A stretch of 64,000 nucleotides of DNA, taken from positions 10,248 through 74,247 of the forward strand of contig CAYIYK010000003.1 of NCBI GenBank assembly GCA_964367745.1. The letters are read 5' to 3'. The DNA comes from an uncultured Candidatus Saccharibacteria bacterium. Its GTDB lineage: Bacteria; Patescibacteriota; Minisyncoccia; Phycocordibacterales; PALSA-1337. The position numbers and the translations under genes were made by a program. The notes beneath the pieces are model-generated. The model was not told where the DNA came from. It searched no databases and saw only the letters and a program-made list of their open reading frames with translations. This document shows, piece by piece, positions 1 through 64,000 of this stretch. Numbering within the stretch: position 1 is the first letter of the stretch; every line of letters starts with the position of its first letter.

Positions 1-283
1 TTGCTAGATATAGATGGCATTCTGGAGACTTTAGATATGGATATATACCTAGAGCGATAGAACGATTCACGATAAGTTCAGCAGGATTAAAGAATGCCAT
101 TAGGAACTCTACTGCGTGTCTTTCATCATCAGTCATTTTCTTCCAATCATCTAGGTCCTCTTTTAGAGTGATTTCGTGAGGAAACCAAGTATTACGTACA
201 GCTTGATTGTACAAATCATATGCCCACTTATACTTGATTGGATGTAAACTTGTATCTTCAGGTGCGGCTTTTCCGATAAGCAT
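1..283 (-). CDS. nrdB: Ribonucleotide reductase class I small (beta/R2) subunit. Only the 5' part is in the window: the start codon is at 283 and the gene runs off the window start.
   Basis: The minus-strand translation from the ATG at 283 reads MLIGKAAPEDTSLHPIKYKWAYDLYNQAVRNTWFPHEITLKEDLDDWKKMTDDERHAVEFLMAFFNPAELIVNRS... This matches the conserved R2 N-terminal pattern (W..Y......NFW.P.EI...D...W..L...E...FL.FF...E.IVN). It sits immediately downstream of nrdA on the same strand. Confidence 0.65.
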   Translation of the reverse strand, partial: MLIGKAAPEDTSLHPIKYKWAYDLYNQAVRNTWFPHEITLKEDLDDWKKMTDDERHAVEFLMAFFNPAELIVNRSIALGIYPYLKSPECHLYLA

Positions 284-307
284 AATATTTTATTTATTAA
301 TTTATAA

Positions 308-3010
308 TTACTGACAACTATCACACTGTGCTCTTTCTGCTGGATCTATAGGGCAAACTTTTGGTTGAGACTTTACTTGGAAGTTTGGATTGTTACTTAA
401 CTTTGCCATAATCTCATCTCTGGATAAAGAACTATCTTTTTTAACTTCAGGAACTGGTGACACTAGGGGCATACTTGGTTGTATTGTCGAGGCTTCTCTT
501 ACTTCATCTCTCATCTCTTCTCTTTGATAAACAGGTGTAGCAACCTTTGCAACTTCTACTCTTTGTATAATAAGTGGACTCTCTATTGGTTGTTTCACTT
601 CTGACACTACATCTTCTTTTGTTGCTGAAGCTACCGCTGCGAATCCTCTCTTTCCAATCTTTTCAGCTTTATTAACTTTAGTTGTACTTTGTTCTGCTGT
701 GTGTCGAGGTTTCATATGTAGATAATATGTAGACTTCAAACCTTTTTTCCAAGCAGTTGTGTAAATATCCATAGTTTCATCTATATCTCTTGTCTCAAGA
801 TACATATTTCTTGAAAGTGCTTGATCTACCCATTTCTGTGCACGTGCAGCTACTTCTACATAAGCTAAAGGTGAAGTTGTGAATGATGTTTTATAAACAT
901 CTTTGATATGTTGTGGAATACCTGGAATGTTTGAGATGTCTCCTTGATTCTCAATGATAGCTTCTCGAACCTTTTCCCAAATTCCCATATTCTTAAGATC
1001 TTTAACTAGGTTATGGTTTATGTCCATATATTTTCCTGAAATCTTATTTCTAGAAAATACTTGAGCAAAACGCGCATCGATTCCTGGAGTTGTTCCTACC
1101 ACTAGACCGATATTTGCATTTGGAGCAACAGCCATCAAAGTAGCATTTCTAATTCCCTTTTTAACTTTCTCTCTTAGAATCTGCCAATTAAGTCCTCTGT
1201 GTTTACTCTGACTATCTACAGTTACTGCAATTCCTCTTGAATCACCAACTTTGTTTAAAGTATCTATTGGAACTTTTCCTTTTGACCATTCTGAACCAGT
1301 GAAGTGACTATATGATCCTCTTTCTTGAGCTAGATTTGCACTTTCATCTATAGCCATATAACTTACGAATTCAAATATTCTGTCAGCAAAATCCCAAGCA
1401 TGTTCACTATCATAAGACATACCAAGTTGTTCAATAGTATCTGCAAATCCCATCACTCCAAGACCGATAGCACGATTCTCTCTATCTGATTTTGCCGCTT
1501 CTGCAATCGGTAGAATATTTATATCTATTAGGTTATCCAATTGTCGAACTGCAAGCCGAACACTTTCTTCCAATCTTCCCCAGTGTACTTCTTTATTCTT
1601 TATATGAGCTGCAAGGTTCAAAGATGCGAGGTTACATACAGCTACATTGTCTTTGTCTTGAGGTAGACAAATCTCCGTACAAAGATTCGACATATGAATC
1701 GTCCCTGTATTGTTATTCAAAGCACGGTTGTTTATTGTATCTTTCCAAACGAGCCATGGATGTGAAGTAGATTGTAGAGAAGTAAGTATTTGTCTGTATT
1801 GTTCTTTTGCTGGAACTTTTTTAAACATTACCAATTCTCCTCTCTCTGCTTTTTCTATGTATTGAGCATATTTTATACTGAATTCTTTTCCATATAGTTC
1901 ATTTAGATCTCCTGTTTCTGCAGGGTCGAACATATACCAATCTTGATCCTTTTCTACTCTAGACATGAATTCATCTGAAAGAAATGCAGCGGTATTTGCT
2001 GTACGCATACGCATATAGTCATCACCTGCATTGTGTTTCCAATCTAGGAATTCTGGAAAATCGTAATGCCAGTTCTCCATATAGAAACATAGAGCTCCCT
2101 TTTTCTTTCCACCTCTCATAACAGCACGGATGGCTGTATCGATTATTTTTGCAAAAGGAGTAGGTCCACTAGAAACCCCACCGAAATTTGATTTCAAAGG
2201 AGAACCAGTTGCTCGTAGTTTTGTAATAGATGCACCGATTCCTCCTGAGCCTTTTGATAGAAGTAGAACATCTGATACAGACTTCGCAATATGTCCCATA
2301 TCATCGTGTATCTCCATTAGATAACAGTTTGAAAGTGCTGGGCGTGTAGTACCTGAACCGAGGTTTGTAGATCCACCAGCTATATACTGATGACGAGACA
2401 TTTTGTCATAGAACTTCTTTGCATATTCATTTGGATTTTTCTCATTGTAACAAAGCCCCATAGCAACTCTCATGAAGAAGTATTGTGGTGTTTCTAGAGG
2501 ATGTTGCTTATCGTCTTTTAAGAAATATCTATTTATAAGTCCATCTAGACCTGCATAGACGAAGAGTTCATCTCTATCTAAAGATATATAATCAGCCAAC
2601 TCTTCGAGATTGAACTTTGATCCCATATCCTTGTGAAGACGATTTTGTTCTATTCCAGATTTAATGTAGTGGATAAAAGCGTCTCTGTGCTTTTTCTGTA
2701 AATCAGCTGGATTCTCTTTATCATATTCACCAATAACTCTACGATAAACAGTCTTTAGAAGAAGTCTAGTTGCTACTCTATCGTATTGGATATCCTCTTT
2801 AATATTTTGAACTGCAGCATTTATAGTTGCATGATCTAGTTCGTCAGTAGTAATACCATTATAAAGAGTCAAATATGTCTCTGTAGCTATTTGAGTAACC
2901 ATAGCTATAGGATCAACAAGTCCAGCACAAGCTCTCTCGATAGAACGATTTACTCTATCTGCATTATGCAATTCACGTGTACCATCAGTCTTCGTTATGT
3001 ATATGCTCAT
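308..3010 (-). CDS. nrdA: Ribonucleoside-diphosphate reductase large (alpha) subunit with an N-terminal ATP-cone
   Basis: A 900-aa ORF. The N-terminus is ATP-cone-like (ITKTDGTRELHNADRVNRSIERA). Catalytic-core motifs are present (LSNCYL, NLCTEICLP, GLGVMGFAD) and there is a C-terminal Cys cluster (CPIDPAERAQCDSCQ). nrdB follows on the same strand. Confidence 0.85.
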   Translation of the reverse strand: MSIYITKTDGTRELHNADRVNRSIERACAGLVDPIAMVTQIATETYLTLYNGITTDELDHATINAAVQNIKEDIQYDRVATRLLLKTVYRRVIGEYDKENPADLQKKHRDAFIHYIKSGIEQNRLHKDMGSKFNLEELADYISLDRDELFVYAGLDGLINRYFLKDDKQHPLETPQYFFMRVAMGLCYNEKNPNEYAKKFYDKMSRHQYIAGGSTNLGSGTTRPALSNCYLMEIHDDMGHIAKSVSDVLLLSKGSGGIGASITKLRATGSPLKSNFGGVSSGPTPFAKIIDTAIRAVMRGGKKKGALCFYMENWHYDFPEFLDWKHNAGDDYMRMRTANTAAFLSDEFMSRVEKDQDWYMFDPAETGDLNELYGKEFSIKYAQYIEKAERGELVMFKKVPAKEQYRQILTSLQSTSHPWLVWKDTINNRALNNNTGTIHMSNLCTEICLPQDKDNVAVCNLASLNLAAHIKNKEVHWGRLEESVRLAVRQLDNLIDINILPIAEAAKSDRENRAIGLGVMGFADTIEQLGMSYDSEHAWDFADRIFEFVSYMAIDESANLAQERGSYSHFTGSEWSKGKVPIDTLNKVGDSRGIAVTVDSQSKHRGLNWQILREKVKKGIRNATLMAVAPNANIGLVVGTTPGIDARFAQVFSRNKISGKYMDINHNLVKDLKNMGIWEKVREAIIENQGDISNIPGIPQHIKDVYKTSFTTSPLAYVEVAARAQKWVDQALSRNMYLETRDIDETMDIYTTAWKKGLKSTYYLHMKPRHTAEQSTTKVNKAEKIGKRGFAAVASATKEDVVSEVKQPIESPLIIQRVEVAKVATPVYQREEMRDEVREASTIQPSMPLVSPVPEVKKDSSLSRDEIMAKLSNNPNFQVKSQPKVCPIDPAERAQCDSCQ

Positions 3011-3124
3011 AAATTAATAATATTATTTCTACTAGTGGAGACATTTTACCTTTTTAGCAAGGTTAAAAAAAGGGGAAAATAACTTTTTTTATAGATAAGA
3101 GACAGAAATTTAAAAATGTAAATA

Positions 3125-3580
3125 CTACTCCTTCGTCAATTTTAAAATATTTCCCACCTCTATATTATTTTCATCAGAAAAACCAGCATTTGTCTCGATT
3201 ACGTATAGGCTTTTTTCTGGTGGGAAGAATTGTTCTGGATAACTATCTACTGATGCATTTTTCTCAATATCAACAACTTTTTTATTTTCATCTAGCCAAA
3301 TAATATCTATTGGGAATTTCATATCTTTCATCCAAAAACCATAAGTGTCAGGTTTATCAAAGACAAAAAGCATTGCGCTTCCCTTTACTAGAGTCGCTCT
3401 ACCACTTAGTCCAGCTATTCTCGACGCTTCTGTATCAGAAACAATGAGTGGAATATCCTTGTTATTTATATCGAGTTTATATTTAGAAATATTTTTAATA
3501 TTTGTATCTTTTGGTAAGACACAGAATATCCAAATAATAATAGCAACCAGTATTACGTAAAATGGTATTTTCTTTTTCAT
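3125..3580 (-). CDS. DUF192-family protein (COG1430) with an N-terminal membrane anchor
   Basis: 151 aa with an N-terminal TM/signal segment. The core SAMLFVFDKPDTYGFWMKDMKFPIDIIWLD is typical of DUF192. Confidence 0.55.
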   Translation of the reverse strand: MKKKIPFYVILVAIIIWIFCVLPKDTNIKNISKYKLDINNKDIPLIVSDTEASRIAGLSGRATLVKGSAMLFVFDKPDTYGFWMKDMKFPIDIIWLDENKKVVDIEKNASVDSYPEQFFPPEKSLYVIETNAGFSDENNIEVGNILKLTKE

Positions 3581-3649
3581 GTATATTATTATCCCCTTTT
3601 AATTATTTTTCATCAAGATGACTAAAATGAAAAAAGATATGTTAATATT

Positions 3650-4207
3650 ATGTATATGAAAATTTCTTTTGTAGGACCATTTGCAGTAGGAAAAGATGCT
3701 GTATCAAGCTATATAGAAAAAAAATACAATCTAACCCACATATCTAGTGGCAATATCATAAGAGACTATATAACAAAGAATAATCTAGGTGGTCTAGATA
3801 GAAAGAACCTACAAATAGTAGCAAATAAAATGAGGGTTGATGGTGGTGGTGATATTCTAGTCAAAATGGCTTTAGCTGAAGCAAAAGACAATGTAATTGT
3901 TAGTGGACTGCGCGCAATAGATGAAGTAGAGACCTTTAAGAAAATGGGTGGCAATATAATAGCAATCACCGCTCCGATCGAACAGAGGTATAAACTAGCA
4001 CAAATGAGAGGACGTGTAGATGATCATATTTCCTTCGAAGAATTTAAAAAAATTGAAGAGGAAGAAAATAGGAGTAAGGACCATAACGAACAAAATCTGT
4101 CCAAAGTCATAGCAATGGCAGATTTTGAAGTCATAAATGATGGAAGTCTTGAGGAGTTATTCGCGAAATGCGATAAGACTATTTCCCAGATTATGAATGG
4201 ATTCTAA
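3650..4207 (+). CDS. Small P-loop nucleotide-kinase-like protein (adenylate/cytidylate-kinase fold)
   Basis: 185 aa. There is a Walker-A-like GPFAVGKD near the N-terminus, and the size and layout resemble small NMP kinases. No specific family was recognised. Confidence 0.35.
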   Translation: MYMKISFVGPFAVGKDAVSSYIEKKYNLTHISSGNIIRDYITKNNLGGLDRKNLQIVANKMRVDGGGDILVKMALAEAKDNVIVSGLRAIDEVETFKKMGGNIIAITAPIEQRYKLAQMRGRVDDHISFEEFKKIEEEENRSKDHNEQNLSKVIAMADFEVINDGSLEELFAKCDKTISQIMNGF

Positions 4208-4209
4208 TA

Positions 4210-4713
4210 TTATCTTGAGAATATACTCATGATTGCATCCCATAGACTAGCAAGGTTTGCGCCGAAACTCTTTTCAACTGCAAAAGTCACATTGTCTACA
4301 CTTGATACACAACCACCTGTAAACTTTTCAGGGTTTCCACAACCAATTTCGATTTGTAGATTTTCACCTAGTTCATCTCTTTTTGGTGACCACTTGAAAC
4401 TTCCATCATTCTCAGTATTTGCAGCAATTTGCCTAACTAGTTCATAACTCACTGGTGAGTCTGAAACCTTTTTAATCAAGTTAATATTTATACTAGCTTC
4501 CGCTGGGAAATTCTCAGTAGTCCAAGTTATGCTTTGATTTGAACCTGTCTTTATTACAGATTTTGATACTGAAGATACAGAATTTACCTTTGCTTCATTT
4601 GAAGCATTGGCAATAGTAAAACCTGATGAAAATAATGCTAATGTGATTATTGAACTTGCTAATAGATAAGATGTTTTATTCATATTTTTTATTATTATTT
4701 TATAAGTATACAC
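4210..4713 (-). CDS. Hypothetical secreted/membrane-anchored protein
   Basis: 167 aa. It has an N-terminal hydrophobic signal/anchor, Ser/Thr-rich mature regions and Cys residues near the C-terminus. No recognisable domain. Confidence 0.3.
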   Translation of the reverse strand: MYTYKIIIKNMNKTSYLLASSIITLALFSSGFTIANASNEAKVNSVSSVSKSVIKTGSNQSITWTTENFPAEASININLIKKVSDSPVSYELVRQIAANTENDGSFKWSPKRDELGENLQIEIGCGNPEKFTGGCVSSVDNVTFAVEKSFGANLASLWDAIMSIFSR

Positions 4714-4752
4714 GAAATTCTCGAGTTGTCAAGGTCTATATAAAGTGGATAA

Positions 4753-5709
4753 CTACTTCATTTTTAACCTAGATCCTGCACCCAATAATAATAACACGAT
4801 AGCGATAGAAAAATGTGGTAAATGTCCCATAAGCTCCACAGGACCTAGCATAACTAATGTTGATAATAAGAATACAGCTAGGGTTATAGTTGTCGTTCGA
4901 GTAACAAGTCCGAGCATAAGGAACAATCCAAATAGCGCTTCTACAACGCCAGCTGAGAATGCAAACCAATAATCAGTAAACCAAGTAAAGCCGATATTAT
5001 GCATGAAATTCCAATGATACAGACTCAAGAAATTCTCAGTAAGTGAAGGAGACATTATCTTCTCAGAGAAGCCAAGAATAAAGAGATTTAGTCCTGTACC
5101 AATTCTTAGCAGTGGTAATCCATAAGAATGGATTTTATGTGTATATTCTTTGAATATTTCTGTATCAACTATTCTCCATTTTGGTCTTCCTACAATCATT
5201 GCAAATAAACTGAAACCAAGCATTTCGAATGTATCCATCATTTCCATAAAACCGTATTCTTTTATTCCAAGAATAAATAGAATCACGAGCAGAAAACCTC
5301 CGATTCTCTCATAATACCCTGCTAGTATCATTATTCCCGCTAGAGTTTGGGTAATGATAAGTAGTAAAGCTAGTGGACCGTTTGCAATTAGATTTGGAGC
5401 GAAGATAAAACCGTTATATGAAAATATAAGGAAAGACAATCCAAAACCAATACTTGAAATAGATATTACATAGGGTGCCCACTTCTCTTCTATACGACGA
5501 AACCATGCTGGAATCTTTAGCTTTTTTTCTAGGATATAACCAATGATGAGGATTACGATCACAGCTATAATAGCAATGATTACCGGAAGGTCTGTTAATT
5601 CATAAGGCCTTATTTCTTTTACTGGATGAGCAAACCATTTTACATGTGCTGAGACCAAAAAAGGAACTGAGAATAAAACTGAAACAATTGATAATATTTT
5701 TTTGTACAT
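4753..5709 (-). CDS. Polytopic integral membrane protein, uncharacterised
   Basis: 318 aa with an N-terminal signal-like segment and at least 8 hydrophobic helices. No catalytic motif recognised. Confidence 0.35.
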   Translation of the reverse strand: MYKKILSIVSVLFSVPFLVSAHVKWFAHPVKEIRPYELTDLPVIIAIIAVIVILIIGYILEKKLKIPAWFRRIEEKWAPYVISISSIGFGLSFLIFSYNGFIFAPNLIANGPLALLLIITQTLAGIMILAGYYERIGGFLLVILFILGIKEYGFMEMMDTFEMLGFSLFAMIVGRPKWRIVDTEIFKEYTHKIHSYGLPLLRIGTGLNLFILGFSEKIMSPSLTENFLSLYHWNFMHNIGFTWFTDYWFAFSAGVVEALFGLFLMLGLVTRTTTITLAVFLLSTLVMLGPVELMGHLPHFSIAIVLLLLGAGSRLKMK

Positions 5710-5780
5710 GTATCAATTATACATTACAGAAATCAGTCTTTTTTATAAATATGTGAAGAAATAGGATTGTTTGACAAATC

Positions 5781-5812
5781 ACCTGTTTTGGTGTATTATA
5801 TTAAAAGAATAG
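5781..5812 (+). promoter_or_regulatory. Sigma70-type promoter for the 5834 gene
   Basis: TTGACA, then a 17-nt spacer (aatcacctgttttggtg), then TATTAT. It lies about 20 nt upstream of the ORF start. Confidence 0.4.
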
Positions 5813-5833
5813 CTGCCGAACTATTTTGAATAT

Positions 5834-6628
5834 ATGAAGTATCTCCTAGCTCATGAGGCTAGTAGATGGACACAATCCCATTATTCTCAAAAGGCATTTA
5901 AAATGATTAATATCGAAAGCGCTCGCAGGTTACTCAACAAGGTTTCTCCCGAGATCGTAAAACATTGGGAGAAGGAAAAAGGGGTCGGTCTTGCTATGAC
6001 AATCGCTCAGATTGAACAGATCGAACAGAACAGGCAAAAACCTAGGACAAGGAATAGAAAGCTTGAATTGTTAGTTATTATGATAGTTATCACCGCATAC
6101 ATACTACTATTATCACTATTGAGAAATAGTGTAATAGCGATGATGATTCTGATGATCTTCATGGTTGCGTCAATTGGTTTTTATTACGGACGATTGAACC
6201 GAAAGGATCGTGAGTCTTTTCAAAAAGAATCCAATGAAGACGCGGAGCAAGCAAGGCTATCAGATTCAATCACCGCCTTCTGGGAAACCATTTTCAGTGT
6301 TTGTGAACACAACACACTTCCCCAAGACAACCTCGTAGATGCGGAATACCTGAAAGGTGTATTGCATACCACAATTAAGGACCTGCTTTTGAAACAAGCA
6401 GTACTCAGGATGAAAAACTCCAATCCAAGCTTTGATGTAGATAATGTCGCTGCAGCAGCGATTGAATACACAAGTGCAGATGTATACCTGGACAATCAAT
6501 GGGAAACCGTCAAGAATGAACTAGGTGTAGATATAAAAAGGAAAGAGATGTTCAAAAAAGCCGAAGATGAAATGCGAATTACCCATCCCGGCCTTAGTCA
6601 GTACTTCAAGACAACAGAGGGGCAATAA
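5834..6628 (+). CDS. Hypothetical protein with two central TM helices. The local GC is higher than in the neighbours.
   Basis: 264 aa. The hydrophobic stretch is LELLVIMIVITAYILLLSLLRNSVIAMMILMIFMVASIGFYY. The gene is flanked by its own promoter and terminator, and the true start may be an internal Met. Confidence 0.35.
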   Translation: MKYLLAHEASRWTQSHYSQKAFKMINIESARRLLNKVSPEIVKHWEKEKGVGLAMTIAQIEQIEQNRQKPRTRNRKLELLVIMIVITAYILLLSLLRNSVIAMMILMIFMVASIGFYYGRLNRKDRESFQKESNEDAEQARLSDSITAFWETIFSVCEHNTLPQDNLVDAEYLKGVLHTTIKDLLLKQAVLRMKNSNPSFDVDNVAAAAIEYTSADVYLDNQWETVKNELGVDIKRKEMFKKAEDEMRITHPGLSQYFKTTEGQ

Positions 6629-6644
6629 GCACAACCCTCTCACA

Positions 6645-6676
6645 GCCACGATTTTGCAAAAGATCGTGGCTTTTTT
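6645..6676 (+). terminator. Rho-independent terminator
   Basis: An 8-bp stem (gccacgat ... atcgtggc) with a 10-nt loop, followed by TTTTTT. It sits between two convergent genes. Confidence 0.6.
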
Positions 6677-6677
6677 A

Positions 6678-7547
6678 TTACCAAGATCCACTCGAACCTC
6701 CTCCACCAGAGCTTCCACCTCCAAATCCTCCGAAGCCACCAGATGATCCTCCCCTTCCTCCTCCGATAAATAATGGCCAAATACCTCCACCCTTACTTGG
6801 TGGATGTTTTGAAACAAAATAATCAAAAATAAGACCAGCAATAGTAAGAGCTATTGTTGTAATAATAATTTTAAATGTAAAACCAAAAGCTATACCGAGA
6901 GCGATACCAATAATAAAACCAATAACGCCACCGAGCCACCAAGACTTCGTTCTACCTAATATACTTGAAAAGAAGATGATTGCCGACCAGAATATAAAGA
7001 TAATAAATTCAATAGATTTCCCACCGACTTTTACACTATTAGATTCATTTTTTATAGAATAATCAACATCACTAGTCACCACAGAAACAATAGCATTCGT
7101 TCCATCAGTAATTCCTTTTGGTAAATTCCCTGCTTTGAATTCTGGTAGAACTATTTTTTGAATAATTCCATTTGATTGCAAATCGGTTAATACACCTTCC
7201 AAACCATAACCAACTTCTATTCTTACTTTTCTTTCGTTTGGTGCGATAAGGAACAATACTCCATTATCCTTAGCTGAATTACCTATACCCCATTCTTTAA
7301 AAAGTTTTACTGCGTAAGTTTCTATCGTTTCATTACCTAGAGAATTTATAGTCACTATTGCGACTTGTATTGTTGTTTTATTATTAAGATCATTTAATTT
7401 TGATTCTATTTGATCTTTATTTTCTTTAGATAAAATACTTGCATAGTCATTTACAAAGCCCTGTGGTTTTCCAGGGCTTGTAAAAGCATTAGCAATAGTG
7501 ATGCTAAGTGCAAATATTATTGTTGCAAATAAAGCAACTTTCTTCAT
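6678..7547 (-). CDS. TPM-domain (TLP18.3/Psb32/MOLO-1, YgcG-like) protein with a C-terminal TM segment and Gly-rich tail
   Basis: A signal peptide, then GFVNDYASILSKENKDQIESKLNDL...VAIVTINSLGNETIETYAVKLFKEWGIG...GVLFLIAPNERKVRIEVGYGLEG, which is the TPM fold signature. The C-terminal tail is rich in GGGSSGG. Confidence 0.7.
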   Translation of the reverse strand: MKKVALFATIIFALSITIANAFTSPGKPQGFVNDYASILSKENKDQIESKLNDLNNKTTIQVAIVTINSLGNETIETYAVKLFKEWGIGNSAKDNGVLFLIAPNERKVRIEVGYGLEGVLTDLQSNGIIQKIVLPEFKAGNLPKGITDGTNAIVSVVTSDVDYSIKNESNSVKVGGKSIEFIIFIFWSAIIFFSSILGRTKSWWLGGVIGFIIGIALGIAFGFTFKIIITTIALTIAGLIFDYFVSKHPPSKGGGIWPLFIGGGRGGSSGGFGGFGGGSSGGGGSSGSW

Positions 7548-7549
7548 AT

Positions 7550-8107
7550 TTAGAATTTAACTTGTGGAGCTTGTTCAGCGCCTTTTACTGCTTCAAAATA
7601 TGATCTTTCCTTGAATCCAAATATTGATGCGATTATTGAACCTGGAACTTTCATTACTTTCAAATTGTATAGTTTTACAGAATCATTGAATCTCATTCTT
7701 TCTACATTGATACGATTCTCAGTGCCTTCTAGTTGTGACATCATTGATTGTACAGTCTCTGAAGATTTCAATGTCGGATAACTTTCAACTATTACCATAA
7801 GTCTACTTAGAGCACTTTCTACCTGTCCTGCAGCTATAGCTTTGTCATTTACATTTGAAGCTCCTGAATATCTTGTTCTTGCATCAGATATAGCAGTAAA
7901 GACTACTTGTTCTTGTTTCATTACACCCTTTGCTGATTCGATAAGGTTTGGAATAAGGTCAAAACGTCTTTGATAGTTTGTTTCTACTTGTTTCCATTGT
8001 GCATCTGCATCAACGTTTAAAGATACGAGACTATTGTAAGTCATGACTGTATATCCTCCCAAAATAACTAGTACTGCAACAATAACGATAATTATTTTTT
8101 TATTCAT
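7550..8107 (-). CDS. lemA: LemA-family membrane protein
   Basis: An N-terminal TM segment, then YNSLVSLNVDADAQWKQVETNYQRRFDLIPNLIESAKGVMKQEQVVFTAISDARTRY. This is the canonical LemA core. LemA is classically encoded next to a TPM-domain gene. Confidence 0.8.
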   Translation of the reverse strand: MNKKIIIVIVAVLVILGGYTVMTYNSLVSLNVDADAQWKQVETNYQRRFDLIPNLIESAKGVMKQEQVVFTAISDARTRYSGASNVNDKAIAAGQVESALSRLMVIVESYPTLKSSETVQSMMSQLEGTENRINVERMRFNDSVKLYNLKVMKVPGSIIASIFGFKERSYFEAVKGAEQAPQVKF

Positions 8108-8132
8108 TTTTAATTTAATTAACTAGTAACTA

Positions 8133-8819
8133 CTATTTCTTTGGAGAAGCCTTTGTCTCGTCTGTTCCTGCTGGACCAGTTACGAATTTGAATGATTTAA
8201 CCATGTCCTTGAATTGTGTATCTGCTTCATCAACTAACTTTGTATTGTTTGTAGATGCTAGTTTTACATCATCACCCTTGAATCCTTTACTAGCTGGAGT
8301 TAGAACGATTGAAGAATATGTGAATAGGTAACAAATTGAATTGTTTTGTAGTGAATACATTCTGTTAAAATAATTTCTACCTTGAACTGTATTTGAGATA
8401 GAGATCATGTTTAGAGTTGAATCACCAACTGTTAGAGTAGATCTTTCTTTAACTGTTGTTACAAGTGGGAAAGCACACTTTCCAGATACGATATCAACCT
8501 TCACTTCCAATTTTCCTATAGAATTCTTGTCTTTTGTAACACTAACTGGAATAGCAAGAGTAAGGTTACTAGGAGCTTCTGACTTTTCCCATGCTGTTGG
8601 GTATTTTACAGAGAAACCAAGTTCATCATTCTTGTATTCAGAAAGTTTTGTAGATACTGGTACTGTCTGACTTGTCGGTACTGGAGGAGTTTTCTCAGTT
8701 GTATTTTCACCACCTGAAACTACAGGAGACGGTGTACTTGGTCCATTAAACTTCCAAATAACTGCACCTGCGATAATAATTACTATAACGAAAGCTAATA
8801 TTTTTTTCATATCGCACAT
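8133..8819 (-). CDS. Hypothetical membrane-anchored extracytoplasmic protein
   Basis: 228 aa (the real start is likely MKKIL, a few codons in). It has an N-terminal TM anchor and a Pro/Thr/Ser-rich linker. It is co-oriented with the LemA/TPM pair. Confidence 0.3.
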   Translation of the reverse strand: MCDMKKILAFVIVIIIAGAVIWKFNGPSTPSPVVSGGENTTEKTPPVPTSQTVPVSTKLSEYKNDELGFSVKYPTAWEKSEAPSNLTLAIPVSVTKDKNSIGKLEVKVDIVSGKCAFPLVTTVKERSTLTVGDSTLNMISISNTVQGRNYFNRMYSLQNNSICYLFTYSSIVLTPASKGFKGDDVKLASTNNTKLVDEADTQFKDMVKSFKFVTGPAGTDETKASPKK

Positions 8820-8830
8820 TATAACAGATA

Positions 8831-10471
<1,641 letters not shown>

Positions 10472-10804
10472 TTATTTGATTATTGCTAATAATTCGCTTT
10501 CTTTTACTATATAGTATTCTTCATCATTTATTTTTACTTTATCTCCCCATTGAAATAGAACTTCATCACCTACTGATACAGATACTGGTATAACCTTTCC
10601 ATCTTCTGTTCTACCTTGACCTATAGCTACAACCTCTCCTCTTTTACCTCCTTTGTCTTCATTCACTGTTACTGGAATAATAATTCCTGATGCTGTTTTA
10701 TTTTCTTTATGTTTTGAATCTTCTTTTATTAAAACTCTATCAAATAGAGGTATGATAATCGTCGAACTGTTATTTGTTTTCGTCTTTTTTGTATCTTTTA
10801 TCAT
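10472..10804 (-). CDS. groS: Co-chaperonin GroES (Cpn10) with an N-terminal K/T-rich extension of about 17 aa
   Basis: IIPLFDRVLIKE...ASGIIIP...GEVVAIGQGR...GDEVLFQWGDKVKINDEEYYIVKESELLAII. This is the GroES fold, and it lies upstream of groL. Confidence 0.85.
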   Translation of the reverse strand: MIKDTKKTKTNNSSTIIIPLFDRVLIKEDSKHKENKTASGIIIPVTVNEDKGGKRGEVVAIGQGRTEDGKVIPVSVSVGDEVLFQWGDKVKINDEEYYIVKESELLAIIK

Positions 10805-10838
10805 AATGGAATTAAATTTTATAGTAATGAATGATCAT

Positions 10839-10867
10839 AAGCAATATTGCACGTTTAAACTGGCTAT
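10839..10867 (+). promoter_or_regulatory. Sigma70-type promoter for secG
   Basis: TTGCAC, then a 17-nt spacer (gtttaaactggctatgc), then TATAGT. It is about 16 nt upstream of the secG start. Confidence 0.35.
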
Positions 10868-10883
10868 GCTATAGTGTTCCGTA

Positions 10884-11114
10884 ATGAAGACGATCGCCTC
10901 TATACTACCGTACATACAGATTGTACTTGCTGTAATACTTTTAACAGCAATACTTCTTCAAAGAACTGGAGCACAAATCGGTGGTGCTTTTGGTGGTAGT
11001 GACAATTTTAGTTCTGCATTCCACACAAGACGGGGCTTCGAAAAACAACTCTTCATTGTAACAATCATAGTTGCAATACTCTTTGCAATTTCAGCGCTTT
11101 TGAGTCTTATTTAA
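10884..11114 (+). CDS. secG: Preprotein translocase subunit SecG
   Basis: 76 aa with two TM helices flanking the Gly-rich loop LLQRTGAQIGGAFGGSDNFSSAFHTRRGFEKQL. This is the SecG signature. Confidence 0.7.
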   Translation: MKTIASILPYIQIVLAVILLTAILLQRTGAQIGGAFGGSDNFSSAFHTRRGFEKQLFIVTIIVAILFAISALLSLI

Positions 11115-11138
11115 CATTGACTAAAATCTATACATTAT

Positions 11139-12881
11139 ATGAAAGAGTTTCGCTTTAAAGGAAGTGAGAAACTTCTAGCTACTATTCATGCTTTTTCGGC
11201 CACAGAAAAGGTAGTTTTCACTTTTTTAACTATTGTTGCTTTGATCAGTTCACTTTCACTAGCTTGGAAAGTTAATTCTCTATTCCTTATACCTGTACCA
11301 GCTCATGGCGGTTCATTCTCTGAAGGCATGGTTGGATTACCACGATCTATAAACCCTGTTTTGGCTTTTACAGAAACCGACAAGAATCTTTCAAACCTTA
11401 TATATTCTGGTCTAATGAAATTCAATGGAAATGAAATAGTAAAGGATATCGCTGAATCATGTACAGTATCTGAAGATGGTTTGGTCTATGATTTTAAAAT
11501 TGGAGATAATGTGCGATTCCACGATGGAACTCAACTAACAACTGACGATATAGAATTTACAATACAAAAAATACAAGACAATGAAATAAAGAGTCCAAAA
11601 TATGTTGATTGGGCGAGTGTAATAGTTAAAAAGATCAGTCCTACTGAAATACAATTTATACTAAGACAACCTTATGCACCTTTTCTTTCAAATACAACTA
11701 TAGGTATCATTCCAAAGAATATTTGGAAAAATCAAAGTTCAGAACAATTTATTTTTAATCAAAAAAACCTTGAACCTATAGGTTCTGGACCATATAAAGT
11801 GAATAATATTGTAAAGGATAAGGCTGGCACTCCTACTCAGTATTCCCTTTCTTCATTTAATAAATATCACAGTGGAGAAGCATATATTTCAAATATAAAT
11901 ATATTCTTCTATCAAAACGAGGATATGGCTATTGATGCATTCAAATCTGGAACAATACAAAACTTCGCAGGAGTCTCGCCTCAGAAGTCATATGAAATAT
12001 CTTCATCTACACAAAGTGTAAATATAATACACAATCCACTTCCTAGAATTTTTGGAGTATTTTTTAATCAAAATAATTCACCAGTATTGGCGAATAAAGA
12101 AGTGAGACAAGCTTTGAATATGGTAGTAGATAAAGATGCAATCATCGAAAAAGCACTTTATGGATATGCGGTAAATATCGATAGTCCAATACCACTAGAC
12201 GATGCAAGTAGTACAATCAAAAAAGAAAAACTAGATGTAGATAAAAATATTCAACTAGCAAAAGATCTATTATCAAAATCTGGTTGGGCAATAAATGAAA
12301 ATGGAATTCTTGAAAAAAAGACAAAAACAGTAAAACAAACTCTTGAACTATCTATATCAACCGCCGATTCTACAGATTTGAAACTGATTGCAGAAATGAT
12401 AAAGAAAAGTTGGGAAGAACTAGGAGCGAAGGTAACGGTCAAGGTTTATGAATTCGGAGATCTATCACAAAACATCATAAAAACTAGAAAATATGATGCA
12501 TTACTTTTTGGTGAAATAATAAATAAAGACCTAGATTTGTATGCATTCTGGCATTCATCACAAAGGAATTCTCCAGGATTGAATGTATCAATGTATGTAA
12601 ATAGTAAAGCAGACAAAATACTAGAGGATGCAAGGACATCATTTGATGACAAAGCGAGAGATACCCTTTATAAATCTTTCGAAGAAATAATAAAAGATGA
12701 TGTACCAGCAATATTCCTTTATTCCCCAGAATATCTATACATGATGTCAAAAGAGATAAATGGATACGACATGAAAACAATATCAAGCCCATCAGACAGA
12801 TTCTCAAATATAGACAAATGGTATATCAAGACAGACAAGGTATGGGAGATATTCGTCAAAAATACAAAAACAAATAAATAA
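11139..12881 (+). CDS. Family-5 (peptide/nickel, OppA/DppA-like) ABC-type solute-binding protein, TM-anchored. No permease or ATPase genes are adjacent.
   Basis: 580 aa. It has an N-terminal TM anchor and the SBP_bac_5-like layout (GSGPYKV, a long bilobed alpha/beta protein). Confidence 0.6.
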   Translation: MKEFRFKGSEKLLATIHAFSATEKVVFTFLTIVALISSLSLAWKVNSLFLIPVPAHGGSFSEGMVGLPRSINPVLAFTETDKNLSNLIYSGLMKFNGNEIVKDIAESCTVSEDGLVYDFKIGDNVRFHDGTQLTTDDIEFTIQKIQDNEIKSPKYVDWASVIVKKISPTEIQFILRQPYAPFLSNTTIGIIPKNIWKNQSSEQFIFNQKNLEPIGSGPYKVNNIVKDKAGTPTQYSLSSFNKYHSGEAYISNINIFFYQNEDMAIDAFKSGTIQNFAGVSPQKSYEISSSTQSVNIIHNPLPRIFGVFFNQNNSPVLANKEVRQALNMVVDKDAIIEKALYGYAVNIDSPIPLDDASSTIKKEKLDVDKNIQLAKDLLSKSGWAINENGILEKKTKTVKQTLELSISTADSTDLKLIAEMIKKSWEELGAKVTVKVYEFGDLSQNIIKTRKYDALLFGEIINKDLDLYAFWHSSQRNSPGLNVSMYVNSKADKILEDARTSFDDKARDTLYKSFEEIIKDDVPAIFLYSPEYLYMMSKEINGYDMKTISSPSDRFSNIDKWYIKTDKVWEIFVKNTKTNK

Positions 12882-12889
12882 TTAATAAA

Positions 12890-14791
12890 ATGGAAAACAC
12901 AAAAACAAATACAAACACAACAGCAAATACGAATGCGAACACAAATACAACTGCAAGTACAAACACGCATGCAGGAACTGGTCATGCCAGAGGTTCACAT
13001 TCAGGTCATAGTCCTAGACGACCCGTATCTAGATCACATGGAATGAGACCAGCTCGTCCACCTGATGCTACACAAATGCATAAAAAAGTTGAGGACACTG
13101 TCCCGGCTTTGGCTCCAAACTCTATCCGTATAATTCCGCTTGGAGGTGTGGAGGAAATTGGTAAGAACATGACTATGGTTGAATATGGAAACGATATAAT
13201 CATTATCGATATAGGTTTCCAATTCAAAGATGAGAATACTCCTGGAATCGATTATATTCTTCCGAACACAAAGTATCTTGAAGAAAGAAAGGATAAAATA
13301 AGAGCTGTGATAATAACTCACGGTCACCTAGACCACATAGGTGGTATTCCTTATGTAATGCCAAGAATTGGTAATCCACCACTATATACAAGAATGCTTA
13401 CTTCAGTAATGGTGAAAAAGCGTCAAGAAGAATTTACTCATGTTCCACCTCTAGATATAAAAATAGTGGAAAAAGACGAAACAATATCATTGGGTGCTTT
13501 GAAAGTGAAATTCTTCGCTGTAACTCACACTATTCCAGATGCTATGGGAGTTGTTATACAAACTCCATTTGGTTCAGTAGTACACACCGGTGACCTAAAA
13601 CTAGATCACGTAGAAGGAATACCAACTGAAGCAGAAGAAGCTGAATACGATAGGGTTTTCAAGAATGAAAAAGTATTACTTCTAATGGCTGATTCTACAA
13701 ACGTAGAAAATCCTGGTTTCTCAATGCCAGAAAAAACAGTTCATAAAAATATTGAAGAAATAATCAAGAATACAAAAGGTAGATTGATCATTGCAACATT
13801 CGCTTCCCTACTAGAAAGAATGCTAAAGATTATAGAATTCTCAGAAAAATATGGAAAGAAAGTGGTTGTGGAAGGACGAAGTATGAAAACAAATATCGAG
13901 ATTTGTATGAATCTTGGTCTTTTGAAACCTAAAAAAGATACTTTGATCACAGTTGAAGAAATAGATAACTTCCCTCCTGAGAGAATCGTAGTTCTAGCAA
14001 CTGGGGCTCAAGGCGATGAATTCGCAGCGATGATGAGAATGTCTAATAAGACTCACAAATATATTAAGATAAATAAAAGAGATACTATTCTTCTTTCTTC
14101 ATCTATCGTTCCAGGGAATGAAAGAGCAGTTCAAAAACTAAAAGACAATCTTTCAAGACAAGGAGCTAGTATTATTCACTACAGAATTGCTGATGTTCAC
14201 TCTTCAGGACATGCAAACCATGATGAAACAGCTTGGATACATAAGAAAATAAATGCCAAGTTCTTCATACCAGTTCACGGTTATCACTATATGTTGAGAG
14301 TGCACGGTGAAATAGCAAAAGAAACAAATGGACTAACTGAAGATCAAATAGTAATCCCTGACAATGGTTCTATCATCGAGATACAAGATGGTGGTGCAAA
14401 GATAGTTAAAATAAAAGAAAAGGCACCATCTGGTATCGTTATGGTTGATGGATTCTCAGTTGGAGATATACAGGATGTTGTTATACGTGATAGACAAATG
14501 CTTGCTCAAGACGGAATCTTCATTGTCTTTGCAATTATAAATTCTCAAACAGGTAAACTAAAGAAATCACCGGATATTATATCTAGAGGATTCGTTTATC
14601 TAAGAGAATCACAAGAACTTCTACATCACACAAGAATAATAATCAAAAATACAATTGATGAATCTACAAAAGGAATGAATCCTATAAACATAGACTTCGT
14701 CAAAACAAGTATTAGTGATAATGTAAGTAAATTCCTACTTCAAAAGACTGCTAAAAGACCTATAGTTATCCCAGTATTACTGACTATTTAA
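12890..14791 (+). CDS. rnj: Ribonuclease J (metallo-beta-lactamase / beta-CASP) with an N-terminal Thr/Asn-repeat disordered extension of about 75 aa
   Basis: IIPLGGVEEIGKNMTMVEYGNDIIIIDIGFQFKDENTPGIDYILP...AVIITHGHLDHIGGIPYV..., with the beta-CASP and C-terminal domains present. The N-terminus is TNTNTTANTNANTNTTASTNT. Confidence 0.9.
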   Translation: MENTKTNTNTTANTNANTNTTASTNTHAGTGHARGSHSGHSPRRPVSRSHGMRPARPPDATQMHKKVEDTVPALAPNSIRIIPLGGVEEIGKNMTMVEYGNDIIIIDIGFQFKDENTPGIDYILPNTKYLEERKDKIRAVIITHGHLDHIGGIPYVMPRIGNPPLYTRMLTSVMVKKRQEEFTHVPPLDIKIVEKDETISLGALKVKFFAVTHTIPDAMGVVIQTPFGSVVHTGDLKLDHVEGIPTEAEEAEYDRVFKNEKVLLLMADSTNVENPGFSMPEKTVHKNIEEIIKNTKGRLIIATFASLLERMLKIIEFSEKYGKKVVVEGRSMKTNIEICMNLGLLKPKKDTLITVEEIDNFPPERIVVLATGAQGDEFAAMMRMSNKTHKYIKINKRDTILLSSSIVPGNERAVQKLKDNLSRQGASIIHYRIADVHSSGHANHDETAWIHKKINAKFFIPVHGYHYMLRVHGEIAKETNGLTEDQIVIPDNGSIIEIQDGGAKIVKIKEKAPSGIVMVDGFSVGDIQDVVIRDRQMLAQDGIFIVFAIINSQTGKLKKSPDIISRGFVYLRESQELLHHTRIIIKNTIDESTKGMNPINIDFVKTSISDNVSKFLLQKTAKRPIVIPVLLTI

Positions 14792-14814
14792 ACTTGATGT
14801 TATAATTAACATCA

Positions 14815-15987
14815 ATGAAGCATCATCACAGTATAAAAAAAGCGAGTGCACTTTATAGTATAAGTGTAATCGCTTTTTTCCTTGCACTACATACAAGTAT
14901 TCCAACTTACTTTAACTCTAGCTTTCTATCAGGAATAACTGATGCAAAAACAGTGAGTATTGTATATTTGATAATATCTCTAACTACGATTGTGGGATTA
15001 TTATCTATGGATAGTGTTTTACATAGATTTGGTAATCTAAATACATCTATCGCTTTTATACTAGTTCAGATTTTTGTGTTCTACGGTTTGATAACATCAA
15101 CTTCCCCAAACACTTTGCTTTTCTTATTTATCATCGGTTCCAGTATGATTAGTTTAATTGGTTTTACTATCGATATTTTCCTCCAAAAAGGCACCGATTT
15201 AGGTCATACCGGAGGTATACGAGGTATGGTTATGACTGCGACAAATAGCGCATGGATACTTGGACCACTTCTTGGAGGTATGTTGGTTATTGGAAATAAT
15301 TATAAAGGAATATACATTGCTGGATTCGCTCTACTTTTCCCGCTTATATACTTGGTACATAGAAACTTCAAAGATTTTAAAGATTCACACTATGTTCAGG
15401 TCTCAGCCAGACAAACATTCCTAAAGATCCTTAGAGACAAAGACATCAGTAAGATCTTTATAATCAACATTGTATTGCAGACTTTTTATGCGTGGATGAT
15501 AGTCTATACCCCGATGTACCTTCATGAATATATAAAGTTTGATTGGAGTGAAATAAGTGTGATCTTTACTATAATGCTAATACCATTCGTACTTGTTCAA
15601 CTTCCTCTTGGTAAACTTGCTGATAAAAAGTGGGGTGAAAAAGAGTTGTTGGCAATCGGTTTTACAATCATTGGTATGACAACTGCGTCTTTAGTATTTT
15701 TTGATACAAAAAGCATTATGATTTGGTCTATCGCTCTTTTCTTAACACGTATTGGTGCGGCAACTGCAGAGATTATGATTGAGACTTATTTTTTCAAGAA
15801 AACTGATAAAAGAGATCCTGAAGTCTTGAGTATGTTTAGAATAACAAGACCATTGTCATATTTTATTGCGCCAATCATTACAACAGTCGGTCTTTCATAT
15901 ACAACTCAACCTTATTTATTTGTTATTTTAGGAGTTATCTGTCTATTGACCCTTTATCCTATTCTAAATATTAGAGATACGAACTAA
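14815..15987 (+). CDS. MFS-type transporter
   Basis: 390 aa with about 12 TM helices. An MFS-like loop motif (GKLADKKWGEK) lies between TM halves. Confidence 0.55.
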   Translation: MKHHHSIKKASALYSISVIAFFLALHTSIPTYFNSSFLSGITDAKTVSIVYLIISLTTIVGLLSMDSVLHRFGNLNTSIAFILVQIFVFYGLITSTSPNTLLFLFIIGSSMISLIGFTIDIFLQKGTDLGHTGGIRGMVMTATNSAWILGPLLGGMLVIGNNYKGIYIAGFALLFPLIYLVHRNFKDFKDSHYVQVSARQTFLKILRDKDISKIFIINIVLQTFYAWMIVYTPMYLHEYIKFDWSEISVIFTIMLIPFVLVQLPLGKLADKKWGEKELLAIGFTIIGMTTASLVFFDTKSIMIWSIALFLTRIGAATAEIMIETYFFKKTDKRDPEVLSMFRITRPLSYFIAPIITTVGLSYTTQPYLFVILGVICLLTLYPILNIRDTN

Positions 15988-16056
15988 TTTTTTTATCCTA
16001 TTTATTTTTTGCTTTCCCACCCAAACTCATATATAATTTCGCTACAAAATTATTAA

Positions 16057-17364
<1,308 letters not shown>

Positions 17365-17391
17365 TTATTTAAGATAAACAAAATAAAAAAT

Positions 17392-17426
17392 AACCTCCAG
17401 ATCTAGAATTTGGAGGTTATTTTTAT
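17392..17426 (+). terminator. Rho-independent terminator of eno
   Basis: An aacctcca ... tggaggtt stem with an 11-nt loop, followed by ATTTTTAT. Confidence 0.6.
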
Positions 17427-17760
17427 GATTTCGACACAAACATTACATTTGTGTTGGCGCTGCAGGTGCTGGTGCAGCTGGCTTTGGTGTCTTTGCCATA
17501 TTATTCAAGTCACAGGTTGATTAGCTCCTGTGTGTACAAATTATACCGTCGTTTCAAGTCACTTGACCTTTCCCTCATTTAGTTGACATTGAGTCAAAAC
17601 GTTGGGTAAAAAAGCTATATAAAATGGTACTTTTTAGGTGTGGTGTAATGATTGGTGATATTAGAACATTTAGATCAAGTTTTGGCTATATATATTAAAC
17701 TGGATATGCCATAATCTTCAAAAACTTGACAAGATTATCATGGTATGCTAAGCTGTTTGT

Positions 17761-17877
17761 TAGAAGATAGCTTTACACGTTGGGGGCTACTTTCGTCCAC
17801 AAGGACTATCCAACGGTGAGGAGTGAGAGAATCCAATAAACAACCGGCGCTAATTTCTCTCTGGGCGCCGGTTTTTT
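17761..17877 (+). ncRNA. Candidate small structured RNA of about 115 nt, with its own promoter (17726-17754) and terminator (17844-17877). Identity unknown.
   Basis: TTGACA(17726), then a 17-nt spacer, then TAAGCT. No ORF follows. An internal cgttgg...ccaacg stem encloses a gtcc-acaa-ggac hairpin. The terminal hairpin ccggcgc-N14-gcgccgg is followed by TTTTTT. The next gene is on the opposite strand. Confidence 0.3.
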
Positions 17878-17896
17878 CTTGCCTAAATCTTAAACA

Positions 17897-18610
17897 TTAT
17901 AACGCCTGCTCTACCCCACCCTCCATCAAATAATATCTCTTCAAAGGTTTTAGATTCTCATCTAGCTCATAGACTATCGGAACTGCATTCTTTATCTCAA
18001 TTCCAACTATCTCATCATCACTTACGTTATCTATATGCTTCACCATTGCTCTTATACTATTGTTACTTGCAGAAATTAGAACTCTTTTACCACTCTTTAT
18101 AGCTGGCACGATCTCTGATTCCCAATATGGCATTACTCTCTTGATAGTATCTTCTAGTGATTCACCTAGCGGCAATTCACTTTCTGACAGATCAGCATAC
18201 ATTGGATCATGTCCTGGATATCTAGGATCATCTTTTGTTAATTGAAGTGGCTTGTCACTAAAACTTCTTCTCCATTTGTGTACTTGTTCTGGTGAATACT
18301 TTGCACCAATATCAGCATGCTTTTGTCCCTGCAAAGCTCCATAATGTCTTTCATTTAATCTCCAAGAGTATTTTATTGGTAAATCATTTATACCAATTTC
18401 ATTTACTACAGTATTTAAAGTATCTTTTGCTCTTTTAAGAACTGAACAAAAGGCCAAATCAAAACCGAAACCTGCATTTTTTAGATTTTTACCTGCAACT
18501 TTGGCTTCCTCAACTCCCTTCTCTGTTAGATCAACGTCTGTCCAACCACAAAACATCTTTTCAATATTATAAACTGTCTGTCCGTGTCTTATTATTACTA
18601 ATTTATACAT
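17897..18610 (-). CDS. gpmA: 2,3-bisphosphoglycerate-dependent phosphoglycerate mutase
   Basis: MYKLVIIRHGQTVYNIEKMFCGWTDVDLTEKGVEEAKVAG..., containing the RHG phosphohistidine motif. 237 aa. Confidence 0.9.
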   Translation of the reverse strand: MYKLVIIRHGQTVYNIEKMFCGWTDVDLTEKGVEEAKVAGKNLKNAGFGFDLAFCSVLKRAKDTLNTVVNEIGINDLPIKYSWRLNERHYGALQGQKHADIGAKYSPEQVHKWRRSFSDKPLQLTKDDPRYPGHDPMYADLSESELPLGESLEDTIKRVMPYWESEIVPAIKSGKRVLISASNNSIRAMVKHIDNVSDDEIVGIEIKNAVPIVYELDENLKPLKRYYLMEGGVEQAL

Positions 18611-18641
18611 AGACCGATATTATACAGTAAACGATATTTTA

Positions 18642-19925
18642 TTAAAAGTTATTTTTATCTTCAGCTTTTTTAAACAAAGCTAGTACGATACTTACATATT
18701 TTACAAGGAGGATAATAGAGGTTACCCAGAATAAACCAAAACCTATACCCGCAAGGACGTCCGATAACCAATGCACGCCGAGATATACCCTACTGAATGC
18801 AGTAAGAATTATAGACAATACACACAGTACAACCAATATTTCTCTAACTATCATTGATTTTACTTTTACAATAAAGAAATATATAAGGAGGGTGAAGAAA
18901 ATCGTTGATGCAACAGCATGTCCACTTGGGAAGCTATATCCTTTTACTAGAATAAAAGCATTCTCAGGTCTAATCCTTGTAACTATGTTTTTTATTATAA
19001 AAGTGAATACATAACCACCACCTAGTGAGAATATTGATATTAAAGAATAATAATAATTCTTTTTATGAATCAAATAAGCAATCAATACCAAACTAATTCC
19101 AGTAATAAGTGTTGGACTAAATATATTCGTAAATATAAGCATAAAATCTCTCAACACTTCAGATGAATGGATAAAGAAGAAATTGTTTACAAAAACATCT
19201 AGTTCAAGCAGAAAAACTTTATCTGTAATTGCATCTTGTAGTGTTTTAAAGAATAAATAAAGTCCAAACAGATTGAAACCTAGAGTAATTAGTTCGTATT
19301 TTGCGAATATATGGAATTGTTTATTTATAAATCTATAACCCCACACTATCAATATACCAATCAAGACTGCTATGAAAATATACTTACCCAATACCTTTGA
19401 CATTATGTGATAGCTAGCACCAAAAACATAACCTAGTAGGACTGATGTAATTGACCAGATAAAAACACCAATAAAATCCCAAATCCAGAATATTTTTGTA
19501 TGTATTCCACTCGCGCCGAGCATAAATGGTGTAAGTGTTCTTGTAATAGGGTTATACTTTCCGAAAATTATTGCTTTTGCTTTATGTTCCTTTACAAGTT
19601 TTAAGATTTTATCTAGATATTCCTTCTTAACAAAAAAATATGGACCTAATTTCTCTAGAAGAGATATACCGTACTTTTTTCCCAAAATAAAACCAATAAT
19701 ATCTCCTAGTAAAGCCCCAATACTTACTACAGGTATGACCACAAACAAATTTAATATACCTAATTTTGATAAGAAACCTGAAATAATTACAATAGTGTGT
19801 CCTGGAACGAATTGTCCAATTATTGGTATACCTTCTACAATGGTTATTAAGAAAAGAAGTAGGTAACCACCGTTTTCAACTATAGTCTGTAAGTTACTAG
19901 ATACTGAGTGAAGAAAATTATACAT
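18642..19925 (-). CDS. Fusion protein: N-terminal DedA/SNARE-associated (PF09335) membrane domain plus C-terminal PAP2 phosphatase (BcrC/PgpB-like undecaprenyl-diphosphatase family)
   Basis: N-terminus: LLLFLITIVEGIPIIGQFVPGHTIVIISGFL...GKYNPITRTLTPFMLG, the DedA core. C-terminus: KGYSFPSGHAVASTIFF...SRVYLGVHWLSDVLAG, which carries the PAP2 motifs (PSGH and SRxxxxxHxxxD). Confidence 0.65.
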   Translation of the reverse strand: MYNFLHSVSSNLQTIVENGGYLLLFLITIVEGIPIIGQFVPGHTIVIISGFLSKLGILNLFVVIPVVSIGALLGDIIGFILGKKYGISLLEKLGPYFFVKKEYLDKILKLVKEHKAKAIIFGKYNPITRTLTPFMLGASGIHTKIFWIWDFIGVFIWSITSVLLGYVFGASYHIMSKVLGKYIFIAVLIGILIVWGYRFINKQFHIFAKYELITLGFNLFGLYLFFKTLQDAITDKVFLLELDVFVNNFFFIHSSEVLRDFMLIFTNIFSPTLITGISLVLIAYLIHKKNYYYSLISIFSLGGGYVFTFIIKNIVTRIRPENAFILVKGYSFPSGHAVASTIFFTLLIYFFIVKVKSMIVREILVVLCVLSIILTAFSRVYLGVHWLSDVLAGIGFGLFWVTSIILLVKYVSIVLALFKKAEDKNNF

Positions 19926-20055
19926 AGATTAGGTATTTAATAATTATAACACAAACGAGATAAATTCCTGATAAAATTTTTATAATAGATTTCCACAAAT
20001 AAATTTGATTTAGAGCCATAATTATTCAATAATCAAATCATAAAAATACAATATT

Positions 20056-20724
20056 ATGAAAATCCTGATTATTGAAGACGATGTAGATATTTCCAGTTTC
20101 ATAAAGGACAATCTTACAGAGAGTACATATTCAGTTGAAGTCGCAAAGGATGGACCTGATGGATCATTTCTGGCCAGAACAAATTATCACGATGTTATCA
20201 TAATGGATTATTCACTTCCTTCAAAAGACGGAGTTTTGGTTTGTGAAGAGATAAGATCATCAGGTGTTGAAACACCCATAATATTCCTAACCGTACATAC
20301 AGACGTCAAAAAGAAGGTTAAAGCATTAGAAAAAGGTGCGGATGACTATATGACTAAACCTTTCTCTATCGAAGAGTTAAAAGCGAGGATACAAGCTCTA
20401 GTGCGTAGACCTAGGAAAATCGAAAGTCCTGTACTGATAGTTGGAGACCTAGTTTTGGATACACACAAAAGAACAGTTAGAAGAGGTGAAACACCTATTT
20501 ATCTAACTAGAAAGACTTATGATCTATTGGAATATCTTATGAGGAATAAAGGTATAGTGCTTTCAAGGGGATCTATAATGGAATATGTATGGAACTCAGA
20601 TAGTGATCCATTCTCAAATACCATAGAAGCACATATCCTAAACCTCAGAAAGAAAATCAATGTTAGAGGTAAAAAGGATATACTAAAGAATATTCCAGGT
20701 AGAGGTTATATTATGGGGTCCTAA
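20056..20724 (+). CDS. OmpR-family response regulator (receiver plus winged-helix). It is an orphan: no histidine kinase gene is adjacent.
   Basis: MKILIIEDDVDISSFIKDNL...DVIIMDYSLPSKDG...GADDYMTKPFSIEELKARIQALVRR...LTRKTYDLLEYLMRNKGIVLSR... Confidence 0.8.
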   Translation: MKILIIEDDVDISSFIKDNLTESTYSVEVAKDGPDGSFLARTNYHDVIIMDYSLPSKDGVLVCEEIRSSGVETPIIFLTVHTDVKKKVKALEKGADDYMTKPFSIEELKARIQALVRRPRKIESPVLIVGDLVLDTHKRTVRRGETPIYLTRKTYDLLEYLMRNKGIVLSRGSIMEYVWNSDSDPFSNTIEAHILNLRKKINVRGKKDILKNIPGRGYIMGS

Positions 20725-22957
20725 ACTTACCTTCTTCTATTTGCTTTATAGCCTCATCTACTTGAGACTTTATAAGTGGGAATCTTTCTTTTGCTTTCTT
20801 TAGAAGTTCAATCGCTTGGTATTCTTGTTTACTCAATAGATAAACATAAGCTAGAGATGAATATACTTCTTGATTGTCTTGATCTTTAGCTAATATCTTC
20901 TTATATATTTCAATAGCTTTATCGTACTGTTTTGACAATACATAAGCATTTATAACTCTTGGATCGCTGAATACTTCGAAATCATCTCCAAATAGCTTCT
21001 TCGCTTTTACTTCTTCACCTGCCGTTATAAGAGCTGTAACGTAAGTAGTCTTGGCGATTGGATTGTCTGTTGCTGATTGATACGCTTTGTCTAATATCTC
21101 AACTGCTTCTTTATTTTTACCGATATTTAGATAGTTGACGGCTAGTTCAAATATTATACTTTGCTTGTTTGGAGAAAGTTCATTTGCTTTTTCAAGTAGT
21201 GGTGTAGCTGTATTAAAATCTCTTATAGTATCATAATAACTTCCACCAATAATATATATTCTTGCATCATTCGGAGTTTTCTTTATTTGATTTTCTATTT
21301 CTTTCTTTGCCAAATCGTAGAATGCAGCCTTTTTATCTTGTTGCATTTGTGGATTTTGTATTACATTTGCTGAACAATTTAATAGTTGCTCAACCGACTC
21401 TTGATTTGCAACTGTCTGTCTTAGTTTGAATATTTTTTCAAATGGTACTACTGATACTGTTTGAGGATTTGAACAAGCTATAAGTGCATTTATAAGTCCT
21501 GTATTCGCTTGTATAGCGCGCACATTCACAAAATACATTGAAGTAATGAATAAGATAACAACAACAGGTACATATACATAATCTCTTACTGTTTCAGCAT
21601 CTTCAGATATTGATTTGCTGTAATTTTTAAATATAAATAAATCTTTATTCTTTCTTAATGAATGAACAAAAGCGAGCAATGTAAAGAACATTACATAACT
21701 TGTTTGATTGTCGAATACGAATACATTGTGTATTGCATATCCTACCAATAGACCGATAAGTATAGATTTTTCACCAATAGTTTTTTCACTTTTAATGATA
21801 AAGATTAGAGAGATTAAATATAGAGCTAGATACGCAACTAATCCTAGTATTCCTCCGGCAACAAACCAATCTAGGAAAACACTGTGTGCTCGATCAAACC
21901 ATTGCTCATGTCTCCACATTTCAGGATTGTAATGTGAATTGAATATATAGTTAAAGTTCTCTTGCCCAACTCCGATAATTGCTGTCTTTGGGCTCTCTGT
22001 AATTCCCTTTATAGCCATAGGCCAAATAAATCTTCTTGCTTGAGTCTTTGTATCTGAAATAGATATAGAAGCCAATCTTCCCAATACTTCATTCTTTTGA
22101 ATCCAACTAGCATTTCTATTGAAATAAAATAGTGTACCGATAACAACTACTAGTAGAATAACTGAACCAGAAACTACTCTACTTATATTTGATTGACCAC
22201 TACTCTTTCTACCAAAAATTGTATAAATAGCACATGAAGCAATAATAGCAATCGTCCAACCTATGATAGTTCCTCGAGTTGCTGTTTGAAACATTATAAA
22301 AGAGAAAAATGCTGCGGCAATAGCATATGAATAGAACAAATGCTTCTTTGCAAAATAACTTATAGCCAAATATCCCGCAATAAATGCATTAAATAACATA
22401 TAAACCGCCATGTATGCAGAGTTACCTAGAGATGCATCGACTCTACTTCCTTGATGTGTTTCTGCCCAACCGAAAAACTGTGTTAGACCGTAAAGTGCAG
22501 TTATAAATCCAGAAACAATTACAACATTGAAAAACTTATGCCAACTCTCTTTTGTCTTAAGTACTGAAGATAGAACCATGAAATAACCCCAAAGGTGTAT
22601 TATCATCAACCAACCTTCCATTCTTTCGAAGTTTGACCAAATACTTCTAAGTGGATTTAGACCAGCTAAGTCAGCAATCAGAGCAATAAGAGTAAATATA
22701 CCTATAGAAATAGATATTGCATTGCATCGCGGAAGAACACTTCTATCTGTTCCGACAACACTAGTGCCTCTTTCTCTGAAAACAAGAATCAGCCATAGAG
22801 CAAAGACAATTTCAACAATTATTCTAAAAGCGAATCCTTTACCAGTGATGAATGGAAAGAATAAAGAATTAACGACGTAAGTTGGGATAAATGGGATTAC
22901 TGCTAAACCGATAATAATTGCGTATTTGATTAAAGTATTTATTGTTGCATTGTTCAT
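20711..22957 (-). CDS. O-antigen-ligase-family (Wzy_C-like) polytopic membrane protein with a C-terminal TPR-repeat domain
   Basis: 748 aa. The N-terminal ~430 aa have about 12 TM helices and a large loop between late helices, as in WaaL/PglL. The C-terminal ~300 aa are TPR-like (YYDT..., AVNYLNIGKNKEAVEILDKAYQ, SSLAYVYLLSKQEYQAIELLKKA). Confidence 0.45.
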   Translation of the reverse strand: MNNATINTLIKYAIIIGLAVIPFIPTYVVNSLFFPFITGKGFAFRIIVEIVFALWLILVFRERGTSVVGTDRSVLPRCNAISISIGIFTLIALIADLAGLNPLRSIWSNFERMEGWLMIIHLWGYFMVLSSVLKTKESWHKFFNVVIVSGFITALYGLTQFFGWAETHQGSRVDASLGNSAYMAVYMLFNAFIAGYLAISYFAKKHLFYSYAIAAAFFSFIMFQTATRGTIIGWTIAIIASCAIYTIFGRKSSGQSNISRVVSGSVILLVVVIGTLFYFNRNASWIQKNEVLGRLASISISDTKTQARRFIWPMAIKGITESPKTAIIGVGQENFNYIFNSHYNPEMWRHEQWFDRAHSVFLDWFVAGGILGLVAYLALYLISLIFIIKSEKTIGEKSILIGLLVGYAIHNVFVFDNQTSYVMFFTLLAFVHSLRKNKDLFIFKNYSKSISEDAETVRDYVYVPVVVILFITSMYFVNVRAIQANTGLINALIACSNPQTVSVVPFEKIFKLRQTVANQESVEQLLNCSANVIQNPQMQQDKKAAFYDLAKKEIENQIKKTPNDARIYIIGGSYYDTIRDFNTATPLLEKANELSPNKQSIIFELAVNYLNIGKNKEAVEILDKAYQSATDNPIAKTTYVTALITAGEEVKAKKLFGDDFEVFSDPRVINAYVLSKQYDKAIEIYKKILAKDQDNQEVYSSLAYVYLLSKQEYQAIELLKKAKERFPLIKSQVDEAIKQIEEGKFRTP

Positions 22958-22992
22958 AATATGGAGATGATATCATATTATGAACATGTTAT

Positions 22993-23940
22993 CTATTGAA
23001 ATTTCTTTAATTTATTGGCTATAAATATATCAGTATCTCTTCTAGATTCATAAGTCATACCTCCTGTATGTGGAGCGATGATTACATTTGAATATTCTTT
23101 TGCAAACTTCACTAATGGATGATTCTTGCAACTATTTTTTGTAAATAGAATCTCACCATCTAGAACGTCAGCTGTATAACCGGCAATCTTTTTTTGCTTT
23201 ATCATAGTCATCAAATCACCTTCATGAACTATTTTGCCTCTTGAAGTATTTATAAGATACGCAGTTTTCTTCATAAGACTCATAGTCTTTTTATTGAAAA
23301 GGAATTCTGTTTCTGGATTCAAATGTACGTGTATAGAAATAAAATCACTTTGTTTTATAAGCTCTTCGAAACTAACTTTTTTCCAATTTAGATTTGATGA
23401 TTCAACTTTTGGATCAGTGAATAGAACTTTCATACCCAAAGCCTCTCCATATCTTGCCATCCATTTTCCAAGTCTACCAAGTCCAACAACTCCCAATGTC
23501 TGACCATTCAGTGAATGCCCTTTGAACTTTTCTCTATTCCATTCCCCCTTTAGAACTGATTGAGTTGAACTAGGAATATGTCTTGAAGAAGATATGAGTA
23601 ATCCCAAAGCTAGTTCAGCAGTGCCAGTAATAGTATTTAGGAAATCATCTTCACCCTTTAGACTTAGAACTTTTATACCCTTTTCCTCAGCGTATTTTAA
23701 ATCGATATGATCCAAACCAGTTGTTGCGGTAACAAGGAACTTTAGATTTTTAGCTTTTGATAGGACTTCACTATTAAAGTTCAATCCCAAACCACAAACT
23801 ACTACATCATATTTTTCTATCTTTTTTAATAGTTCTTGATTTGTAGGTATAACATAATCAACCTTACCTAGAATGTTTAGAATCTTTTTTGCTTCAGGGT
23901 CGAAATCTTTACCGATTGTATTTAGTATTTTGTAGGCCAT
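22993..23940 (-). CDS. D-isomer-specific 2-hydroxyacid dehydrogenase (NAD-binding)
   Basis: GVVGLGRLGKWMARYGEALGMKVLFTD is the Rossmann motif, and the catalytic region is R...E...H (NTSRGKIVHEGDL...APHTGG). Confidence 0.7.
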   Translation of the reverse strand: MAYKILNTIGKDFDPEAKKILNILGKVDYVIPTNQELLKKIEKYDVVVCGLGLNFNSEVLSKAKNLKFLVTATTGLDHIDLKYAEEKGIKVLSLKGEDDFLNTITGTAELALGLLISSSRHIPSSTQSVLKGEWNREKFKGHSLNGQTLGVVGLGRLGKWMARYGEALGMKVLFTDPKVESSNLNWKKVSFEELIKQSDFISIHVHLNPETEFLFNKKTMSLMKKTAYLINTSRGKIVHEGDLMTMIKQKKIAGYTADVLDGEILFTKNSCKNHPLVKFAKEYSNVIIAPHTGGMTYESRRDTDIFIANKLKKFQ

Positions 23941-23978
23941 TAAGTAATTATCTATAAAATGAAGGAAAAAGCAAATGG

Positions 23979-24422
23979 TTAAACCTTCGGCACCTTTATT
24001 ATAACCAACCTAGCTTTCGTAGAAGTCTTATGTTGATGTGGCTCTCCAGCAGGAATCCATAACCAATCTCCAGGTTTCATCACAACTTCTGTTCCACCCT
24101 TTATTTCTTTTGCTTTCCATTCCCTATCATCTATACTCCCATCAGCATTCTTTTTTACCCAAGGGTCTACCATTTCTCCTCCATAGATAAAGATAACTTC
24201 TCCTTCAAGACAAAACCATAGATCAGCTTCATGCTTGTGTATCTCTGCTTCATTTGAAATATTTATATCCTCCAATATATTCATAGGAACTTTATTCAAA
24301 GCAGAAAAAGCTTTTAGAGGTTCCAAAAGTTTTTTTGTTGGCGTGTCGGCACTAGGACTTGATAGAGTACTATCGATTAAATCTTTACTGATAAAAGCAC
24401 AATTTGATTTATTATTTTCCAT
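23979..24422 (-). CDS. Cupin-domain protein
   Basis: 147 aa. The beta-barrel motif FCLEGEVIFIYGGE...PGDWLWIPAGEPHQH is cupin-2-like. Confidence 0.4.
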   Translation of the reverse strand: MENNKSNCAFISKDLIDSTLSSPSADTPTKKLLEPLKAFSALNKVPMNILEDINISNEAEIHKHEADLWFCLEGEVIFIYGGEMVDPWVKKNADGSIDDREWKAKEIKGGTEVVMKPGDWLWIPAGEPHQHKTSTKARLVIIKVPKV

Positions 24423-24431
24423 TTAATTTAA

Positions 24432-26312
24432 TTAAAATTTAAATCCTTTTTTCTTTAATTCTTTTAACATGTACTCTGTGATAATCCAATCAAGTGGATA
24501 GTCTATATCTATAGATCTCTCTTTTGGTACTATATACCCTGCAATCTTATCTCCATATAACCTCTCTTCTTTCATAATCAAATCTCTTCTCATACAATAT
24601 ATTGCTGCACTTCTCTTGTATGCTACAGGTAGATCTTGTCTTCTTGTACCTTCTACTTCAGGAACAGAATATGCACTGATGAAGTCACCTTCTAATTTTT
24701 TAATCTTAATTGGATTTACATTACTTGGTACTTCAACTATTGATACTGCACTATCTGCTTTTGTATCTATAAGTTTTTGAATTGTTCCATCGATATCGTC
24801 TATAGTTCTAAAAGGTGAAGTTGGCTGAAGAATAACTACATAGTCGATAGTGATATTATTTTTCTTTTCATAAAAATCTATTGCATGTTGCATTACAGGA
24901 AGATGTGGAGTTGAATCTAGAGCCAATTCTTTTGGTCTCATAAAAGGTACATCTGCACCATACTTCTTACACACATCGGCAATCTCTTTGTCATCTGTTG
25001 AAACGATAAGATGATTTATCAATTTACTTTTCTTTGCAGCATCGATTGTATATGCAATAAGAGGTTTATTGCCAAGTTTCTTTATATTCTTACCCGGAAT
25101 ACCTTTTGACCCTCCGCGAGCTGTAATAACGCCAAGGACGTTTGGAGTTCTGTATTCCCTATCTACATGTTCTTCTGTAAGCGGTTCAAATTTCTTTATA
25201 TCTTTTATTATTTTTTTATCCAAAATATCATGGAAAAGATTCGAGAAAATTCCATTTAGATGAAGTCTTGGTCTCATAGCGTAAACCATATCACTCGTGA
25301 TTATTGTTCCAGCTTTAATATCTCTTGAAGCAACGAGTGTTTTGTTGAAATAAGGTCTAAACTTATTTTGTGCACCTTCCAATTCTTTTTCCTTTTGACC
25401 GTAGAAAATATTTGTATCTATTTTCTTATATTCATTTTTCTTAATACCAGAGACCAATTGTTTCATTTCTTCTGGAGTTACTGAAGCTTTATGGTCTGAA
25501 CCCCAAAGGCCTCGGTCTAGAGAAAAGTGTTTCTCTATAACCTGCGCACCCATTTTTACTGCAGCTAAAGGAATAGTATTATCTCCAACTGAATGATCAG
25601 AAAAACCGATGATCGCTTGAGGGTATTTTTCTCTAAAATATTCTATAGTAGAAAGGTTAAAAGCTTCTGGAGGACATGGATATTCACTAACGCAATATAG
25701 AATAATAATTGGTGACCCACGCTTTGTTATATAGTCAACAACGTCATCCAACTCTTTGTGACTAACCATTCCTGTTGAAATGATTATTGGTTTTTGTGTC
25801 TTTGTAATAAAGTCCAAAAGAACATGATCCTGAACATCACCAGAACCTACTTTCCAGAAAGGTACATCTAGATTCTCAAGCTTAACCGCTGCCATTCTAG
25901 ACATCGGAGTTGAGAAGAATATAATTCCCTTTTTTTCTGAATATCTTTTTATCTCTTTGAAGAATTCTATAGGTGCTTCTTCAGTATTTCTTTTAACCCA
26001 AGAATATCTATCACTGCCTTTGAAGTGCGGAGAAACTACATTTATATTTGCTTGTTCATCTTCAACTTCATGAGTTTGAAATTTCACAGCATGTGCACCA
26101 GCTTTTACTGCTTCGTCGATAAGCTTTTTTGCATTTTTAATATAGACTTTTAGAGGTTGAGACTCTTGTGTTTGTATAAAATTCTTACCGATTTCAGCAA
26201 TAACAAAAACTTTATCTTTTGATATGATCTTAGAGATAGCGTGAGGTTTCACTATTTTTGAATTTTTGTTCTTACTGGCTTTAGAAGATTTAACAGACTT
26301 TTTTGTTTTCAT
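24432..26312 (-). CDS. Bifunctional fusion: N-acylneuraminate (nonulosonic acid) synthase NeuB with SAF domain, plus CMP-N-acylneuraminate cytidylyltransferase NeuA
   Basis: N-terminal half: VFVIAEIGKNF...AVKFQTH...IIILYCVSEYPCPPEAFNLSTI...GFSDHSVGDNTIPLAAVKMGAQVIEKHFSLD, then an SAF domain (LVASRDIKAGTIITSDMV). C-terminal ~230 aa: LGVITARGGSKGIPGKNIKKLGNKPLIAYTIDAA...LIVSTDDKEIADVCKKYGADVPFMRPKELALDST, the NeuA/CMP-Kdo-synthase-like fold. The first ~25 aa are Lys-rich. Confidence 0.75.
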   Translation of the reverse strand: MKTKKSVKSSKASKNKNSKIVKPHAISKIISKDKVFVIAEIGKNFIQTQESQPLKVYIKNAKKLIDEAVKAGAHAVKFQTHEVEDEQANINVVSPHFKGSDRYSWVKRNTEEAPIEFFKEIKRYSEKKGIIFFSTPMSRMAAVKLENLDVPFWKVGSGDVQDHVLLDFITKTQKPIIISTGMVSHKELDDVVDYITKRGSPIIILYCVSEYPCPPEAFNLSTIEYFREKYPQAIIGFSDHSVGDNTIPLAAVKMGAQVIEKHFSLDRGLWGSDHKASVTPEEMKQLVSGIKKNEYKKIDTNIFYGQKEKELEGAQNKFRPYFNKTLVASRDIKAGTIITSDMVYAMRPRLHLNGIFSNLFHDILDKKIIKDIKKFEPLTEEHVDREYRTPNVLGVITARGGSKGIPGKNIKKLGNKPLIAYTIDAAKKSKLINHLIVSTDDKEIADVCKKYGADVPFMRPKELALDSTPHLPVMQHAIDFYEKKNNITIDYVVILQPTSPFRTIDDIDGTIQKLIDTKADSAVSIVEVPSNVNPIKIKKLEGDFISAYSVPEVEGTRRQDLPVAYKRSAAIYCMRRDLIMKEERLYGDKIAGYIVPKERSIDIDYPLDWIITEYMLKELKKKGFKF

Positions 26313-26408
26313 ATGTTATATCCTATGCTATTTAAAAATTTTTGCAACAAAAAAAATCCACCCAGTAAAACCAGGTGGAAATTGTGTTGAGTGTTCAGTA
26401 CTCGAAGA

Positions 26409-27347
26409 TCAAAGCCTGCGAGCGGTGACCACAACCGACGGGTGGTATGCGGTAAAGTTGAGGAGATTCTGGTCTGCCTCAAAAACGCTACGGATTCCAA
26501 TACCAACAATCTTGAGCTTGTCCTCAATCGGAAGCTTGTCGAGCGGTTCCCAACGGCACCAAGTGGCCCAGGCATTGCGAATGAAATCGACGATTCGACT
26601 CCCAACAACAGGAACGAGGGTTTCATTCACACGGAAGATCTCGAAACCATTTTGCTCGAGAGCAGACTTGAGATCAACAAGCGAGAATGCCTTTGCTTTG
26701 GGTGCCCAGAGATTTTCGCGAGTGAAATCAGGATACTTTGACCGAACATAATTGTAAGCTGCATCGTGCGCAATCCTATAAAGCGGATGCGAGAGTTCGG
26801 TTGTGATCTGATCCGGCCCCGGCTCAGACTTTGACCGGAAATCGTGCAAATTGCACTTCCAATCCGAATAATTGGACGGACCGAAGTCAAAACTGAGAGT
26901 TCCACGAACCTTGAGGCAAGAACTGATTGCTTTCAAGGAAGCATCGAGGGTATCCCGCAAAAGATGAAACATCTGACAACAGACAGCGGCGTCATGAAGA
27001 CCTACAACATGCCGATCCAGAAATTCCGCTTTCATTGTGTAAGCATTCACCCTCGGATTACCCATCAAATTGAGGAGAAGGAAATGCATCATGCTTTCAT
27101 TCGGCTCAACAGCCGAAACGAGCGCCTTCGTCCTCTTGAGAATAACTGCTGTACTGACACCAGTGCCGGCGCCAATCTCCAACACTGAATTGATTCCATT
27201 TTTGTTGGCTTGAATCGCCTCACTAACAACGAATTCAGCCATTTCAGTGTAGTATTTGTCACGACCATTGAAGGCCGAGTATGCTGCGCCGACATTCCCT
27301 TCGAAGAGTTTCGAACCGAGGATTGCACTAACATTACTTGTACTCAT
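26409..27347 (-). CDS. Class I SAM-dependent methyltransferase of unknown substrate, in a ~1-kb tract of anomalous GC (~50%)
   Basis: 312 aa. Motif I is VLEIGAGTGVST. The DNA of this gene is visibly GC-rich against a ~30% background, which produces many spurious overlapping ORFs in the six-frame track. Confidence 0.55.
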   Translation of the reverse strand: MSTSNVSAILGSKLFEGNVGAAYSAFNGRDKYYTEMAEFVVSEAIQANKNGINSVLEIGAGTGVSTAVILKRTKALVSAVEPNESMMHFLLLNLMGNPRVNAYTMKAEFLDRHVVGLHDAAVCCQMFHLLRDTLDASLKAISSCLKVRGTLSFDFGPSNYSDWKCNLHDFRSKSEPGPDQITTELSHPLYRIAHDAAYNYVRSKYPDFTRENLWAPKAKAFSLVDLKSALEQNGFEIFRVNETLVPVVGSRIVDFIRNAWATWCRWEPLDKLPIEDKLKIVGIGIRSVFEADQNLLNFTAYHPSVVVTARRL

Positions 27348-27523
27348 TTTTTTAAGAACTGCATCATGACTTTATTATCATGATTTTCGTTTAATCTATA
27401 ACATATTATTGTAAATTTAGCAATAGTACGATATTTAAATATTAAACTATAGAAAATAATTGACGTAATACTTTTTTAATGATATTGTATATTAAATTTA
27501 AACAAACAGTTCATTAAAAAAAT

Positions 27524-28477
27524 ATGACAGCAAAAAATGTTGGAAATTGGCAAAAATGGGCCTTCTTGGAAGGAATAACAAGGACCTTATCAAGGACTCT
27601 ACAAAAAGTTGTTGGTTCCGTATCTAACAACTGGGAGAATACCCTACTAGCTGCCGGCATAATCGGTTTTGTTCAAGTTCTGTCAGCTGTAATCATTACA
27701 AGAAAGACGAAAGAAAAACTTCTGTGTGATCCAGCAGGAATCATCGGCTGTTTGATTTTTGGTCTTATAGCTCTAGTATGTACTGTATTAGGCTTCGCAA
27801 CTTTCCTTTATGGAGGAGATATTACTGTTAGTACTTTTATCATTGCCCTGTCCATCATTCCAAGTATGATAATCGACATCGTCTTCTTCAACTACAAATC
27901 TAGTCGTAGAGAATGGATTGGGATTTTTGTGGCGGTTATAGCTGGTTGGGCAGTTCTAGACTTCCCAAACTTAGCTAGCATGCTTAAGTTGCCTATGTGG
28001 GTAGGCCTTTCATTCATCACCATGATCCTTGTGGCAATAAATCAAGGAATCACACAATCAATCAAAGATATTTCCCCGATGTTCAAAAACTTCTGGGGTG
28101 GTATGGTGGCACTAATACTGTCACCAGTTATCATGATCGTGATTGGCAAAGGTGGATTCTTACTCAGTTTCCCAGATAATAAAGTACTATGGTTTACCTC
28201 AGCTATGATTGGGATCATAGTGATAGCCATATGGTCTTTCAACCTTCTGAGCTACAAGGACGGTGCGAGTATCGCATTAAAAAAACTTGTAGTAAGTAGT
28301 ATTTACTTTATCAGTACCACGTTTCTTGGAAGCATCGTATTTAACGAAGCAATGACTGCTGGGAAAATTATTGCAATCCCTCTTTTTATTATTTCATACT
28401 TCCTTATGAGTAAGGAAGCCTACAATTTCGTACTAGCGAAGCGGATACCGAAGTGGATAAAGTGGATATTGAAGTGA
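27524..28477 (+). CDS. Polytopic membrane protein (about 10 TM helices), uncharacterised; possibly a transporter
   Basis: 317 aa, almost entirely hydrophobic helices. It sits between the methyltransferase and neuC on the opposite strand. Confidence 0.35.
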   Translation: MTAKNVGNWQKWAFLEGITRTLSRTLQKVVGSVSNNWENTLLAAGIIGFVQVLSAVIITRKTKEKLLCDPAGIIGCLIFGLIALVCTVLGFATFLYGGDITVSTFIIALSIIPSMIIDIVFFNYKSSRREWIGIFVAVIAGWAVLDFPNLASMLKLPMWVGLSFITMILVAINQGITQSIKDISPMFKNFWGGMVALILSPVIMIVIGKGGFLLSFPDNKVLWFTSAMIGIIVIAIWSFNLLSYKDGASIALKKLVVSSIYFISTTFLGSIVFNEAMTAGKIIAIPLFIISYFLMSKEAYNFVLAKRIPKWIKWILK

Positions 28478-28507
28478 TGTCTAAGTAAATACAGTAATCT
28501 CTCAAAG

Positions 28508-28537
28508 CCCTCACGTAAAAAGCGTGGGGGTCTTTTT
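28508..28537 (+). terminator. Rho-independent terminator
   Basis: A ccctcacg ... cgtggggg stem (8 bp, one G-U pair) followed by TCTTTTT. Confidence 0.5.
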
Positions 28538-29693
28538 ATTCAACAAAAGTCTTTTGAGTATAAAGAGGTACAGTAGCTATAACCTCTGCAATCTTTTTAC
28601 TTGTACCTTCTGCAAAATATAGACTTGATGATTCGTATCTGCCTTTTTTAACTTGTTTCTCTATTGCTTTCTTTATAGCTTTAATATCATGGTCTACAGT
28701 TACTACATTTTCTGCACTCAATCTTTTGAATTGTCTATTACCAATATTCACCACAGGCAAACCCATAAAAGAAGATTCCTTTATTCCAGCTGATGAATTC
28801 CCTATCAAACATAGACTGTTATTCAATAGCCAAATAAAATCCTTTGGACCCATATATCGCATGAAGCGTATTTTATGTCCTTTAACTTCATCTTTAAAAA
28901 TTCGAAGCTCATGTGATATATCTTCTGCACCGGCATCAGCATTTGGCCAAAACCAAAGTGTTGGAATCTTTAGACTATGTACAGCATCAAGGATTTTCTT
29001 TGTATTTTCATGTACATGCTTCACATCCATAATATCAGGATGATACATAACTATTAGATATCCTTTCTTTAGATCAAAAAGGGCCCCACTTCCTGTTTTC
29101 TTTATATCGAATTTATGTTTATTTTTTGCTAATTTTTGTACAACTTCTATTTCTGGACTACCAAAATTGAAAACGTGAGATTCTCTTTCTCCAAGTCTCA
29201 ATACTCTTTTTCTTGCTGGTTCATTTGTTGTAAAGTGAATATGAGAAAGTTTTGTGATAGCGTGTCTTACACTTTCATCTATTGATCCAGATACATCACC
29301 ACCTTCTATGTGTGCGATAGGTATAGATAAATATGCAGCTGCAATTGTAGCTGATAGAACTTCAAATCTATCACCTCTTACCACAACGACATCAGGTTTA
29401 ATCTGATTAAAAAGTGTAGTGAATTCTATTATTCCTAGTCCTGTTGTTTTTGCTTTTACGATTGTATCATTCCCTTCTAGATTGAAATGTAGTTCGTATA
29501 GCTTGTTATATCCGTCTTCCGTCAAAAGTTTTCTTATATCAGCAAGTTTTGAAGTATAACGAGACAATAAAGCTGTACCTCCAACTATTATATGTAGGTC
29601 AATATCCTTTCTTTTCTTTAGTTCTTCTAGAATAAGAAAGTTACGACTATAGTGTATGAAACTTGTAATAACAAAGCAGACTTTTCTCTTCAT
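28536..29693 (-). CDS. neuC: UDP-N-acetylglucosamine 2-epimerase (NeuC-type, hydrolysing)
   Basis: 385 aa. VVVRGDRFEVLSATIAAAYLSIPIAHIEGGDVSGSIDESVRHAITKLSHIHFTT is the conserved epimerase core, and the GT-B-like two-domain layout is present. Confidence 0.75.
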   Translation of the reverse strand: MKRKVCFVITSFIHYSRNFLILEELKKRKDIDLHIIVGGTALLSRYTSKLADIRKLLTEDGYNKLYELHFNLEGNDTIVKAKTTGLGIIEFTTLFNQIKPDVVVVRGDRFEVLSATIAAAYLSIPIAHIEGGDVSGSIDESVRHAITKLSHIHFTTNEPARKRVLRLGERESHVFNFGSPEIEVVQKLAKNKHKFDIKKTGSGALFDLKKGYLIVMYHPDIMDVKHVHENTKKILDAVHSLKIPTLWFWPNADAGAEDISHELRIFKDEVKGHKIRFMRYMGPKDFIWLLNNSLCLIGNSSAGIKESSFMGLPVVNIGNRQFKRLSAENVVTVDHDIKAIKKAIEKQVKKGRYESSSLYFAEGTSKKIAEVIATVPLYTQKTFVE

Positions 29694-29696
29694 AGT

Positions 29697-30680
29697 CTAG
29701 CTAATATGCAGTATTTTTCGTAAAAATGCAAATCTATTTGAATACTTTATTATGTATATTATTTTAACCAAGATTGGTGATAGTGATACGCGCGCTTTAA
29801 GATAAATATTCTTCGGAATTTCTATATCTTTTGATAATGTATCCTTCCTTGCAACCAAACGTATATGGTGGGTATTCAATCCATCTTGTTTTTGCTTCTT
29901 TATTTGTTCTTGCTTTTTACCTTCATCAACATCCATATAGACGATTACGAAACCTGCTTTTTTACACATTAAAGAAAGTGTCTCTGGTGTAAACATATAG
30001 ACATGGTCAATCTGCACTCCAGACTGAAGCTTCCCCATTCTTCTAACTTGATGTCTCCAGTTTTTCACTGCAAGGAAAATATGACCACCTGGTTCCAGTG
30101 CTTCATGTGACCAATTTAGGAATTTCATTGGATCTAAAAGATGGTTCAAACTTTGAACACAAAGAATATTTTTTACTTTATTCTTAATATCCATATTCAC
30201 ATCTTCAAAAAGCCCGCGAATAGTCTTTACGCCTTTTGATTCTGCATAACCCGATTCTTCAAGCGAAGGTTCAATACCTAGCAGTTCTAGATTTTTCCTA
30301 GATTCCCTCATACCAAAAAGGATTCCACCAGTACTTGAACCAACGTCGATAGTAAGTCCGTCTTTTACATATTTACCCATATAACTGACTATAGCCTTAC
30401 CGAATCTTCTAGCATTCTCGAAGTTCTTCTCTAGATCAGAATTGTATTCACGATTCTTTATACTAGCTCTATCTTGTCTATAAAAAGACATATAGTATTC
30501 ATCATAATCTTTTGCAGTCATACGTGGGTTAATAAAGACTAGACTGCACTTCTTACACATTACTGTATTTGCTTTGAGATTGTTTACACTTCTTTTAACA
30601 ATTATTTTAAAATCATTTCCACCACAAAGATTACATGCGATGTATTCTAAATTCTTTTTATTATAATCAAATCCTTCCAT
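29697..30680 (-). CDS. SAM-dependent methyltransferase with an N-terminal CxxC...CxxC zinc ribbon (architecture like NDP-hexose C-methyltransferases of the TylCIII type); paralog 1
   Basis: CNLCGG...CKKCSLVFINPRMT zinc ribbon, then motif I IDVGSSTGGILFG, then IDHVYMFTPETL. It is a clear paralog of the ORFs at 33365-34312 and 34384-35520. Confidence 0.55.
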   Translation of the reverse strand: MEGFDYNKKNLEYIACNLCGGNDFKIIVKRSVNNLKANTVMCKKCSLVFINPRMTAKDYDEYYMSFYRQDRASIKNREYNSDLEKNFENARRFGKAIVSYMGKYVKDGLTIDVGSSTGGILFGMRESRKNLELLGIEPSLEESGYAESKGVKTIRGLFEDVNMDIKNKVKNILCVQSLNHLLDPMKFLNWSHEALEPGGHIFLAVKNWRHQVRRMGKLQSGVQIDHVYMFTPETLSLMCKKAGFVIVYMDVDEGKKQEQIKKQKQDGLNTHHIRLVARKDTLSKDIEIPKNIYLKARVSLSPILVKIIYIIKYSNRFAFLRKILHIS

Positions 30681-30681
30681 T

Positions 30682-32040
30682 TTATTTAATTAAATTAATT
30701 ATATAATCTGCAATTCTCTTTCCTGATAAACCGTCTGTATAACTTGTCTGTTCTTTTACCAAGATCTCTCTTTCTTTACTCTTTACTGATGGATCATCAA
30801 GATATTTATTTATTGAATCCAATAACTCTTGTTTGCTATTAACTAGATCGATAGCACCGGTCTTTAATGCATTCTTATAATGCCAAGTTCTATAGTATTG
30901 TACAGGAGATTTCAATAATTTTGGAATTATATTTATTTCAAAATTTATATTTATTACAGGTTTATTAAAAATACTTGCATCGATACTAATACTTGAAGCA
31001 TAGCAAACCAAAACAGACATATGATAAAGAGTATCCTGCAAATGTTCTAGATCTGCTTTATTCATATCCCAATCTACACCTCTTTTTGTACCAAAACGTA
31101 TACCAGGCTTATCATATTTTAGATCTGGTCTCTTTGATATTTCTTCTTCATCAACAAAGTCATTTGGTTGGAATCGGACCAATAATTCACATTCGTATTT
31201 CAATTCATTTGAGTGAATAGTTTTTTGCAAAAGGTCGATTATATCCCAATCTGCAGAACTGAACGCTCTCCCCATTGGAGCGTATACTATCAATTTCTTA
31301 TCACTTGATATTTTTATTTTATTAAAAAATTCTTCTCTTAAAATAGGTTTCCTTGTGTAGAAGAAATCGTATTGTGGCAGACCGCTGATAAAAATATCTT
31401 CCGATTTCATTTCATTCAAATCAATCATCTCCTTTTTTACGATATCGTTAAAAACTATAGCTTTATCAGGTAATAATCTTAAAATGCATCTTGATGTAAC
31501 TTTGTCCCAAGAGTTTATATAGCCTATCGTTTTTATTTTTCTTTTTTTTGCTTCTCTTAAAAGATTGATTTCTATTTCTTCAAATAGATGTGCGGTGAAA
31601 ACAAGATCTGGTGAATATTTATCAAAATATTCACTATATGTATTGTCTTTTATTAAAATAAAATCCAAATATCGTACGATTCTTCTTATCACAGGCCAAG
31701 CCAAAATATAGTTCGATACTTTACCAAAATAGTATCCGAAAAATCTTCCTTCATATTCACTTACCATTTTCCTTTTTAAATCTGTTGTTTCAGTTCTAAG
31801 TAAAGTGAATTTCATCTTTGAGAAAAACCCATCAAACATTGGTACAGATTTTTGCTCGACAAATTCAAATACTATTCTTGGATCATTGAATTCATTTTTA
31901 TAATAATCAACTTTTTGTTGTGATTTTGTAAATAGAACAATTTTAATATCTTTATTTAAAAGAAGATTTTCCAAAATCGGTGTTCGTAGAATATTTTTTA
32001 CTTCTACACCCTCAAAGATTGTTACAAATATTGTCTTCAT
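30682..32040 (-). CDS. TagF-like / 'HP-motif' GT-B family protein (CDP-alditol-phosphotransferase-like or CMP-sugar-transferase-like); paralog A
   Basis: 452 aa. The shared core with the paralogs is IKTIGYINSWDKVTSR, IVFNDIVK, GLPQYDFFY, LLVRFQPNDF, KPVININ. Here the His of the HP-type motif is replaced (RFQP). Confidence 0.4.
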   Translation of the reverse strand: MKTIFVTIFEGVEVKNILRTPILENLLLNKDIKIVLFTKSQQKVDYYKNEFNDPRIVFEFVEQKSVPMFDGFFSKMKFTLLRTETTDLKRKMVSEYEGRFFGYYFGKVSNYILAWPVIRRIVRYLDFILIKDNTYSEYFDKYSPDLVFTAHLFEEIEINLLREAKKRKIKTIGYINSWDKVTSRCILRLLPDKAIVFNDIVKKEMIDLNEMKSEDIFISGLPQYDFFYTRKPILREEFFNKIKISSDKKLIVYAPMGRAFSSADWDIIDLLQKTIHSNELKYECELLVRFQPNDFVDEEEISKRPDLKYDKPGIRFGTKRGVDWDMNKADLEHLQDTLYHMSVLVCYASSISIDASIFNKPVININFEINIIPKLLKSPVQYYRTWHYKNALKTGAIDLVNSKQELLDSINKYLDDPSVKSKEREILVKEQTSYTDGLSGKRIADYIINLIK

Positions 32041-33365
32041 TTATTTATTGATTCTAGTATTGCATTAAAAAGTCTTTCAGTATTTTTGCCATCCAAAAAT
32101 CCAGTTTCCATCTCTGCTAGTTTCTTTCTTTTATCTTTATCCAGACTAGGATTTTTAACGTATTCTTCTACATAGTCTTTAAATTGACGCATAGATTCAG
32201 CCAGCTTCACACCTCCACTCTCTATTACTGGAATAAAATTGTTATAATCATAATATCTTCTTATACTATCAAAATATTCCCTTTTTTCATGTCCGTCAAA
32301 ACCAAAAAGGATTATTGGTTTATCCATATATGCAGAATCCAAAACTAAAGTTGATGGTGAGCTGATAACCAATTCTGACCAGAACAATGTATGAGCAAGA
32401 TGTATATCATCATCTTTATCGATCTCTGTAATTTTTATATTATCAAATTTAGGTTTTGCTCTGTCATACATAACCTTAATATTTGGAAACTTCGGACTAT
32501 TCTCCAATTCTCTAACATAATCTCCAGGTGGAAGTCTGACTAGAAGTTGATAATCATTTGGTAAAGTCTTATCCAAAATATCTACAATATCTCTGTCTAC
32601 AGTATTTTTTCTCAAATATCGATCACCTAGAGGTATAAATAAAGCCAGCTTTTTATTCTGATCACCACCTATTTTTTCTATAAATTCTTTTCTATTTGTA
32701 AATACATTCTTTTTATAATCATCATAGTGTGGAATTCCGACAATAGATATTATTGATTCATTTATTCCTTGAAGATCTTTTGCTTCATCTTTAATGATAT
32801 TGTTCCAAACAAAAAGTCTATTCGGAATCGTTCGAATGATACCTTTTGAAGTAAGATTGTCCCAAGAACGAACCATACCGATAGTCTTTATACCTGAGGA
32901 ATTACCTTCATTTAAAATCGCTATATCGATTTCGCTTTGAATATCGGTAGCGAATACGCAATCAGGTTTATACTGCTCAAATAATTTATCAAATTTTTTA
33001 TTTTTATAACTTACTCTTTCCAAGAATCTTACGAATTTATGCCCGATTTTATTTGATAATAAATAAGTTAAATACATTCCACTCCCTTTCATCTCTGTCT
33101 TCCTTTTTATATAAAGAGTTTTTGTATTTAATGCTGTTAGCGAAAGATACTTTAATAAATTTTCTCTTTTAGCATTTTTAAATTCTATTCCTTCAACAAC
33201 TACCCCATCTCTTTCAAAACTTTCTTTAAAAAAACTCTCTTTATTTTTTGGAGCAATTATTACAACTTTTATTTCATTCTTAACAAAGAGATCCAAAATT
33301 CCAGATGAAAGAATATTTCTTGATATTAGAGGATGGCAACTAGTTATAAAAATTGTCTTTTTCAT
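32037..33365 (-). CDS. TagF-like / 'HP-motif' GT-B family protein; paralog B
   Basis: 442 aa. IKTIGMVRSWDNLTSKG, FVWNNIIK, GIPHYDDY, LLVRLPPGDY, KPIILFG. The His is also replaced here (RLPP). Confidence 0.4.
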   Translation of the reverse strand: MKKTIFITSCHPLISRNILSSGILDLFVKNEIKVVIIAPKNKESFFKESFERDGVVVEGIEFKNAKRENLLKYLSLTALNTKTLYIKRKTEMKGSGMYLTYLLSNKIGHKFVRFLERVSYKNKKFDKLFEQYKPDCVFATDIQSEIDIAILNEGNSSGIKTIGMVRSWDNLTSKGIIRTIPNRLFVWNNIIKDEAKDLQGINESIISIVGIPHYDDYKKNVFTNRKEFIEKIGGDQNKKLALFIPLGDRYLRKNTVDRDIVDILDKTLPNDYQLLVRLPPGDYVRELENSPKFPNIKVMYDRAKPKFDNIKITEIDKDDDIHLAHTLFWSELVISSPSTLVLDSAYMDKPIILFGFDGHEKREYFDSIRRYYDYNNFIPVIESGGVKLAESMRQFKDYVEEYVKNPSLDKDKRKKLAEMETGFLDGKNTERLFNAILESINK

Positions 33366-34312
33366 TATCTTTTAAGGAATTGCTGTAGACGTACTGTAAG
33401 TAAATATCTTAAATAAATATAATATTTGTTTATTGATAATAAAGTAAAAATATAATTACCCTTACCTATTGTTAAATCCTTGAAGGGGGTTTTATTCAAT
33501 CTTTTAGCCACAATGCGAATATGTACTTTTGGAATTCCCTGCATGACCTTCTTTTTTGTATATTCATTAGCTTCAAAGAAAAGGATTTCGAATCCAGCTG
33601 ATACAATGAAATCTCTCAAAACCTCAGGTGTATACATATAGACATGGTCGATCTTTACACTATTTTCATACTTTCCTGCTTTTTGTAATTGCTGTCGAAA
33701 ATTCATAACTTCAACTACAAGAAGTCCATTATCAAAAAGAGACTCGTGAGCCCATTTGAAAAAATATCTAGGATCCAAATAGTGATTTAAAGCTTGAGTA
33801 CTGACTATAACTGCGAATTTTTCTTTTTTATTATGATCTTCGATTAGAGCATGATAAGTCTTTATTCCTTGAGAATTCGCATAATCTGATTCAATCTTTG
33901 ATGGCTCAAGACCAATTACTTCTCTATTCAAAAATCTTTTCATTCCTTCCAAAACTCCTCCGACACCAGAACCGACTTCCATTATTGAGCCTTTTACTTT
34001 TAGATATGGTGATATAAGCTCACCCAAGAATTTGCCGTGTCCGATGGTTGATTCGAACAATTTCTTACAATCAAAATCTGAACCTGCTTCGCCATTGTTT
34101 ATAGTTTTTTGTCTGTATTCTTCTTCATAATAGAATTTGTAACCAGACTTTGTCATTCTAGGATTTATATAAATAAGCCCGCATTTTTTACAAATAACAG
34201 AATTCAAAGCAAGACCATCAGTGCCTTTTTTTGACAGGATTTTATAATTGTTACTTAAACAGAAACTGCAAGCAATATTCTCCTTTTCAATTGTATTGTA
34301 TGGGAAAGACAT
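33365..34312 (-). CDS. Zn-ribbon SAM-dependent methyltransferase; paralog 2. The likely start is at 34312; the six-frame ORF extends to 34432.
   Basis: CSFCLS...CKKCGLIYINPRMT, then MEVGSGVGGVLEG, then IDHVYMYTPEVL. It is collinear with paralog 1. Confidence 0.55.
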   Translation of the reverse strand: MSFPYNTIEKENIACSFCLSNNYKILSKKGTDGLALNSVICKKCGLIYINPRMTKSGYKFYYEEEYRQKTINNGEAGSDFDCKKLFESTIGHGKFLGELISPYLKVKGSIMEVGSGVGGVLEGMKRFLNREVIGLEPSKIESDYANSQGIKTYHALIEDHNKKEKFAVIVSTQALNHYLDPRYFFKWAHESLFDNGLLVVEVMNFRQQLQKAGKYENSVKIDHVYMYTPEVLRDFIVSAGFEILFFEANEYTKKKVMQGIPKVHIRIVAKRLNKTPFKDLTIGKGNYIFTLLSINKYYIYLRYLLTVRLQQFLKR

Positions 34313-34383
34313 TTTATGATAAACAAGTATATCACAACAAAATATTGCTTCAATTAAGATTAAATTCTGATATACTGTCTCAA

Positions 34384-35520
34384 ATGGAAATAAAAATCGA
34401 TAAGGTCGCAAATCTAAGTGGCTGGAAATCATATACAGTAGACAATACTAATGATTTTATAACTATAAATGATTGCTTGTGTTGCAAAGGAAAACTAAAA
34501 GTTACAATTCGAAATAAAAATCAAACAGACGATACAAAGATTGATATTGGAACTTGTGTAAATTGTGGTTTTACAACCTATATTAATAAACCAAGTCACA
34601 AATGGATTATCGATTTCTACAATTCAACTTGGAATAAAGAAGAGGGTGAAGAGAATAATTTTGTAAATAAAGATCTACAATCTAGCAAACTAACAATAGC
34701 CCTAGAAAAAATAAATTTCCCAAAGAATGGTTCAATATGTGAAATCGGCACAGGAAGAGGCGGTAACTTTGCTGCGCTTATAAATAATGGTTATAACAAT
34801 CTTATTGGTGTAGAGAATTCAATACACAGAGCTGATACAGTGAGTAAAGCTCTAAATGATGTTCCTATATACACAGGAGGTTTTGAAGAAGAAAAAGTAC
34901 AAAATGCTCTAGCGAAACATGGAAGTTTCGATTTGATATACACTGCTCATGTAATGGAACATATTTATAATCCTGAAGAGACTATTGAACTATGTTCAAA
35001 ACTTCAGAATGAAAATGGTCATTTGATAGTCGCTGTGCCGAACTTCGTAGGTGAACCTAGTATAGGTATTTCTTCTTTCCTTCCCCATTTACATTCTTTT
35101 ACAAAAGAATCGATGATAAGACTTTTGAATAATAAAGGGTATCAAGTTATAGATGATAGTTACACTACAGAGTTTGAATTGTTTCTTATTGCTCAAAAGA
35201 AAAGTAATATTAATAAAAAACTAGATAATAAGACTGATTATATAAAACCTGCTCAAGACAAATTTATTAAAGAATTAAAATTGAATGAAATTCCCCTAAA
35301 TCAGTCTGTATTCTATTTTTTCTCTAAGAAAAATTATTCAGTATCTGGATATAAAATACTAAATAAAATATCAATAATAAAAACAATTCAAGCTATGTTT
35401 TTCAAATTCATTCAAAGAAAAAAAGGTTATAGATCTTTCGTATTTACTTTGATGAATAAAGATAAAAATCAACCAATTGTATTGAATTGGAAGAAATCTA
35501 TTATTCTTTTCTATAAATAA
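34384..35520 (+). CDS. Zn-ribbon SAM-dependent methyltransferase; paralog 3, divergent. The likely start is at 34384; the six-frame ORF begins at 34231.
   Basis: CLCCKG...CVNCGFTTYINKPSHKW, then EIGTGRGGNFAALI. The architecture matches paralogs 1 and 2. Confidence 0.5.
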   Translation: MEIKIDKVANLSGWKSYTVDNTNDFITINDCLCCKGKLKVTIRNKNQTDDTKIDIGTCVNCGFTTYINKPSHKWIIDFYNSTWNKEEGEENNFVNKDLQSSKLTIALEKINFPKNGSICEIGTGRGGNFAALINNGYNNLIGVENSIHRADTVSKALNDVPIYTGGFEEEKVQNALAKHGSFDLIYTAHVMEHIYNPEETIELCSKLQNENGHLIVAVPNFVGEPSIGISSFLPHLHSFTKESMIRLLNNKGYQVIDDSYTTEFELFLIAQKKSNINKKLDNKTDYIKPAQDKFIKELKLNEIPLNQSVFYFFSKKNYSVSGYKILNKISIIKTIQAMFFKFIQRKKGYRSFVFTLMNKDKNQPIVLNWKKSIILFYK

Positions 35521-36471
35521 TTAGAAATTATAGAATTTCGGCTCCTTCTTTATCTTATTTGAAACTGCGATTTTAGCTTCATTAGATAGTCCATTTGTAT
35601 CTAGTGATTTCGGATATTTATATAGTATAGGCCAAACAGATGCTGGAGAAGTGTATACACTTGTATACATGAATCTATTACTTGTCTTTGCATGACCGCC
35701 TCTATGCAAACCGCTTGTATCGCAGAATATTATTGTTCCAGCTTTACCTGTACACACAATTTTGTCTTCATTAGGAATTAAGGAATCCTGGCTTGCACTA
35801 CCTCGTGGTGGCTGTTGTGGTGATATATGTCTCCATTTACCGAAGATATGAGACTTTTTAACATAAATAAAAGGGCCAGCATTGTCATCAACATCATTTA
35901 GATAAAGGAACACTTTTACAAGTTGTTGATCTTCAGGATCTCTGTGCCACTCTTGTGATGCGTAACTTCTCATTCCTTCAGGCATAGGTACGGTCACTTG
36001 GAATCTCCAATCAAAAAACTTCATATACATTTTCATATATGCATTCACTGTTCCGAGAATTTGATTACTCAGACTCATTTTGGTGAGAGGATGTTTTAGA
36101 TCCAATATTCTCTCTCCATTCCAAAGATCGATCAAAAAGAAATTCTTACTTTTCAACTTGTCACCATCCAATAGATTACCTCTAGAGTCGTATCTTTCTT
36201 TAACGTCTTTATCATTCCATCGATTCTGTGCAATCTTCTCCAATTCAGCATATACGTGCTTTGGAAAAAGTTTATCGATATGACTTATTGCAATACCGTC
36301 TCTATTTAGATCTTCGACGATTTTCTTCTGTTCATCTGACAATTTATTTTCACTCTTTTTATAAAGTCTAATACTTGAGATATTTAGTAGAGTCCAGACA
36401 AATCGACTTGCTCTGATGCGATGATAAAAACGTGCGATTATACCTATAACACTTTTTATTATTTTCTTCAT
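35521..36471 (-). CDS. Phytanoyl-CoA-dioxygenase (PhyH)-family Fe(II)/2-oxoglutarate oxygenase
   Basis: WHRDPED (HxD) ... GTIIFCDTSGLHRGG (distal His). The size and spacing fit PhyH-like hydroxylases. Confidence 0.55.
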   Translation of the reverse strand: MKKIIKSVIGIIARFYHRIRASRFVWTLLNISSIRLYKKSENKLSDEQKKIVEDLNRDGIAISHIDKLFPKHVYAELEKIAQNRWNDKDVKERYDSRGNLLDGDKLKSKNFFLIDLWNGERILDLKHPLTKMSLSNQILGTVNAYMKMYMKFFDWRFQVTVPMPEGMRSYASQEWHRDPEDQQLVKVFLYLNDVDDNAGPFIYVKKSHIFGKWRHISPQQPPRGSASQDSLIPNEDKIVCTGKAGTIIFCDTSGLHRGGHAKTSNRFMYTSVYTSPASVWPILYKYPKSLDTNGLSNEAKIAVSNKIKKEPKFYNF

Positions 36472-36478
36472 AAATAAA

Positions 36479-37873
36479 TTAAATAATTTTTCCTAAAAAA
36501 TCGACATTTCTCTTATAAGACAAACCGTCTCTAAAGAAAATAAAATCATTGAATACTTTCTCTTGTTGCTTCTTTTTTACATCGTGATTTTTCAAACAAA
36601 TATTAACATGTTCAACGATATTATCGAAACTCTTTGAGAGAAAAACTGCATCAGCATCTACTATAGGTTTATAGTGACGGAAATTGTATGCTCTATGATA
36701 CTTTTCTGGATAATCTATATTTACAACTGGTTTTCCGAAGATAAAAGATTCAAGGGTCATTGTTGAAACGTAGTTTATAACTACATCAGAATATTTTAGA
36801 GTTAATTTTAGATTCAAAATATCATCTTCATGTATTTCAATTCTTGTACCCATTTCTTGTGAAAGTAACTTGCCTGGATATTCAACATGGAGATTTGGAA
36901 TTTTACTATCAATATATACTTTGAACTTATCAAACTCTTCTTTTGGATGCATTCGCACTAGAATATTGGGTTTACCATCGAATTTGCCTTGATCACGAGC
37001 TTTCAATAGTTCACCAAGAAGAATATCTTCATCAGGGTAATTCCCCTTTGTAACTGTAGTTATAAGTATTGTTTTTTCTTTTGGATTCAATCCTTTACTC
37101 AAAAGGAACGCTTCTCTAGACTGTTCACTTGGATTGTTTACAGAATAAGAGTCGAAACGCATTGTACCTGAGACAAATACATTATCTTCTGAATATCCAT
37201 ATTCTTTAACTGCGGTATTTTTTATTATTTTATTCCAAACGATTAGATAATCTGGTCTTCTAAAATGCATTCCTCCATTGTGAAGATTGTCCCAACTGAA
37301 GTTTACTGCAGCAGTCTTTATACCAAACTTCTTAGCATATATTATTGCTTCAGCATCAGGATGACTGAAGCCAGGAGTTGCTGTTAGAAACATAACTGGG
37401 TTGTATTCTTTAATCTTTTCTTCAAGAGCCTTTGATCTTGGTATAAAAATTTTCTCAAGTTTAGTAAATAAATCATTTGTCCAAAAAGATGCAGGGGCAA
37501 TGTAAGAAAAATACTTCAAAAATCTTCTTCTCCAATCCTTCATCCCCTTTTCTTTATTTCTTACAACCACTGGTTCAAAATCGTATTTACGGATTATTGA
37601 ATATCTAAAATATTTACCAAATAGATTCCAAAATCCTGGATTTTGTAATTTCCAAGGAACATAAGTCACATTTTCTGATTTAAAATATGGTTTATTATCT
37701 TCACAAAAAGCTTGTGGGGACATAAATACGACTACTTTGTATTTTGTTGATAAATACTTTATATAATCTGTACGCAAAAAATCTGATGAGTAAACAAAGT
37801 TCGAAATAAAAAGAAATATTGTTTTCATAGAAAGGTATTGTAGCATATATGTTATAATCCTTATTATTACCAC
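36479..37873 (-). CDS. TagF-like / 'HP-motif' GT-B family protein; paralog C. It is the only one of the three that retains the His-Pro motif.
   Basis: 464 aa. IKTAAVNFSWDNLHNGG, IVWNKIIK, LVRMHPKEEF, KPVVNIDYP. Confidence 0.4.
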   Translation of the reverse strand: MVIIRIITYMLQYLSMKTIFLFISNFVYSSDFLRTDYIKYLSTKYKVVVFMSPQAFCEDNKPYFKSENVTYVPWKLQNPGFWNLFGKYFRYSIIRKYDFEPVVVRNKEKGMKDWRRRFLKYFSYIAPASFWTNDLFTKLEKIFIPRSKALEEKIKEYNPVMFLTATPGFSHPDAEAIIYAKKFGIKTAAVNFSWDNLHNGGMHFRRPDYLIVWNKIIKNTAVKEYGYSEDNVFVSGTMRFDSYSVNNPSEQSREAFLLSKGLNPKEKTILITTVTKGNYPDEDILLGELLKARDQGKFDGKPNILVRMHPKEEFDKFKVYIDSKIPNLHVEYPGKLLSQEMGTRIEIHEDDILNLKLTLKYSDVVINYVSTMTLESFIFGKPVVNIDYPEKYHRAYNFRHYKPIVDADAVFLSKSFDNIVEHVNICLKNHDVKKKQQEKVFNDFIFFRDGLSYKRNVDFLGKII

Positions 37874-38992
37874 ATGAAAAAGCCTATTCTGCTACTCTGG
37901 ATAATTTCATCATGGATTCTCTATCCTTTTTTTAGTCTATCTTCAAAAATTAAGAGTAAGAAACTAGGTAAAAAGAAAAGGATACTTGTATTACCTCAGC
38001 TTTCTAGAATTGGGGACATCGTCTGTTCTACAGGCGTATTTTATAACATAAAAAAATCATATCCTGATAGTTATGTATCTGTACTAGTATCAAAGAGAGC
38101 ATTTGGAATTATAAAAAACAATAAAAGAATCGATAATTTTATTATTTATGAAGACTATTCTTTTTTTGGTTTAATAAATAAAATTAAATCAGAGAATTTT
38201 AACTATTCAATAAACCTCACAGCAACATCAATAAATACATGTTTAACACTTTGGAGTTGTATAGATCACAGAATAAAGACTGTGGTAGAAAATCCCCCGA
38301 TTACTGAGAGACTAACTGATTGTATGTCTAATCATCGATTGTTATACAAGAATCATACGTATTTACCGCTTCATCATATAAAGTTGTTGAATTTTATTGG
38401 AATAAATAATCCTGAAGATAAAAAAGAAATCTGGCTAAGTGATACAGCAGAAATAAAAGCGAATGATTTTGTTAAAAATCTTGGAGAAAATAAGAAAATA
38501 ATTGGAATAAGTATAACCGCAGGAAATAAAATAAAAGAACTCGGTGATGAGAGATTTGAAAAATTAATAAATAAACTATTAGAAAATAAAGAAAATATTG
38601 TTTGTTGTATAGGATCAAAAAACGATTCAGAAAGAATAGATAAAATAATATCAAGCGTAAATAATCCTCGTTTCATTAAAGCAACAGATTTTAACTTGGA
38701 AGAGTTACCATCTCTTATGAAAAGATTCTCACTTTATATAGCAGTTGATACAGGCCCTATTTATATCGCACATGCTCTGGGAGTACCTCTAATAGACATA
38801 ATAGGTCCAGTAGATCCGGATGAACAACCACCAAAAGACAGTAAGAGTATACGAATTCTTCCTAGAGGAGATATTAAGCCTAGTTCATTTGTATTTAAGA
38901 GACGTGGAACTCAAGATGAAATCATCTCAGCAATACAAAATACTGATATAAACGATATCTATAAAGCAGCAAGTATACTATTGAGTAAGTAG
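37874..38992 (+). CDS. Glycosyltransferase family 9 (heptosyltransferase-like)
   Basis: KRILVLPQLSRIGDIVCSTGVFYNIKKSYPDSYVSVLV is the GT9 N-terminal signature, and DTGPIYIAHALGVPLIDIIGP is the GT9 C-terminal motif. Confidence 0.65.
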   Translation: MKKPILLLWIISSWILYPFFSLSSKIKSKKLGKKKRILVLPQLSRIGDIVCSTGVFYNIKKSYPDSYVSVLVSKRAFGIIKNNKRIDNFIIYEDYSFFGLINKIKSENFNYSINLTATSINTCLTLWSCIDHRIKTVVENPPITERLTDCMSNHRLLYKNHTYLPLHHIKLLNFIGINNPEDKKEIWLSDTAEIKANDFVKNLGENKKIIGISITAGNKIKELGDERFEKLINKLLENKENIVCCIGSKNDSERIDKIISSVNNPRFIKATDFNLEELPSLMKRFSLYIAVDTGPIYIAHALGVPLIDIIGPVDPDEQPPKDSKSIRILPRGDIKPSSFVFKRRGTQDEIISAIQNTDINDIYKAASILLSK

Positions 38993-40366
38993 ACCGTATC
39001 TAACAAACCATCCTCGAACTATTGATATTCCCTTTCGAAGGATTATTTTATCTTCTTCTTTGAAACCAAAGATAATTTTAAAATCAAAATGGAATCCTTT
39101 ATCCTGATTTTTTGTGTATATATAGTTTGCAATAACCATAATTAAAGGTACGAGTACAAATTCAAGAGACAATCCCCAAAGACCGATAATTGGTAGGGTA
39201 GAAACGATGAGACCAAGAGTCAAACTATTTCTTAATAGATGTAGAAAGAAAAGGTATTTTTGTTTTCGTAGTGCTATGAGATAGTTGCCGATTATGATTC
39301 CACTTGCAAATATTGGTAAATTCAAGAGCATAAAGTAGAACAATGGTATTGATTGTGCGTATTTTGAGAAGAAAGTATAGACGACTGGTGGCACGACAAC
39401 AATCGCTGATATAACCACCAATATACTTCCAAGTACAAAATATTTTATTCCATAAGAAAACATTTTTACCGATAGATGTTTGTCTTTTATCCAAAGTGGT
39501 ACGAGAGATTGCATTGTATTACTTGGAATTAGATCTTGAATAGTTGTAACAATAGTCTCTGCGATAGAATATATAGCCACTGCTTCTGTGCCAATGAAAA
39601 GTTTAACCAGCCAAGGTTTAACCCTGAAAGTTATTTTATTTATAAATTGTCGAAGCACATCCCAAGTACCATAGGTGGTGAAAATATTCCACAACAATAC
39701 ATTTGGAGTAGCTACAATATGACTCCATTTGAAATATACCTTGAAGAATTGATATGAAACTGCCAAAACACTGAGTGATGAAGCGATGATTATAGATAGT
39801 ATCAATTGTTTCAAACCAAGATTGCCTTGCAGGAAATAATAAATAAGTACAATAGATTGAATAGCTTTATTTATAGTATATCTCTGAGCAACTACTGAGA
39901 ACTTCAATCTGACTAGACATAGTAATCGTATAAGAACGAACAATCCTTCACTCAAAATCACAAAAGAAATCATTCTCATATCTTTTACGAAATCGATATC
40001 GTAAGATTTAAAGAAGTAAACTGAACCGAAGAATATTATTGCCCAAGCAATGAAAGTTATAACTATTCTAACCAAAGAATATTCTAAGAAAATTCTCTTT
40101 GCATCACTAAGTCTATTGTCAGCAATTGCTCGAGACATTTCATTTGAGATAATAGCTGAACCAAGATTCAAAACATCAGACGGTACACCTGAAAAAGAAA
40201 GTAGGAGTTGGAATACACCGTACTGATACAGGGTAAGAGATGTAATGGTTAAGAATGTATTCAATAGACCTATTGCCTTTGTCACAAGATTCCAAAAGGT
40301 TGAAATAGCTTCCCCTTTTAAGAAAATAGCCATAAATGACGGCTTTTTTTGAGTATTTGTATCCAT
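38978..40366 (-). CDS. Polytopic membrane protein, Wzx-like oligosaccharide flippase (MOP superfamily) candidate
   Basis: 462 aa with about 12-14 TM helices. It sits inside the glycan locus. No catalytic motifs, and the topology resembles Wzx. Confidence 0.4.
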   Translation of the reverse strand: MDTNTQKKPSFMAIFLKGEAISTFWNLVTKAIGLLNTFLTITSLTLYQYGVFQLLLSFSGVPSDVLNLGSAIISNEMSRAIADNRLSDAKRIFLEYSLVRIVITFIAWAIIFFGSVYFFKSYDIDFVKDMRMISFVILSEGLFVLIRLLCLVRLKFSVVAQRYTINKAIQSIVLIYYFLQGNLGLKQLILSIIIASSLSVLAVSYQFFKVYFKWSHIVATPNVLLWNIFTTYGTWDVLRQFINKITFRVKPWLVKLFIGTEAVAIYSIAETIVTTIQDLIPSNTMQSLVPLWIKDKHLSVKMFSYGIKYFVLGSILVVISAIVVVPPVVYTFFSKYAQSIPLFYFMLLNLPIFASGIIIGNYLIALRKQKYLFFLHLLRNSLTLGLIVSTLPIIGLWGLSLEFVLVPLIMVIANYIYTKNQDKGFHFDFKIIFGFKEEDKIILRKGISIVRGWFVRYGLLTQ

Positions 40367-40389
40367 AACTCAATATACTATCATAAATT

Positions 40390-41814
40390 GTGATAACCAT
40401 ATATAATCTTAAAAAATACAATTTTATGAAAAATATATCCAAAAAGGCTTTCATTATCATATTTTTAATAATCGTATCCGTAAATTTCCTTTATGCTATA
40501 TCATATAAAATAAAACCAGCTGTAGATGCTGAAGCATATGATGAAATAGCGACAAATATCGTTGAACACGAACAGTACAGATCGAGCTTTAACGTTCCTC
40601 TAGAACTTGATGGTTCAATATCAAGAATCGGTCCTGGATATGAATTGTTCTTAGCTACAAATTATCTATTCTTTGGAAAACATTTTTGGATTATTTGGTT
40701 ATTCCAAGCAATACTTTATGCTTTGACTATTGTAATGCTTGGCTTGATGAGTCTAAAGTTATTCCCTGTTTTAAATCAAAACACAAAAATCCTTTATGGT
40801 TCGATGATTGTCTTTGGTCTACTTATCGATATTATTCAGTTGAATGCAATGATAATGACCGAATCCCTTTTCCTATTTCTTCTAACTCTTTCTTTCTTTA
40901 TTTGGTCACAAATTTACAATCATGATCCAAAGATAAAATATGGACTGTGGATTATCCTTGGTTTCGTCTTGGGATTGTTAACCCTTACAAGACCAACAGG
41001 TCTTCTAGTTTTTGTTTTATTAAGTGGAGCAACTATATATAGGAAAAAACTTGGTTCAATACTTGCAATATGCCTTATTGCTATTCCTTTTATCTTAATC
41101 CAAGTTCCTTGGTTTGTAAGAAATTATCATGTATATAATCAATTCATTTTTCACTCTAGTGCTGATGGTCTGAATTTCTTAAGTGGCAACTATCCCGGTA
41201 ATCATGGAGAATTTACTTCTGATTTCCCTTTTTATAAAGAATTAAAAGAGAAATACCCATCCCCAGTAGAATTAAATAGTGAAGCAAAGAAGTGGTATAA
41301 AGATTTTGTATTACATCACCCTATTCAAGCTACAAAAATACTAATTGAAAAAGCTTTAATATTCTTTTCACTTACCAAAACTTCTGGCTTTTGGTTCCAT
41401 TATTTTGGAAAGACTGATCAGATACTTACGATCCTCATATCAATATTTCAAAACTTTATAATACTTGGAAGTATTATATTGTATGGAACGATGGTTGTTA
41501 AAAGATGGATAAATAAACAATTCCTTCTACCAGACATATTCCTTGCTTCAACTTTTGTAGTATTAACAGTAACTCCAATAATTTCAGTTATAGCAAATAG
41601 ACATAGACTTCCACTAGTTATAATGTCTCTGCCTTTATTCGTCTATGTTGCATATATAATAAAAAATAACTTTAGAAAAATGAAATGGGAAATCGCTATT
41701 ACGATTCTTATCCTTATCGCAAGTACAGGTTTTGATCTATTCTTACAATTCGATAAATTCAAATCAAAGATACATTCAGTGAATAAAAATCCAGCAGAAA
41801 CAGTAACTAAATAA
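40390..41814 (+). CDS. GT-C fold membrane glycosyltransferase (ArnT/PMT-like). The six-frame ORF starts at a GTG; an ATG at 40426 is an alternative start.
   Basis: 474 aa. An N-terminal TM, then a periplasmic-loop acidic motif (AVDAEAYDE), then many TM helices. It is paired with a second GT-C and a Dpm1-like GT2. Confidence 0.5.
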   Translation: MITIYNLKKYNFMKNISKKAFIIIFLIIVSVNFLYAISYKIKPAVDAEAYDEIATNIVEHEQYRSSFNVPLELDGSISRIGPGYELFLATNYLFFGKHFWIIWLFQAILYALTIVMLGLMSLKLFPVLNQNTKILYGSMIVFGLLIDIIQLNAMIMTESLFLFLLTLSFFIWSQIYNHDPKIKYGLWIILGFVLGLLTLTRPTGLLVFVLLSGATIYRKKLGSILAICLIAIPFILIQVPWFVRNYHVYNQFIFHSSADGLNFLSGNYPGNHGEFTSDFPFYKELKEKYPSPVELNSEAKKWYKDFVLHHPIQATKILIEKALIFFSLTKTSGFWFHYFGKTDQILTILISIFQNFIILGSIILYGTMVVKRWINKQFLLPDIFLASTFVVLTVTPIISVIANRHRLPLVIMSLPLFVYVAYIIKNNFRKMKWEIAITILILIASTGFDLFLQFDKFKSKIHSVNKNPAETVTK

Positions 41815-41817
41815 TTT

Positions 41818-43476
41818 ATGATTAAGAAAATTATAAAACACCCATTAAGTTATATATTACTTTTTGCTTTTTTAATTCGTATAGTAATGATCAAATACGG
41901 TTTGCCATTCTGGCTATACAATGACGAACCACCTTTTGTACTTACAACACTGAAGATGTTCCAACTAAAAACACTGTTACCAGTGTTACATGAAGCTGAT
42001 TTCAAGCCTTTCATGTATTACCCTCCTTATATTAGTTATCTATATATTCCCTTCTTTTTATTTTCTATAGCACTATCATGGATTGGTTTTGATGGAAACC
42101 TTAGTGAGTTACAGAATGTCTTGGCTAGTGATCCTTCTATATTTTTCATAACAGCGAGAGTAATAATGATTTTTATTAGTATATTAACAATTTATTTAAT
42201 ATATAAAATAACTCAATCATTAACTCAAAGTAAGACAGCATCACTTTATTCTGCAATCCTTTCTTCAACAAGTTTAATGTTTATAAGTCTTTCAATCACA
42301 GGCAAACACTGGGTACCAATACTTTTCTTTTATACACTTTGTCTTTTTATACTTACACGTCCGAATTGGTCTATTAAAAAGAGATATATATTGTCAGCAG
42401 TTACTATTGGTATCGGAACTGGTGTAGGTACTGTGGTGATTCTTTTTTCAGTTGTTATTTTCCTTTGGTATATAACGTACGATAAAGTAAGTATGAAAGA
42501 AAGTTTGACTAGCTTACTTATGTACAAACTAGGTTTTATCGTAGTTATTTTATCTTTTATTCCAGTTCTTCTTTATCCTGCAAGTCTTGGTTTCGTACCA
42601 GACACAACATTACATGGAGGTAAAACTCTTTTAGGATTCATAACTAGTCCTTTTGTCTTTCCATTCCCTTTTATCGCCACGGAACCAGTTTTGGTATTAC
42701 TTAGTCTTATTGGTTTATATCTCGGTTTTAAAAAATACAAACCATTCTATATAACATCTATCATTTTTACAGTGTTTTACAGTATGATATTCTATGTATT
42801 TTTCAGATTCGAATACCGTTTCCTTTTACCTCTTGTATTGTTCTTAATAGTTGGATCAGCAATAGGAATAAATGAGATTAGGAATAAATACCCAAACAAA
42901 TATTCTAAAGCATTTATTTATCTAATTCTTCTAATCCCAATATTATTCTCTTTGAGACTTAGTTATCTTGGTTATGTAAATGATTCAAGAATAAAAGCAA
43001 AAGAATGGTTGAATGCCAATACCGAAGCTGATGACAAAGTTATCGTCTATGCAAACCTTATGAGAATAGCGAATAATAAAAATGGAATATTGGAACAAGA
43101 ATTCATCGATTCTAGATCATTGAGGACAAATGATAAAAACATGTTGAATATTCGAGACGGTTTGATAAAAGAGAAGACATTCCACGCTTTAAATCTATAT
43201 ACAGTTGAGAACGACAATTTCTACAAAATGATTGATGTTTATGCAAAAAAGAATGGCTATAAATATCTAATATTTAGTAAAAAAGATTTCTTAGATAAAT
43301 CTGAACAGTTTGAGTATGTTAAAAATCTTACAAAAGATGCTAAACTTATGGCAAGCTATGGTAATAATGAGAGTAACTATTCCCTATCAAAAACAGACAT
43401 TGGACCTAATTTATTACCTTTCTTTAGAATAAATGAATTCGGACCAGAGATAGAGATATATAAATTGAATAACTAA
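41818..43476 (+). CDS. GT-C fold membrane glycosyltransferase (PMT_2 / dolichyl-phosphate-mannose protein-mannosyltransferase-like) with a C-terminal soluble domain
   Basis: 552 aa. MIKYGLPFWLYNDEPPF is the typical first-loop motif of ArnT/PMT-like enzymes. About 11 TM helices are followed by a ~180-aa soluble C-terminal domain. Confidence 0.55.
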   Translation: MIKKIIKHPLSYILLFAFLIRIVMIKYGLPFWLYNDEPPFVLTTLKMFQLKTLLPVLHEADFKPFMYYPPYISYLYIPFFLFSIALSWIGFDGNLSELQNVLASDPSIFFITARVIMIFISILTIYLIYKITQSLTQSKTASLYSAILSSTSLMFISLSITGKHWVPILFFYTLCLFILTRPNWSIKKRYILSAVTIGIGTGVGTVVILFSVVIFLWYITYDKVSMKESLTSLLMYKLGFIVVILSFIPVLLYPASLGFVPDTTLHGGKTLLGFITSPFVFPFPFIATEPVLVLLSLIGLYLGFKKYKPFYITSIIFTVFYSMIFYVFFRFEYRFLLPLVLFLIVGSAIGINEIRNKYPNKYSKAFIYLILLIPILFSLRLSYLGYVNDSRIKAKEWLNANTEADDKVIVYANLMRIANNKNGILEQEFIDSRSLRTNDKNMLNIRDGLIKEKTFHALNLYTVENDNFYKMIDVYAKKNGYKYLIFSKKDFLDKSEQFEYVKNLTKDAKLMASYGNNESNYSLSKTDIGPNLLPFFRINEFGPEIEIYKLNN

Positions 43477-44240
43477 TGAAAATCACGATAATAATACCAA
43501 CATACAATGAGGGTGAAGCAATCGGTAATCTTCTCGATGCGGTTATTGCTGAGACAAAGGAAATAAAGAATCATATATTTTCTATTCTTATCGTTGACGG
43601 GAATTCAAAAGACAATACTCAAGAGAATGTTAGAAACAAATCAAATAAATACAACAATATAAAACTAATTGTTGAAAAAAGTAAATGCGGTCTTGGGAAT
43701 GCGTATCTAGAAGGAATGAATTATGCAATAAACAATCTTGGTGCGGATGCCTTCATGGAATTTGATGGTGATTTCCAGCACAATCCAAAAGATATAAAGA
43801 AGTTGGTAGAAAAACTAGATCAAGGATACGAATATATAATCGGATCAAGATATATAAAAGGAGGAACGATTCCAAAAGAATGGCCTTGGTACAGGAAAGC
43901 TATTAGTTCATTCGGAAATATCGTTATAAGTATAGGATTAAGACTTGGTATAAATGATGCAACTTCAGGATTCAAACTATCAAGAGTTGGTAAATTCAAA
44001 GACTCGATGCCATTAAAACAAGGACAATTGATCTCTCTTCGACATGCATATAAGATCCATTTTCTTTATAATATAGTAAAAGCTGGAGCAAAAACAGTAG
44101 AAGTTCCCATAGAATTCTTGAATCGAAATAAAGGAATATCAAAGAGTACTTTCGAAGATATTATAGAATCATTAAGAGTTGTCTTTGTTTTGATTATCAA
44201 AGGTAGAAACAACAGCATTGTTTTTAAAAATAAATCTTGA
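43476..44240 (+). CDS. GT2 polyprenol-phosphate glycosyltransferase (Dpm1/GtrB/ArnC-like)
   Basis: ITIIIPTYNEGEAIGNLLDAV...LIVDGNSKDNTQENV...GLGNAYLEGMNYA...FMEFDGDFQHNPKDIKKLVEKL (the DxD and QH motifs). Confidence 0.75.
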   Translation: MKITIIIPTYNEGEAIGNLLDAVIAETKEIKNHIFSILIVDGNSKDNTQENVRNKSNKYNNIKLIVEKSKCGLGNAYLEGMNYAINNLGADAFMEFDGDFQHNPKDIKKLVEKLDQGYEYIIGSRYIKGGTIPKEWPWYRKAISSFGNIVISIGLRLGINDATSGFKLSRVGKFKDSMPLKQGQLISLRHAYKIHFLYNIVKAGAKTVEVPIEFLNRNKGISKSTFEDIIESLRVVFVLIIKGRNNSIVFKNKS

Positions 44241-44603
44241 ATAGATAAAGTAACTACTGATAGCAAGTAAACCTGAAGCTAGTATTTGACTTAGGAAATA
44301 GTGAATATGGAAGTGATCTACAAATAAATACATTAAAAGTGTATTCACACCAAGATTTACGCTTGAGACAATAAAATAAATAGTTGTTTGTTTGTGAACA
44401 TCTTCGATACTTTTATCCTGAAATGTCCAGAACTTTTGCAATATAAAACTAACAGAGAATGCTATTAGGAAAGCAAGAATTGCTGAAATCAAATAATTTA
44501 TCTTAAAAATATCAACAAAAATAGCTAGGAAGGCCAAGTTAACAACCGCTGCAGTTCCACCAGATATTATATATTTTATTGTCTTAATTATTTTGGTTCT
44601 CAT
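44172..44603 (-). CDS. GtrA-family small membrane protein (polyprenol-P-sugar flippase-associated)
   Basis: 143 aa with 4 TM helices. YIISGGTAAVVNLAFLAIFVDIFKINYLISAILAFLIAFSVSFILQKFWTF is the GtrA signature. Its 3' end overlaps the convergent GT2 gene by 69 nt. Confidence 0.65.
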   Translation of the reverse strand: MRTKIIKTIKYIISGGTAAVVNLAFLAIFVDIFKINYLISAILAFLIAFSVSFILQKFWTFQDKSIEDVHKQTTIYFIVSSVNLGVNTLLMYLFVDHFHIHYFLSQILASGLLAISSYFIYSRFIFKNNAVVSTFDNQNKDNS

Positions 44604-45289
44604 TGCTTAACAATCACGCACTGACCAACTGTAGTAACTATTGGAATTTCCTTTTTATCAATCAAGAATTCATCTAAAGCTTTTTTAACTCCTGGAGTAT
44701 TCTTGCCCATATAGTCATCGAAAAATATGAATCCCCCTTTTAACATCTTTGGATAGAAGAAGTTCAACGAATCAAGAGTTGATTGATAAATATCAACATC
44801 AATATAGACAAAAGAGAAATTCTCACTTTGTGCTGGAGCACTTGTATCTGGGAAAAATCCTGGGCAAAAAACTATGTCCTTTGCATCTTTAAAAATCTCT
44901 TTTACACCTTCTAAAGAAGTATTTATAAAATCACCTTCTTTATGTAAATCTATCTCTTCATTTACCTTTGGCATTCCTTTGAAAGTATCGAAAAGATAAA
45001 ACTTCTTACCATTTCCTTCTTTTGCATGAGCTATTAGTCTCGCAGACCCACCACGAAATACTCCTACTTGCGCCATCGCTCCAGGGAAGCGTTTTGCTTG
45101 TCTTGCAAACTGCCAAAGCATAAACAATCTATCTCTTTCAAGCATTGTATATGGACTTACTTTTTTGTAAGCATTCTCAAAATCATTATCCTTTGCCCAA
45201 GAGATAAAATCCATTCTTACATCTGTACGAGTAATGGTATAGCCTGTTTTATCAATTATTTTTTTAATTAAATCTTTTATTTTTTTCAT
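44600..45289 (-). CDS. TylF/MycF-family (macrocin-O-methyltransferase-like) sugar O-methyltransferase
   Basis: GAMAQVGVFRGGSARLIAHA...KKFYLFDTFKGMP...VYIDVDIYQSTLDSLNFFYPKMLKGGFIFFDDY. These are the characteristic TylF-family motifs. Confidence 0.65.
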   Translation of the reverse strand: MKKIKDLIKKIIDKTGYTITRTDVRMDFISWAKDNDFENAYKKVSPYTMLERDRLFMLWQFARQAKRFPGAMAQVGVFRGGSARLIAHAKEGNGKKFYLFDTFKGMPKVNEEIDLHKEGDFINTSLEGVKEIFKDAKDIVFCPGFFPDTSAPAQSENFSFVYIDVDIYQSTLDSLNFFYPKMLKGGFIFFDDYMGKNTPGVKKALDEFLIDKKEIPIVTTVGQCVIVKQ

Positions 45290-45879
45290 TTTGTTGCGTA
45301 TAAATAATAACCGTAAGTTGTTGTCTTTTTTGCAGTACCAAAAATCTTATCCAAAATAGTTGATAATGGATGCAAAATAAATTTCAATTTATGTTGCATT
45401 GGAAAGAAGAAAGATAAGGTCTTAAAGTATCCTCCAGCTTTTATAAGTTCAACCTTAGAAAAGCCTTCGAACATAAATAATAACGAATCATCGAAGAATC
45501 TCCAATAGTCAGGATATGAGCCTTTTCTTGCATGGTATGGATATATAGAAGGAACATAAACAAATATCTTACCTCCCTTTTTCAATACCCTTTTTAGCTC
45601 CAAAACTGCTCTTATAGGGTCTTTTACATGCTCTAGCACCGAACTACATATAACAGCGTCTACACTTTCATCCTTTAATGGTATAGCGTGTATATCACCG
45701 ATAACATCTGCACCCGTATGTGCATCATAATCCATTGTCTTGTAATCACAGTTCTTAAATAGATCCTTATAAGGTTCTAGCCATTTCTGGAATCGATCGC
45801 CTCCACCAATATCTAATACGATCTTTTCTTTACTTATCAAAACCATCTTTTCATCTACAAATTTTTGATAGTGTGTCAT
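45286..45879 (-). CDS. Class I SAM-dependent methyltransferase (Methyltransf_11-like)
   Basis: VLDIGGGDRF (motif I) ... DAVICSSVLEHVKDP...LKKGGKIFVYVP. Confidence 0.6.
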   Translation of the reverse strand: MTHYQKFVDEKMVLISKEKIVLDIGGGDRFQKWLEPYKDLFKNCDYKTMDYDAHTGADVIGDIHAIPLKDESVDAVICSSVLEHVKDPIRAVLELKRVLKKGGKIFVYVPSIYPYHARKGSYPDYWRFFDDSLLFMFEGFSKVELIKAGGYFKTLSFFFPMQHKLKFILHPLSTILDKIFGTAKKTTTYGYYLYATK

Positions 45880-45883
45880 ATAT

Positions 45884-46573
45884 TTATTTTGTAAATCTTG
45901 TTCTTATAATAGTACCGAGAATCATAAATCCGTGCTTCCAATTTATTTTCTTACCTTCTGAATAACTTCGTGGGTTGTAATGTATTGGTACATCTACAGT
46001 CTTATATCCCATTTTCAAAGCCTTACAAACCAATTCATTCTCATAATCAAAACTATTTGCTTTAACATCGATTTTTCTTGCTAATTCTTTTGTTATGGCT
46101 TTATAACATCCTTCATATTCACCTGCATGATTTAAGTATAAAATATTTGTAAGCCAAGTTATAGTGAAGTTCCCTATTGTACCAAGGAAATAAAGTACTT
46201 TTCTCCCCGTATGTCTATCTTCTATTCTAACCCCTAGAGTCACTTCAGTTTTACTATCAAGTATAGGTTGAATAACCGCTTTAAAATCATTTGGATCATA
46301 TTCTAGATCTGCATCTTGTATTATAAAAATATCTCCTGTTGCTTCTTTGAAGCCTTTTTTAACAGCTGCACCTTTTCCAGGAATAGTTTCTTTAAAAACC
46401 CTAACTCCTTGTATTGAACTAGCGATGTTGTAAGTATTATCTTTTGAATTGTTATCGACAACAATAATCTCTTTTTCGATATTCCCAATATCCGCCTTTT
46501 TTACCAATTCTACTATCTTTTGAATTGTCTTTTCTTCATTGTATGCAGGAATAACGATGGAAAGTTTTTTCAT
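45884..46573 (-). CDS. GT2 glycosyltransferase (Dpm1-like polyprenol-phosphate sugar transferase)
   Basis: LSIVIPAYNEEKTIQKIV...IIVVDNNSKDNT...GKGAAVKKGFKEATGDIFIIQDADLEYDP. Confidence 0.7.
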   Translation of the reverse strand: MKKLSIVIPAYNEEKTIQKIVELVKKADIGNIEKEIIVVDNNSKDNTYNIASSIQGVRVFKETIPGKGAAVKKGFKEATGDIFIIQDADLEYDPNDFKAVIQPILDSKTEVTLGVRIEDRHTGRKVLYFLGTIGNFTITWLTNILYLNHAGEYEGCYKAITKELARKIDVKANSFDYENELVCKALKMGYKTVDVPIHYNPRSYSEGKKINWKHGFMILGTIIRTRFTK

Positions 46574-47709
46574 AATTTTTTAACTATTATAACATCTTTA
46601 ACTATAGATATATGGGTATCAGTAACTACATCCCATGATTGATTTAATGGCAATGAATTGACGATTTCTATCATGTTTGGATAGAGTTTTTTATCAAACA
46701 TATTTAATATTTTATTCTCCAATTCCTTTTTATCAAATGGATCAAATAAGAACTCTTCTGGCAAGACAACAGATAGACCGTTTCCTTTTGTAAGTAGTAC
46801 CGGTTTGCCCAAAGAAAGAGATTCGAGTATAAAGTTTGGATTGAATTCTGAAAGAGCTGGTCCAATACATACAGTTGAATTTCTAATATAATCAAATAAT
46901 TCATTTTGAGGAACTGAATTCTTAAAGATTACAATTTCTTTCATTGATAATTTATCTACCAAATCAACTAATTTATTTTTATCTGGACCACTACCAACCA
47001 AGATAAACTTTCCCTTACCGATCTTTTTTACTACATTATTAAAAACTTTGATCACTAATTCTAGATTTTTATAACTAACGAATCTTCCAGCAAAAAGTAG
47101 TGTTGGTATATCCTGTATTTGAGAATTAGACTTTTCTTTTCTTACTACAGGATTCTTAACTATTACAATTTTATCTTGATTTGCATCGTAATAATTTATA
47201 TAAAAATCTTTAAAAAATTGACCGTAAACTATTATTTTATCTGCTTTTTTTATAATAAATCTTATTAGTTTATAAAGTATTGGTTTATCAATTCTATATA
47301 ATCCTTGTTTATAGTAATCATCAATAGTTATAAACCTCTTCCCCATTTCTACTGTCCTTTCCCAAATAGGATCACCCCCAATTCTTATAATAAATGGCTT
47401 TCTAAAGATAATAGATGCCAAGCAAGCAGGTAAGCCGGCAGCAGTTGGATCAAAAGCATAAATTGCTTTACTACCAATACCCTTACACATAACAATAAAA
47501 TAGTATGTTAACCATTGCAAAACCTTAGGCAAACGTCTCGATACTCGAATAACTTTGAATGGAAATTTCTTATTTGTCTTATCATCTCCATAAGCAAGTA
47601 CAGTTACATCGAAACCATTAGCCTGTAAAGCCTCAGCAATTTTCTGTACATGTATAGCGGGACCTCCAACATCAGGATAAAAAATTCCAGCTGCAAATAA
47701 GATTTTCAT
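46570..47709 (-). CDS. GT4-family (GT-B) glycosyltransferase
   Basis: MKILFAAGIFYPDVGGPAIHVQKIAEALQANGFDVTVLAYGDD. It is a paralog of 51735-52757. The C-terminal half is GT-B with LVGSGPDK...GPALSEFNPNFILESLSLGKPVL. Confidence 0.6.
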   Translation of the reverse strand: MKILFAAGIFYPDVGGPAIHVQKIAEALQANGFDVTVLAYGDDKTNKKFPFKVIRVSRRLPKVLQWLTYYFIVMCKGIGSKAIYAFDPTAAGLPACLASIIFRKPFIIRIGGDPIWERTVEMGKRFITIDDYYKQGLYRIDKPILYKLIRFIIKKADKIIVYGQFFKDFYINYYDANQDKIVIVKNPVVRKEKSNSQIQDIPTLLFAGRFVSYKNLELVIKVFNNVVKKIGKGKFILVGSGPDKNKLVDLVDKLSMKEIVIFKNSVPQNELFDYIRNSTVCIGPALSEFNPNFILESLSLGKPVLLTKGNGLSVVLPEEFLFDPFDKKELENKILNMFDKKLYPNMIEIVNSLPLNQSWDVVTDTHISIVKDVIIVKKL

Positions 47710-47754
47710 ATTTTAATATTGTCACCTTAATAATATTGCTATACTATATCAAAC

Positions 47755-48663
47755 ATGGATAAAAAACTAAATGTCGCAATAATCGGTATAGGTAAATGGG
47801 GTAAGAACCTAACTGAAGCTTTTTTGAGACAAGGTGCAAATATTAAATACTGTTTTAATAAAGGTTCAATAGAAAATGTAAAATGGTTAAAAGAAAAGCA
47901 TCCTGATATTGAACTAGCTTCAAGCTATGAAGATATTCTTTCAGACAAAACAATTGATTCAATAATAGTTGCTACTCCTATAAAGACTCACTTTGAAATT
48001 ACAAAAAAGGCTTTGCTAGCAAAAAAAAATGTTTTTCTTGAAAAACCTGGAACTGAGACTGTGGAAGAATTGGAAGAACTCAAAAAACTTCATGTAGATA
48101 ACGATCTAATACTTACTGTTGGTTATATTTTTGTACACCATCCAGTCTGCACATATATTAAAAAACTACTAAATAACGAGAAAATAATTAGTATACATTT
48201 CGAATGGAATAAATGGGGATCATTCGGAGAGGATATAATACTTAATCTTTTTTCACATGAGATTTCATTATTAAAAACTTTTGGTATAGATATTGAAGAA
48301 AAGACGATAAGTTTCGAAACCCATTCTCATATTTCTGAAAAAGATATTGTTGTATTTAATGCAGAGGGTAAAAATGGAGAAAAAATAACAATAAATATAA
48401 ATAGAGTGAGTTTGGATAAGAAAAAAACAGTCACTATTAAAACTAATAAGAACTCATACATTTGGCTAAATAATGAATTAAAAATTATTAATATGGATCA
48501 GATTAATACAAACATTGAAGTATCAAATGTGCCAGCATTAGATATTGAAGTTGCAAATTTTATATCTAATATACAAAACAAAAATAAGCCTTTAGTTGAT
48601 CTGGATTTTTCAATAGATGTACTTAAAACTACTTCTTTTTTATTAGATTCAAAACATCCTTAG
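47755..48663 (+). CDS. Gfo/Idh/MocA-family NAD(P)-dependent oxidoreductase (sugar dehydrogenase-like)
   Basis: LNVAIIGIGKWGKNLTEAF is the N-terminal Rossmann motif, followed by FLEKPGTETVEELEELKKL (the EKP motif). Confidence 0.65.
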   Translation: MDKKLNVAIIGIGKWGKNLTEAFLRQGANIKYCFNKGSIENVKWLKEKHPDIELASSYEDILSDKTIDSIIVATPIKTHFEITKKALLAKKNVFLEKPGTETVEELEELKKLHVDNDLILTVGYIFVHHPVCTYIKKLLNNEKIISIHFEWNKWGSFGEDIILNLFSHEISLLKTFGIDIEEKTISFETHSHISEKDIVVFNAEGKNGEKITININRVSLDKKKTVTIKTNKNSYIWLNNELKIINMDQINTNIEVSNVPALDIEVANFISNIQNKNKPLVDLDFSIDVLKTTSFLLDSKHP

Positions 48664-49675
48664 CTGCTTGAACACAGTTCCCTATTTTCCCAGAAAAAAC
48701 TTGTATTAGACGCTTATTTAACTTACTTACAATAGTTGGCCTTTCATCTGTCTTATCTTTATTTGGTAGTACCGTTCTTATTGTATACATTGAACCTATA
48801 TGTTCTGCTTTTGCCATATCGGGAATTATTTCTGAAGCAGATTTAAGAAATTTTTTGATATTTGTAATAGAAGGATCCTTAATTATCCCTTTATTTAAAA
48901 ATGGAACAATTTTTTTTGGAATCTTTGGAAAGGATCCGTTGTTTGTAGAATGTATAGCATGAACGACATTACCCATCACATGCATATCAGTCCTACCGTA
49001 AGGATCGATACAGAAAAATGGCCCATCTAAAATAACTATACTTTTTTTATTATATTCTTTAGGTAGTTTTATTAAGGGTTTTTCACAAACTTCAAATTGA
49101 TACTCATTGTGATTATCTTTGTTTTCTATAACAGAATTTAGATTGGCATAAGTACAATTTATAATATAATCATAATCATTTGAATTATTTGAAAAGCTTG
49201 TATTTAAAAATTGTTTTACTTTATTTTTATAAAGACGATTACTAACTATTTCTTTAAGTTTAGCGTGATCTATAATCGATTCTTTAACCCTAACGGATAG
49301 TTCGATCTTGTCTTTCTTTGCATGAGGCAAATCAACTATTTCAAAATCTAAATCACATCTTTTACAAAAATCCATGAATTGTTTAGCGGAAACCTTACTT
49401 CCTTGTGATGCTATACAATAATAATGCTCATTATCATTCACTACAGAATCTTTATACTCTTTTCTAAAAGAATTCTCTGAGTCACGAGAAGAAATAGCGG
49501 TCTCATCACTTCTTGGATAATGATAACCAACATGCAACCTAAACTGATTTGCACCAGATGCACCCATCAATATATCTGATTCTCTCTCAAAAATTTCAAC
49601 CTTAAAACCTTTTTCAGCAAGCTTGATAGCTACAGTAGTTCCAAATATTCCAGCTCCGACAACTGCGATTTTCAT
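48629..49675 (-). CDS. FAD-dependent oxidoreductase
   Basis: MKIAVVGAGIFGTTVAIKLAEKGFKVEIFERE is the GxGxxG dinucleotide-binding fold at the N-terminus. Confidence 0.55.
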   Translation of the reverse strand: MKIAVVGAGIFGTTVAIKLAEKGFKVEIFERESDILMGASGANQFRLHVGYHYPRSDETAISSRDSENSFRKEYKDSVVNDNEHYYCIASQGSKVSAKQFMDFCKRCDLDFEIVDLPHAKKDKIELSVRVKESIIDHAKLKEIVSNRLYKNKVKQFLNTSFSNNSNDYDYIINCTYANLNSVIENKDNHNEYQFEVCEKPLIKLPKEYNKKSIVILDGPFFCIDPYGRTDMHVMGNVVHAIHSTNNGSFPKIPKKIVPFLNKGIIKDPSITNIKKFLKSASEIIPDMAKAEHIGSMYTIRTVLPNKDKTDERPTIVSKLNKRLIQVFSGKIGNCVQAAKDVLNLIKKK

Positions 49676-49676
49676 T

Positions 49677-50687
49677 CTATTTTATTATCTTAAAAAGCTT
49701 GTCTGACAAAATAGACAATGAATGCTTGTTTGAAAAATCACTTAGTCTAGACAAAATATCCAATCGCTCTTTTTCAGAATAATTCATAACTCTCTCAATT
49801 TTATTTTTTAATTCATCTGTATCCCCTTGTTTAAAAATCAAATCATCACTTATTTCTCCTCTCAAATTATCATTTGAAGCAATAACAATACAACCACAAG
49901 CCATAGCCTCAAATATTGTCTTATCATACATTCCACTTGAAGATAGATTTATAAAAATTTCGTATTTAGAATATAGATCTATAGTTTCAATATTTGGAAC
50001 TCCTTTATGAAATTCTATTAATCCAGAAGATTTATTTTTTAATTCTTCATAATAAATTTTATCTTTTTCGATTGGATCACCGTAGACTGCAACTTTGATA
50101 CTTGGATCATTTATTTTATTTATTACATCTACTAAAACATGAATATTTTTTGAAGGTGATATTCTACCTATAGACAATATAGATTTTCCTAATCTAGTTA
50201 TATTTTTATTCGGTTTAAAGTTTTCTAAATCTACACCTACTGGCATTATTTCAGTCTTTCTGTATTTTGCTGTATATGAAAACTTAGATGTGCAAAACAC
50301 CTTTTTACAGAACATTGAAGCTATATCAGTAAGCATTGAACCTGAATGATGATTCCTCCACATGTATATATTCTTATTCATGATCTTCCACATAACTCCA
50401 GCGAGTAAGATATACTCTTGGTTCATATGAACAAAAACACTGTTGTATTCATTTCTCAATCGCCAAATATATTTATAAAAATTTAAAATATATTTTATCT
50501 TTGATTCCCCTTTTTCTTTACCCAAAGAAAATACTCTAACATTTTTAGGTAAATCGTATTCGCCTTTATAAAGACATATTACATTTACACTTTCATAGTT
50601 TTCTGAGAAAACTCTTACCCAATTATGAAAAAAGCCTAGTACAGGATCATTTTTATCAATCTTTTGAGTTATGATTAATAATTTCAT
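49677..50687 (-). CDS. GT4-family glycosyltransferase
   Basis: The C-terminal domain is GRISPSKNIHVLVDV...KVAVYGDP...IFINLSSSGMYDKTIFEAMACGCIVIASN (the EX7E-type motif). Confidence 0.65.
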   Translation of the reverse strand: MKLLIITQKIDKNDPVLGFFHNWVRVFSENYESVNVICLYKGEYDLPKNVRVFSLGKEKGESKIKYILNFYKYIWRLRNEYNSVFVHMNQEYILLAGVMWKIMNKNIYMWRNHHSGSMLTDIASMFCKKVFCTSKFSYTAKYRKTEIMPVGVDLENFKPNKNITRLGKSILSIGRISPSKNIHVLVDVINKINDPSIKVAVYGDPIEKDKIYYEELKNKSSGLIEFHKGVPNIETIDLYSKYEIFINLSSSGMYDKTIFEAMACGCIVIASNDNLRGEISDDLIFKQGDTDELKNKIERVMNYSEKERLDILSRLSDFSNKHSLSILSDKLFKIIK

Positions 50688-51775
50688 TTAATTTTATCTA
50701 TAATCTTTGAAGCTATATCTTCGCTTGTCCAATCGACAATACTTGCTCCTACATCCTTTGCGATACCTACGTCAGTTGAGATTATTTTGCAATTATTCGC
50801 TTCAGCTTCTTTGAATGTAAGACCGTAACCTTCATACCATGAACAAACTAGAAATACATCGCAACCTTTATAGTATGAGGTGAGATCAGTCTGCCACCCT
50901 TCAAATACAATATTTGATGAAATCTTCAGAATTTCAGATTTTCTTTTAAGATAATCCTGCATTGTTCCAGAACCGACAATCACGAGTCCTGTATCTGGTT
51001 TTTTAGCCAGAACAATCTTCATCGCATCTATAGCCATTGAGAAATTCTTTTCAGCTTCTATTCTTGAAACCATAAGAATGATATTTTTAAATTGAGGGAA
51101 TTTTTCTTTTAAAATAAAAGATGTTTTATCATTCTTTATATAATCAATATTTATATCTATAGGTTTTACTATTATATCTTCTGGATTAAATCCCCTTTTA
51201 GCTAGTGAATCTGCAATTTTATTTGATACTACTCTTATGATATTTGCATGATTTAAAGTAAAACGAGATATAAAAAGTCTTATTCTATTTAAAATAGAAT
51301 TCAAAATACCGATTCTTGCATCGACGAAATACGGACTATGCAGATCGGTATGTATTTGTATCAACAATTCAGAATTCTTTCTTTTACTATTTAGACATTT
51401 CCCCACCAAAGCGGTTTCAAAAGGATCTTGGCAAGTTATAAGTATTGGTATTTCTGAGTTTATTTCATTAATAATTTTTACACCGATCTTTCTCGCATCG
51501 CTTACATAGTTCCATCTTACAAATGATTTCGTAGAATAGATTTTGCAGTTTTTTGCTATTTCTTCATCATTAACTTTTGAATCTGAAAAGACAATAATAT
51601 GTAATTCTTTATATTGCTTTGAATATTCAAGCATTCTTCTTCTAACAGCACTTTTCTCTACAAGTATTTGTCTATCAGTTGAAATCATTATCACAGAATG
51701 ATTGGAATAATCTTTATATGTTGTTTTATAAACATTATTTGATTCTTTCATAAATCGAAATGATTTCATTCCCAA
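50684..51775 (-). CDS. GT4-family glycosyltransferase
   Basis: ILMVSRIEAEKNFSMAIDAMKIV...GLVIVGSG...VFLVCSWYEGYGLTFKEAEANNCKIISTDVGIAKD. Confidence 0.7.
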   Translation of the reverse strand: MGMKSFRFMKESNNVYKTTYKDYSNHSVIMISTDRQILVEKSAVRRRMLEYSKQYKELHIIVFSDSKVNDEEIAKNCKIYSTKSFVRWNYVSDARKIGVKIINEINSEIPILITCQDPFETALVGKCLNSKRKNSELLIQIHTDLHSPYFVDARIGILNSILNRIRLFISRFTLNHANIIRVVSNKIADSLAKRGFNPEDIIVKPIDINIDYIKNDKTSFILKEKFPQFKNIILMVSRIEAEKNFSMAIDAMKIVLAKKPDTGLVIVGSGTMQDYLKRKSEILKISSNIVFEGWQTDLTSYYKGCDVFLVCSWYEGYGLTFKEAEANNCKIISTDVGIAKDVGASIVDWTSEDIASKIIDKIK

Positions 51776-52757
51776 TATTCTCCCAACTATGAACCCAATT
51801 AAACTTCTTTACCTTATCTGCTTGTATTTTTCTATTCTTAGGGTCAGATATCCAGACAATCTTTTCGACTATATCATTTTTATTCATTGGATCTATAAAA
51901 ATCGCGCAATCTTTTACTCTATCTGATATACCATTCTCTTTTGTAAGAATAAAAGGAGTACCAACTCTTATGGCGTCAAAAATCATATTTGGACTTATAT
52001 CGCCAATCGAATTTAAAATCACCGCATAAGATCGTCTCATTCTCTCTTGGAAATTATCATAGACTGCTTTTGTAGTATCGAATTCTATATCTTCAAAACC
52101 TTTTTCTTTGACTTTATCCTGAGCAATTTTAAATGAACTCTTTAACAATTCTAGATTCTTCCACTTCAATTCTCTTGTACCAGCAACAAAAACTCTATTC
52201 TCTGGCTCTATTTGTTCATCTCTTTCTCCACAGAAATTCTCAACGATCATATTCTTTTCTGAATCAAGTTTATATACTTTTTCAAAAATATCTCTTTGCC
52301 ATTTTGTACTAAATATTATTGCTGAAGCATTCCTCATAGAATCACCTCCAACTTTAAATATTACTTTTTCTTTTTTAGATAGCTTATTAAGTGATGTATT
52401 ATAGAAATTTTTAAATAAAACCAAGTCTCCTGTTCTTTCAACATAATTTTCCCATAAGAAATCTCCTCCAGTTCTTATGATGTATTTTTTCCTCATAAGC
52501 TTGCAGGCATACATAGTAGGTACTGCTGCACTCCATGTATCAAGTACGAGTATCAAATCCGCATTCCATCCTTTTCTAAAAATCTTTAGAAAAAATAAAA
52601 AGTGTCTGAGGAATTTTGGGAATGCTCTCTCCCAACGATATGCAGCAACTTTTACATCATGACCCTGCTTTTTCCAGGTTTCATAAAGATTTCTAGCATA
52701 TTGAGCTGGACCACCAATATCTGGTGGATATATTCCTGATGAGATTAGAATTTTCAT
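51735..52757 (-). CDS. GT4-like glycosyltransferase; N-terminal paralog of 46570-47709
   Basis: MKILISSGIYPPDIGGPAQYARNLYETWKKQGHDVKVAAYRWE, with a GT-B C-terminal domain. Confidence 0.5.
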   Translation of the reverse strand: MKILISSGIYPPDIGGPAQYARNLYETWKKQGHDVKVAAYRWERAFPKFLRHFLFFLKIFRKGWNADLILVLDTWSAAVPTMYACKLMRKKYIIRTGGDFLWENYVERTGDLVLFKNFYNTSLNKLSKKEKVIFKVGGDSMRNASAIIFSTKWQRDIFEKVYKLDSEKNMIVENFCGERDEQIEPENRVFVAGTRELKWKNLELLKSSFKIAQDKVKEKGFEDIEFDTTKAVYDNFQERMRRSYAVILNSIGDISPNMIFDAIRVGTPFILTKENGISDRVKDCAIFIDPMNKNDIVEKIVWISDPKNRKIQADKVKKFNWVHSWENIGNEIISIYERIK

Positions 52758-53944
52758 ATTACCTTTAAGAATACCTTATTCTTCATATCACTTGCAATGA
52801 GGTTCCATTGATACTTTCTTTCTACCATATCCAAAGCATTTTTGACTATTTTCTCTTTTAAACTCTTATCATTTAAAAGCATTTCAACTTTCCAAGCTAT
52901 GCTCTTTGGATTTTTTACTTCACACAAAAGGCCTGTTTCTCCATCTTTAAGAAAATCTACTATTCCTCCAACCGGTGTTGCTATAACAGGAATTCCAGCA
53001 GCCATCGCTTCTATATATGAATTACCAAAACCTTCAGACAAAGATGGTCTTATGAAAATATCTGATACATGGAGATATTTTGGCATATCTACATGTTTAA
53101 CAAAACCTAAGAAGATCACTCTGTTATCGAGATTTAATCTCTTAGTTCTTTGCTTTAGCATTTCTTCTTCATGACCTGTACCCAAGACAAGGAATTTAAC
53201 ATTTTCTGGTAGATATGTTAGAGAATCAATGATATCTATAGTTGCATTTTTCTCAACCAATCTACTTGTAGTTACAATAAAAATATCTTTATCTTTTTTA
53301 TTCAGACTCTTTTTTAAATCATTAAATTCATTTTCATTTTTTCTATTTGAAAATAGAGAAAAATTCACGCCATTTGGTACAACAACAATCGGTGAACTTG
53401 CTCCCATATTTTTTGACCAGGTTGATAGGAAATTTGATATTACTTGAACAATATCCGCCTTTCTAAAAATCCTCATGAAAGATGATTTGAATATTCCTTG
53501 GCGAATCTTGAAGTTATCACCTTCTTGTATTGAAAGTACAAATGGAATATTTGGATTGAATATTTTAAATAAATAACCAGCAAAACCAGCATAACTTGCC
53601 ATCATTGACCATACTAAATCGTATTTATTTTTTCTATTTAGTTGTAGTGCCTTTATAAAAGCAAAAACTGGAAAAGTTAGTTTTGATAATGGGAATATCT
53701 TTGAACTTTTTGTATTACTACCAAACCAAGGCATACCAGCTCTATATACATTTATATTCCCTATTCTTTCAAATTTAGGAGCCTGTTTTCTTAAGGTTAT
53801 CATATCGAATTCCATATCAGACGGAAGGATACGATCAGTAATTTCTTTAATCGCTATTTCTGCCCCACCTATGAATCTTGGATAGTAAACTAGCGAAAAA
53901 ATGAGTATTTTCTTACTTTTTTGTTCATTTTTTACTTGTTCCAT
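52754..53944 (-). CDS. GT4-family glycosyltransferase
   Basis: IVTTSRLVEKNATIDIIDSL...FLVLGTGHEEEMLKQ...FIRPSLSEGFGNSYIEAMAAGIPVIATPVGGIVDFLKDGETGLL. Confidence 0.7.
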   Translation of the reverse strand: MEQVKNEQKSKKILIFSLVYYPRFIGGAEIAIKEITDRILPSDMEFDMITLRKQAPKFERIGNINVYRAGMPWFGSNTKSSKIFPLSKLTFPVFAFIKALQLNRKNKYDLVWSMMASYAGFAGYLFKIFNPNIPFVLSIQEGDNFKIRQGIFKSSFMRIFRKADIVQVISNFLSTWSKNMGASSPIVVVPNGVNFSLFSNRKNENEFNDLKKSLNKKDKDIFIVTTSRLVEKNATIDIIDSLTYLPENVKFLVLGTGHEEEMLKQRTKRLNLDNRVIFLGFVKHVDMPKYLHVSDIFIRPSLSEGFGNSYIEAMAAGIPVIATPVGGIVDFLKDGETGLLCEVKNPKSIAWKVEMLLNDKSLKEKIVKNALDMVERKYQWNLIASDMKNKVFLKVI

Positions 53945-53948
53945 TTTA

Positions 53949-55823
53949 TTACTTTACCTTAAGTACATCACGAAGTACATCTTCAGGAACCTCTCTTTTT
54001 GTGTCACTTTTTTCGTGATGATTAGCATGACTTTTATGTATTTCATTTGGTTTATGGTCACTTGAAGTATTTTGATGATTCGAATGATTTGAACCATCTG
54101 AATCTTTTTTTACATGCTCGTCCTTATGTGCCAAAACTGATGCCAAAGCACTCTTTAATTCATTTATTCTTTGTGGATGTGCATCTTTATGATGATTATG
54201 AGCCTTAGGTGTATTTGTTAGAGAATTCAGAGATACAGACTTTAACTTAGGAAGATTTGGTTGGGGTTTTGGATAATTTGATTGTTGCACATGATTTTGG
54301 ACACTTGGCTGTACAGGTGCTTGGACTGATTGTTGAGGTGGTTGCTGAATAGGCTGTTCTGCGACAATTGGCTTTGGTGGAGGTGGAGGTATATGTGCAG
54401 GTGCAGGTGTGGGTGCAACTGTAGCTACTGGTTTGGGCGGTTGTGTATTTGTTGCAGGAGTACTAGAACCATTCTGAGTAGAATTCGAAGCGGTAGATGC
54501 ACCGGGCGTAGGATTCTTTGGAGTTACAACAGGCTTTATTGGTGCAAGCCATTCTTCGATTTTCTTTTCTACTTCTGGTCTCTTACTAGCAAACTGTCTT
54601 CTTGATTCTTCAATCACAGCAAGAGCATTGGACTTCTCTGGTAAAGGAATGGGTGGCAATGTTGTAGCAGAAAATGGTGATGAACTTATACCATCAATCA
54701 TCAGTTTCAAATATATTTGAAATATTCCGAGATTAACAATATCTTCAGCGGTGAACTGTGGTGCGAATTCTTTTTCCAAAACTTCTGCATCATAAGCGCC
54801 AACACGGAACACGATCATTGTTCCAACGTTTCCAAAAACCGCAGCTCTAACCTCTTCTTCCATTTGCTCTATATACTGGTGAGCCATAGTAAGATTCAGT
54901 TTATATTTTCGAGCTTCAGAGAGAATATCTGCAAAAGATTCATTTGCAAATGATTGGAATTCGTCTACGAATAGATAGAAGTTTGGAAGTTTTTTTATAA
55001 CATTATCTGACACATCAGCACGAGAAAGTGCAGCGAGATATATCTTGGTTATTATCATTCCACCCAAAAGATTTGCATTCGATTCTCCGATTCTTCCTTT
55101 TGATAAGTTAACTATAAATATCTTACTCTTATCCATCATTTCACGGAGATTGAAAGATGATTTTGGTTGACCGATCATATTTCGTATCAGAGCATTCGCA
55201 GTGAACTGACCGATTTTATTTTGTATTGCAGGAACAGCTTCGGCAGCCATTCTTTCTGTATAGTTTGCAAATTCTTGTACCCAGAATGATTTTACTGATG
55301 GATCAGTAACACAGGCCACTACTTGCTTCCTGAATTCTTTATCAGAAAGCATTCTATTTACCCCAAGCAGGGTTGCGTCAGGATATTCAAGTAAAGCCAA
55401 AAGAGTATTTGTAAGAATATACTCCATTCTCGCTGACCAAGCATCTTGCCAGATCTTTTTGAATGTACTCATAAGACCAGATACAACTAGATGTCTTTTG
55501 TCATGATCAACGTTTTCAAGTACGTTGAATGATATAGGATAGTCCATATCAAAAGGTGCAAAATACACAACGTCTTGTCTTCTATTCTCAGGAATATATT
55601 CTAGTAGCAATTCCGCTGTCTTACCGTGAGGGTCGAGGAAGGCCATACCTTCCCCATTTTTTATATCTTGCACAGCCATGTTTTCAAGTAGAGTAGATTT
55701 ACCCATACCTGTCTTACCGATCACATAAACGTGCTTTGTTCTATCTTTGGCTTTAATACCAAAACTTACCTTTTTATTTCTGGCATCAGTTTGACCAAAA
55801 TATGTAATCTTTTCTTCATTCAT
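53949..55823 (-). CDS. Soluble P-loop ATPase of the VirD4/TraD (type IV coupling protein)/HerA-like superfamily, with a long C-terminal Pro/Gln-rich then His-rich disordered tail
   Basis: 624 aa. Walker A: HVYVIGKTGMGKSTLLENM. Walker B: NFYLFVDEFQSF. There is no N-terminal TM anchor. The C-terminal ~200 aa read PKPVATVAPTPAPAHIPPPPPKPIVAEQPIQQPPQQSVQAPVQPSVQ... and then HNHHKDAHPQ...HSNHQNTSSDHKPNEIHKSHANHHEKSD. Confidence 0.5.
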   Translation of the reverse strand: MNEEKITYFGQTDARNKKVSFGIKAKDRTKHVYVIGKTGMGKSTLLENMAVQDIKNGEGMAFLDPHGKTAELLLEYIPENRRQDVVYFAPFDMDYPISFNVLENVDHDKRHLVVSGLMSTFKKIWQDAWSARMEYILTNTLLALLEYPDATLLGVNRMLSDKEFRKQVVACVTDPSVKSFWVQEFANYTERMAAEAVPAIQNKIGQFTANALIRNMIGQPKSSFNLREMMDKSKIFIVNLSKGRIGESNANLLGGMIITKIYLAALSRADVSDNVIKKLPNFYLFVDEFQSFANESFADILSEARKYKLNLTMAHQYIEQMEEEVRAAVFGNVGTMIVFRVGAYDAEVLEKEFAPQFTAEDIVNLGIFQIYLKLMIDGISSSPFSATTLPPIPLPEKSNALAVIEESRRQFASKRPEVEKKIEEWLAPIKPVVTPKNPTPGASTASNSTQNGSSTPATNTQPPKPVATVAPTPAPAHIPPPPPKPIVAEQPIQQPPQQSVQAPVQPSVQNHVQQSNYPKPQPNLPKLKSVSLNSLTNTPKAHNHHKDAHPQRINELKSALASVLAHKDEHVKKDSDGSNHSNHQNTSSDHKPNEIHKSHANHHEKSDTKREVPEDVLRDVLKVK

Positions 55824-55875
55824 ATGGAGTTCTATATGTTTAATATTTTACCATGGTTTTTTATATTAAGTATAG

Positions 55876-57441
55876 TTAATTATGACTGTATATTGTATAT
55901 AAATTATCACTATATACCCTCTTCAAATTTGAGTATTTTAATAAATCATTTCTATTATCCTGTATTACATATTGAATATCGTATTTTTCTAGATTTTTTA
56001 ATATCCTTTCTTGTGTGTTTGAACTCATAACATCATGAATTCTCTCTGGCTTTGATATCCACTGCCCCGCATATAATGTCCAAAAAACATAATTTCTTGA
56101 ATAAAGCGGTATATATTGTGAAAGAGATTCCGGTGCCATAAATATTGAATCTTTAGAATTCGACTTTATCCAATTAAGTATGGGGACATATCTTTGAACA
56201 TAAATAGTATAATCTAAAGAGTTTTTATATGAATTAATTTGAATCAAAATAGAATTAAAAATACAAAGAATAGACAGCAGGTATATTATTGCAATACAAA
56301 TTTTTGATTTTATATTGTCAGACAGAAATTCCTTTATAAAATAGACTATTGAGATAACCAAGACTGGACTGAATACATACATTTCGAAATGACCATATTG
56401 CATTATAAGTCCAGTTATAACATGTTCATTTCTAGTTAGAAAACAAGCAGATATTAGGCCTGAAATAAATATAAATTCATCATTAATAATTTTATTCTTC
56501 TTATAAACCAAAAAGAGCAGCGTAGAACAGACTATAAAAATTGATATTCCAAACAAACTAACATCAGGAATATGACTCATTCTTAAATATTCATGTGGGA
56601 TGGTTAAATAGTACTCATGAGACATTAGATTCACAATCTGATAAAAGACTGGAATAGCCAATATTATACCTACTGATAAACTGACAACAAGACCCTTAAG
56701 TCTGTCAAATTCTTTTCTAAAAAAATAAATCCCAATAAAAACTAGATTTAACACAGTTAAATATGCATATGTAAAGAAATAAACATAGAATGACAAACCA
56801 AAGAAAATACCGAGGATGATATACCACAGTCTAGTATTCTTTTTAATTGCTAAATACAAAATATTTAAATATAAGAAAAAATACAAAGAACTGAATTGAG
56901 GATTAACAGGTCTAGAGAATATAAGGAATTGATCCTCATCAGTTACAAACCTAAACAGATTCAATAAATCATGAATATTTAACAGATCAACGAAATTCAA
57001 GAGATTATACCCAAGCACAATAAACAGTGACCCGAGTATAGATATGTGAATATTCCTAGTAATTCTATCGAGCAGCAAAAAAGACAGAAGGAAGATAATG
57101 ATCGGCAACACAAGTTCGTACAAAATCTTTAAATCCAGCGTATCTATACTTAATATGATACCTGGCAGTGCCAATATCATAGACGAAATAGATGAATCAA
57201 AGTGTGGGAAATTATAGCCATACTCTTTTATAAAAGGATTACAATTAAACGTACAACCCATGTATGCTCCTTGAATTTTATTCAGATATAGTGACTCTGC
57301 ATCGGTATTCATTATTGGTATACCACTAAAGTTAGTACTGTGAATAAATAAAATATTTGGCAATACATAAATAACACCGCAAACTAGAGAGATGATAAGG
57401 ATCGATAGAAATTTCTTAGAAAACATAAATAAATTATACAT
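55876..57441 (-). CDS. Large polytopic membrane protein immediately downstream of pilA. It is a candidate pilin glycosylation/assembly factor, in the position of tfpO/pilO O-oligosaccharyltransferases. The likely ATG is at 57441; the six-frame ORF starts at a TTG at 57444.
   Basis: About 520 aa with at least 12 predicted TM helices and several larger loops. It is on the same strand as pilA, 51 nt downstream. No soluble enzymatic motif was recognised by eye. Confidence 0.35.
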   Translation of the reverse strand: MYNLFMFSKKFLSILIISLVCGVIYVLPNILFIHSTNFSGIPIMNTDAESLYLNKIQGAYMGCTFNCNPFIKEYGYNFPHFDSSISSMILALPGIILSIDTLDLKILYELVLPIIIFLLSFLLLDRITRNIHISILGSLFIVLGYNLLNFVDLLNIHDLLNLFRFVTDEDQFLIFSRPVNPQFSSLYFFLYLNILYLAIKKNTRLWYIILGIFFGLSFYVYFFTYAYLTVLNLVFIGIYFFRKEFDRLKGLVVSLSVGIILAIPVFYQIVNLMSHEYYLTIPHEYLRMSHIPDVSLFGISIFIVCSTLLFLVYKKNKIINDEFIFISGLISACFLTRNEHVITGLIMQYGHFEMYVFSPVLVISIVYFIKEFLSDNIKSKICIAIIYLLSILCIFNSILIQINSYKNSLDYTIYVQRYVPILNWIKSNSKDSIFMAPESLSQYIPLYSRNYVFWTLYAGQWISKPERIHDVMSSNTQERILKNLEKYDIQYVIQDNRNDLLKYSNLKRVYSDNLYTIYSHN

Positions 57442-57471
57442 CAAAAAACACCCTATGGGTGTTTTTTGATG
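57439..57471 (-). terminator. Perfect 15-bp inverted repeat with a 3-nt loop between pilA and the downstream gene. On the minus-strand transcript it is a hairpin followed by a U-rich tract whose 3' arm contains the downstream gene's AUG.
   Basis: catcaaaaaacaccc-tat-gggtgttttttgatg on the plus strand, about 25 nt after the pilA stop codon. The minus-strand RNA reads 5'-caucaaaaaacaccc-aua-ggguguuuuuugAUG-uauaauuuauuuauguuuuc. Confidence 0.55.
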
Positions 57472-57495
57472 TAACCGTATTGTTACCAGATTGTA

Positions 57496-57975
57496 TTAAG
57501 ACGCAGGGCAAGCTGTAGCATTTATTGCAAGAACAGTTGTAACTTGTCTTGAAGCGCCTGTATTATCTACACACCATCCAACTGGTGTACCACTCACTGA
57601 AGCCTTCAGCGGAGCCCAGATAACCCATGTTGCTGATGCATCGTGACATTGTGCAGTGTTCCAAGTTGAAGCAGTTCCATCAGCAAATACCGCAGCTGTT
57701 CCTCCGAAAGCGGCTTGAGCAGCCATTACACTGTCTCCAATAACATTAGCACCTGTTAACGCACATACGGCATCATAAACATTAGTTCCATTATCATAGA
57801 ACAATTCTGCCTCAGCTCTAGCACCTGCTAGGTTTGACTTTATAGCTGTATCAGCTCCCTTTGAACGTGCTGTGTTTAGTGAAGCCAAAACAACTGATGA
57901 CAATATACCGATAATAGCGATAACTACAAGCAACTCAATCAATGTAAAACCTTTTTGCAAATATGATTTCTTCAT
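57496..57975 (-). CDS. pilA: Type IV (class III signal peptide) major pilin
   Basis: MKKSYLQKGFTLIELLVVIAIIGILSSVVLASL is the prepilin leader (a G-F cleavage site, with Glu at +5). The C-terminal disulfide loop is CVDNTGASRQVTTVLAINATAC, followed by PAS-stop. The protein is Ala/Gly/Thr-rich. pilC, pilT and pilB lie upstream. Confidence 0.85.
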   Translation of the reverse strand: MKKSYLQKGFTLIELLVVIAIIGILSSVVLASLNTARSKGADTAIKSNLAGARAEAELFYDNGTNVYDAVCALTGANVIGDSVMAAQAAFGGTAAVFADGTASTWNTAQCHDASATWVIWAPLKASVSGTPVGWCVDNTGASRQVTTVLAINATACPAS

Positions 57976-58015
57976 AACGAAATAATTAACTTAATAAATA
58001 AAACTAATAATTCAA

Positions 58016-58044
58016 CTTATACACGTAAGTATATCAAACCTCAA
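58016..58044 (-). promoter_or_regulatory. Candidate sigma70-type promoter for pilA
   Basis: On the minus strand: TTGAGG, then 17 nt, then TATAAG, about 40 nt upstream of the pilA ATG. No sigma54-type GG-N10-GC element was found. Confidence 0.3.
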
Positions 58045-58085
58045 AAAAATAGCGCAATATCGTATGGGGATAAGTAGTTGATAAC

Positions 58086-59294
58086 TTATTGAGCACTTGC
58101 AACGTTGTATATAGGTATAAGAACTGAAGCAAGCAGTGTAGCAACACCAAGTCCCAAAAGGACGATCATAGCGGGTTCAATAAGATCGACTAGTGCATCT
58201 ACAGCAGTTACTACTTCTCTAGAGTAAAATCTCGACAAAGTCTTCAATATTGCACCGAGTTCTCCTGATTCTTCTCCCACTCTCATCATTTGAATCATAA
58301 TTCCGGGGATTTCACCGTTACCTGAAAGTGCTTCTGATACCGTCTTTCCTGCTTTTACTGAATCTACAGCATCAGAAAGTATTTTTTTATAAATACTATT
58401 GTTTATAACAGATGAAGTTAGTTCTAGTGAACGAATCATTGGAATTCCTGACATAAGCATAGTATTCATATTGTCAGAAAGTCTTGCCCAATATAGTTTC
58501 CTAAAAAGATTACTCATATAAGGGATACTAAGTTTGAATTGATCAAAAACGATTGTGCCACTTGGAGTTCTTATATATCTAATTAAAATAAATCCAAGCA
58601 CCACAACGATCGCAACAACAATAAAGCCTTTTTCTACCAAGAAATTACTTATACCCAGAACAACTTTTGTATATATTGGAATATCTTGTCCAGACTCAGT
58701 CAAAATTGTACTGATCTTTGGAATAACCATAGTGAACATAAGTATCATCACGGTTATAAATGTCATCATAACGAAAGCTGGATATATAAGAGCACTCTTG
58801 GCTTTTGAAACAAGTTCATATGTTCTATCTAGATAGTCAGCAAGGTAAGCAAAAGTCTCATTTAGTTTACCTGACTCTTCTCCTGCTTTTACCATACTTA
58901 CATAAAATTCTGAGAATACCTTTGGATGTTTCTCTAGAGCGCTTGATATCTGACTTCCCGCTTGTAGATCATCGGCGATCTGGATTAGCTTTGTACCCAA
59001 AACTTTATTATCACATTCAGCGCCTAAGAGTCTAAAGATTCTCAGAGCCGAAACCTGTGCTTCAAAAAGTGTTGCTAGTTGTCTTGAAAGTATAACTATC
59101 TCTTTATTTGACACTCTATCAAGAAAAGATAGGTTCATTGAAAGAAGTCCTCCCTTTTTATCTGCTTCATTTATAGAAGTAATAACCAGGCCTCTTCTTT
59201 GCAAAGAAGCAATAGCAATATCGACATTCGCAGCATCTATAGAGCCTTTTTGTTGTGTTCCCGCTTGATCTACTGATTGATAATTAAATAACAT
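58086..59294 (-). CDS. pilC: Type IV pilus inner-membrane platform protein (GspF/PilC family)
   Basis: 402 aa. It has two T2SS_F repeats (LATLFEAQVSALRIFRLL...; LSRFYSREVVTAVDALVDLIEPAMIVLLGLGVATLLASVLIPIY) and 3 TM segments. Confidence 0.9.
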   Translation of the reverse strand: MLFNYQSVDQAGTQQKGSIDAANVDIAIASLQRRGLVITSINEADKKGGLLSMNLSFLDRVSNKEIVILSRQLATLFEAQVSALRIFRLLGAECDNKVLGTKLIQIADDLQAGSQISSALEKHPKVFSEFYVSMVKAGEESGKLNETFAYLADYLDRTYELVSKAKSALIYPAFVMMTFITVMILMFTMVIPKISTILTESGQDIPIYTKVVLGISNFLVEKGFIVVAIVVVLGFILIRYIRTPSGTIVFDQFKLSIPYMSNLFRKLYWARLSDNMNTMLMSGIPMIRSLELTSSVINNSIYKKILSDAVDSVKAGKTVSEALSGNGEIPGIMIQMMRVGEESGELGAILKTLSRFYSREVVTAVDALVDLIEPAMIVLLGLGVATLLASVLIPIYNVASAQ

Positions 59295-59302
59295 ATAAAA
59301 TA

Positions 59303-60361
59303 TTATATCATTCTCTCAAGATTTTTTGGATTCGCAGAATTTATATAAGCATTTTCAGGACTAATCTCACCTCTTCTTACAAGTTCTGCCAAAGAACGAT
59401 TCATATCGATCATACCTTCTGCAGAACTAGTCTCTATAACAGTATTTATTTCATGTATTCTTTTTTCTCGGATTAGGTTTGCAACCGCAGAATTGTTTAT
59501 CAGAAGTTCATATGCTGGTATAAGTCCTCCTGAAATTCTAGGAATCAATCTTTGAGAGAAAATACCTGTCATACTTCCTGCAAGTTGAACTCTAATTTGA
59601 TCTTGTTGAGAGGCTGGAAAAGAGTCGATGATACGGTTTATAGTCTGAGAAGCAGTATTTGTGTGTAGTGTTGAGAATACCAAGTGACCTGTTTCAGCAG
59701 CAGTAACCGCTGTAGATATAGTCTCTGGATCTCGCATCTCGCCCACCAAAGCAACGTCTATATCTTCTCGAAACATTGCGATCAAAGCATTCTTAAAGTC
59801 TGGAGTATCTATTCTGACCTCTCTTTGATCTATAATAGATTTCTTTGATTCATAAATATATTCAATAGGATCCTCTATCGTCATAATGTGCTCATTTCTA
59901 GTTTGATTTATTATTTCAATTAAAGAAGCCAAGGTTGTACTTTTTCCTTGTCCGATCGGTCCTACGCAAAGGAAGAATCCTTGTTGTTTTCTAGTAAAAG
60001 ATTCAAGAATTGGTGGAAGATTCAACTCTGTAAGAGTCTTTATTTGTTTTGGAATAAGTCTAAGGGCAATAGAGATGAGGCTTTGTCTATAATACGCATT
60101 TCCTCGGAATCTTGCATTGGTCAAACTATAAGAAAAGTCTACGTCTTTGTCTTTATCAAAAAGTTCTTTATTTTCATCAGAAAGAAAAGTATTTATATAA
60201 CCTTTCATATCTGCAGCGGTGATTATAGGTTTTTTTGCAAGAGGTATAAGGCTTCCAGATACTCGAATAAGTGGGTGTCTACCTTCAGAAAGATGAAGGT
60301 CTGATGCACCCTCGTTTATCACGGTTGTAACAAGTTCTTCTATATCCCTTTTATAATCCAT
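59303..60361 (-). CDS. pilT: Type IV pilus retraction ATPase
   Basis: 352 aa. GFFLCVGPIGQGKSTTLASLIEIIN (Walker A), HIMTIEDPIEYIY, VALVGEMRD, and the His box FSTLHTN. Confidence 0.9.
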   Translation of the reverse strand: MDYKRDIEELVTTVINEGASDLHLSEGRHPLIRVSGSLIPLAKKPIITAADMKGYINTFLSDENKELFDKDKDVDFSYSLTNARFRGNAYYRQSLISIALRLIPKQIKTLTELNLPPILESFTRKQQGFFLCVGPIGQGKSTTLASLIEIINQTRNEHIMTIEDPIEYIYESKKSIIDQREVRIDTPDFKNALIAMFREDIDVALVGEMRDPETISTAVTAAETGHLVFSTLHTNTASQTINRIIDSFPASQQDQIRVQLAGSMTGIFSQRLIPRISGGLIPAYELLINNSAVANLIREKRIHEINTVIETSSAEGMIDMNRSLAELVRRGEISPENAYINSANPKNLERMI

Positions 60362-60381
60362 ATAATTTAATTATGAAAAAA

Positions 60382-60768
60382 CTATTTTTTAATATTTGAA
60401 CAAATCTTCTCAACTTCAGACATAACTTCAGAAGGAATTGTGGTTGCTTTTATTATATAACCATCAACATTCAAAGCTTTTGCTCTAGCAATATCATCAG
60501 GAAGACCTTGATTTGTTAGCATGATTATAACTGATTTCTTTACCAAACCTTCTTTTCTTAGATTTGAAAGTAATTCGATACCATCCATTCCTGGCATAAC
60601 AATATCTAAAAGTAGAATATCAGGTTCCAATCCATCTCTTATTAACTTCAACGCTTCTTCTGTATCTGCTGATGTGTGGACGATAAAATCATTCTTTGAA
60701 AACTTCAGAGAATACATATCGAGTAGAAACTTGTCATCATCTACAAAAAGTATTGAGCGTTGTTTCAT
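60382..60768 (-). CDS. Single-domain response-regulator receiver (CheY/PilH-like)
   Basis: 128 aa. ILFVDDD...DILLLDIVMPGMDGIELL...VIIMLTNQG...GYIIKA. Confidence 0.7.
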   Translation of the reverse strand: MKQRSILFVDDDKFLLDMYSLKFSKNDFIVHTSADTEEALKLIRDGLEPDILLLDIVMPGMDGIELLSNLRKEGLVKKSVIIMLTNQGLPDDIARAKALNVDGYIIKATTIPSEVMSEVEKICSNIKK

Positions 60769-60791
60769 AGATATATTATATCATAGTTAAA

Positions 60792-62507
60792 TTAAAGCTT
60801 ATTCACTTCTTCAAACGGTATTTTCTTTTCAAATGCTTTTAGCATTGCATCTTCTTTCATCGTAATCATCCCCTTTTGTCTCAACAATCTACTTATCTCC
60901 AATTCAGTCGGGCTTTTCAAAATAACATTTTCTATCTCTTTATCCATTTTAAATATTTCAAATATTGCCATACGTCCTCTAGTACCCTTTGGACAATCTG
61001 GAGTCGGCTCTATTCCATAAACTGTATCTGAAAAAGGTATTTCTTTTTTATATTGTTCTGGAAGATCTGAGAATTGCTTATCGATCATCATTTTTATACT
61101 TCCTTCAACCGGTATTGGTTTACCAGCACCTGGAGGGAAAGTTGAAACAAGTCTTTGGGCAATAGCTAGGATAAGAGTCGGAGCAATAAGGTATGGATCT
61201 ACTCCCATGTCTATCAGACGAGGAATAACACCAGCAGAGTTGTTAGTGTGTAGTGTTGAGAATACCAAGTGACCAGTAAGCGCTGCTTGCACAGCAAGCT
61301 GCGCAGTCTCTTTGTCTCGGATCTCTCCCACCATGATTATATCCGGGTCTTGTCTAAGAGTTGTTCTAAGTCCTGATGCAAAAGTATAACCAATTTCAGG
61401 GTGTACTTGTGATTGACTCACGCCGTCCATATTGTATTCAATAGGATCTTCGAGAGAAAGAACGTTCATACTCTCTCTATCAACTTCGTTTAGCATAGAA
61501 TAAAGTGTTGTAGATTTTCCTGAACCTGTCGGACCTGTGATTAGAATAAGTCCATAAGGTCTTGTAATTGCATCTTTTATATAAGCGAGGTTTTTCGGGG
61601 TTAGACTCATATCGTCTATCTTTTTTACTCCCTTTTCCTGATCGAGGATACGCATCACAACCTTCTCACCATAATATGCCGGGAAAGTTGAAACTCGGAA
61701 GTCGATTTTTCTTCCATCAATACGCGCAGAGAATCTACCGTCTTGAGGTTTTCTCTTTTCATCAAGCTTCATATTACATAAAACTTTAATACGAGCCACA
61801 ACAGCATTGTGCACTTGTGGAGGCAGAACTAGACTGGTATTTAGAGTACCGTCCACACGGAATCGGACACGAACCTTATCTCTCATATGTTCGATATGAA
61901 CGTCGGAAGCATTACCTTCTGTAGCGTATCGAACTATAGTAGCTACGATCTTTATAACTGGAGCATCTTCTATAATAACTGCATCACTTTTCTTTTCAGA
62001 CTTATTTTGTGCCAAATCTAGAGTTGCAGCTTTGTCTACAGATAGTACAGATTCAAGTTCAGTAAGAGCCTTTGATACTTCTCCACCAATTCCTTTGTAT
62101 GATTCAATTACTTTTTGGAAATCATCTATAGTGATAAGAAAAACTTTGTATGGAATATTTTTCTTTGAGGCAATGAAGTTTAGAGCATCTCTAGCTTCGA
62201 TATTGTCTGGGTCTACAATTCCAACCTCGAGTGTACTGTCATGAATTCCAACTGGTACGAATTTATAATGTTTCGCTGATTCTTCTGGAATATAATCCAA
62301 TGCTTCAAAAGGAACCATAGTATCCCCTAGGGCTTTTACAGGAATATTCAGGAACTCTCCTCTTGCAGTGAGAATATCTTCAGGTCTTATACCCTTTTCA
62401 ATTAAAATTTGATCCAAAGCCTCACCCTTTGCAGCGAGTTTTTTTATTTCTGCAACATCATCTTTGGTTATAAGATTTTTATTTAATAAAATATCAACAA
62501 TACTCAT
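60792..62507 (-). CDS. pilB: Type IV pilus assembly/extension ATPase (GspE/PilB family) with an N-terminal T2SSE_N domain
   Basis: 571 aa. GLILITGPTGSGKSTTLYSML, LSLEDPIEY, VGEIRDKETAQLAVQAALTGHLVFSTLHTN, and a tetracysteine-like region (CPKGTRGR...). Confidence 0.9.
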   Translation of the reverse strand: MSIVDILLNKNLITKDDVAEIKKLAAKGEALDQILIEKGIRPEDILTARGEFLNIPVKALGDTMVPFEALDYIPEESAKHYKFVPVGIHDSTLEVGIVDPDNIEARDALNFIASKKNIPYKVFLITIDDFQKVIESYKGIGGEVSKALTELESVLSVDKAATLDLAQNKSEKKSDAVIIEDAPVIKIVATIVRYATEGNASDVHIEHMRDKVRVRFRVDGTLNTSLVLPPQVHNAVVARIKVLCNMKLDEKRKPQDGRFSARIDGRKIDFRVSTFPAYYGEKVVMRILDQEKGVKKIDDMSLTPKNLAYIKDAITRPYGLILITGPTGSGKSTTLYSMLNEVDRESMNVLSLEDPIEYNMDGVSQSQVHPEIGYTFASGLRTTLRQDPDIIMVGEIRDKETAQLAVQAALTGHLVFSTLHTNNSAGVIPRLIDMGVDPYLIAPTLILAIAQRLVSTFPPGAGKPIPVEGSIKMMIDKQFSDLPEQYKKEIPFSDTVYGIEPTPDCPKGTRGRMAIFEIFKMDKEIENVILKSPTELEISRLLRQKGMITMKEDAMLKAFEKKIPFEEVNKL

Positions 62508-62512
62508 AAAAT

Positions 62513-62878
62513 TTAATTTGAACCTTTAGGAAGCTTAACTGGATTAACCGCAGGAACTGCAGAACCACCGATTGGAGCAAAAGGGTTTGGTCGTCCAACA
62601 TTCTGTTCTGGAATAGTTATTGTATAGTCGACAAGAGAATTATACACCGGAGACTTAAATATTTCTCCATCAATTTTAAGTGAATTTATTGTATTCAAAA
62701 GCATCAATACTCTTGTAGCTGCGGCTTGTGCACCAACTGAAGCTACAGTACTTGAGGTCGTCAATGAAGAACCTGTATCAGTAGGTGTTCCTTTATAATA
62801 AAAATAAATTCCAAGTGATACTAATACTATTAGTATCAAAGCTATGAATGTTCCTTTTGATGGTGATTGTTGTTGCAT
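62513..62878 (-). CDS. Small membrane-anchored protein in the pilus operon (PilP-like position), uncharacterised
   Basis: 121 aa with an N-terminal TM and a Ser/Thr-rich linker. It lies between pilO-like and pilB on the same strand. Confidence 0.3.
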   Translation of the reverse strand: MQQQSPSKGTFIALILIVLVSLGIYFYYKGTPTDTGSSLTTSSTVASVGAQAAATRVLMLLNTINSLKIDGEIFKSPVYNSLVDYTITIPEQNVGRPNPFAPIGGSAVPAVNPVKLPKGSN

Positions 62879-62882
62879 AATA

Positions 62883-63458
62883 TTATTGTTTTAACCAAAA
62901 TGTTTTAACTTCAACACTGTAATCATACACCCCAGTTTCATTTGATTTAATTGTAATTTTTGAAATCTCAATAATTCTTAGACTTGCTTCGATATCTTTT
63001 AGAAAATTTAAGAAATTCTGATAGTTACTAGAAACATCGAAGTTCAAAGTAACAGTACTGTAACTACCTTGTTTTGGTGCTGAAACCCCCATACCTTGCC
63101 CCATAGCTGTATCAACTACTGGTTCAGAAGCGTCTTTTGGTGTGGTGGTCTTCACATTCTTCATTACAATACCGTGCCTTGCAGCGACACCACTTACATC
63201 AATTATAAGTCTTACATTGTCTACATTGTCTGGCAAAATCTTCTCCAGTCTTTCTTGATCATCCTGACTTATCTTATTGTAATTATCCCTAACAGTGTCT
63301 CTTACCTTTACCAGTTTCTCTGAATTCTTAAGAGCTTGTTCATATTGTGCATTTACCTGTCTAATAGCCTGCAATTCATCGATTTTTGCACGAGTAAAAG
63401 TAAAATAAATTCCGACTGACAAAACTATGAGGATGAGAGGTGTGAGGTTTTTGTTCAT
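62883..63458 (-). CDS. pilO: PilO-like type IV pilus alignment-subcomplex protein
   Basis: 191 aa. N-terminal TM, then a coiled coil (ELQAIRQVNAQYEQALKNSEKLVKVRD), then a C-terminal ferredoxin-like domain. Its position is right after pilN-like. Confidence 0.5.
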   Translation of the reverse strand: MNKNLTPLILIVLSVGIYFTFTRAKIDELQAIRQVNAQYEQALKNSEKLVKVRDTVRDNYNKISQDDQERLEKILPDNVDNVRLIIDVSGVAARHGIVMKNVKTTTPKDASEPVVDTAMGQGMGVSAPKQGSYSTVTLNFDVSSNYQNFLNFLKDIEASLRIIEISKITIKSNETGVYDYSVEVKTFWLKQ

Positions 63459-63459
63459 A

Positions 63460-63996
63460 TTATTGTGTAGGATTATTTGGTGTCACACCTCCAGTTAACA
63501 CTTTTTCATAATAAATATCATTTGGATCAAAACTTGCAGTCATAGTAAAACCAACATTCCCTTTTTCATCAAGTATTAAATCTCCCAAGACTGGATTTTT
63601 AACTATTTTGTTTTTCCCGTATTTTATAGATTGACCCAAAACGTCAGACTGCCAAGCAATTGAACTGAAACTATTTCCAACCCCTCTCACTGTTATACGA
63701 GCTGAATCACCTGTAGCAACTGGTGAAGTGAATTCAAAATTATCAAAACGGATACCTTCGGTAGTAAGACTATTAACAATATCAAAAACTTCAGAAACCG
63801 CGACATGCTTCTTTAATAATTGGTTTGCAAGATCAATCTTCGTATTTGCTTTCTTTAGCTTTTCAATCAAACCAATATCAAATCTTTTTTCTGCTTTTTC
63901 TAATTCAACTTGGTATGAAGCCTGTTGCTTCGTCAAAACATCTTTCCAAAAAAAAGTAAAACCTGCACCTGCAAGAGATAGTATAAAAATGATCAC
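63460..63996 (-). CDS. pilN: PilN-like type IV pilus alignment-subcomplex protein. The N-terminus may extend beyond the window.
   Basis: An N-terminal TM (IIFILSLAGAGFTFF) and a coiled coil (QQASYQVELEKAEKRFD...), with a size and position typical of PilN. The ORF begins 4 nt from the window end. Confidence 0.5.
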   Translation of the reverse strand: MIIFILSLAGAGFTFFWKDVLTKQQASYQVELEKAEKRFDIGLIEKLKKANTKIDLANQLLKKHVAVSEVFDIVNSLTTEGIRFDNFEFTSPVATGDSARITVRGVGNSFSSIAWQSDVLGQSIKYGKNKIVKNPVLGDLILDEKGNVGFTMTASFDPNDIYYEKVLTGGVTPNNPTQ

Positions 63997-64000
63997 AGAT

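Follow-up and report, generated by a model that had tools for sequence, protein, structure and literature searches.

A GC-rich methyltransferase gene beside NeuB-NeuA in Patescibacteria is probably an old resident cassette that is exchanged allele for allele

The 64-kb stretch of DNA that was analysed as a whole, referred to here as the window, contains a NeuB/NeuA/NeuC module with a single conspicuously GC-rich gene in it. The features at the locus are as follows.

22993..23940, minus strand: D-2-hydroxyacid dehydrogenase gene (Pfam), which recurs with the methyltransferase gene in other clusters
23979..24422, minus strand: gene for a small cupin (Pfam), which likewise recurs with the methyltransferase gene in other clusters
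24432..26312, minus strand: NeuB-SAF-NeuA fusion gene (Pfam NeuB 4e-66, SAF, CTP_transf_3 1e-27)
26349..26379, minus strand: terminator-like hairpin from a terminator scan, with a 10-bp stem (26357-26379), a 3-nt loop and then T8
26409..27347, minus strand: coding sequence of a 312-aa class I SAM-dependent methyltransferase, a GC-rich (0.483), hypervariable allele cassette poor in third-position A
27345..27425, minus strand: upstream anchor of 81 nt, comprising a promoter-like region, 5' leader, ribosome-binding stretch and ATG
27395-27423, minus strand: candidate promoter with -35 TTGCTA, a 17-nt spacer and a TG-extended -10 TATAGA
27524..28477, plus strand: gene for an EamA/DMT-family membrane transporter (Pfam EamA), divergent from the methyltransferase gene
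28507..28531, plus strand: terminator-like hairpin after the EamA gene, between the convergent EamA and NeuC genes
28536..29693, minus strand: NeuC-type UDP-GlcNAc 2-epimerase gene (Pfam Epimerase_2 4e-68)

The fusion gene, which combines a nonulosonate synthase with a CMP-nonulosonate synthetase, lies immediately downstream of the methyltransferase gene on the same strand and has a host-like GC content of 0.333. The EamA gene is moderately GC-elevated (GC 0.394; GC3 0.406, the third highest value in the window). The original prediction had placed the methyltransferase gene within the sialic-acid module, between the NeuB-NeuA fusion and NeuC. The position in the module is supported by the Pfam assignments and by recurrent synteny (see below), but the EamA gene intervenes before NeuC. 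No tRNA or Rfam match was found in the 64 kb. The window also contains type IV pilus genes, which could serve DNA uptake.

Three Pfam models matched the protein above their gathering thresholds, namely PF08242 (Methyltransf_12; 31.4 bits, cut-off 30), PF13649 (Methyltransf_25; 30.8 bits, cut-off 27) and PF08241 (Methyltransf_11; 23.2 bits, cut-off 21.2), in agreement with the original assignment as a SAM methyltransferase. No specific curated family was reached: the best NCBIfam match scored 31.6 bits against a cut-off of 180, and sequence matches in the PDB were generic. Residues 56-63 (LEIGAGTG) constitute motif I and fit the SAM-binding pattern E/D-x-G-x-G-x-G. Alignment of 11 sequences revealed 53 invariant residues, with G59, G61, G63 and E81, the acidic residue after strand 2, among them; in a 27-member alignment G63 was invariant and E81 nearly so (at least 90%). 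In the C-terminal half, the motifs GPSN, D169-x-R171, ELSHPL, NLW, RNxW...RW and AYHP do not vary among the 11 closest members; with 27 members aligned, they are fully or almost fully (at least 90%) conserved.

An AlphaFold2 model of the protein (pLDDT 85.7, pTM 0.83) has a seven-stranded, Rossmann-like alpha/beta core with a helical lid. Foldseek matched it to many class I small-molecule methyltransferases with probability 1.0, and these neighbours were generic, with carboxyl-, O-, N-, S- and C-methyltransferases scoring alike. The GxGxG motif, the acidic residue E81 and the fold are shared with 3CCF, BioC (8X8I/J), RebM (3BUS), trans-aconitate methyltransferase (2P35) and JHAMT (7EC0). However, identity to any solved structure is 10-15% with TM scores of just 0.45-0.65, and the motifs of the C-terminal half are specific to the family. 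The open reading frame is intact in all alleles, and this, together with dN/dS ratios of 0.18-0.27 and the 53 invariant residues, indicates that the methyltransferase gene is still a working gene.

The compositional anomaly is confined to this gene. Sliding GC rose from 0.32-0.35 to 0.45-0.49 over about 26300-27350 and then dropped to 0.27-0.31. The window mean is 0.331, and the methyltransferase frame was the GC maximum among all 940-nt tracts of the 64 kb (robust z 4.6). In the gene set of the window, which consists of 56 greedy gene calls, it ranked first in GC3 (0.508 vs a mean of 0.241, z 5.7). GC1 (z 2.2) and GC2 (z 1.5) were raised as well, so that all codon positions were shifted upwards, the third most strongly. 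The codon usage of the gene reverses that of the host: CTC (57.5 vs 4.3 per thousand), CGG (12.8 vs 0.1) and CCG (28.8 vs 3.1) were enriched, and ATA, TTA and AGA, used by the host at 46, 18 and 25 per thousand, were absent. The shift is strand-asymmetric, since the share of A at third positions drops from about 0.40 to 0.10-0.19 in the GC-rich alleles and that of T only to 0.21-0.36.

Raw tetranucleotide distance also peaked at the methyltransferase tract (window maximum, z 6.7). After correction for base composition, the oligonucleotide signature was only mildly outlying (z -2.4), suggesting that the anomaly is mainly one of base composition. Six additional ORFs, each 60 aa or longer, lie across the gene; neither their frame nor their position is kept among alleles, and they are therefore best regarded as by-products of the GC content. 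The original description of a sharp single-gene GC outlier with foreign codon usage and spurious overlapping reading frames was accurate, and both of the analyses that it had proposed, sliding GC and tetranucleotides, confirmed the deviation. Two causes of the high GC content were rejected. An antisense or overlapping gene is contradicted by stop-free antisense stretches that vary in frame and position among alleles, and an unusual mRNA structure by a minimum-free-energy z-score of just -1.16.

The gene is framed by two conserved anchors (loci of relatives are numbered with the prefix L). The 81-nt upstream anchor is identical in the window, L019 and L018 and differs at 2 positions in L001; the coding sequence differs by 22-27%, and the divergence of the alleles begins directly after the start codon. 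The core TTGC...TATG.TA motif of this anchor can be aligned in L004, L006 and L011 as well. A consensus scan missed the candidate promoter because its -10 element is without the final T, and the role of the anchor as a promoter is a putative one. The downstream anchor is the terminator-like hairpin about 30 nt past the stop codon, in line with the small hairpin that had been noted at the gene border. It is conserved in L019 and L018, and a stem change in L001 turns a G-U pair into a G-C pair; L004 and L011 have different hairpins at this position. An exact search of JGI metagenome contigs with 34 nt of the upstream anchor returned no further alleles, and a protein-pattern scan for more alleles returned short or duplicate loci only.

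The methyltransferase family is rare. Homologues amounted to 11 matches among 5.8 billion proteins, and about 25-30 full-length members or clusters were found in 1.84 billion representatives, beyond which there were generic Rossmann-domain matches only. All named hosts are Patescibacteria. Profile searches gave unnamed or Patescibacteria proteins only, so that the search for a donor lineage by protein comparison, suggested with the original prediction, detected none. Phage carriage was rejected, as no relatives were found on viral contigs.

Comparison with related genomes, the other check suggested at the outset, revealed no patchy distribution: each of the six syntenic relatives recovered (L001, L004, L006, L011, L018 and L019) has the gene at this site, and within this limited sampling no empty site between the anchors was seen. 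In relatives down to 28-37% identity the gene still lies beside EamA and/or NeuB/NeuA. EamA adjoins it in 11 of 15 contexts, and NeuB and/or NeuA lie no more than 1-3 genes away in the window and in L001, L004, L007, L009, L011, L017, L019, L020 and L026. The pair of cupin and 2-Hacid_dh genes flanks the methyltransferase gene in L016 and occurs also in L004 and L007. No repeat of the methyltransferase region and no mobility gene next to it was found in the window; in L018 alone, an IS256-type transposase is inserted upstream of the promoter.

The anchors delimit a segment that is replaced as a whole. Between the window and L019, flanks are 97.5-100% identical (the NeuB-SAF-NeuA fusion at 97.5% nt and 99.2% aa identity), and the methyltransferase coding sequence is 73% identical at the nucleotide level. 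The corresponding dS values were 0.116 for NeuB and 1.13 for the methyltransferase. The two sequences match at 100% as far as the ATG, and about 20 nt beyond the stop codon their identity is back at 97-99%. A second clade behaves similarly: between L006 and L011, EamA-side flanks are 97-100% identical and the methyltransferase genes 50-75%. The EamA gene, at 97-99% nt identity between these two loci, is not hypervariable. The four methyltransferase alleles lie at roughly equal distances from one another, irrespective of flank divergence; L019 has the closest flanks yet the most distant allele. Against L001, methyltransferase dS was 0.69 and that of the flanks 0.37-1.2. The alleles are also mosaics, since phylogenetic splits at 96 informative sites cluster by position within the gene (permutation p=5e-5). 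Horizontal exchange does take place at this locus, in the form of allele-for-allele replacement inside conserved anchors. Divergence and GC content are not tightly coupled, because the Glyphos_transf gene (32037..33365) combines host-like GC with an equal divergence from L001 (75% aa identity), and EamA is GC-elevated yet not hypervariable.

High GC content is shared by the syntenic orthologues, with 0.50 vs 0.31 for the context in L001, 0.54 vs 0.35 in L004 and 0.52 vs 0.33 in L006. Methyltransferase GC3 exceeded that of flanking genes in 14 of 15 contexts with host GC of 0.31-0.59, and the gene ranked top in 10 of them, in a comparison based on greedy gene calls with a GC3 filter and on contexts that are not phylogenetically independent and in several cases have short flanks. 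The excess holds in hosts of 0.53-0.59 GC too, and the logit shift in GC3 was 1.2-1.7 at eight loci. Host-like composition of the gene in close relatives, which the original prediction had named as evidence against itself, was not seen; only the distant members L007, L009 and L010 have host-like or partly host-like codon usage, indicating that the A-poor codon regime is not intrinsic to the family.

The GC-rich state appears to have persisted for long. Comparison of the window with L004 gave differences at 0.5-0.7 of four-fold sites and a dS above 2 for every cluster gene (NG86 estimates, which are unreliable near saturation). Near absence of ATA, TTA, CTA and AGA and dominance of CTC are common to alleles that are mutually saturated at synonymous sites. 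In a rough two-state calculation, host-like neutral change would bring an ancestral GC3 of 1.0 down to about 0.34; the observed values are 0.51-0.61. Polarised synonymous singletons comprised 33 S>W and 30 W>S changes, compared with about 2.4:1 expected under decay to the host equilibrium (p=0.002); the test presupposes a star tree, and mosaic recombination confounds it. All third positions together showed a mild AT-ward flux of 57:41, which leaves room for some decay of the alleles toward host composition. Contigs encoding identical methyltransferase proteins displayed a single G>A difference, too little for a spectrum of recent polymorphism.

The sharp one-gene GC step and the foreign codon usage had led the original prediction to a recent horizontal acquisition, and a promoter and terminator of its own, as in a self-contained unit, would suit a single event in which a donor of about 50% GC contributed a foreign methyltransferase to the sialic-acid module. 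This reading is contradicted by the syntenic relatives, all of which, even those saturated at synonymous sites, have the gene at this site with a like GC contrast, and by the window, in which no integrase or transposase among the scanned proteins, no tRNA and no flanking repeat was found; nor is a donor lineage detectable. A recent import is not supported, and we consider a single recent acquisition very improbable. GC-discordant segments can also be misassemblies, and the window probably comes from a metagenome bin; however, the junctions recur to the base in independent ENA, Logan, NCBI and JGI assemblies, so that an assembly chimera or contaminant insertion can practically be dismissed. Targeted hypermutation in situ, either transcript-templated or resembling a diversity-generating retroelement, would deplete adenines of the sense strand. 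CPR genomes are rich in such retroelements, the divergence is confined to the coding sequence, the sense strand is A-poor at third positions, and a hairpin lies just downstream. Against this, the 64 kb contain no template repeat or second copy (blastn and tblastn of the window for silent donor copies or a retroelement template found the gene itself only), and no reverse-transcriptase family occurs among the 39 window proteins scanned against Pfam, i.e. every ORF of at least 120 aa at 18.6-57.4 kb, with about 16 shorter ORFs at the window ends left out. The substitution spectrum is ordinary and dominated by transitions (A>G 45, A>C 7, A>T 7), with A sites no more mutable than C or G sites, which led us to reject adenine-specific mutagenesis. 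Since, in addition, the alleles are mosaics and their divergence is unrelated to that of the flanks, hypermutation has an extremely low probability. An integron gene cassette is not supported either: the same 39 proteins include no integrase family, and the downstream hairpin, a 23-nt GC stem followed by T8, is typical of a terminator.

Two further explanations accommodate the exchange of alleles. Alleles might evolve in unsampled relatives of mid or high GC content (e.g. Saccharibacteria of 45-60% GC) and enter low-GC lineages repeatedly by transformation or recombination; GC3 values of 0.5-0.6 and avoidance of A-ending codons would then be native to the reservoir, and each allele would be fairly recent. 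Allele replacement is demonstrated, a balanced S/W flux is expected from divergence in a mid-GC reservoir, and family members are known in mid-GC hosts (L020, L016 and L021). L004 contains a second, unrelated GC-rich accessory gene in its cluster (13430-14560, GC 0.525), and L007, L009 and L010 illustrate that the family can adopt host composition. We nevertheless regard such serial import as unlikely. All sampled alleles at least 56% identical to that of the window sit in low-GC contexts, with none in a GC-richer background among 5.8 billion clusters, and recombination at the anchors would require donors with near-identical AT-rich anchors, which differ between clades. Moreover, the similarity of allele and flank dS between the window and L001 fits co-divergence at low GC, with a singleton flux of 15:15, and the gene is GC-richer than its neighbours even where host GC is 0.53-0.59. 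GC-biased gene conversion at a recombination hotspot would act in any host where alleles differ, i.e. in the coding sequence, through heteroduplex repair biased toward G/C. Recombination and mosaicism are indeed concentrated in precisely the GC-rich segment, the GC3 excess extends over hosts of very different composition, the S/W flux is balanced, and the shift affects all three codon positions, the third most. But a symmetric process does not predict that A3 falls far more than T3, EamA is GC-elevated without hypervariability, and the equally divergent Glyphos_transf gene has host-like GC. Effects of GC-biased conversion reported in bacteria amount to a few GC3 points, compared with 27-33 here, and we judge this mechanism distinctly improbable as the cause.

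The reading that we prefer, and to which we assign a probability of roughly 60%, is that of an old resident methyltransferase, linked to nonulosonates and carried as a cassette swappable as a whole coding sequence, with its GC-rich state held by a fixation bias. The gene is an intact unit with its own conserved promoter-like region and terminator. Its family is rare and so far restricted to Patescibacteria (CPR), and the gene would be a long-standing part of a nonulosonic-acid (sialic-acid-like) surface-glycan cluster in which it is paired with EamA. Alleles would move between near-identical genomes by homologous recombination at the two ultra-conserved anchors, promoter and terminator, and recombination between alleles would add to the shuffling of versions that are 65-75% identical at the amino acid level. 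The outcome may be strain-level variation of a glycan-modifying enzyme. Judging from the gene context, the enzyme most likely methylates the nonulosonate, its precursor or the glycan that carries it. A full-text literature search pairing nonulosonic acids with Patescibacteria, Saccharibacteria or CPR, or addressing methylated nonulosonates, returned nothing relevant.

On the preferred reading, a GC-rich composition poor in A-ending codons would be a stable property of the alleles instead of the fading signature of a transfer. It would be held against the AT-directed mutation pressure of the host by biased fixation of synonymous changes, for which selection acting on the transcript or on codon choice is the most likely source. 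The mechanism of recombination, the nature of the bias and the reason for diversification are deduced from the patterns described above and are to be read as proposals. More tentative, and in our estimate rather doubtful, is the stronger claim that a gene-specific force keeps the gene GC-rich and nearly without A-ending codons beyond synonymous saturation while the cassette shuffles between strains; selection acting on codon choice or on the transcript could supply this force, as could a recombination-linked GC bias of unusual strength.

Strain-variable decoration of nonulosonates is known from E. coli K1 and group B streptococci, with their NeuO/NeuD O-acetyltransferases, and from Campylobacter flagellin, where enzymes add N-methyl-acetimidoyl groups to legionaminic acid. 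Like these, the methyltransferase is encoded by a single, strain-variable modification gene at a NeuB/NeuA/NeuC module. Unlike them, it is non-homologous and predicted to transfer methyl rather than acetyl groups, and it varies by a swap of divergent alleles instead of through phase-variable repeats or prophage carriage. Exchange of cassettes between conserved flanks is familiar from the minimal mobile elements of Neisseria and from capsule and O-antigen serotype switching. The locus studied here resembles these in having a sharply bounded segment between conserved flanks, and its alleles are mosaic. It differs in that a divergent allele of the same gene is exchanged, not a different gene set, that a promoter/leader of 81 nt and a terminator hairpin serve as anchors in place of flanking genes, and that the exchanged segment is uniformly GC-rich. 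According to the model of Lawrence and Ochman, acquired islands of atypical composition reportedly ameliorate over time. Acquired DNA is usually AT-richer than its host. Atypical GC, atypical codon usage and abrupt borders are shared with such islands, but the methyltransferase gene is GC-richer than its host, syntenic and without mobility genes, and appears not to have ameliorated despite saturated synonymous divergence.

Atypical GC content is routinely taken as a sign of recent horizontal transfer, a reading that fails at this locus. Because the GC-rich state persists at a fixed position through saturated divergence, the locus is a test case for what, besides recency, keeps a gene off the composition of its genome. 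If a gene-specific force were at work, this would be among the clearest single-gene cases of a compositional island that does not ameliorate, and it would mark population-level variation of surface glycans in ultra-small episymbiotic bacteria. The locus also brings to light an uncharacterised, Patescibacteria-specific pair of methyltransferase and EamA that is tied to nonulosonic-acid clusters. The cell-surface biology of these organisms is almost unknown territory. Closely related strains differ mainly in the methyltransferase allele that they carry, which suggests that diversifying pressure, with phages or host-bacterium recognition as candidate sources, acts on the surface glycan.

The sliding GC profile of the window rises from 0.32-0.35 on the NeuB side to 0.45-0.49 at about 26300-27350 and falls to 0.27-0.31 in the next intergenic region. 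This step coincides with a single open reading frame of 312 amino acids, the methyltransferase gene 26409..27347 (-). With a GC content of 0.483 against a window mean of 0.331, it is the richest 940-nt GC tract of the 64 kb (robust z 4.6), and its GC3 ranks first among the 56 genes of the window (0.508 versus 0.241, z 5.7); codon positions 1 and 2 are also shifted, less than position 3. Codon usage is inverse to that of the host, with ATA, TTA and AGA absent and CTC, CCG and CGG enriched 9- to 100-fold. The abrupt GC jump over one gene and the foreign codon usage of the original prediction were thus confirmed. Raw tetranucleotide distance likewise reaches its window maximum here (z 6.7), but the signature is only mildly unusual after correction for base composition, indicating that the anomaly is mainly one of base composition. 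Six overlapping ORFs, suspected from the start to be spurious, are not conserved among alleles (versions of the coding sequence) and are therefore a by-product of GC content. The second-highest GC3 of the window (0.42, GC 0.405) belongs to a 264-aa ORF at 5834-6628 (+), a further compositional outlier, distant from the glycan cluster, without Pfam match and with a hydrophobic central segment.

Pfam places the protein among class I SAM methyltransferases with scores above the gathering thresholds, in agreement with its first annotation. Motif I (LEIGAGTG) is conserved, as is E81. The AlphaFold2 model (pLDDT 85.7) matched many small-molecule methyltransferases with probability 1.0, at TM-scores of only 0.45-0.65 and without preference for any one chemistry; no curated specific family was approached. 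A search of 5.8 billion protein clusters found 11 relatives, and 1.84 billion representatives, searched exhaustively by profile, yielded about 25-30 full-length members, followed by generic Rossmann-domain matches. All named hosts are Patescibacteria/CPR, one of them a Saccharibacteria bin with a cluster syntenic to the window, which makes Saccharibacteria, or a near relation of theirs, the probable source of the window. The tested features of the class were found, and the protein is a class I methyltransferase in an uncharacterised CPR-restricted family.

The gene forms a self-contained unit, with a promoter-like segment and a hairpin of its own:

27345-27425, 81 nt, upstream anchor: promoter-like TTGCTA, 17-nt spacer, TG-n-TATAGA
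26349-26379, hairpin after the stop codon: 10-bp stem and T8 tract
27524..28477 (+), EamA transporter gene: divergent to the methyltransferase gene, between it and NeuC
24432-26312 (-), NeuB-SAF-NeuA fusion (626 aa): directly downstream

The hairpin had been noticed before, near 26356-26378. The gene had been placed between the NeuB-NeuA fusion and NeuC; it does adjoin the fusion, but the EamA gene separates it from NeuC. The window and L001, a related locus, encode NeuB and NeuA as one fused protein; in locus L004 the two are separate genes (L004:11079-12933; 376 and 240 aa). Other NeuB fusions are NeuB-cupin in L026 and NeuB-AP_endonuc_2 in L009.

Across 15 genomic contexts, a small and phylogenetically dependent set in which some are short, the EamA gene adjoins the methyltransferase gene in 11, and NeuB and/or NeuA lie within a few genes in at least 10. 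Even the 28%-identical member in L026 is flanked by NeuA-kinase-HAD phosphatase and the NeuB-cupin fusion. This linkage identifies the family as an accessory of nonulosonic-acid clusters. In L026, a three-gene block (L026:1274-3636; methyltransferase, AAA_33 kinase and HAD phosphatase) has a GC content of 0.61-0.63 and a GC3 of 0.78-0.84, in a cluster of 0.50-0.55 GC.

The window and locus L019 represent nearly the same genome: NeuB is 99.2% identical in amino acids and 97.5% in nucleotides (dS 0.116), and identity is 100% over the upstream intergenic region and EamA start. The corresponding values for the methyltransferase gene are 68.9% and 72.9% (dS 1.13). Base-level alignments place one breakpoint directly after the ATG and the other some 20 nt past the stop codon. 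Four alleles (window, L001, L018, L019) share the 81-nt anchor and the terminator hairpin with little or no change, among them L001, in which the flanking genes have diverged by 7-11%. The four alleles are about equidistant (69-75% amino acid identity). Their divergence does not scale with that of the flanks, which argues for replacement and not local hypermutation. They are also mosaics: the window allele sides with L001 at both ends and with L018 in the centre (clustering of 96 informative sites, p=5e-5). A second, independent case was found in another clade, where the identity of L006 and L011 is 97-100% over EamA and the greater part of the intergenic region, drops to 50-75% some 100 nt before the methyltransferase start and across the coding sequence, and is back at 91-95% by its 3' end. 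The gene is under purifying selection that is 5-10 times more relaxed than in its neighbours (dN/dS 0.18-0.27, versus 0.02-0.06 for NeuB, NeuC and the adjacent methyltransferase). The coding sequence behaves like a cassette of exchangeable alleles.

Cassette exchange between conserved flanks resembles that of Neisseria minimal mobile elements and capsule/O-antigen switching, but here divergent alleles of one gene are swapped, and the boundaries are the 81-nt promoter anchor and the terminator. The marks of a diversity-generating retroelement target or an integron cassette were looked for and not found, with no reverse-transcriptase or integrase family among the 39 window proteins scanned against Pfam. 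In L018, the divergent intergenic region between EamA and the methyltransferase gene is interrupted by an IS256-family transposase gene (L018:459-1433, Pfam Transposase_mut), inserted just upstream of the conserved TTGCTA promoter element; the L018 allele (P0003) has the lowest GC3 of its clade (0.43).

Recent horizontal acquisition, considered probable in the original prediction, was not borne out. The syntenic orthologues in L001, L004 and L006 (75%, 59% and 56% amino acid identity) are GC outliers of the same size (0.50-0.54 versus 0.31-0.35; GC3 0.54-0.61 versus 0.16-0.31). When the window is compared with L004 or L006, every gene differs at 0.5-0.7 of its four-fold sites, and NG86 dS, unreliable near saturation, exceeds 2. 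At such saturated divergence, synonymous composition should reflect the process now acting. A two-state decay calculation, with the host equilibrium at 0.24 and GC/AT-changing substitutions in the proportion observed, retains 13% of whatever GC excess there was at the outset and predicts a GC3 of about 0.34 from an ancestral 1.0, versus 0.51-0.61 observed. GC3 exceeds that of flanking genes in 14 of the 15 contexts (top gene in 10), and in hosts of 0.53-0.59 GC it reaches 0.92-0.93, still above the flanks. Close relatives with host-like composition had been named as possible counter-evidence to the original prediction; host-like or partly host-like composition was found only in three distant members (L007, L009, L010). 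A recent genomic island was likewise not supported: neither patchy presence among the six syntenic relatives recovered nor mobility hallmarks in the window were found.

GC-rich alleles of low-GC hosts share one codon regime, though mutually saturated: ATA, TTA, CTA and AGA are nearly absent, AAG exceeds AAA, and CTC is the commonest leucine codon. The shift is strand-asymmetric, with third-position A down to 0.10-0.19 from about 0.40 and T remaining at 0.21-0.36. Polarised synonymous third-position singletons, in a test that presupposes a star tree and is sensitive to mosaicism, comprise 33 GC-to-AT and 30 AT-to-GC changes (about 2.4:1 expected under decay, p=0.002). This balance fits a stationary GC3 of about 0.5 and speaks against decay to the host equilibrium; over all third positions together the ratio is 57:41, which amounts to a mild drift towards AT. 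Antisense coding, unusual mRNA structure (z -1.16), adenine-specific mutagenesis, a retroelement template or silent copies in the window, and phage carriage were tested for and found unsupported.

We prefer a fixation bias, in which selection on codon choice or on the transcript would hold the alleles GC-rich, because of the balanced flux and the conserved strand-asymmetric avoidance of A-ending codons. That asymmetry does not fit GC-biased gene conversion at a recombination hotspot, one of two remaining explanations, for which the coincidence of recombining and GC-rich segment and the GC excess in all hosts would speak. Gene conversion also sits poorly with the EamA gene, GC-elevated yet stable, and with a Glyphos_transf-like gene of the cluster, divergent yet AT-rich. 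The other, serial import of alleles from an unsampled mid-GC reservoir, draws on the demonstrated replacement and on the host-like distant members; against it, no close allele was found in any GC-richer background among 5.8 billion clusters, and the anchors are clade-specific. Whether or not fixation bias is the cause, the real puzzle is that a GC-rich, A3-poor state has outlasted saturated divergence.

The surroundings (20.7-54 kb) form a large surface-glycan region with numerous glycosyltransferases and five or six further methyltransferases, as well as a Wzx-type flippase and a Wzy_C-TPR protein. The EamA gene has the third-highest GC3 of the window (0.41); its GC is elevated in most relatives too (0.36-0.52), and unlike the methyltransferase gene it is not hypervariable. 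The Glyphos_transf-like gene 32037-33365 (-), a weak match to BFO_1060-family glycosyltransferases, is a second fast-diverging gene of the cluster (75% amino acid identity to its L001 orthologue, versus 92-98% for neighbouring genes), yet its GC is host-like (0.29). About 2.1 kb (~34500-36600) have no L001 counterpart, an indel that adds two tailoring genes:

34231..35520 (+), Methyltransf_23 gene
35521..36471 (-), PhyH-like dioxygenase gene

The former, which overlaps gene 33365..34432 by about 200 nt, probably starts later than listed. L004 carries a second GC-rich gene (L004:13430-14560, 376 aa, GC 0.525, GC3 0.57, without Pfam family) between the cupin and 2-hydroxyacid dehydrogenase genes of its own copy of this cluster; the window lacks it, and it is not related to the 376-aa gene of L006. 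At 53949-62507 (-), a TraG/VirD4-like coupling-protein homologue lies beside type IV pilus/competence genes (PilC-like T2SSF, PilB-like T2SSE), a machinery that could provide a DNA uptake route for allele exchange. Rfam returned no family at gathering score over 1-64000, and thus no tRNA, rRNA, riboswitch or other known RNA.

Throughout the family, the methyltransferase gene is tightly linked to NeuB/NeuA/NeuC, the EamA transporter, a small cupin and a 2-hydroxyacid dehydrogenase. We predict, at roughly even odds, that the methyl group goes to the nonulosonate, to one of its precursors or to a glycan bearing it. If so, the divergent alleles would change a surface epitope, or would at least tolerate rapid change.

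Follow-up and report, generated by a model that had tools for sequence, protein, structure and literature searches.

Background

Two histidines have been defined as critical in TagF-like enzymes (PMC10901376), and the second of them, like its counterpart in the HP motif of bacterial sialyltransferases, serves as leaving-group acid and donor-phosphate contact, not as base (PMC10901376, PMC2169525). This histidine is not absolutely required, since His-to-Ala mutants of the NmB polysialyltransferase and of PmST1 retain ~16% of Vmax and ~3% of activity, respectively. A related TagB-like, HP-bearing family, BFO_1060, includes a genetically validated Pse/Leg transferase of T. forsythia (PMC5420450). 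The TagB-like SpsB of B. subtilis, encoded beside legionaminic-acid genes, is not needed for Leg transfer (PMC7439481), and synteny alone can thus mislead. Here we analyze three paralogous proteins of this superfamily (A, B and C) encoded in a 64,000-nucleotide stretch (the window) from an uncultured Candidatus Saccharibacteria bacterium.

Organization of the locus

Paralogs A (30682..32040; 452 aa) and B (32037..33365; 442 aa), whose genes overlap by 4 bp, belong to a reverse-strand MT2-B-A-MT1-NeuC operon. Its first gene encodes MT2 (33365..34312), a paralog of MT1 (29697..30680), which combines a CxxC...CxxC Zn-ribbon with a class-I SAM methyltransferase domain (Pfam Methyltransf_23, E 2e-13). 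The last gene encodes NeuC (28536..29693), a hydrolysing UDP-GlcNAc 2-epimerase scoring above the curated cutoff of TIGR03568 (E 2e-102). Next to the operon lie the divergent Zn-ribbon methyltransferase MT3 (34384..35520, forward strand), a PhyH-like Fe(II)/2-oxoglutarate dioxygenase (35521..36471, reverse strand; PF05721, E 1e-4) whose HRD motif supplies HxD at residues 176-178 and which may be an accessory tailoring enzyme, and paralog C (36479..37828, reverse strand; 449 aa). All the open reading frames of the first-pass annotation are present as it described them, with the start of C shifted from GTG 37873 to the preferred ATG 37828, where its orthologs begin. A GT9-family glycosyltransferase gene (37874..38992, forward strand; PF01075, E 1e-17) is oriented divergently from C and is followed by a Wzx-type flippase with a Polysacc_synt domain (38978..40366, reverse strand). 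On the other side of the operon, also on the reverse strand, are a NeuB-NeuA fusion of nonulosonate synthase and CMP-nonulosonate synthetase (24432..26312; Pfam NeuB, SAF and CTP_transf_3, and NCBIfam) and, toward one edge of the extended glycan locus, a Wzy_C protein of the O-antigen ligase / O-oligosaccharyltransferase type with C-terminal TPRs (20711..22957).

Judged from pairwise comparison, paralogy within each set is far beyond chance. The three GT-B proteins align at 30% (A/B, E 3e-62), 25% (A/C, E 2e-29) and 26% identity (B/C, E 4e-21), as the first-pass annotation had proposed. Its trio of paralogous methyltransferases holds for MT1 and MT2 (40% identity, E 4e-71), but MT3 is only remotely related to these (20-23% identity, E 1e-6 to 1e-8): it has the CxxC...CxxC ribbon and a Methyltransf_23 domain in common with them but not their IDHVYM(F/Y)TPE motif. 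Among the motifs ascribed to the GT-B proteins, SWD(K/N) recurs in A, B and C and (V/I)(W/F)N.I.K is found, but the spacing given as IKT.G..SWD is off by one residue.

The alternation of methyltransferases and glycosyltransferases is not general. Orthologous loci carry C, B and A directly in tandem, and MT2 occurs in loci L090 and L091 and is absent from a 648-kb relative. L090 has the PhyH-like gene, whereas L091, which carries the same A ortholog, has neither this gene nor MT3; the two genes constitute a strain-variable accessory insert. The gene order thus does not support tandem modules for the repeated addition of a methylated or phospho-linked unit, but a functional link between methyltransferases and transferases is itself supported: P0362 is a B::MT3 fusion whose methyltransferase part is an MT3 ortholog (31% identity over 311 aa, E 9e-51), and a methyltransferase gene beside A recurs in other genomes, with the same 327-aa protein found beside A. 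The flippase, the Wzy_C-TPR protein and the GT9 gene beside C are conserved in the loci of relatives.

A probably remodelled donor site

Assignment of the three paralogs to the TagF superfamily of GT-B proteins is sustained by Pfam Glyphos_transf (PF04464), which is above the gathering threshold for A (E 8e-11) and B (E 2e-8), and by hhalign, in which alignments with S. epidermidis TagF reach 96-99% probability (E down to 5e-17) with collinear C-domains. It is highly improbable that these proteins, instead of being transferases, act on nucleotide sugars as epimerase- or hydrolase-like GT-B enzymes of the NeuC, PseG or WecB type. The top Foldseek matches of the two AF2 models (A, pLDDT 92.5, with a GT-B fold; C, pLDDT 94.8) are indeed UDP-GlcNAc 2-epimerases (E 2e-13 and 2e-10), and a fragment of C has weak, sub-threshold Pfam matches to Epimerase_2 and DUF354. 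However, these matches have TM-scores of just 0.5-0.57 and come from lists that also include TagF; they reflect a shared GT-B clade. Sequence profiles fit Glyphos_transf and TagF and not Epimerase_2, the operon already has a bona fide NeuC, and the AF2 model contains a large helical insertion (residues ~68-142) that is absent from epimerases.

The HP-region motifs of the three proteins (LLVRFQP in A, LLVRLPP in B and ILVRMHP in C) share one alignment column. Profile-profile alignment places A-Gln291, B-Pro279 and C-His294 (codons verified at 31168..31170, 32529..32531 and 36947..36949, respectively, all on the reverse strand) on TagF His584, so that, as the earlier reading had it, only C keeps the histidine; alignment with TagF does not relocate the motif in a way that would return a histidine to A or B. 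The same alignment sets A-Gln223, B-His213 and C-Arg224 on TagF R511, the arginine of the PRND loop. The two positions change together: C keeps Arg224 and His294-Pro295, B has His213 and P279-P280, and A has glutamine at both donor-phosphate positions. The remaining C-domain residues that bind the cytidine nucleotide in TagF are retained in A, B and C, namely Arg289 (TagF R582), Ser349, Ser350 and Asp354 (S624, S625 and D629) and Asp225 (D513). Each divergent paralog also has residues of its own that are candidates for compensation: H151, K180 and an arginine cluster elsewhere in A; D141, R166 and R249 in B.

A and B thus lack both family-critical histidines, and C lacks the first. A Trp-Asp pair (W178-D179 in A) follows strand 5 of the N-domain and is invariant in all three. 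In the AF2 models this loop lies four strands ahead of the Q/H loop, and the count agrees with TarL, in which WH follows β15 and the second histidine β19. Sequence alignment does not establish this equivalence; the strand topology of the models suggests that Trp-Asp replaces the Trp-His catalytic base of TagF, with Asp179 as the putative base. The first-pass annotation had cast the HP histidine in that role, which the literature on the TagF His584 equivalent contradicts.

Conservation and probable activity of A and B

The A and B orthogroups are deep across the Patescibacteria, and A, B and C are ancient sister enzymes. The HP-His position is histidine in 113/113 C orthologs, proline in 117/117 B orthologs and glutamine in 107 of 120 A orthologs (89%), and ~20 further columns are conserved across the three groups. 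Of 142 domains drawn from diverse representatives, all have D179 and 140 have W178, while column 291 is labile (P in ~83, H in ~48, with Q, Y, N, S, T and A also seen). A simple relocation of the histidine is not general, because 13 B-like domains have none at 151, 223 or 291.

The earlier suggestion that A and B are non-catalytic scaffolds or pseudo-enzymes does not fit these data well. Under such a scheme, C would be the sole catalyst of a complex in which A and B serve as non-catalytic partners, for instance by chaperoning, by binding the acceptor or by anchoring at the membrane, the streptococcal GtfA/GtfB pair being a possible analogue of this kind of partnership. In its favor, A lacks both cationic donor-phosphate residues and B lacks the HP histidine; a natural B::A fusion (P0361) and tight co-occurrence of A and B speak of physical or functional coupling; and constraint on A and B is slightly weaker than on C (dN/dS 0.082 and 0.091 vs 0.029). 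Nonetheless, A and B are under purifying selection similar to that of NeuC (0.064; MT1, 0.024), the other TagF donor-site residues and Trp-Asp are kept at >=97% in both, the substituted residues are themselves fixed, unlike what drift would yield, and mean column identity across comparable orthologs is higher in A (61%) than in C (50%). Orthologs of A and B share at least 28 contigs, whereas C shares ~9-10 with either; in some loci A adjoins the nonulosonate (NulO) genes while the surrounding 8-10 kb hold no C, and in one Patescibacteria locus it is the sole family member called within 8 kb of them. A partner-only role would leave such loci with no catalyst close by, and P0361 holds no His-bearing domain. 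We therefore consider this alternative unlikely. Both A and B probably function as enzymes whose active site has been rewired, and their catalytic competence is suggested by the conserved remainder of the pocket.

Donor and proposed pathway

The genomic context favors glycosyl transfer from a CMP-nonulosonate (sialic-acid-type) donor over teichoic-acid synthesis, on account of the adjacency of NeuC and NeuB-NeuA, the fusion of a C-type domain with CTP_transf_3 in P0111 (C::NeuA-like) and the similarity to the Tannerella Pse/Leg transferase. NeuC, NeuB and CTP_transf_3 are syntenic in 6/6 Patescibacteria loci examined, with NeuC at most two genes from an A-type gene in every one, and HP-type outgroup members adjoin neuBCA on a plasmid of Rhizobium and pse genes on one of B. 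thuringiensis. The best NCBIfam match of A, B and C is the BFO_1060 family (48-83 bits, far below the 200-bit cutoff), with C reaching 82.9 bits and also matching TIGR04396. The HP context of the C orthogroup (IFVRLHPKE) resembles that of the NmB polysialyltransferase (KIFIKLHPKE; PMC2169525).

Could the paralogs instead use CDP-polyol donors to assemble a polymer of glycerol phosphate or ribitol phosphate akin to teichoic acid, with the NulO genes only happening to lie beside them in a composite cell-envelope locus? Teichoic-type polymers are conceivable in Patescibacteria, which are monoderm-like, and the threshold-passing Glyphos_transf matches of A and B, the 98-99% hhalign probabilities against TagF with collinear C-domains and weak NCBIfam matches of B to TarL and TarB would all accord with this proposal. 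The first histidine also varies in some TagF-like enzymes, Cps7A having Tyr (PMC11666461). We hold it to be quite unlikely, though, given the loss of histidines defined as critical in the family (PMC10901376), a synteny specifically with NeuC, NeuB and NeuA that spans distant lineages and phyla, and the fusion of a C-type domain to a CMP-NulO-synthetase-type domain. Moreover, a TagD-like or other gene for CDP-glycerol or CDP-ribitol synthesis was not found in the ~33-kb locus, the NeuA type being the sole cytidylyltransferase found in it.

On balance, we find it fairly likely that the cassette is the core of a NulO surface-glycan locus conserved in Patescibacteria, in which A, B and C are distinct active transferases, A and B with a remodelled leaving-group pocket. 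NeuC and the NeuB-NeuA fusion would supply a CMP-activated nonulosonic sugar. A, B and C, GT-B transferases of the TagF/TagB-BFO_1060 superfamily that differ in function, would most likely move CMP-activated acidic sugar(s) to a lipid-linked glycan built by neighboring GT9, GT4 and GT2 enzymes. Methyltransferases and dioxygenase would tailor this glycan, Wzx would flip it and the Wzy_C-TPR protein would then attach it. C would contact the donor phosphate as TagF and sialyltransferases do (Arg224 and His294), B through His213 and Pro279 and A through Gln223 and Gln291, with A and B, which are adjacent, co-occurring and sometimes fused, presumably acting as a pair. Both the CMP-nonulosonate donor and the order of the pathway are putative; with a single nonulosonate pathway in the window, three NulO transferases would call for an explanation, and A or B could use another donor.

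Comparison with known systems

The TagF-like CDP-polyol phosphotransferases (S. epidermidis TagF, PDB 3L7I-M; S. aureus TarL, 8VA1; PF04464) share with A, B and C the GT-B fold, a collinear C-domain with R-x-[H] after Cβ2 (R582/H584), the SS...D residues, the G-x-P-x-x-D loop (G508...D513) and a C-terminal D-G...R, and a cytidine-nucleotide donor is implied in both. They differ in that the first critical histidine, within WHG, corresponds by topology to the invariant W-D, while the second and the PRND arginine are kept in C only. A, B and C also have a long helical insertion in the N-domain, lack the N-terminal domains of the polymerases and are set among genes for nonulosonate instead of CDP-polyol biosynthesis.

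BFO_1060 / Tanf_01245 (NCBIfam NF046086; PMC5420450) are alike in length (~445 aa), in their TagB-like GT-B fold, in an HP motif as in C and in lying beside CMP-nonulosonate genes with an adjacent methyltransferase gene. The matches of A, B and C fall mainly in the N-domain, however, and the D/E-D/E-G and DXD motifs that have been reported in the Tannerella enzymes could not be located as such in any of the three, with A and B also lacking HP. In the sialyl- and polysialyltransferases of GT38, GT52 and GT80 (NmB-polyST, PmST1), HP follows a β-strand in a local context very similar to that of the C group, the likely base is an acidic N-domain residue at a similar distance from the HP histidine (125 aa in polyST vs 112-114 aa in the A/B/C family), and the CMP-sugar donors are used without metal. 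These families give no detectable sequence or profile match to A, B and C and are absent from the top 50 structural matches, and a search of the three paralogs for their D/E-D/E-G motif found S-W-D-(K/N) instead.

Finally, the two-module capsule enzymes either belong to other GT families (dual-GT107 KpsC, with a reduced GT-B fold and a QxxxD nucleophile) or join a TagF-like module to a GT-A/GT-B hexosyltransferase module (the TagF-like Cps polymerases). In them, paralogous or unrelated transferase modules are paired and sometimes fused, an arrangement that has its counterparts here in the B::A fusion P0361 and in P0368, P0458 and P0494, which are double-domain proteins.

Gene content and order of the cassette

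The open reading frames proposed for the cassette by the first-pass annotation are present in the window, with two refinements of their start positions. Three TagF-like GT-B proteins are encoded on the minus strand: A (30682-32040), B (32037-33365) and C, for which an ATG at 37828 (36479-37828, 449 aa), the position at which all orthologs start, is a more likely initiation codon than the GTG at 37873. Among the Zn-ribbon methyltransferases, the start of MT2 (33365-34312, minus strand) was refined to 34312, and MT3 (34384-35520, plus strand) shares the CxxC...CxxC ribbon and a Methyltransf_23 domain with MT2 and MT1 (29697-30680, minus strand). The claimed paralogy of A, B and C is real by pairwise BLASTP (A/B, E 3e-62, 30% identity; A/C, E 2e-29, 25%; B/C, E 4e-21, 26%), and the same method relates MT1 to MT2 (E 4e-71, 40%) and, more distantly, MT3 to both (E 1e-6 to 1e-8, 20-23%). 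All the sequence motifs initially described were found, but the spacing given for 'IKT.G..SWD' was wrong in one place. The Pfam Methyltransf_13/14 models (sugar C-methyltransferase Zn domain), suggested as a check, match none of MT1-3, and a PDB search with MT1 returned a generic SAM methyltransferase alone.

Gene spacing defines two minus-strand units. The first, MT2-B-A-MT1-NeuC, consists of overlapping or abutting genes and forms one operon; the second comprises C and a PhyH-like dioxygenase gene (35521-36471, minus strand). MT3 is convergent with PhyH and lies 71 bp from MT2. The initial view of this region as alternating methyltransferase and transferase modules does not survive comparison with relatives, in which gene order is not conserved: a 648-kb relative carries C, B and A in tandem (GT9-C-B-A-MT1-NeuC) and lacks MT2, MT3 and PhyH. 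Of the two closest relatives, L090 has the order of the window (C-PhyH-MT3-MT2-B-A-MT1) and L091 a shorter one (C-MT2-B-A-MT1), with an identical A ortholog (P0121). These gene orders identify C, B, A and MT1, together with NeuC, as the core of the cassette, and the alternation seen in the window is incidental. PhyH and MT3 (34384-36471) constitute a presence/absence module, found in L090 and not in L091, which plausibly performs tailoring by hydroxylation followed by methylation. Natural fusions also occur among metagenomic relatives: P0361 joins B to A in the same domain order as the window genes, P0362 joins B to MT3 (MT3 match of 31% identity over 311 aa, E 9e-51) and P0111 joins a C-type domain to a CTP_transf_3 domain. 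Three further double-domain relatives (P0368, P0458 and P0494) have halves with HP, HF or YP at the histidine column.

Family membership and fold

A search with the Pfam Glyphos_transf model (PF04464; gathering threshold 22.1 bits), proposed in the first-pass annotation, recovered A (41.9 bits) and B (34.2 bits), but C scored below threshold (17.8 bits). In profile-profile alignments, the A/B/C family profile (353 sequences) matched a two-sequence TagF profile with 96% probability and a profile of 77 TagF relatives with 98-99% probability (E 1e-13 to 5e-17), the latter hhalign comparison establishing homology of the GT-B domain to the C-terminal domain of TagF. The best NCBIfam match of each of the three proteins is the BFO_1060 family glycosyltransferase model (NF046086), with scores of 52.7 (A), 47.8 (B) and 82.9 bits (C), none of which reaches the curated cutoff of 200 bits.

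Modeled with AF2, A (pLDDT 92.5) and C (pLDDT 94.8) both adopt a GT-B fold whose N-domain contains a long helical insertion. Foldseek searches with these models returned only generic GT-B relatives (TM-scores of about 0.5-0.57), with TagF in the top 50 and no sialyltransferase among them, and neither A and C nor the orthogroup profiles had a meaningful match among PDB sequences; both results indicate that no close relative has been solved. UDP-GlcNAc 2-epimerases head the Foldseek lists, which could be taken to mean that these proteins are epimerases or hydrolases. We regard this as highly improbable, for Pfam Epimerase_2 (PF02350) has no match in A or B and scores below threshold with a fragment of C (E 0.036, 13.4 bits against a threshold of 30.6 bits), and in the structural models the similarity to UDP-GlcNAc 2-epimerases and NeuC-PseG-like proteins is one of general fold.

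The histidine column and the putative base

The sequence of S. epidermidis TagF in native numbering was obtained from a PDB alignment seeded with a plasmid-borne L. plantarum TagF homolog (a B. thuringiensis TagF-family gene used as PDB search seed gave no match); its H444 lies within 'IQTWHGTPLK' and its H584 within 'VILLRMHYLIS', as confirmed by mutant PDB entries. In every profile-profile run, A-Q291, B-P279 and C-H294 (column 291 in the numbering of A, used hereafter) aligned with H584, R289 with R582, S349, S350 and D354 with S624, S625 and D629, and G220...D225 with G508...D513. The (Q/P/H)P motif thus occupies the histidine position of the superfamily, as first surmised, and realignment did not displace it elsewhere. 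It also holds that only C keeps the histidine, C-H294 alone matching the second invariant histidine (TagF H584, TarL H433). For the first one (that of WHG; TagF H444, TarL H300), no N-domain column has a histidine common to A, B and C.

The role initially ascribed to the HP histidine was nonetheless mistaken, its counterpart in TagF and TarL being a leaving-group contact. There, the second histidine touches the α-phosphate of the donor and gives a proton to the departing CMP, and the base is the other histidine, in the WHG motif (PMC10901376; PMC11666461). The HP histidine of sialyltransferases likewise binds the CMP phosphate, and His-to-Ala mutants retain residual activity, with Vmax reduced 6-fold in NmB-polyST and activity reduced 30-fold in PmST1 (PMC2169525).

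In the A/B/C family, the loop following Nβ5 is an invariant S-W-D. Attempts to align W-D with the WH444 of TagF by sequence (global hhalign, a Pfam-position ruler with truncated fragments, a 77-sequence TagF profile and segment-restricted hhalign) all gave low-confidence or inconsistent registers; the Nβ4-Nβ5 helix is missing from TagF, which also carries about 23 extra residues after the WH motif, before the following strand. TarL has its WH loop after β15 and its second histidine after β19 (PMC10901376), and in the AF2 models the SWD and Q/H loops are likewise four strands apart. Spacing from the aspartate to column 291 is 112-114 residues, as compared to 125 in polyST (E153 to H278) and 140 in TagF. 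The modeled topology supports the equivalence of W-D to the W-H of TagF and, since sequence alignment yielded no consistent register, this correspondence is drawn from strand topology only. Asp179 would then be the probable catalytic base.

Residue conservation within orthogroups

A, B and C each correspond to a deep Patescibacteria orthogroup, with source names that include Parcubacteria, Paceibacterota, Giovannoni-, Taylor-, Sung- and Harrisonbacteria. An origin of the window in Leptospira, which GC content and the neu genes had first suggested, was rejected because of this Patescibacteria affiliation of the homologs. Each orthogroup has a fixed state at column 291: glutamine in 107 of 120 A sequences (the rest having P, L or S), proline in 117/117 B sequences and histidine in 113/113 C sequences. 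This column covaries with the position aligned to the 'PRND' Arg, a key conserved active-site residue of TagF and CgoT (PMC11666461), the pair being R/H in C, H/P in B and Q/Q in A. About 20 further columns are common to the three groups, among them W178-D179, G220, D225, R289, P292, S349, D/E354, R424, D436-G437 and R442. Each group has in addition its own fixed residues on the cleft loops (H151, K180, R304, R315 and R320 in A; D141, R166 and R249 in B; P152 and F177 in C). A conserved histidine is common to all three groups (A387/B376/C385), an invariant arginine cluster specific to A (R304, R315, R320) maps to a C-domain hairpin, and the R249 invariant in B lies after Cβ1; these are candidate substitutes for the missing histidine and arginine contacts.

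The first-pass annotation had suggested that A and B, having lost the histidine, might be non-catalytic pseudo-enzymes acting as a scaffold. This reading is less likely than that of active enzymes, and we deem it unlikely in absolute terms. Substitution at the two donor-phosphate positions speaks for it, but only those two differ, both are fixed, and the remaining donor-site residues are at least 97% conserved. In the comparison of the window with its close relative L090, dN/dS is 0.082 for A and 0.091 for B (0.064 for NeuC and 0.029 for C), and mean column identity among orthologs is higher for A (61%) than for C (50%). Fixed residue states, low dN/dS and ortholog conservation are hence a poor fit for degenerating proteins, and the multi-residue erosion under relaxed selection that characterizes pseudo-glycosyltransferases was not found in A or B.

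Ancestry of the HP motif

An exhaustive phmmer search with B retrieved 3,968 cluster representatives at E≤1e-3 (484 at E≤1e-30), and residues were surveyed in 142 domains from the best 150 of them. Asp179 is present in 142/142 of these domains and Trp178 in 140/142. Column 291 is labile across the same set, with proline in about 83 domains, histidine in about 48 and Q, Y, N, S, T or A in a few each. Histidines at positions 223 and 291 tend to exclude each other (odds ratio 0.14, Fisher p 6e-7, uncorrected for phylogeny) and co-occur in 20 domains, a distribution that would fit gain of His223 before loss of His291. Relocation of the histidine is not a general rule, given that 13 B-like domains have none at 151, 223 or 291. 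We had also considered a scheme of one relocated histidine per paralog (A-H151, B-H213, C-H294); it is weakened by these B-like domains and by a Giovannonibacteria-type A ortholog (loci L003-L005) with no histidine at any of the three positions.

Outgroup members residing next to nonulosonate genes on plasmids of Rhizobium sp. WL3 and B. thuringiensis keep HP, so that HP is the ancestral state and Q and P are derived. The Rhizobium member (plasmid NZ_CP042825, 632582-633976 of the record; 9001-10395 of locus L087), annotated as 'hypothetical protein', is full-length, keeps both HP and SWD and directly follows neuB-kpsF-GT-neuC-neuA; the link between this family and nonulosonates thus reaches the Proteobacteria. 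Two weaker paralogs lie upstream in the same locus (1019-2446 and 2452-3801). The HP gene of B. thuringiensis plasmid pHS18-1 (1730-3133 of locus L001), annotated as 'CDP-glycerol glycerophosphotransferase family protein', is flanked by GT2 genes and by pseudaminic-acid biosynthesis genes (pseC and others); it also matches Pfam Capsule_synth and has no PDB sequence match.

Glycan locus and putative donor

The cassette sits in an extended glycan locus at approximately 20.7-54 kb of the window. This locus encodes a 748-aa Wzy_C-TPR protein of the O-antigen-ligase or O-oligosaccharyltransferase type with C-terminal TPRs (20711-22957), a D-2-hydroxyacid dehydrogenase (22993-23940), a cupin, an EamA transporter, NeuC, an extra methyltransferase, and a NeuB-NeuA fusion (24432-26312, minus strand) in which a single 626-aa ORF joins a nonulosonate synthase with SAF domain to a NeuA-type cytidylyltransferase; GT9, Wzx, two GT-C-like membrane proteins, GT2 and GT4 enzymes and further methyltransferases complete it. 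The Wzy_C-TPR protein and the dehydrogenase are kept with the A/B/C triad across Patescibacteria loci, and NeuB and the cytidylyltransferase are separate genes in more distant relatives. A GC island at 26000-28000 (0.40, against 0.30-0.34 in its flanks) contains a 312-aa class-I methyltransferase (26409-27347, minus strand) and several overlapping spurious ORFs; this methyltransferase looks like a recent insertion, being missing at the corresponding position in L090 and L091. Just past the glycan locus, at 53949-62507, lie genes for type IV pilus machinery (a TraG/TrwB-like coupling ATPase, a T2SSF platform protein and two T2SSE ATPases), and pilins are a possible target of glycosylation.

NeuC, NeuB and CTP_transf_3 accompany family members in 6/6 Patescibacteria loci examined. 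In 5/5 loci retrieved through an A ortholog, NeuC is found at most one or two genes away from A; in the Taylorbacteria locus L089 the two are not adjacent. In the Giovannonibacteria-type loci (L003-L005), no family member other than A was called within 8 kb. The A and B orthologs share at least 28 contigs in their top-120 match lists, and C shares only some 9-10 with either. A Harrisonbacteria-type contig (JACROC010000006.1) carries two NeuB, two CTP_transf_3, one A-type and one B-type gene, with no C-type gene within 10 kb, and suggests that some lineages make two different CMP-activated acidic sugars.

This context bears on whether A, B and C could be true TagF-type polyol-phosphate transferases, as the passing Glyphos_transf scores of A and B would have it. 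We find that decidedly unlikely: A and B lack both critical histidines and C the first, no TagD/TarI/TarJ-type CDP-polyol supply was found among the locus ORFs scanned (17.9-62.5 kb of the window), and the sole cytidylyltransferase among them is NeuA-type.

Discussion

The reading we favor, judging from sequence and gene context, is that A, B and C are probably distinct, active GT-B transferases that use CMP-nonulosonate-type donors to build a surface glycan of Patescibacteria, with A and B as a pair with a remodeled leaving-group pocket. A bolder proposal, to which we assign a low probability, is that catalysis in A and B has become independent of the canonical histidine, the acid having shifted in B to His213 (double-His intermediates being still extant) and been dropped in A, and that both form an obligate hetero-pair making a hitherto undescribed acidic polymer of the Patescibacteria surface. 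Such a pair, fused in some lineages, would polymerize or alternately add methylated sialic-acid-type sugars.

Fold, superfamily and the link to nonulosonate genes all have precedents. The searchable literature describes neither the fixed replacement of the 'invariant' second histidine and its partner arginine nor the A/B/C triad or its occurrence in CPR bacteria; it also yielded no published account of this cassette and no study that connects nonulosonic acids with CPR bacteria. Two 'invariant, critical' histidines are the defining feature of the TagF-like family (PMC10901376), and the HP motif is that of bacterial sialyltransferases; in the present case, two deep, strongly conserved orthogroups swap the second histidine for Gln or Pro, together with the partner arginine, and keep the rest. 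If active, A and B would constitute natural experiments on how GT-B enzymes stabilize a CMP leaving group without the canonical histidine. The data further indicate a conserved sialic-acid-type surface glycan in the ultra-small, host-dependent Patescibacteria, and that genomes of approximately 0.6-1 Mb retain a glycan locus exceeding 30 kb suggests a role in host attachment or evasion.

Among known systems, no detectable sequence or structural similarity to solved GT38, GT52 or GT80 members was found for A, B or C, and the [DE][DE]G motif of these sialyltransferases is absent from all three, their conserved acidic motif being S-W-D-(K/N). The sialyltransferase trait of an HP following a C-domain β-strand is seen only in C ('ILVRMHPKEE'), in a context that resembles the 'IFIKLHPKE' of NmB-polyST, whereas A has QP and B has PP. 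A further parallel is the BFO_1060 family, which in Tannerella forsythia has been validated genetically as the pseudaminic/legionaminic-acid transferase (PMC5420450). Its enzymes are TagB-like, carry the HP motif and are encoded beside CMP-nonulosonate genes, with an adjacent methyltransferase gene (PMC5420450) and, in like manner, NeuC, NeuB and CTP_transf_3 adjoin members of the A/B/C family in the window and in every locus examined.

Follow-up and report, generated by a model that had tools for sequence, protein, structure and literature searches.

In the TfpO system of pilin glycosylation, tfpO lies directly after pilA, and the group I pilins end in a serine just past the disulfide loop. 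For Pseudomonas aeruginosa group IV (Pa5196/PA7), TfpW has been described as a GT-C enzyme encoded 3' of pilA, which acts as pilin D-arabinofuranosyltransferase and whose reconstitution in E. coli needs a GtrA-like protein (bioRxiv 10.1101/2020.04.19.049825). The three-component logic of a GT2 enzyme, a flippase and a GT-C transferase has been reviewed (PMC11127046), and AftA has been described with a GT-C core of 11 TM helices, in which the catalytic Asp sits on the first long loop and an Arg is placed at the phosphate, and with an alpha/beta domain at its C-terminus (PMC10265970). To these systems our data add a pilin-linked GT-C protein from an uncultured Patescibacteria (CPR) genome, which we regard as the strongest candidate to date for an enzyme that glycosylates these CPR pili.

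Within the window, i.e. the whole stretch of 64,000 nucleotides analysed here, a canonical prepilin gene is followed on the same strand by the gene of a polytopic membrane protein, as the preliminary description had already noticed. The pair forms the tail end of a PilO-PilB-RR-PilT-PilC operon on the minus strand:

62883-63458: PilO-like gene (PilO match)
60792-62507, minus strand: PilB (MshEN+T2SSE match)
60382-60768, minus strand: response-regulator receiver (Response_reg match)
59303-60361, minus strand: PilT-like ATPase (T2SSE match)
58086-59294, minus strand: PilC (T2SSF match)
57496-57975, minus strand: prepilin, 159 aa (N_methyl, TIGR02532, cysteine map, AF2 model)
57437-57473, minus strand: intrinsic-terminator-like hairpin between pilin stop and enzyme start (17-bp stem, 3-nt loop, T-rich tail)
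55876-57444, minus strand: GT-C-fold membrane glycosyltransferase, 522 aa (predicted fold, topology, motifs)

This order of the pilus-machinery genes is common to the window and four related loci (L001, L002, L025, L031). Taking the TTG at 57444 as start, from which the enzyme ORF has its 522 codons, 51 nt separate the pilin stop from the membrane-protein ORF, while ATG 57441 or ATG 57426 is the more likely start. The 3' arm of the hairpin (fold energy -24 kcal/mol) covers these TTG/ATG start candidates, and 8 of 9 related loci likewise have a hairpin there, with differing sequences. Such a terminator-like element between the two genes counts against a reading in which the pilin is the acceptor of the enzyme.

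The pilin gene is the sole ORF with a prepilin motif in the window. Its product starts with MKKSYLQKGFTLIELLVVIAIIG, matches N_methyl (PF07963, E 2.3e-9) as well as TIGR02532 (E 1.1e-9) and carries a class III signal with cleavage after G9. An AF2 model made with database homologues (pLDDT 88.5) predicts an N-terminal helix spanning the 53 residues 12-64, the long alpha1, together with a 4-stranded beta-sheet. Since a Foldseek search of the PDB with this model returned nothing significant (best pilin matches at a TM of about 0.5 and E > 4), the protein is called a pilin on account of its N_methyl motif and its secondary-structure layout. Two disulfide pairs were assigned, C71/C110 and C135/C156, and the C-terminus reads C135-x20-C156-P-A-S-stop. 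The P-A-S end had thus been read correctly in the preliminary description, which had given the last loop as C-x22-C and to which the second cysteine pair has to be added.

For the membrane protein, the AF2 model reaches a pLDDT of 90.6 and a pTM of 0.90, and all 24 Foldseek matches at E <= 1e-3 are GT-C enzymes, with STT3 and PglB among the top matches and no WaaL-like chain among the matches listed. Instead of the 'at least 12' TM helices counted at first, the model has about 11, with the N-terminus inside and the C-terminus outside, and ends in an extracytoplasmic alpha/beta domain of ~95 aa (about residues 430-522). This orientation goes along with the distribution of Lys and Arg, which make up 5 of 19 residues in the cytoplasmic loops vs 5 of 147 outside. 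In an alignment of 25 family sequences, conserved motifs stand in loop 1 (D48-A-E50), in loop 2 (R178/P182) and in an outside loop further on (N339/G345/H352), and Q402/Y406 are conserved as well. D48 and E50 each occur in 24 of the 25 sequences; R178, P182, G345, H352, P360 and Q402 are invariant, and the conserved residues all fall in predicted outside loops or outer helix ends. Furthermore, D48/E50 stand just ahead of a loop-1 helix (50-61), which is followed by a second loop helix (87-98), and position 56 is basic in 23/25 sequences. The model therefore shows the 522-aa protein as a GT-C-fold glycosyltransferase whose conserved motifs face the predicted extracytoplasmic side. This layout agrees with the AftA core in its number of helices, the acidic residue of loop 1, the conserved Arg and the alpha/beta domain over the predicted active site.

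The enzyme belongs to an unnamed, mostly Patescibacterial family of 3,422 clusters at 50% identity, of which roughly 1,100 members are strong (E <= 1e-30) and for which neither Pfam nor NCBIfam has a model. Every relative with at least 41% identity and flanking DNA adjoins a prepilin gene, which is located directly 5' except for one locus (L014), which is truncated on the 5' side and has its pilin 3'; a 34%-identical relative sits in a pilin/PilD cluster. Pilin linkage is found for 12 of 12 loci in the clade with at least 34% identity vs 0 of 11 more distant loci, whose members neighbour GT2, GtrA, PMT_2 and YfhO genes in glycan clusters devoid of pilins. The locus scan was done with a narrower alignment (A2) and comprised 5 genome and 12 metagenome loci. 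In the NJ tree the pilin-linked sequences form one clade, and a pair of cysteines, C64/C68, which stands near the catalytic motif in loop 1, is restricted to it (17 of the 25 sequences). The adjacency of pilin and enzyme is not a matter of chance, and the linkage is conserved in a monophyletic clade. Comparing the window with L025, PilC and the VirD4-like protein are 82% and 91% identical, the pilin and the GT-C protein 48% and 41%, and we propose that the enzyme gene is accessory to the pilus operon and diverges together with the pilin. Since most of the family is not linked to pilins, the ancestral enzyme probably acted on a glycan or some other molecule of the surface. In four loci (window, L008, L025, L026) the pilus operon meets a glycosyltransferase-rich region with the enzyme gene right at their border, and part of the pilin linkage could reflect this border.

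Besides the pilus operon, the window encodes a Wzx-like flippase and nonulosonic-acid genes as well as the following features:

20711-22957: Wzy_C+TPR protein (Wzy_C at 60.9 bits, Pfam)
41818-43476: PMT_2-like GT-C, directly before the GT2 gene
43476-44240, plus strand: GT2, candidate polyprenyl-phosphate-sugar synthase, 254 aa (PF00535)
44172-44603, minus strand: GtrA-family small membrane protein, candidate flippase (PF04138, E 3.8e-25)

Some members of the enzyme family carry N-terminal GT2 or GtrA fusions, which suggests a polyprenyl-phosphate-linked sugar as the donor; among ten fusion-type members scanned, only one (P0057) gave a PMT_2 match, which was weak and sub-threshold (E 0.0033). 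The GT2 of the window has its best NCBIfam matches, all below cutoff, to PpgS, PgfS, AglJ and ArnC-type synthases. It adjoins the GtrA gene, and its orthologues in L025 and L026 (68% and 57% identity) are encoded directly beside the pilin-linked GT-C. In the window, GT2 and GtrA are non-contiguous with the GT-C gene and lie 12 kb away from it. The position of the GT2 gene directly after the PMT_2-like GT-C also means that it may serve that enzyme instead. Comparison of the enzyme family by hhalign with three other large window proteins of no or weak assignment (41818-43476, 40390-41814, 36479-37873) revealed no relationship, hence the window holds no paralogue of the enzyme.

Based on our data, the most likely reading, to which we give about an even chance, is that of an accessory pilin O-glycosyltransferase supplied by the GT2 43476-44240 and the GtrA protein 44172-44603. 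According to this proposal, the cytoplasmic GT2 would put a monosaccharide on polyprenyl phosphate, and the GtrA-type protein would flip this lipid-linked sugar across the membrane to its outer face. There, D48-x-E50 in the first outside loop would act as catalytic base, with R178 and H352 holding the lipid phosphate; these roles are assigned by conservation and topology. Finally, the sugar would be moved to Ser/Thr hydroxyls of the major pilin, in its globular domain, while the pilin is still anchored in the membrane and not yet polymerised, with both the pilin as acceptor and the O-linkage being putative. A Ser/Thr position specific to the enzyme-linked pilins was sought and none was found: columns such as T101, S103 and T139 show the same conservation throughout the wider pilin family, including pilins of operons that do not contain the enzyme. 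That no pilin residue tracks the presence of the enzyme counts against the pilin as acceptor, and so does the lack of a pilin linkage in most of the family.

The preliminary description had taken the pair for a TfpO/PilO-type unit, in which a Wzy_C-family O-oligosaccharyltransferase transfers an Und-PP-oligosaccharide en bloc onto the C-terminal Ser past the disulfide loop. The gene position directly 3' of the pilin and the C-P-A-S end of the window pilin fit such an enzyme, and the Wzx-like flippase and the nonulosonic-acid genes could supply glycans for it. However, neither Wzy_C nor PglL_A matched the enzyme or any of its 25 relatives even at E <= 10, while the same Pfam library found, as a positive control, Wzy_C in the window protein 20711-22957, i.e. 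a true Wzy_C+TPR protein is encoded elsewhere in the window. The predicted fold is GT-C with no Wzy_C-type hit, and the preliminary description itself had named an ArnT-type GT-C without a Wzy_C-like loop as the outcome that speaks against TfpO; therefore, the assignment is refuted and we give it next to no chance. The supposed tie between the enzyme and a terminal Ser also dissolved: behind the last Cys, the nine enzyme-linked pilins have the tails PAS (three times), PAN, none, P (twice), GS and G, so that Ser is terminal in 4/9 and missing in 5/9. A C-P ending occurs in 83 of the 120 closest pilin clusters, and a 69%-identical pilin (P0182) ends in CPAS within the same kind of operon devoid of the enzyme. 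We consequently rejected the P-A-S tail as an acceptor mark, and the modified residue is probably not specifically the C-terminal Ser. Very unlikely as well is a divergent STT3/AglB/PglB-like oligosaccharyltransferase that N-glycosylates the pilin at its two sequons, N62-G-T64 and N152-A-T154, as might be suggested by these sequons and by the top matches to STT3 and PglB. This reading was rejected, because WWDxG, or even WWD, is found in 0/25 family members and the sequon positions are not conserved among the enzyme-linked pilins; moreover, the GtrA/GT2 fusions point to monosaccharide-phosphate-lipid donors rather than to en-bloc oligosaccharides. The enzyme had no Pfam match at E <= 1, PMT, PMT_2 and TPR profiles matched neither the enzyme nor the 25 relatives, Yx6PFx7P and Yx6Px5P occur in 0/25 family members, and the family-alignment profile gave nothing above noise (E > 1) against the sequences of solved structures.

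A GT-C enzyme that modifies something other than the major pilin is a more serious alternative, which we judge unlikely on balance. Its acceptor could be an envelope glycopolymer, a lipid, an S-layer or other secreted protein or minor pilins, with the gene position reflecting co-regulation or a cluster boundary. The majority of the family resides in glycan-biosynthesis clusters that have no pilins, VirD4-like ATPase and GT4 genes come after the enzyme gene in the window, L008, L025 and L026, the partner GT2 of the window shares its operon with another GT-C, and the presence of the enzyme correlates with no residue of the pilin. On the other hand, the pilin gene is the one conserved neighbour across the clade, the monophyly of the pilin-linked sequences and their own cysteine pair in loop 1 set them apart, and in three loci (L001, L002, P0020) the enzyme gene is flanked by pilin genes and PilD, and its vicinity is free of glycan genes. 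The conserved position in pilus operons could also be expected of a catalytically inactive GT-C-like protein working as pilin chaperone or assembly accessory factor, and non-enzymatic pilin accessory proteins do exist in Pseudomonas (TfpY/TfpZ class). Yet the pilin-linked clade has kept the acidic motif of loop 1 and the Arg/His residues as strictly as the members from glycan clusters, which argues for retained catalysis; we consider an inactive protein very unlikely. 

Type IV pili are central to the attachment of CPR/Patescibacteria to host cells and to their life on them. In other organisms, pilin glycans alter phage susceptibility, antigenicity and the surface chemistry of the pilus; a variable cassette of pilin and glycosyltransferase could therefore contribute to the host and phage specificity of episymbionts. 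So far, pilin glycosylation in CPR bacteria has been guessed from sequence predictors, and a study of TM7x calls it unexplored (PMC11623550). A defined enzyme, a putative donor pathway and natural operons with and without the enzyme gene, the latter of the P0182 and P0189 types, make it directly testable. The chances are slightly below even that one clade of this unnamed GT-C family has become a dedicated, fast-evolving pilin glycosyltransferase, inserted right behind the major pilin gene as an accessory cassette and fed by a GT2/GtrA lipid-sugar pathway. If this is true, CPR bacteria would have their first enzyme with an assigned role in pilus glycosylation, and the GT-C fold would have been recruited independently for the decoration of type IV pili a second time, after Pseudomonas TfpW. 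In addition, our analysis flags a very large GT-C family that is missing from current domain databases.

With regard to known GT-C enzymes, the closest solved structures are the mycobacterial AftA (GT85) and the archaeal AglB, which have the 11-TM core and the extracytoplasmic alpha/beta domain in common with our protein at a sequence identity of 9-12%. AftA has two additional N-terminal TM helices and AglB the WWDxG motif, neither of which occurs in our protein, and the acceptors of the two differ from the one proposed here, being galactan and an Asn sequon, respectively. The PMT family (actinobacterial Pmt with Ppm1) shares the GT-C fold and, in loop 1, an acidic D-E motif; its enzymes resemble the proposed reaction in that they use polyprenyl-phosphate-mannose to attach one sugar to Ser/Thr residues of proteins that are exported. 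In contrast to PMT, our protein has neither a PMT/PMT_2 match in Pfam nor MIR domains, and the PMT_2-like window protein 41818-43476 shows no similarity to it by hhalign. With the GtrA/GtrB/Gtr*, CsbB/YfhO and ArnC/ArnEF/ArnT systems the locus shares the set of GT2 synthase, small flippase and GT-C transferase, a logic mirrored by the GT2/GtrA fusions in the enzyme family. These systems have O-antigen, teichoic acids and lipid A as targets, whereas the conserved neighbour here is a pilin gene, and the three genes of the window do not form one contiguous cluster.

Among the pilin-modifying enzymes, TfpO/PilO and PglL resemble the locus in the gene position 3' of the pilin (TfpO) and in the Ser end of the window pilin past the disulfide loop. 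They differ by belonging to the Wzy_C family instead of having a GT-C fold and by using an Und-PP-oligosaccharide instead of what is here likely a monosaccharide-phosphate-lipid, and, unlike for TfpO, the terminal Ser is not conserved together with the enzyme. TfpW, compared by its published features (bioRxiv 10.1101/2020.04.19.049825), is with 646 aa and a C-terminal TPR larger than the 522-aa protein, which has the ~95-aa alpha/beta domain in place of a TPR match. Loop 1 reads D-A-E here vs DDX in TfpW, the proline motif Yx6PFx7P of TfpW (loop 4) and Emb is absent, and no DPPR synthase, DprE1, DprE2 or UbiA-type arabinose genes were seen among the genes scanned in 16-64 kb of the window; moreover, TfpW stems from a proteobacterial host and our protein from a monoderm-like CPR bacterium. 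[quoted passage not shown] What stands of the preliminary description is thus a putative pilin glycosylation unit, backed by the glycosyltransferase fold, the outside motifs and the conserved linkage, and what falls is the enzyme type of TfpO/PilO/PglL. Since GT-C enzymes include a proven pilin glycosyltransferase in TfpW, the idea of pilin glycosylation survives with another enzyme class and probably another type of donor.

The type IV pilus operon lies on the minus strand in the final 8 kb of the AT-rich window (G+C about 30-36%) and ends with the gene of a membrane protein:

Genes of the pilus operon and the gene that follows it
62883-63458, minus strand, PilO-like protein
60792-62507, minus strand, PilB
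60382-60768, minus strand, receiver-domain protein
59303-60361, minus strand, PilT-like ATPase
58086-59294, minus strand, PilC
57496-57975, minus strand, prepilin of 159 aa (N_methyl E 2.3e-9; TIGR02532 match)
55876-57444, minus strand, membrane protein of 522 aa, last gene of the operon
53949-55823, minus strand, soluble VirD4/TraD/TrwB-like P-loop ATPase directly after the membrane protein gene (weak CedD/CedB matches)

The prepilin has cysteines at 71, 110, 135 and 156 and ends in C135-x20-C156-P-A-S. Its AF2 model (pLDDT 88.5) shows the pilin layout: a helix (12-64) is followed by a loop that includes a short helix, then by four strands and a coil at the C-terminus. A preliminary description of the pair was correct apart from a disulfide loop of x22 instead of x20 and at least 12 instead of about 11 TM helices. 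The window has no other prepilin-motif ORF and neither minor pilins nor a prepilin peptidase within its 64 kb, so those genes must be elsewhere in the genome. Unlike the window, the related loci L001, L002 and L031 carry 2-5 more pilins and PilD after the major pilin.

For the membrane protein, the TfpO/PilO family had been proposed, an assignment that fails two defining tests, as there is no Wzy_C or PglL_A domain and the fold is of the GT-C type. The protein has no Pfam or NCBIfam match at E <= 1, its 25 aligned relatives have none to Wzy_C, PglL_A, PMT_2 or other relevant families even at E <= 10, and the family profile found nothing among PDB sequences. An AlphaFold model based on 25 homologues is confident (pLDDT 90.6, pTM 0.90). 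In Foldseek, all 24 PDB matches at E <= 1e-3 are GT-C enzymes, namely AftA, DPY19, STT3, AglB, PglB, ALG12 and ArnT, and none of the listed matches is an O-antigen-ligase-like chain. The helix pattern comprises 11 TM helices (N-in/C-out) and an outside alpha/beta domain of roughly 95 residues; K/R make up 5 of 19 predicted cytoplasmic-loop residues versus 5 of 147 in the outside loops. All conserved residues map to predicted outside loops or outer helix ends: D48 and E50 (each kept in 24/25 sequences), a basic position 56 (23/25), the invariant R178 and P182, and also N339, G345, H352, Q402 and Y406. Topology and conserved residues match the GT-C core described for AftA (PMC10265970), which has 11 TM helices and a C-terminal alpha/beta domain; there, the first long loop contains two helices and bears the catalytic Asp, and an Arg sits on the lipid phosphate. 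We regard the fold and enzyme class, GT-C glycosyltransferase, as firm.

Wherever flanking DNA is available, a homologue with at least 41% identity always has a prepilin gene next to it. This prepilin gene lies immediately 5' of the enzyme gene in the window and at L008, L013, L001/L010, L002/L009, L015, L016, L025 and L026, and 3' of it at L014, where the 5' side of the locus is cut off. The homologue P0020 (34% identity) is found inside a pilin/PilD cluster, and 11 loci of more distant homologues have no pilin genes nearby. The pilin-linked sequences group as one clade in an NJ tree, and a C64-x3-C68 pair in loop 1 is confined to that clade (17/25 sequences). No glycan genes are near the enzyme gene at L001, L002 and the P0020 locus, where it is surrounded by the major pilin, additional pilins and PilD. 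Since the closely related pilins P0182 (69% identical) and P0189 (64%) belong to operons of the same type that lack the enzyme, the latter is an accessory cassette. Between the window and L025, PilC is 82% identical, the GT-C 41% and the pilin 48%, its identity falling almost entirely in the N-terminal helix. The VirD4-like ATPase, which has a long Pro/Gln/His-rich tail and no N-terminal TM segment, reaches 99.5% (L008), 91% (L025) and 90% (L026), with the adjacent GT-C at only 82%, 41% and 42%. Pilin head and enzyme diverge together between conserved flanks. The ATPase beside the operon might be linked to DNA uptake. At L029 (251-1111) and L030 (1-1115), a related pilus operon without GT-C is directly preceded by genes for a reverse transcriptase (RVT_1) and the accessory protein bAvd, which together are hallmarks of a diversity-generating retroelement.

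The gap after the pilin stop codon is filled by a strong 17-bp terminator-like hairpin (57473-57437, minus strand), whose 3' arm contains the TTG/ATG start candidates of the enzyme gene. Hairpins occupy the same position in 8 of 9 related loci (among them L001, L008, L013, L015, L016, L025 and L026), conserved in structure and unrelated in sequence. This position points to strong expression of the pilin gene, with transcription reading through to the enzyme gene at an attenuated level, and the start candidates hint at attenuation or translational control.

The C-terminal Ser had been put forward as the acceptor, but tail and enzyme are uncoupled in both directions. After the last Cys, the nine enzyme-linked pilins end in PAS (three), P (two), PAN, GS, G or nothing (one each), and P0182 ends in CPAS, yet has no neighbouring GT-C. 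Among the 120 closest pilin clusters, P (83) prevails over PAS (13), N (9), D (4) and rarer variants. Ser/Thr columns are conserved at T64 (end of alpha1), T74, T139, S142 and T146; as several (e.g. T74, T101, T139) stay conserved across the wider pilin family, no modification site can be nominated. N-x-S/T sequons lack positional conservation among the pilins and the enzyme lacks a WWDxG motif, which makes N-linked modification unlikely. The pilin itself is the best-supported candidate acceptor, and we give it about an even chance.

An exhaustive profile search retrieved 3,422 representative clusters of this GT-C family at E <= 1e-3 (1,122 at E <= 1e-30); those records that carry a name come from Patescibacteria/CPR MAGs, with a single exception labelled Gammaproteobacteria. 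In some members a GT2 (P0036, P0098, P0101), GtrA (P0057, P0111, P0112, P0133, P0172) or GT4 domain (P0099) is fused to the N-terminus; these fusions are useful for defining the donor chemistry and building a domain model. More distant members, with 24-31% identity, are found in glycan clusters next to GT2, GtrA, PMT_2 and YfhO genes. This is the signature of three-component extracytoplasmic glycosylation, in which the polyprenyl-phosphate-sugar produced by a GT2 is flipped by GtrA and transferred by a GT-C (PMC11127046). The pilin-linked GT-C of L025 and L026 is flanked by a convergent GT2 (241-243 aa), whose window orthologue (68% and 57% identity, respectively) is listed here with other glycan genes:

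Glycan genes outside the pilus operon
41818-43476, plus strand, second GT-C candidate of 552 aa (sub-threshold PMT_2 match, E 8.6e-5)
43476-44240, plus strand, GT2, directly after this PMT_2-like GT-C and adjoining GtrA
44172-44603, minus strand, GtrA (E 3.8e-25)
20711-22957, minus strand, Wzy_C protein of 748 aa (PF04932, 60.9 bits; C-terminal TPR repeats)
24432-26312, minus strand, NeuB-type nonulosonic acid synthase fused to a CMP-sugar cytidylyltransferase (PseI/PseF-like)
28536-29693, minus strand, UDP-GlcNAc 2-epimerase

The best NCBIfam matches of the GT2, all below cutoff, are the polyprenyl-phosphate-sugar synthases PpgS, PgfS, AglJ and ArnC. A lipid-phosphate-monosaccharide is the likely donor. 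The second GT-C candidate may use the same lipid-linked sugar. The Wzy_C protein belongs to the enzyme class initially expected, but is encoded 35 kb away from the pilin; it may be an O-antigen-ligase-like enzyme or a PglL-like general O-oligosaccharyltransferase, and a 36%-identical homologue stands beside a distant GT-C family member at L027. Together, the NeuB fusion and the epimerase represent a pathway of the sialic/pseudaminic-acid type. It is part of a glycan island of 25 kb (28-53 kb) that also contains a Wzx-like flippase, GT9, many GT4 genes, methyltransferases and two glycerophosphotransferases.

In function, TfpW is the closest analogue: this Pseudomonas aeruginosa group IV pilin arabinosyltransferase is a GT-C encoded after pilA, has 11 TM helices and an essential acidic loop-1 motif, and depends on a GtrA-like protein when reconstituted in E. 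coli (bioRxiv 10.1101/2020.04.19.049825). Membership in the TfpW family is not demonstrable, as the window enzyme is set apart by the missing TPR domain, DDX motif and proline motif. Mechanistically, it resembles bacterial PMT-type protein O-mannosylation and the Gtr/YfhO/ArnT three-component systems. A recent study of the TM7x pilus identified no pilin-modifying enzyme and called Saccharibacterial glycosylation unexplored (PMC11623550). The window contributes a pilin-linked GT-C of an unannotated family, and its lineage is one in which no enzyme is assigned to the glycosylation of pili.

Follow-up and report, generated by a model that had tools for sequence, protein, structure and literature searches.

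Stem-loops follow the genes for the major pilus subunit in the papA-papH pair of E. coli, tcpA-tcpB of Vibrio cholerae, and fimA-fimB of Dichelobacter nodosus, where the ratio of subunit to accessory protein is set via partial read-through or mRNA processing. A terminator placed after a highly expressed pilin gene is a well-known and ordinary arrangement. Intrinsic terminators of the A-tract type, which are bidirectional in shape, combine a GC stem-loop with a U tract directly behind it and a 5′ A tract able to pair with that U tract, and they are found a few tens of nucleotides past the stop codon. In P. aeruginosa, the gene immediately past the major pilin encodes a pilin glycosyltransferase, as seen in pilA-tfpW and pilA-tfpO (bioRxiv 10.1101/2020.04.19.049825). 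Glycosylation of pilins in Saccharibacteria has been predicted, not demonstrated (PMC11623550). At the level of gene starts, leaderless transcription in bacteria is recognized by a Pribnow box located 6 to 8 nt from the start, and the leaderless “group C” of GeneMarkS-2 has been described mainly for Actinobacteria and Deinococcus-Thermus (PMC6028130). Our search for literature on leaderless expression in Patescibacteria or Saccharibacteria returned nothing relevant.

The window analyzed here, a stretch of 64 kb taken as a whole, carries a Patescibacteria (Saccharibacteria-like) type IV pilus locus. The pilin gene directly follows pilB, a response regulator gene, pilT, and pilC, and is itself followed by the gene of a membrane protein. 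The features of the junction between these last two genes are collected in Table 1. Taken together, they are best explained, in our view with reasonable likelihood, by a terminator of the pilin message, a start of the downstream gene at the second of two in-frame ATG codons, and a TATAAT box that would act as a leaderless promoter between them.

Table 1. Features of the pilin-downstream gene junction, in window coordinates
Feature	Position	Strand	Basis
Type IV pilin gene, 159 aa, MKKSYLQKGFTLIELLVV...	57496..57975	-	Pfam N_methyl, E = 2.3e-9
Minor 5-bp helix GUAAC-N6-GUUAC, overlapping the 5′ arm of the terminator by 3 nt	57471..57486	-	Fold
Perfect 17-bp hairpin with 3-nt loop	57437..57473	-	Folding, repeat finder; every pair kept in 5 relatives
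A6 tract on the 5′ side of the core, able to pair with the U tract	57462..57467	-	Sequence; same layout elsewhere
GC-rich terminator core CACCC-aua-GGGUG	57449..57461	-	Read from sequence
U6 tract directly 3′ of the GC core; predicted release site ~57440-57445	57443..57448	-	Sequence, terminator scan
ATG1, in frame, within the 3′ arm; probably not the functional start	57439..57441	-	Sequence, ORF
Perfect TATAAT, overlapping the stem base by 2 nt; putative −10 element or non-SD start signal	57433..57438	-	
ATG2, second in-frame ATG, proposed true start (MFSKKFLSILI...), unpaired in the predicted fold	57424..57426	-	
Multi-pass membrane protein with GT-C glycosyltransferase fold	55876..57426	-	AlphaFold2 and Foldseek

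The hairpin at the end of the pilin gene

Read on the minus strand, positions 57439 to 57471 form CATCAAAAAACACCC-ata-GGGTGTTTTTTGATG. The perfect 15-bp hairpin of the original prediction is real and is in fact longer, given that the repeat finder extends it to 17 of 17 perfect pairs (57437-57453 with 57457-57473) around a loop of 3 nt. The 15-bp version folds as RNA with −19.9 kcal/mol (z = −6.4), which was equalled in 0 of 200 shuffles, and the 17-bp version reaches −22.9 kcal/mol (z = −7.8). The in silico fold that had been proposed as a check returned the hairpin as both the minimum free energy and the centroid structure in a 121-nt context. None of the perfect inverted repeats with closely spaced arms in the 64 kb is longer, and the maximum reached in 20 mononucleotide shuffles of the window was 8 to 13 bp, which bears out the view that this length lies far beyond chance; a chance origin is ruled out by the folding shuffles and the window shuffles alike. 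A search for the core pattern that tolerated up to three mismatches found one copy in the window (expected number, 0), and on this ground a repeat family or mobile element was rejected.

On the sense strand of the pilin gene, the hairpin lies 22 nt from the TAA stop codon, and its parts follow each other in the order A6, GC-rich core, loop, complement of the core, and U6. The core ACACCC-aua-GGGUGU (5 bp plus one A-U pair) has a folding energy of −7.2 kcal/mol, which becomes −11.7 kcal/mol when the A and U tracts are included. The junction displays a stable GC-containing stem-loop, an adjoining U tract, and a sense-strand site soon after a stop codon, all of which characterize terminators, as does the retention of structure rather than sequence at the orthologous position. 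The site heads the list of the terminator scan as its longest-stemmed match. Four other sites in the window combine a strong hairpin with a T run, all of them intergenic and just past stop codons, and one of them, the enolase terminator at 17386-17424, has the same A-tract/U-tract shape. This use of canonical terminators elsewhere in the window supports the same reading here. We infer that the hairpin, very probably, ends the pilin message as a Rho-independent terminator; its anatomy, its position, and the equivalents in related loci agree with the intrinsic terminator that was predicted originally.

Once the U6 tract is transcribed, the GC core CACCC/GGGUG would fold and the A6 tract could zip up with U6, and most pilin transcripts would be released at about 57440 to 57445. 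The expected 3′ end thus falls in or just after the U6 tract and not at about 57435, where it had been placed before. The stable 3′ hairpin would shield the pilin mRNA from 3′ exonucleases, and the outer four to six pairs, which include an ATG, would form on read-through RNA only. Relative to the A-tract terminators, with which it shares the GC stem-loop, the direct U tract, the pairable 5′ A tract, and the site shortly after the stop codon, this hairpin has a short GC core, and its pairing extends 6 bp past the A and U tracts into the ATG and the first 2 nt of TATAAT. Termination may be leaky because the GC core is short (5 to 6 bp, −7.2 kcal/mol). A terminator at this place would naturally set the abundant message of the pilin apart from an accessory gene of low abundance. 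The papA-papH, tcpA-tcpB, and fimA-fimB pairs likewise have a hairpin between an abundant subunit gene and accessory genes of lower abundance, and the expected outcome is again more subunit mRNA than downstream mRNA. The present locus differs from them in that a start signal or promoter belonging to the downstream gene itself appears to follow right after the hairpin.

The related loci come from genomes labelled Candidatus Saccharibacteria or Patescibacteria, and it is through these relatives that the organism of the window is assigned. Conservation of the inverted repeat, also proposed earlier as a check, was found for the repeat itself in close relatives and for the architecture in distant lineages. 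Past the pilin gene, 10 lineages (13 loci) have an equivalent hairpin, and in relatives of the window the orthologous position of the element is unchanged, with no rearrangements in the flanks. All 17 pairs are kept in four to five close relatives (69 to 83% protein identity); one pair shows a compensatory change, being C-G in two sequences and U-A in three, and the loops differ (ata, tat, atgt, and atga). In eight further lineages, the hairpin after the pilin gene is a different one. Those of L006, L010, L016, L017, L018, and L019 (41 to 48% identity) are non-homologous hairpins located 12 to 34 nt past the pilin stop codon, with stems of 13 to 19 bp, energies of −15 to −23 kcal/mol, and A/U tracts. 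Weaker forms occur in L009, where a GC-rich stem is followed by a U tract and has no A tract, and in L021, where a 7-bp stem (−9.1 kcal/mol) has no adjoining U run. The 8-nt gap between the pilin gene and the downstream gene of L005 contains no hairpin, which shows that the terminator is not obligatory for the gene pair.

Start codon and TATAAT box of the downstream gene

It had been claimed that the 3′ arm of the hairpin ends in the AUG of the downstream open reading frame. An in-frame ATG (ATG1) is indeed found there, where it makes up the three final pairs of the 3′ arm in the 15-bp version and is preceded by an in-frame TTG at 57444, but it is probably not the true start. The second in-frame ATG (ATG2, 57426) lies 15 bases past ATG1, and we consider it quite likely to be the start of the downstream gene. 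Gene callers chose ATG2 in two relatives that are 83% identical (P0002 and P0003) and ATG1 in P0004 and P0028, and the N termini of the family fit either start in length and do not discriminate between them. ATG1 is kept in frame in five close relatives and has no equivalent in other lineages. The 12 nt between the two codons are invariant in five relatives, as is TATAATTTATTT, while the codons after ATG2 diverge; this invariance next to free variation fits a signal better than it fits N-terminal codons. The single indel between ATG1 and ATG2 is an insertion of 3 nt in L003, by which the frame is kept. Moreover, the hairpins of L006, L009, L010, L016, L017, L018, L019, and L021 contain no in-frame start codon, and in most of these lineages the start codon is located 14 to 46 nt past the hairpin.

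According to the original prediction, the hairpin would serve both as a terminator and as a translational block, with ATG1 as the real start, occluded on read-through RNA, and the downstream gene silenced at two levels. The full pairing of ATG1 in the predicted fold is what this model expects, and it can also draw on the reading frame and conservation of ATG1 in the five relatives, on the frame-preserving insertion in L003, and on the ATG1 calls for P0004 and P0028 with N-terminal lengths that are compatible with either start. We nevertheless regard it as unlikely. Sequestration of a start codon is absent from the eight other lineages, whose hairpins lack one, and ATG2 is unpaired and has a TATAAT box, whereas ATG1 has neither a Shine-Dalgarno (SD) motif nor a TATAAT at the spacing typical of this genome. 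Across five relatives, no synonymous change is seen in the 12 nt that would be read as Y-N-L-F, although the downstream codons vary, and the CAT...ATG of the repeat may be no more than a palindrome's outer pairs. A start inside a stem of −23 kcal/mol, with nothing to open it, would in addition yield almost no protein.

The start proposed instead, ATG2, has no SD motif and is preceded, at a distance of 6 nt, by a TATAAT that occupies positions −12 to −7 relative to its A. This box is invariant in the five relatives, and a TAnnAT equivalent is found past the hairpin in other lineages. Indeed, a TATAAT, TATTAT, or TAAAAT box is present in every lineage with an intergenic region, 6 to 9 nt before the start in 9 of 10 lineages (the exception being L009), with T1, A2, and T6 of the box kept across lineages. 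Gene calls and the family alignment, not the box, defined the starts in the other lineages. The pattern extends across the window, where 19 of 55 other genes have a box 5 to 10 nt before the start, compared with 6.5% of random positions (p = 8e-10), and SD-like motifs were found at 5 of the 55 genes only. A TGn precedes 5 of the 19 boxes, about 6-fold above the background of 4.6% (p = 0.0014). Box frequency is similar for operon-internal genes (11/31) and first genes (8/24). No −35-like element is enriched at the boxes (mean best match of 2.8 of 6 positions, against 2.5 for the background), and the promoter scan left 57433-57438 unlisted for want of a −35 match. The case for a promoter is for this reason built on the −10 box, the distance to the start, and the TGn.

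Promoter activity and the choice of ATG2 are what we infer from these observations: on balance, the box is somewhat more likely to be a promoter for leaderless mRNA than a translation signal. The downstream gene would start at ATG2, 6 nt past a TATAAT that abuts the terminator, and the box would work as a −35-independent −10 element that gives rise to an mRNA with no leader or almost none. The junction could then act as a compact terminator-promoter insulator that uncouples the abundant pilin from a low-level accessory enzyme. The promoters of group C (PMC6028130) share with this junction a TAnnnT box 6 to 8 nt before the start, the absence of an SD motif, and enrichment of the pattern across genes; the boxes described here differ from them in that they also precede operon-internal genes and have no detectable −35.

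The box could alternatively be a non-Shine-Dalgarno translation signal on a leadered mRNA. The downstream gene would then have no promoter of its own, the glycosyltransferase would be made from leaky read-through only, and initiation would be dampened by the base of the stem, which reaches 2 nt into the box and stops 10 nt short of ATG2. Boxes that are as common before operon-internal genes (gaps of 0 to 40 nt) as before first genes are in keeping with this model, as are the missing −35 enrichment and the weak GC core, and the 8-nt gap of L005 shows that co-transcription of the two genes is possible. The motif, however, matches the sigma-70 −10 consensus exactly, and its T1, A2, and T6 persist from lineage to lineage; the TGn of extended −10 elements is enriched about 6-fold, and the spacing is the 6 to 8 nt described for leaderless promoters (PMC6028130). 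These properties make a leadered message improbable.

Improbable alternatives: palindromic DNA and attenuation

Both strands of the palindrome fold equally, and a perfect palindrome does not by itself tell, from the window sequence, which strand or which molecule is active. The repeat might on this account act as DNA, as a protein-binding operator, a recombination site, or the end of a mobile element. This is very unlikely, given that other lineages keep the shape and the U tract and not the sequence, and that their hairpins contain G·U pairs that hold only in sense-strand RNA. Such pairs occur in six of the eight further lineages, and in five of the six among L006, L010, and L016 to L019, where the other strand would have A·C mismatches. 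Moreover, the element occurs once in the window, and in relatives it is found at the orthologous site with no rearrangement around it.

Read-through into the accessory gene might be governed by a regulated attenuator, also raised in the original prediction, or by a riboswitch-like switch. Such a device would be served by a terminator between two functionally linked genes and by the 5-bp helix that overlaps the 5′ arm, but it is very improbable, because the 22 nt between stop codon and stem leave no room for a sensor or leader peptide, the helix is trivial against −23 kcal/mol, and no Rfam family matched at the gathering threshold. That helix is kept in L001 to L003 and not in L004; it is the sole competing helix, and an antiterminator was rejected because it is too weak and not conserved. 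The Rfam search at the gathering threshold covered the whole window and gave no match, and at E ≤ 1 the junction returned just sub-threshold matches to generic hairpins, miRNAs, and the rimP leader.

The downstream protein and its predicted GT-C fold

Pfam gave no match for the downstream membrane protein. Its AlphaFold2 model (pLDDT of 87.8, pTM of 0.88) shows a multi-pass domain in the membrane whose first external loop is long, and the best 31 Foldseek matches in the PDB are all GT-C enzymes (E values down to 6e-8, TM scores of 0.5 to 0.58), among them AglB, PglB, STT3, DPY19, AftA, ArnT, ALG, AftD, Emb, and PMT. A conserved acidic motif follows the first transmembrane helix, as in GT-C enzymes: D48 and E50 (TDAES) do not vary among 19 members of the family, and helix 1 of the model ends at residue 34. 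On the strength of this model, the protein has a GT-C glycosyltransferase fold.

In 10 lineages the gene comes directly after that of the pilin, and in L017 to L021 it has a GT2 gene as its neighbor. This synteny makes the protein a candidate, possibly, for a pilin glycosyltransferase. With TfpW it shares the nature of a multi-pass GT-C membrane protein encoded after the pilin and an acidic motif after helix 1, which is D48-x-E50 here and DDX in TfpW. No sequence similarity between the two was detected, and no Pfam match was found here. TfpW has 646 aa and a TPR domain, whereas the family described here has 517 to 522 aa and a small globular C-terminal domain, with the pilin as its putative acceptor.

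The hairpin itself carries little weight, being most likely yet another intrinsic terminator behind a strongly expressed pilin gene. A broader reading, which we put forward tentatively and hold to be less than an even prospect, is that of a conserved terminator-promoter module of Patescibacteria that fires a leaderless mRNA for an undescribed, pilin-dedicated GT-C family, in a lineage where leaderless expression is dominant. If this were true, the terminator would abut, and in some lineages overlap, a −35-independent TATAAT box, and it would follow from the box pattern across the window that the lineage expresses its genes predominantly in leaderless form, in part from promoters inside operons. 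For the annotation of uncultured Patescibacteria, it matters that gene starts here appear to be marked by a TATAAT box 6 to 9 nt upstream and not by SD sites. The start calls of the downstream gene are inconsistent across databases, with versions of 478, 516, and 521 aa, the shortest of which loses the first transmembrane helix. Finally, the predicted GT-C fold of a protein that has no Pfam match and is encoded right after the pilin would provide a concrete candidate for pilin glycosylation in Saccharibacteria.

Hairpin downstream of the pilin gene

The type IV pilus locus lies on the minus strand of the window, which has a G+C content of 33% and whose nearest relatives are metagenome-assembled genomes that carry the label Candidatus Saccharibacteria or Patescibacteria.

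Genes of the pilus locus and its neighborhood
Feature	Position (nt)	Strand
PilO-like protein	62883-63458	-
PilB	60792-62507	-
Response regulator	60382-60768	-
PilT	59303-60361	-
PilC	58086-59294	-
Pilin, with N-methylation motif	57496-57975	-
Membrane protein, 517-522 aa	55876-57426/57444	-
VirD4/TraG-like ATPase	53949-55823	-
Glycosyltransferase genes (three with GT1/GT4 domains, a fourth with a borderline GT4 match)	49677-53944	-

Between the pilin gene and the membrane-protein gene, the minus strand reads ...GCGTCTTAA TACAATCTGGTAACAATACGGT TACATCAAAAAACACCC ATA GGGTGTTTTTTGATGTA TAATTTATTT ATG TTT TCT AAG AAA... The 15-bp perfect hairpin originally noted here is real but was drawn too short: a repeat finder extended it by 2 bp on each side, to 17 perfect base pairs (57437-57453/57457-57473) with a 3-nt loop. 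RNA folding gave −19.9 kcal/mol for the 15-bp version (z = −6.4) and, with all 17 bp, −22.9 kcal/mol (z = −7.8), with 0 of 200 shuffles as good in either case; in a 121-nt context, MFE and centroid prediction both return the hairpin. No other perfect close inverted repeat in the window reaches its length, which, as had been claimed, is far beyond chance, given maxima of 8 to 13 bp in shuffled windows; its core occurs once, versus 0 expected.

The hairpin begins 22 nt past the stop codon of the pilin gene and consists, 5' to 3', of UACAUC, A6, CACCC, the loop AUA, GGGUG, U6, and GAUGUA. The inner part, from A6 to U6, has the form of a textbook intrinsic terminator with an A tract on its 5' side; its GC core folds with −7.2 kcal/mol by itself and −11.7 kcal/mol with the A/U tracts. 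Other strong hairpin-plus-T-run sites lie just past stop codons at 17386-17424 (+), 6644-6671 (+), 28507-28531 (+), and 26357-26379 (−), the first of which follows the enolase gene (16072-17364) and has a long A-tract/U-tract stem shaped like that of the pilin hairpin. Because the genome has such terminators elsewhere, the pilin hairpin is ordinary among the local terminators, of which it is the most stable.

The membrane protein belongs to a small homologue family, which was compared in L001-L006, L009-L010, and L016-L021. The close relatives L001-L004 (69 to 83% protein identity) share the junction of the window, and all 17 pairs are kept in the five sequences. One pair, C-G in two sequences and U-A in three, has changed in both arms; the loop varies (ata, tat, atgt, atga), and the spacer from the stop codon is divergent. 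Eight distant lineages (L006, L009, L010, L016-L019, and L021; 41 to 48% identity) also encode the protein after a pilin gene and an intergenic region, each with its own different hairpin 12 to 34 nt past the pilin stop codon. Six of these hairpins are strong, with stems of 13 to 19 bp, −15 to −23 kcal/mol, and A-rich 5' and U-rich 3' extensions; that of L009 is a GC-rich stem followed by a U tract, and that of L021 has a 7-bp stem only (−9.1 kcal/mol). G·U pairs, possible only in pilin sense-strand RNA, occur in six of the eight. No hairpin was found at the junction of L005, where 8 nt separate the two genes, and in L020 the membrane-protein gene has no pilin gene next to it.

The hairpin is real, non-random, and conserved, and past the pilin gene it is the structure, not the sequence, that has been kept. 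Such a pattern is expected of a hairpin that terminates transcription or stabilises the 3' end, and it speaks against a DNA operator or the end of a mobile element. With its terminator anatomy and its structure kept across lineages, the hairpin is best explained as an ordinary Rho-independent terminator and 3' stabiliser of the pilin mRNA, in line with the original prediction. The further proposal of regulated attenuation finds no support: the 22 nt between stop codon and stem leave no room for a sensor, the sole competing helix (GUAAC/GUUAC, 57471-57486) shares 3 nt with the stem and is missing from L004, and Rfam yielded no RNA family for the window or the junction.

Start codon and the TATAAT-like box

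The proposed sequestration of the start codon needs translation to begin at the in-frame ATG within the 3' arm (ATG1, 57441-57439). Several lines favor instead the second in-frame ATG, past the hairpin (ATG2, 57426), which is unpaired in the predicted fold. A perfect TATAAT (57438-57433) stands directly past the stem, 6 nt before ATG2, and a TAnnAT box follows the hairpin in every other lineage having an intergenic region (TATAAT in L006, L009, L010, L017, and L019; TATTAT in L016 and L021; TAAAAT in L018). With start codons defined from gene calls and the family alignment, the box lies 6 to 9 nt from the start in all of these except L009. None of these eight lineages has an in-frame start codon inside its hairpin, and in L006 and L010 the box cannot be coding, since the sole possible start in the open frame, the one used, follows it. 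Across the five close relatives the 12 nt TATAATTTATTT do not change, and the codons past ATG2 vary freely (FSKKFLS, FSSKFLS, ISKKLLL, FYKKCII); this pattern fits a signal at the nucleotide level better than the end of a protein that is under least constraint. ATG1, for its part, is in frame and conserved in close relatives and was picked by two gene callers, and the sole indel between the two ATGs is 3 nt long. On balance, ATG2 is the probable start, and the appearance of sequestration probably arises as a by-product of the outer pairs of the palindrome.

Public gene calls also disagree on this start (57313-57444, −). Starts of the ATG1 type give 521 aa and those of the ATG2 type, in relatives, 516 aa; the NCBI protein version (478 aa) begins at Met44, which would remove the first transmembrane helix. 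The stem base reaches 2 nt into the box in the window versus 4 nt in L004 (2990-3012) and L010 (~730-745), and the overlap therefore recurs independently.

Boxes matching TATAAT at at least five of six positions occur 5 to 10 nt before the start in 19 of 55 other window genes, against a background of 6.5% at random positions or all ATG triplets (p = 8e-10). Examples are pilC, the response regulator gene, 14815-15987, 4753-5709, and 17897-18610. SD-like motifs precede only 5 of the 55. In bacteria, leaderless transcription has a published signature, a Pribnow box 6 to 8 nt from the start codon (PMC6028130). With the A of ATG2 as +1, the TATAAT occupies exactly −12 to −7, and its reading as a promoter −10 element giving a leaderless mRNA agrees with the exact sigma-70 consensus, with T1, A2, and T6 being kept across lineages, and with enrichment of the extended −10 TGn (5 of 19 boxes versus 4.6%, p = 0.0014). 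However, −35 enrichment is absent at the window boxes, which are equally frequent before operon-internal genes (11/31) and first genes (8/24), and for these reasons the box may instead be a start signal that acts in translation. It marks ATG2 under both readings. As a promoter, it would make the junction a terminator-promoter insulator, and the stem would have no bearing on how the leaderless mRNA is translated. As a translation signal, it would mean that the downstream protein is made from read-through RNA, and the stem, overlapping the box by 2 nt and ending 10 nt before ATG2, could damp initiation, a weaker form of the sequestration idea.

The 110 nt upstream of the pilin gene (57976-58085, −) lack an SD motif and hold TTGAGG-17 nt-TATAAG some 40 nt ahead of the ATG; the pilin gene appears leadered, unlike many neighboring genes.

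A pilin-linked GT-C gene

The downstream protein has no Pfam match. Its AlphaFold2 model is confident (pLDDT 87.8) and matched only GT-C glycosyltransferases in the PDB (AglB, PglB, STT3, DPY19, AftA, ArnT, and others; E down to 6e-8), and D48-x-E50, past the first helix, is invariant in the family. In 10 lineages the gene comes directly after a pilin gene, and in relatives a GT2 gene often adjoins it. The arrangement is similar to the pilA-tfpW pair of Pseudomonas aeruginosa, in which the pilin is glycosylated by a GT-C enzyme whose gene immediately follows pilA (bioRxiv 10.1101/2020.04.19.049825). By analogy with TfpW, the protein is a candidate pilin glycosyltransferase. In Saccharibacteria, major pilins are highly expressed, and their glycosylation has been predicted, not shown (PMC11623550).

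The pilin ends in ...ACPAS (57496-57510, −), and this Cys-Pro-Ala-Ser end is common to L001-L004 and L016. The P. aeruginosa 1244 pilin is glycosylated at a C-terminal serine. A like role here is only a lead, as pilins of other lineages end in CPAN, CP, or C. The four-gene glycosyltransferase run that comes right after the pilus and ATPase genes may supply glycan for the GT-C enzyme. The VirD4/TraG/TrwB-like coupling-protein ATPase adjoining the pilus locus carries a proline/glutamine/histidine-rich low-complexity tail of ~250 aa, and such an ATPase is also found beside the pilus locus in the distant relatives L018 and L021.

The hairpin itself is of low interest; more interesting are the pilin-linked GT-C family and the start-signal box, whose distribution across the window suggests that this Patescibacteria genome uses either leaderless transcription pervasively or a non-SD start signal.
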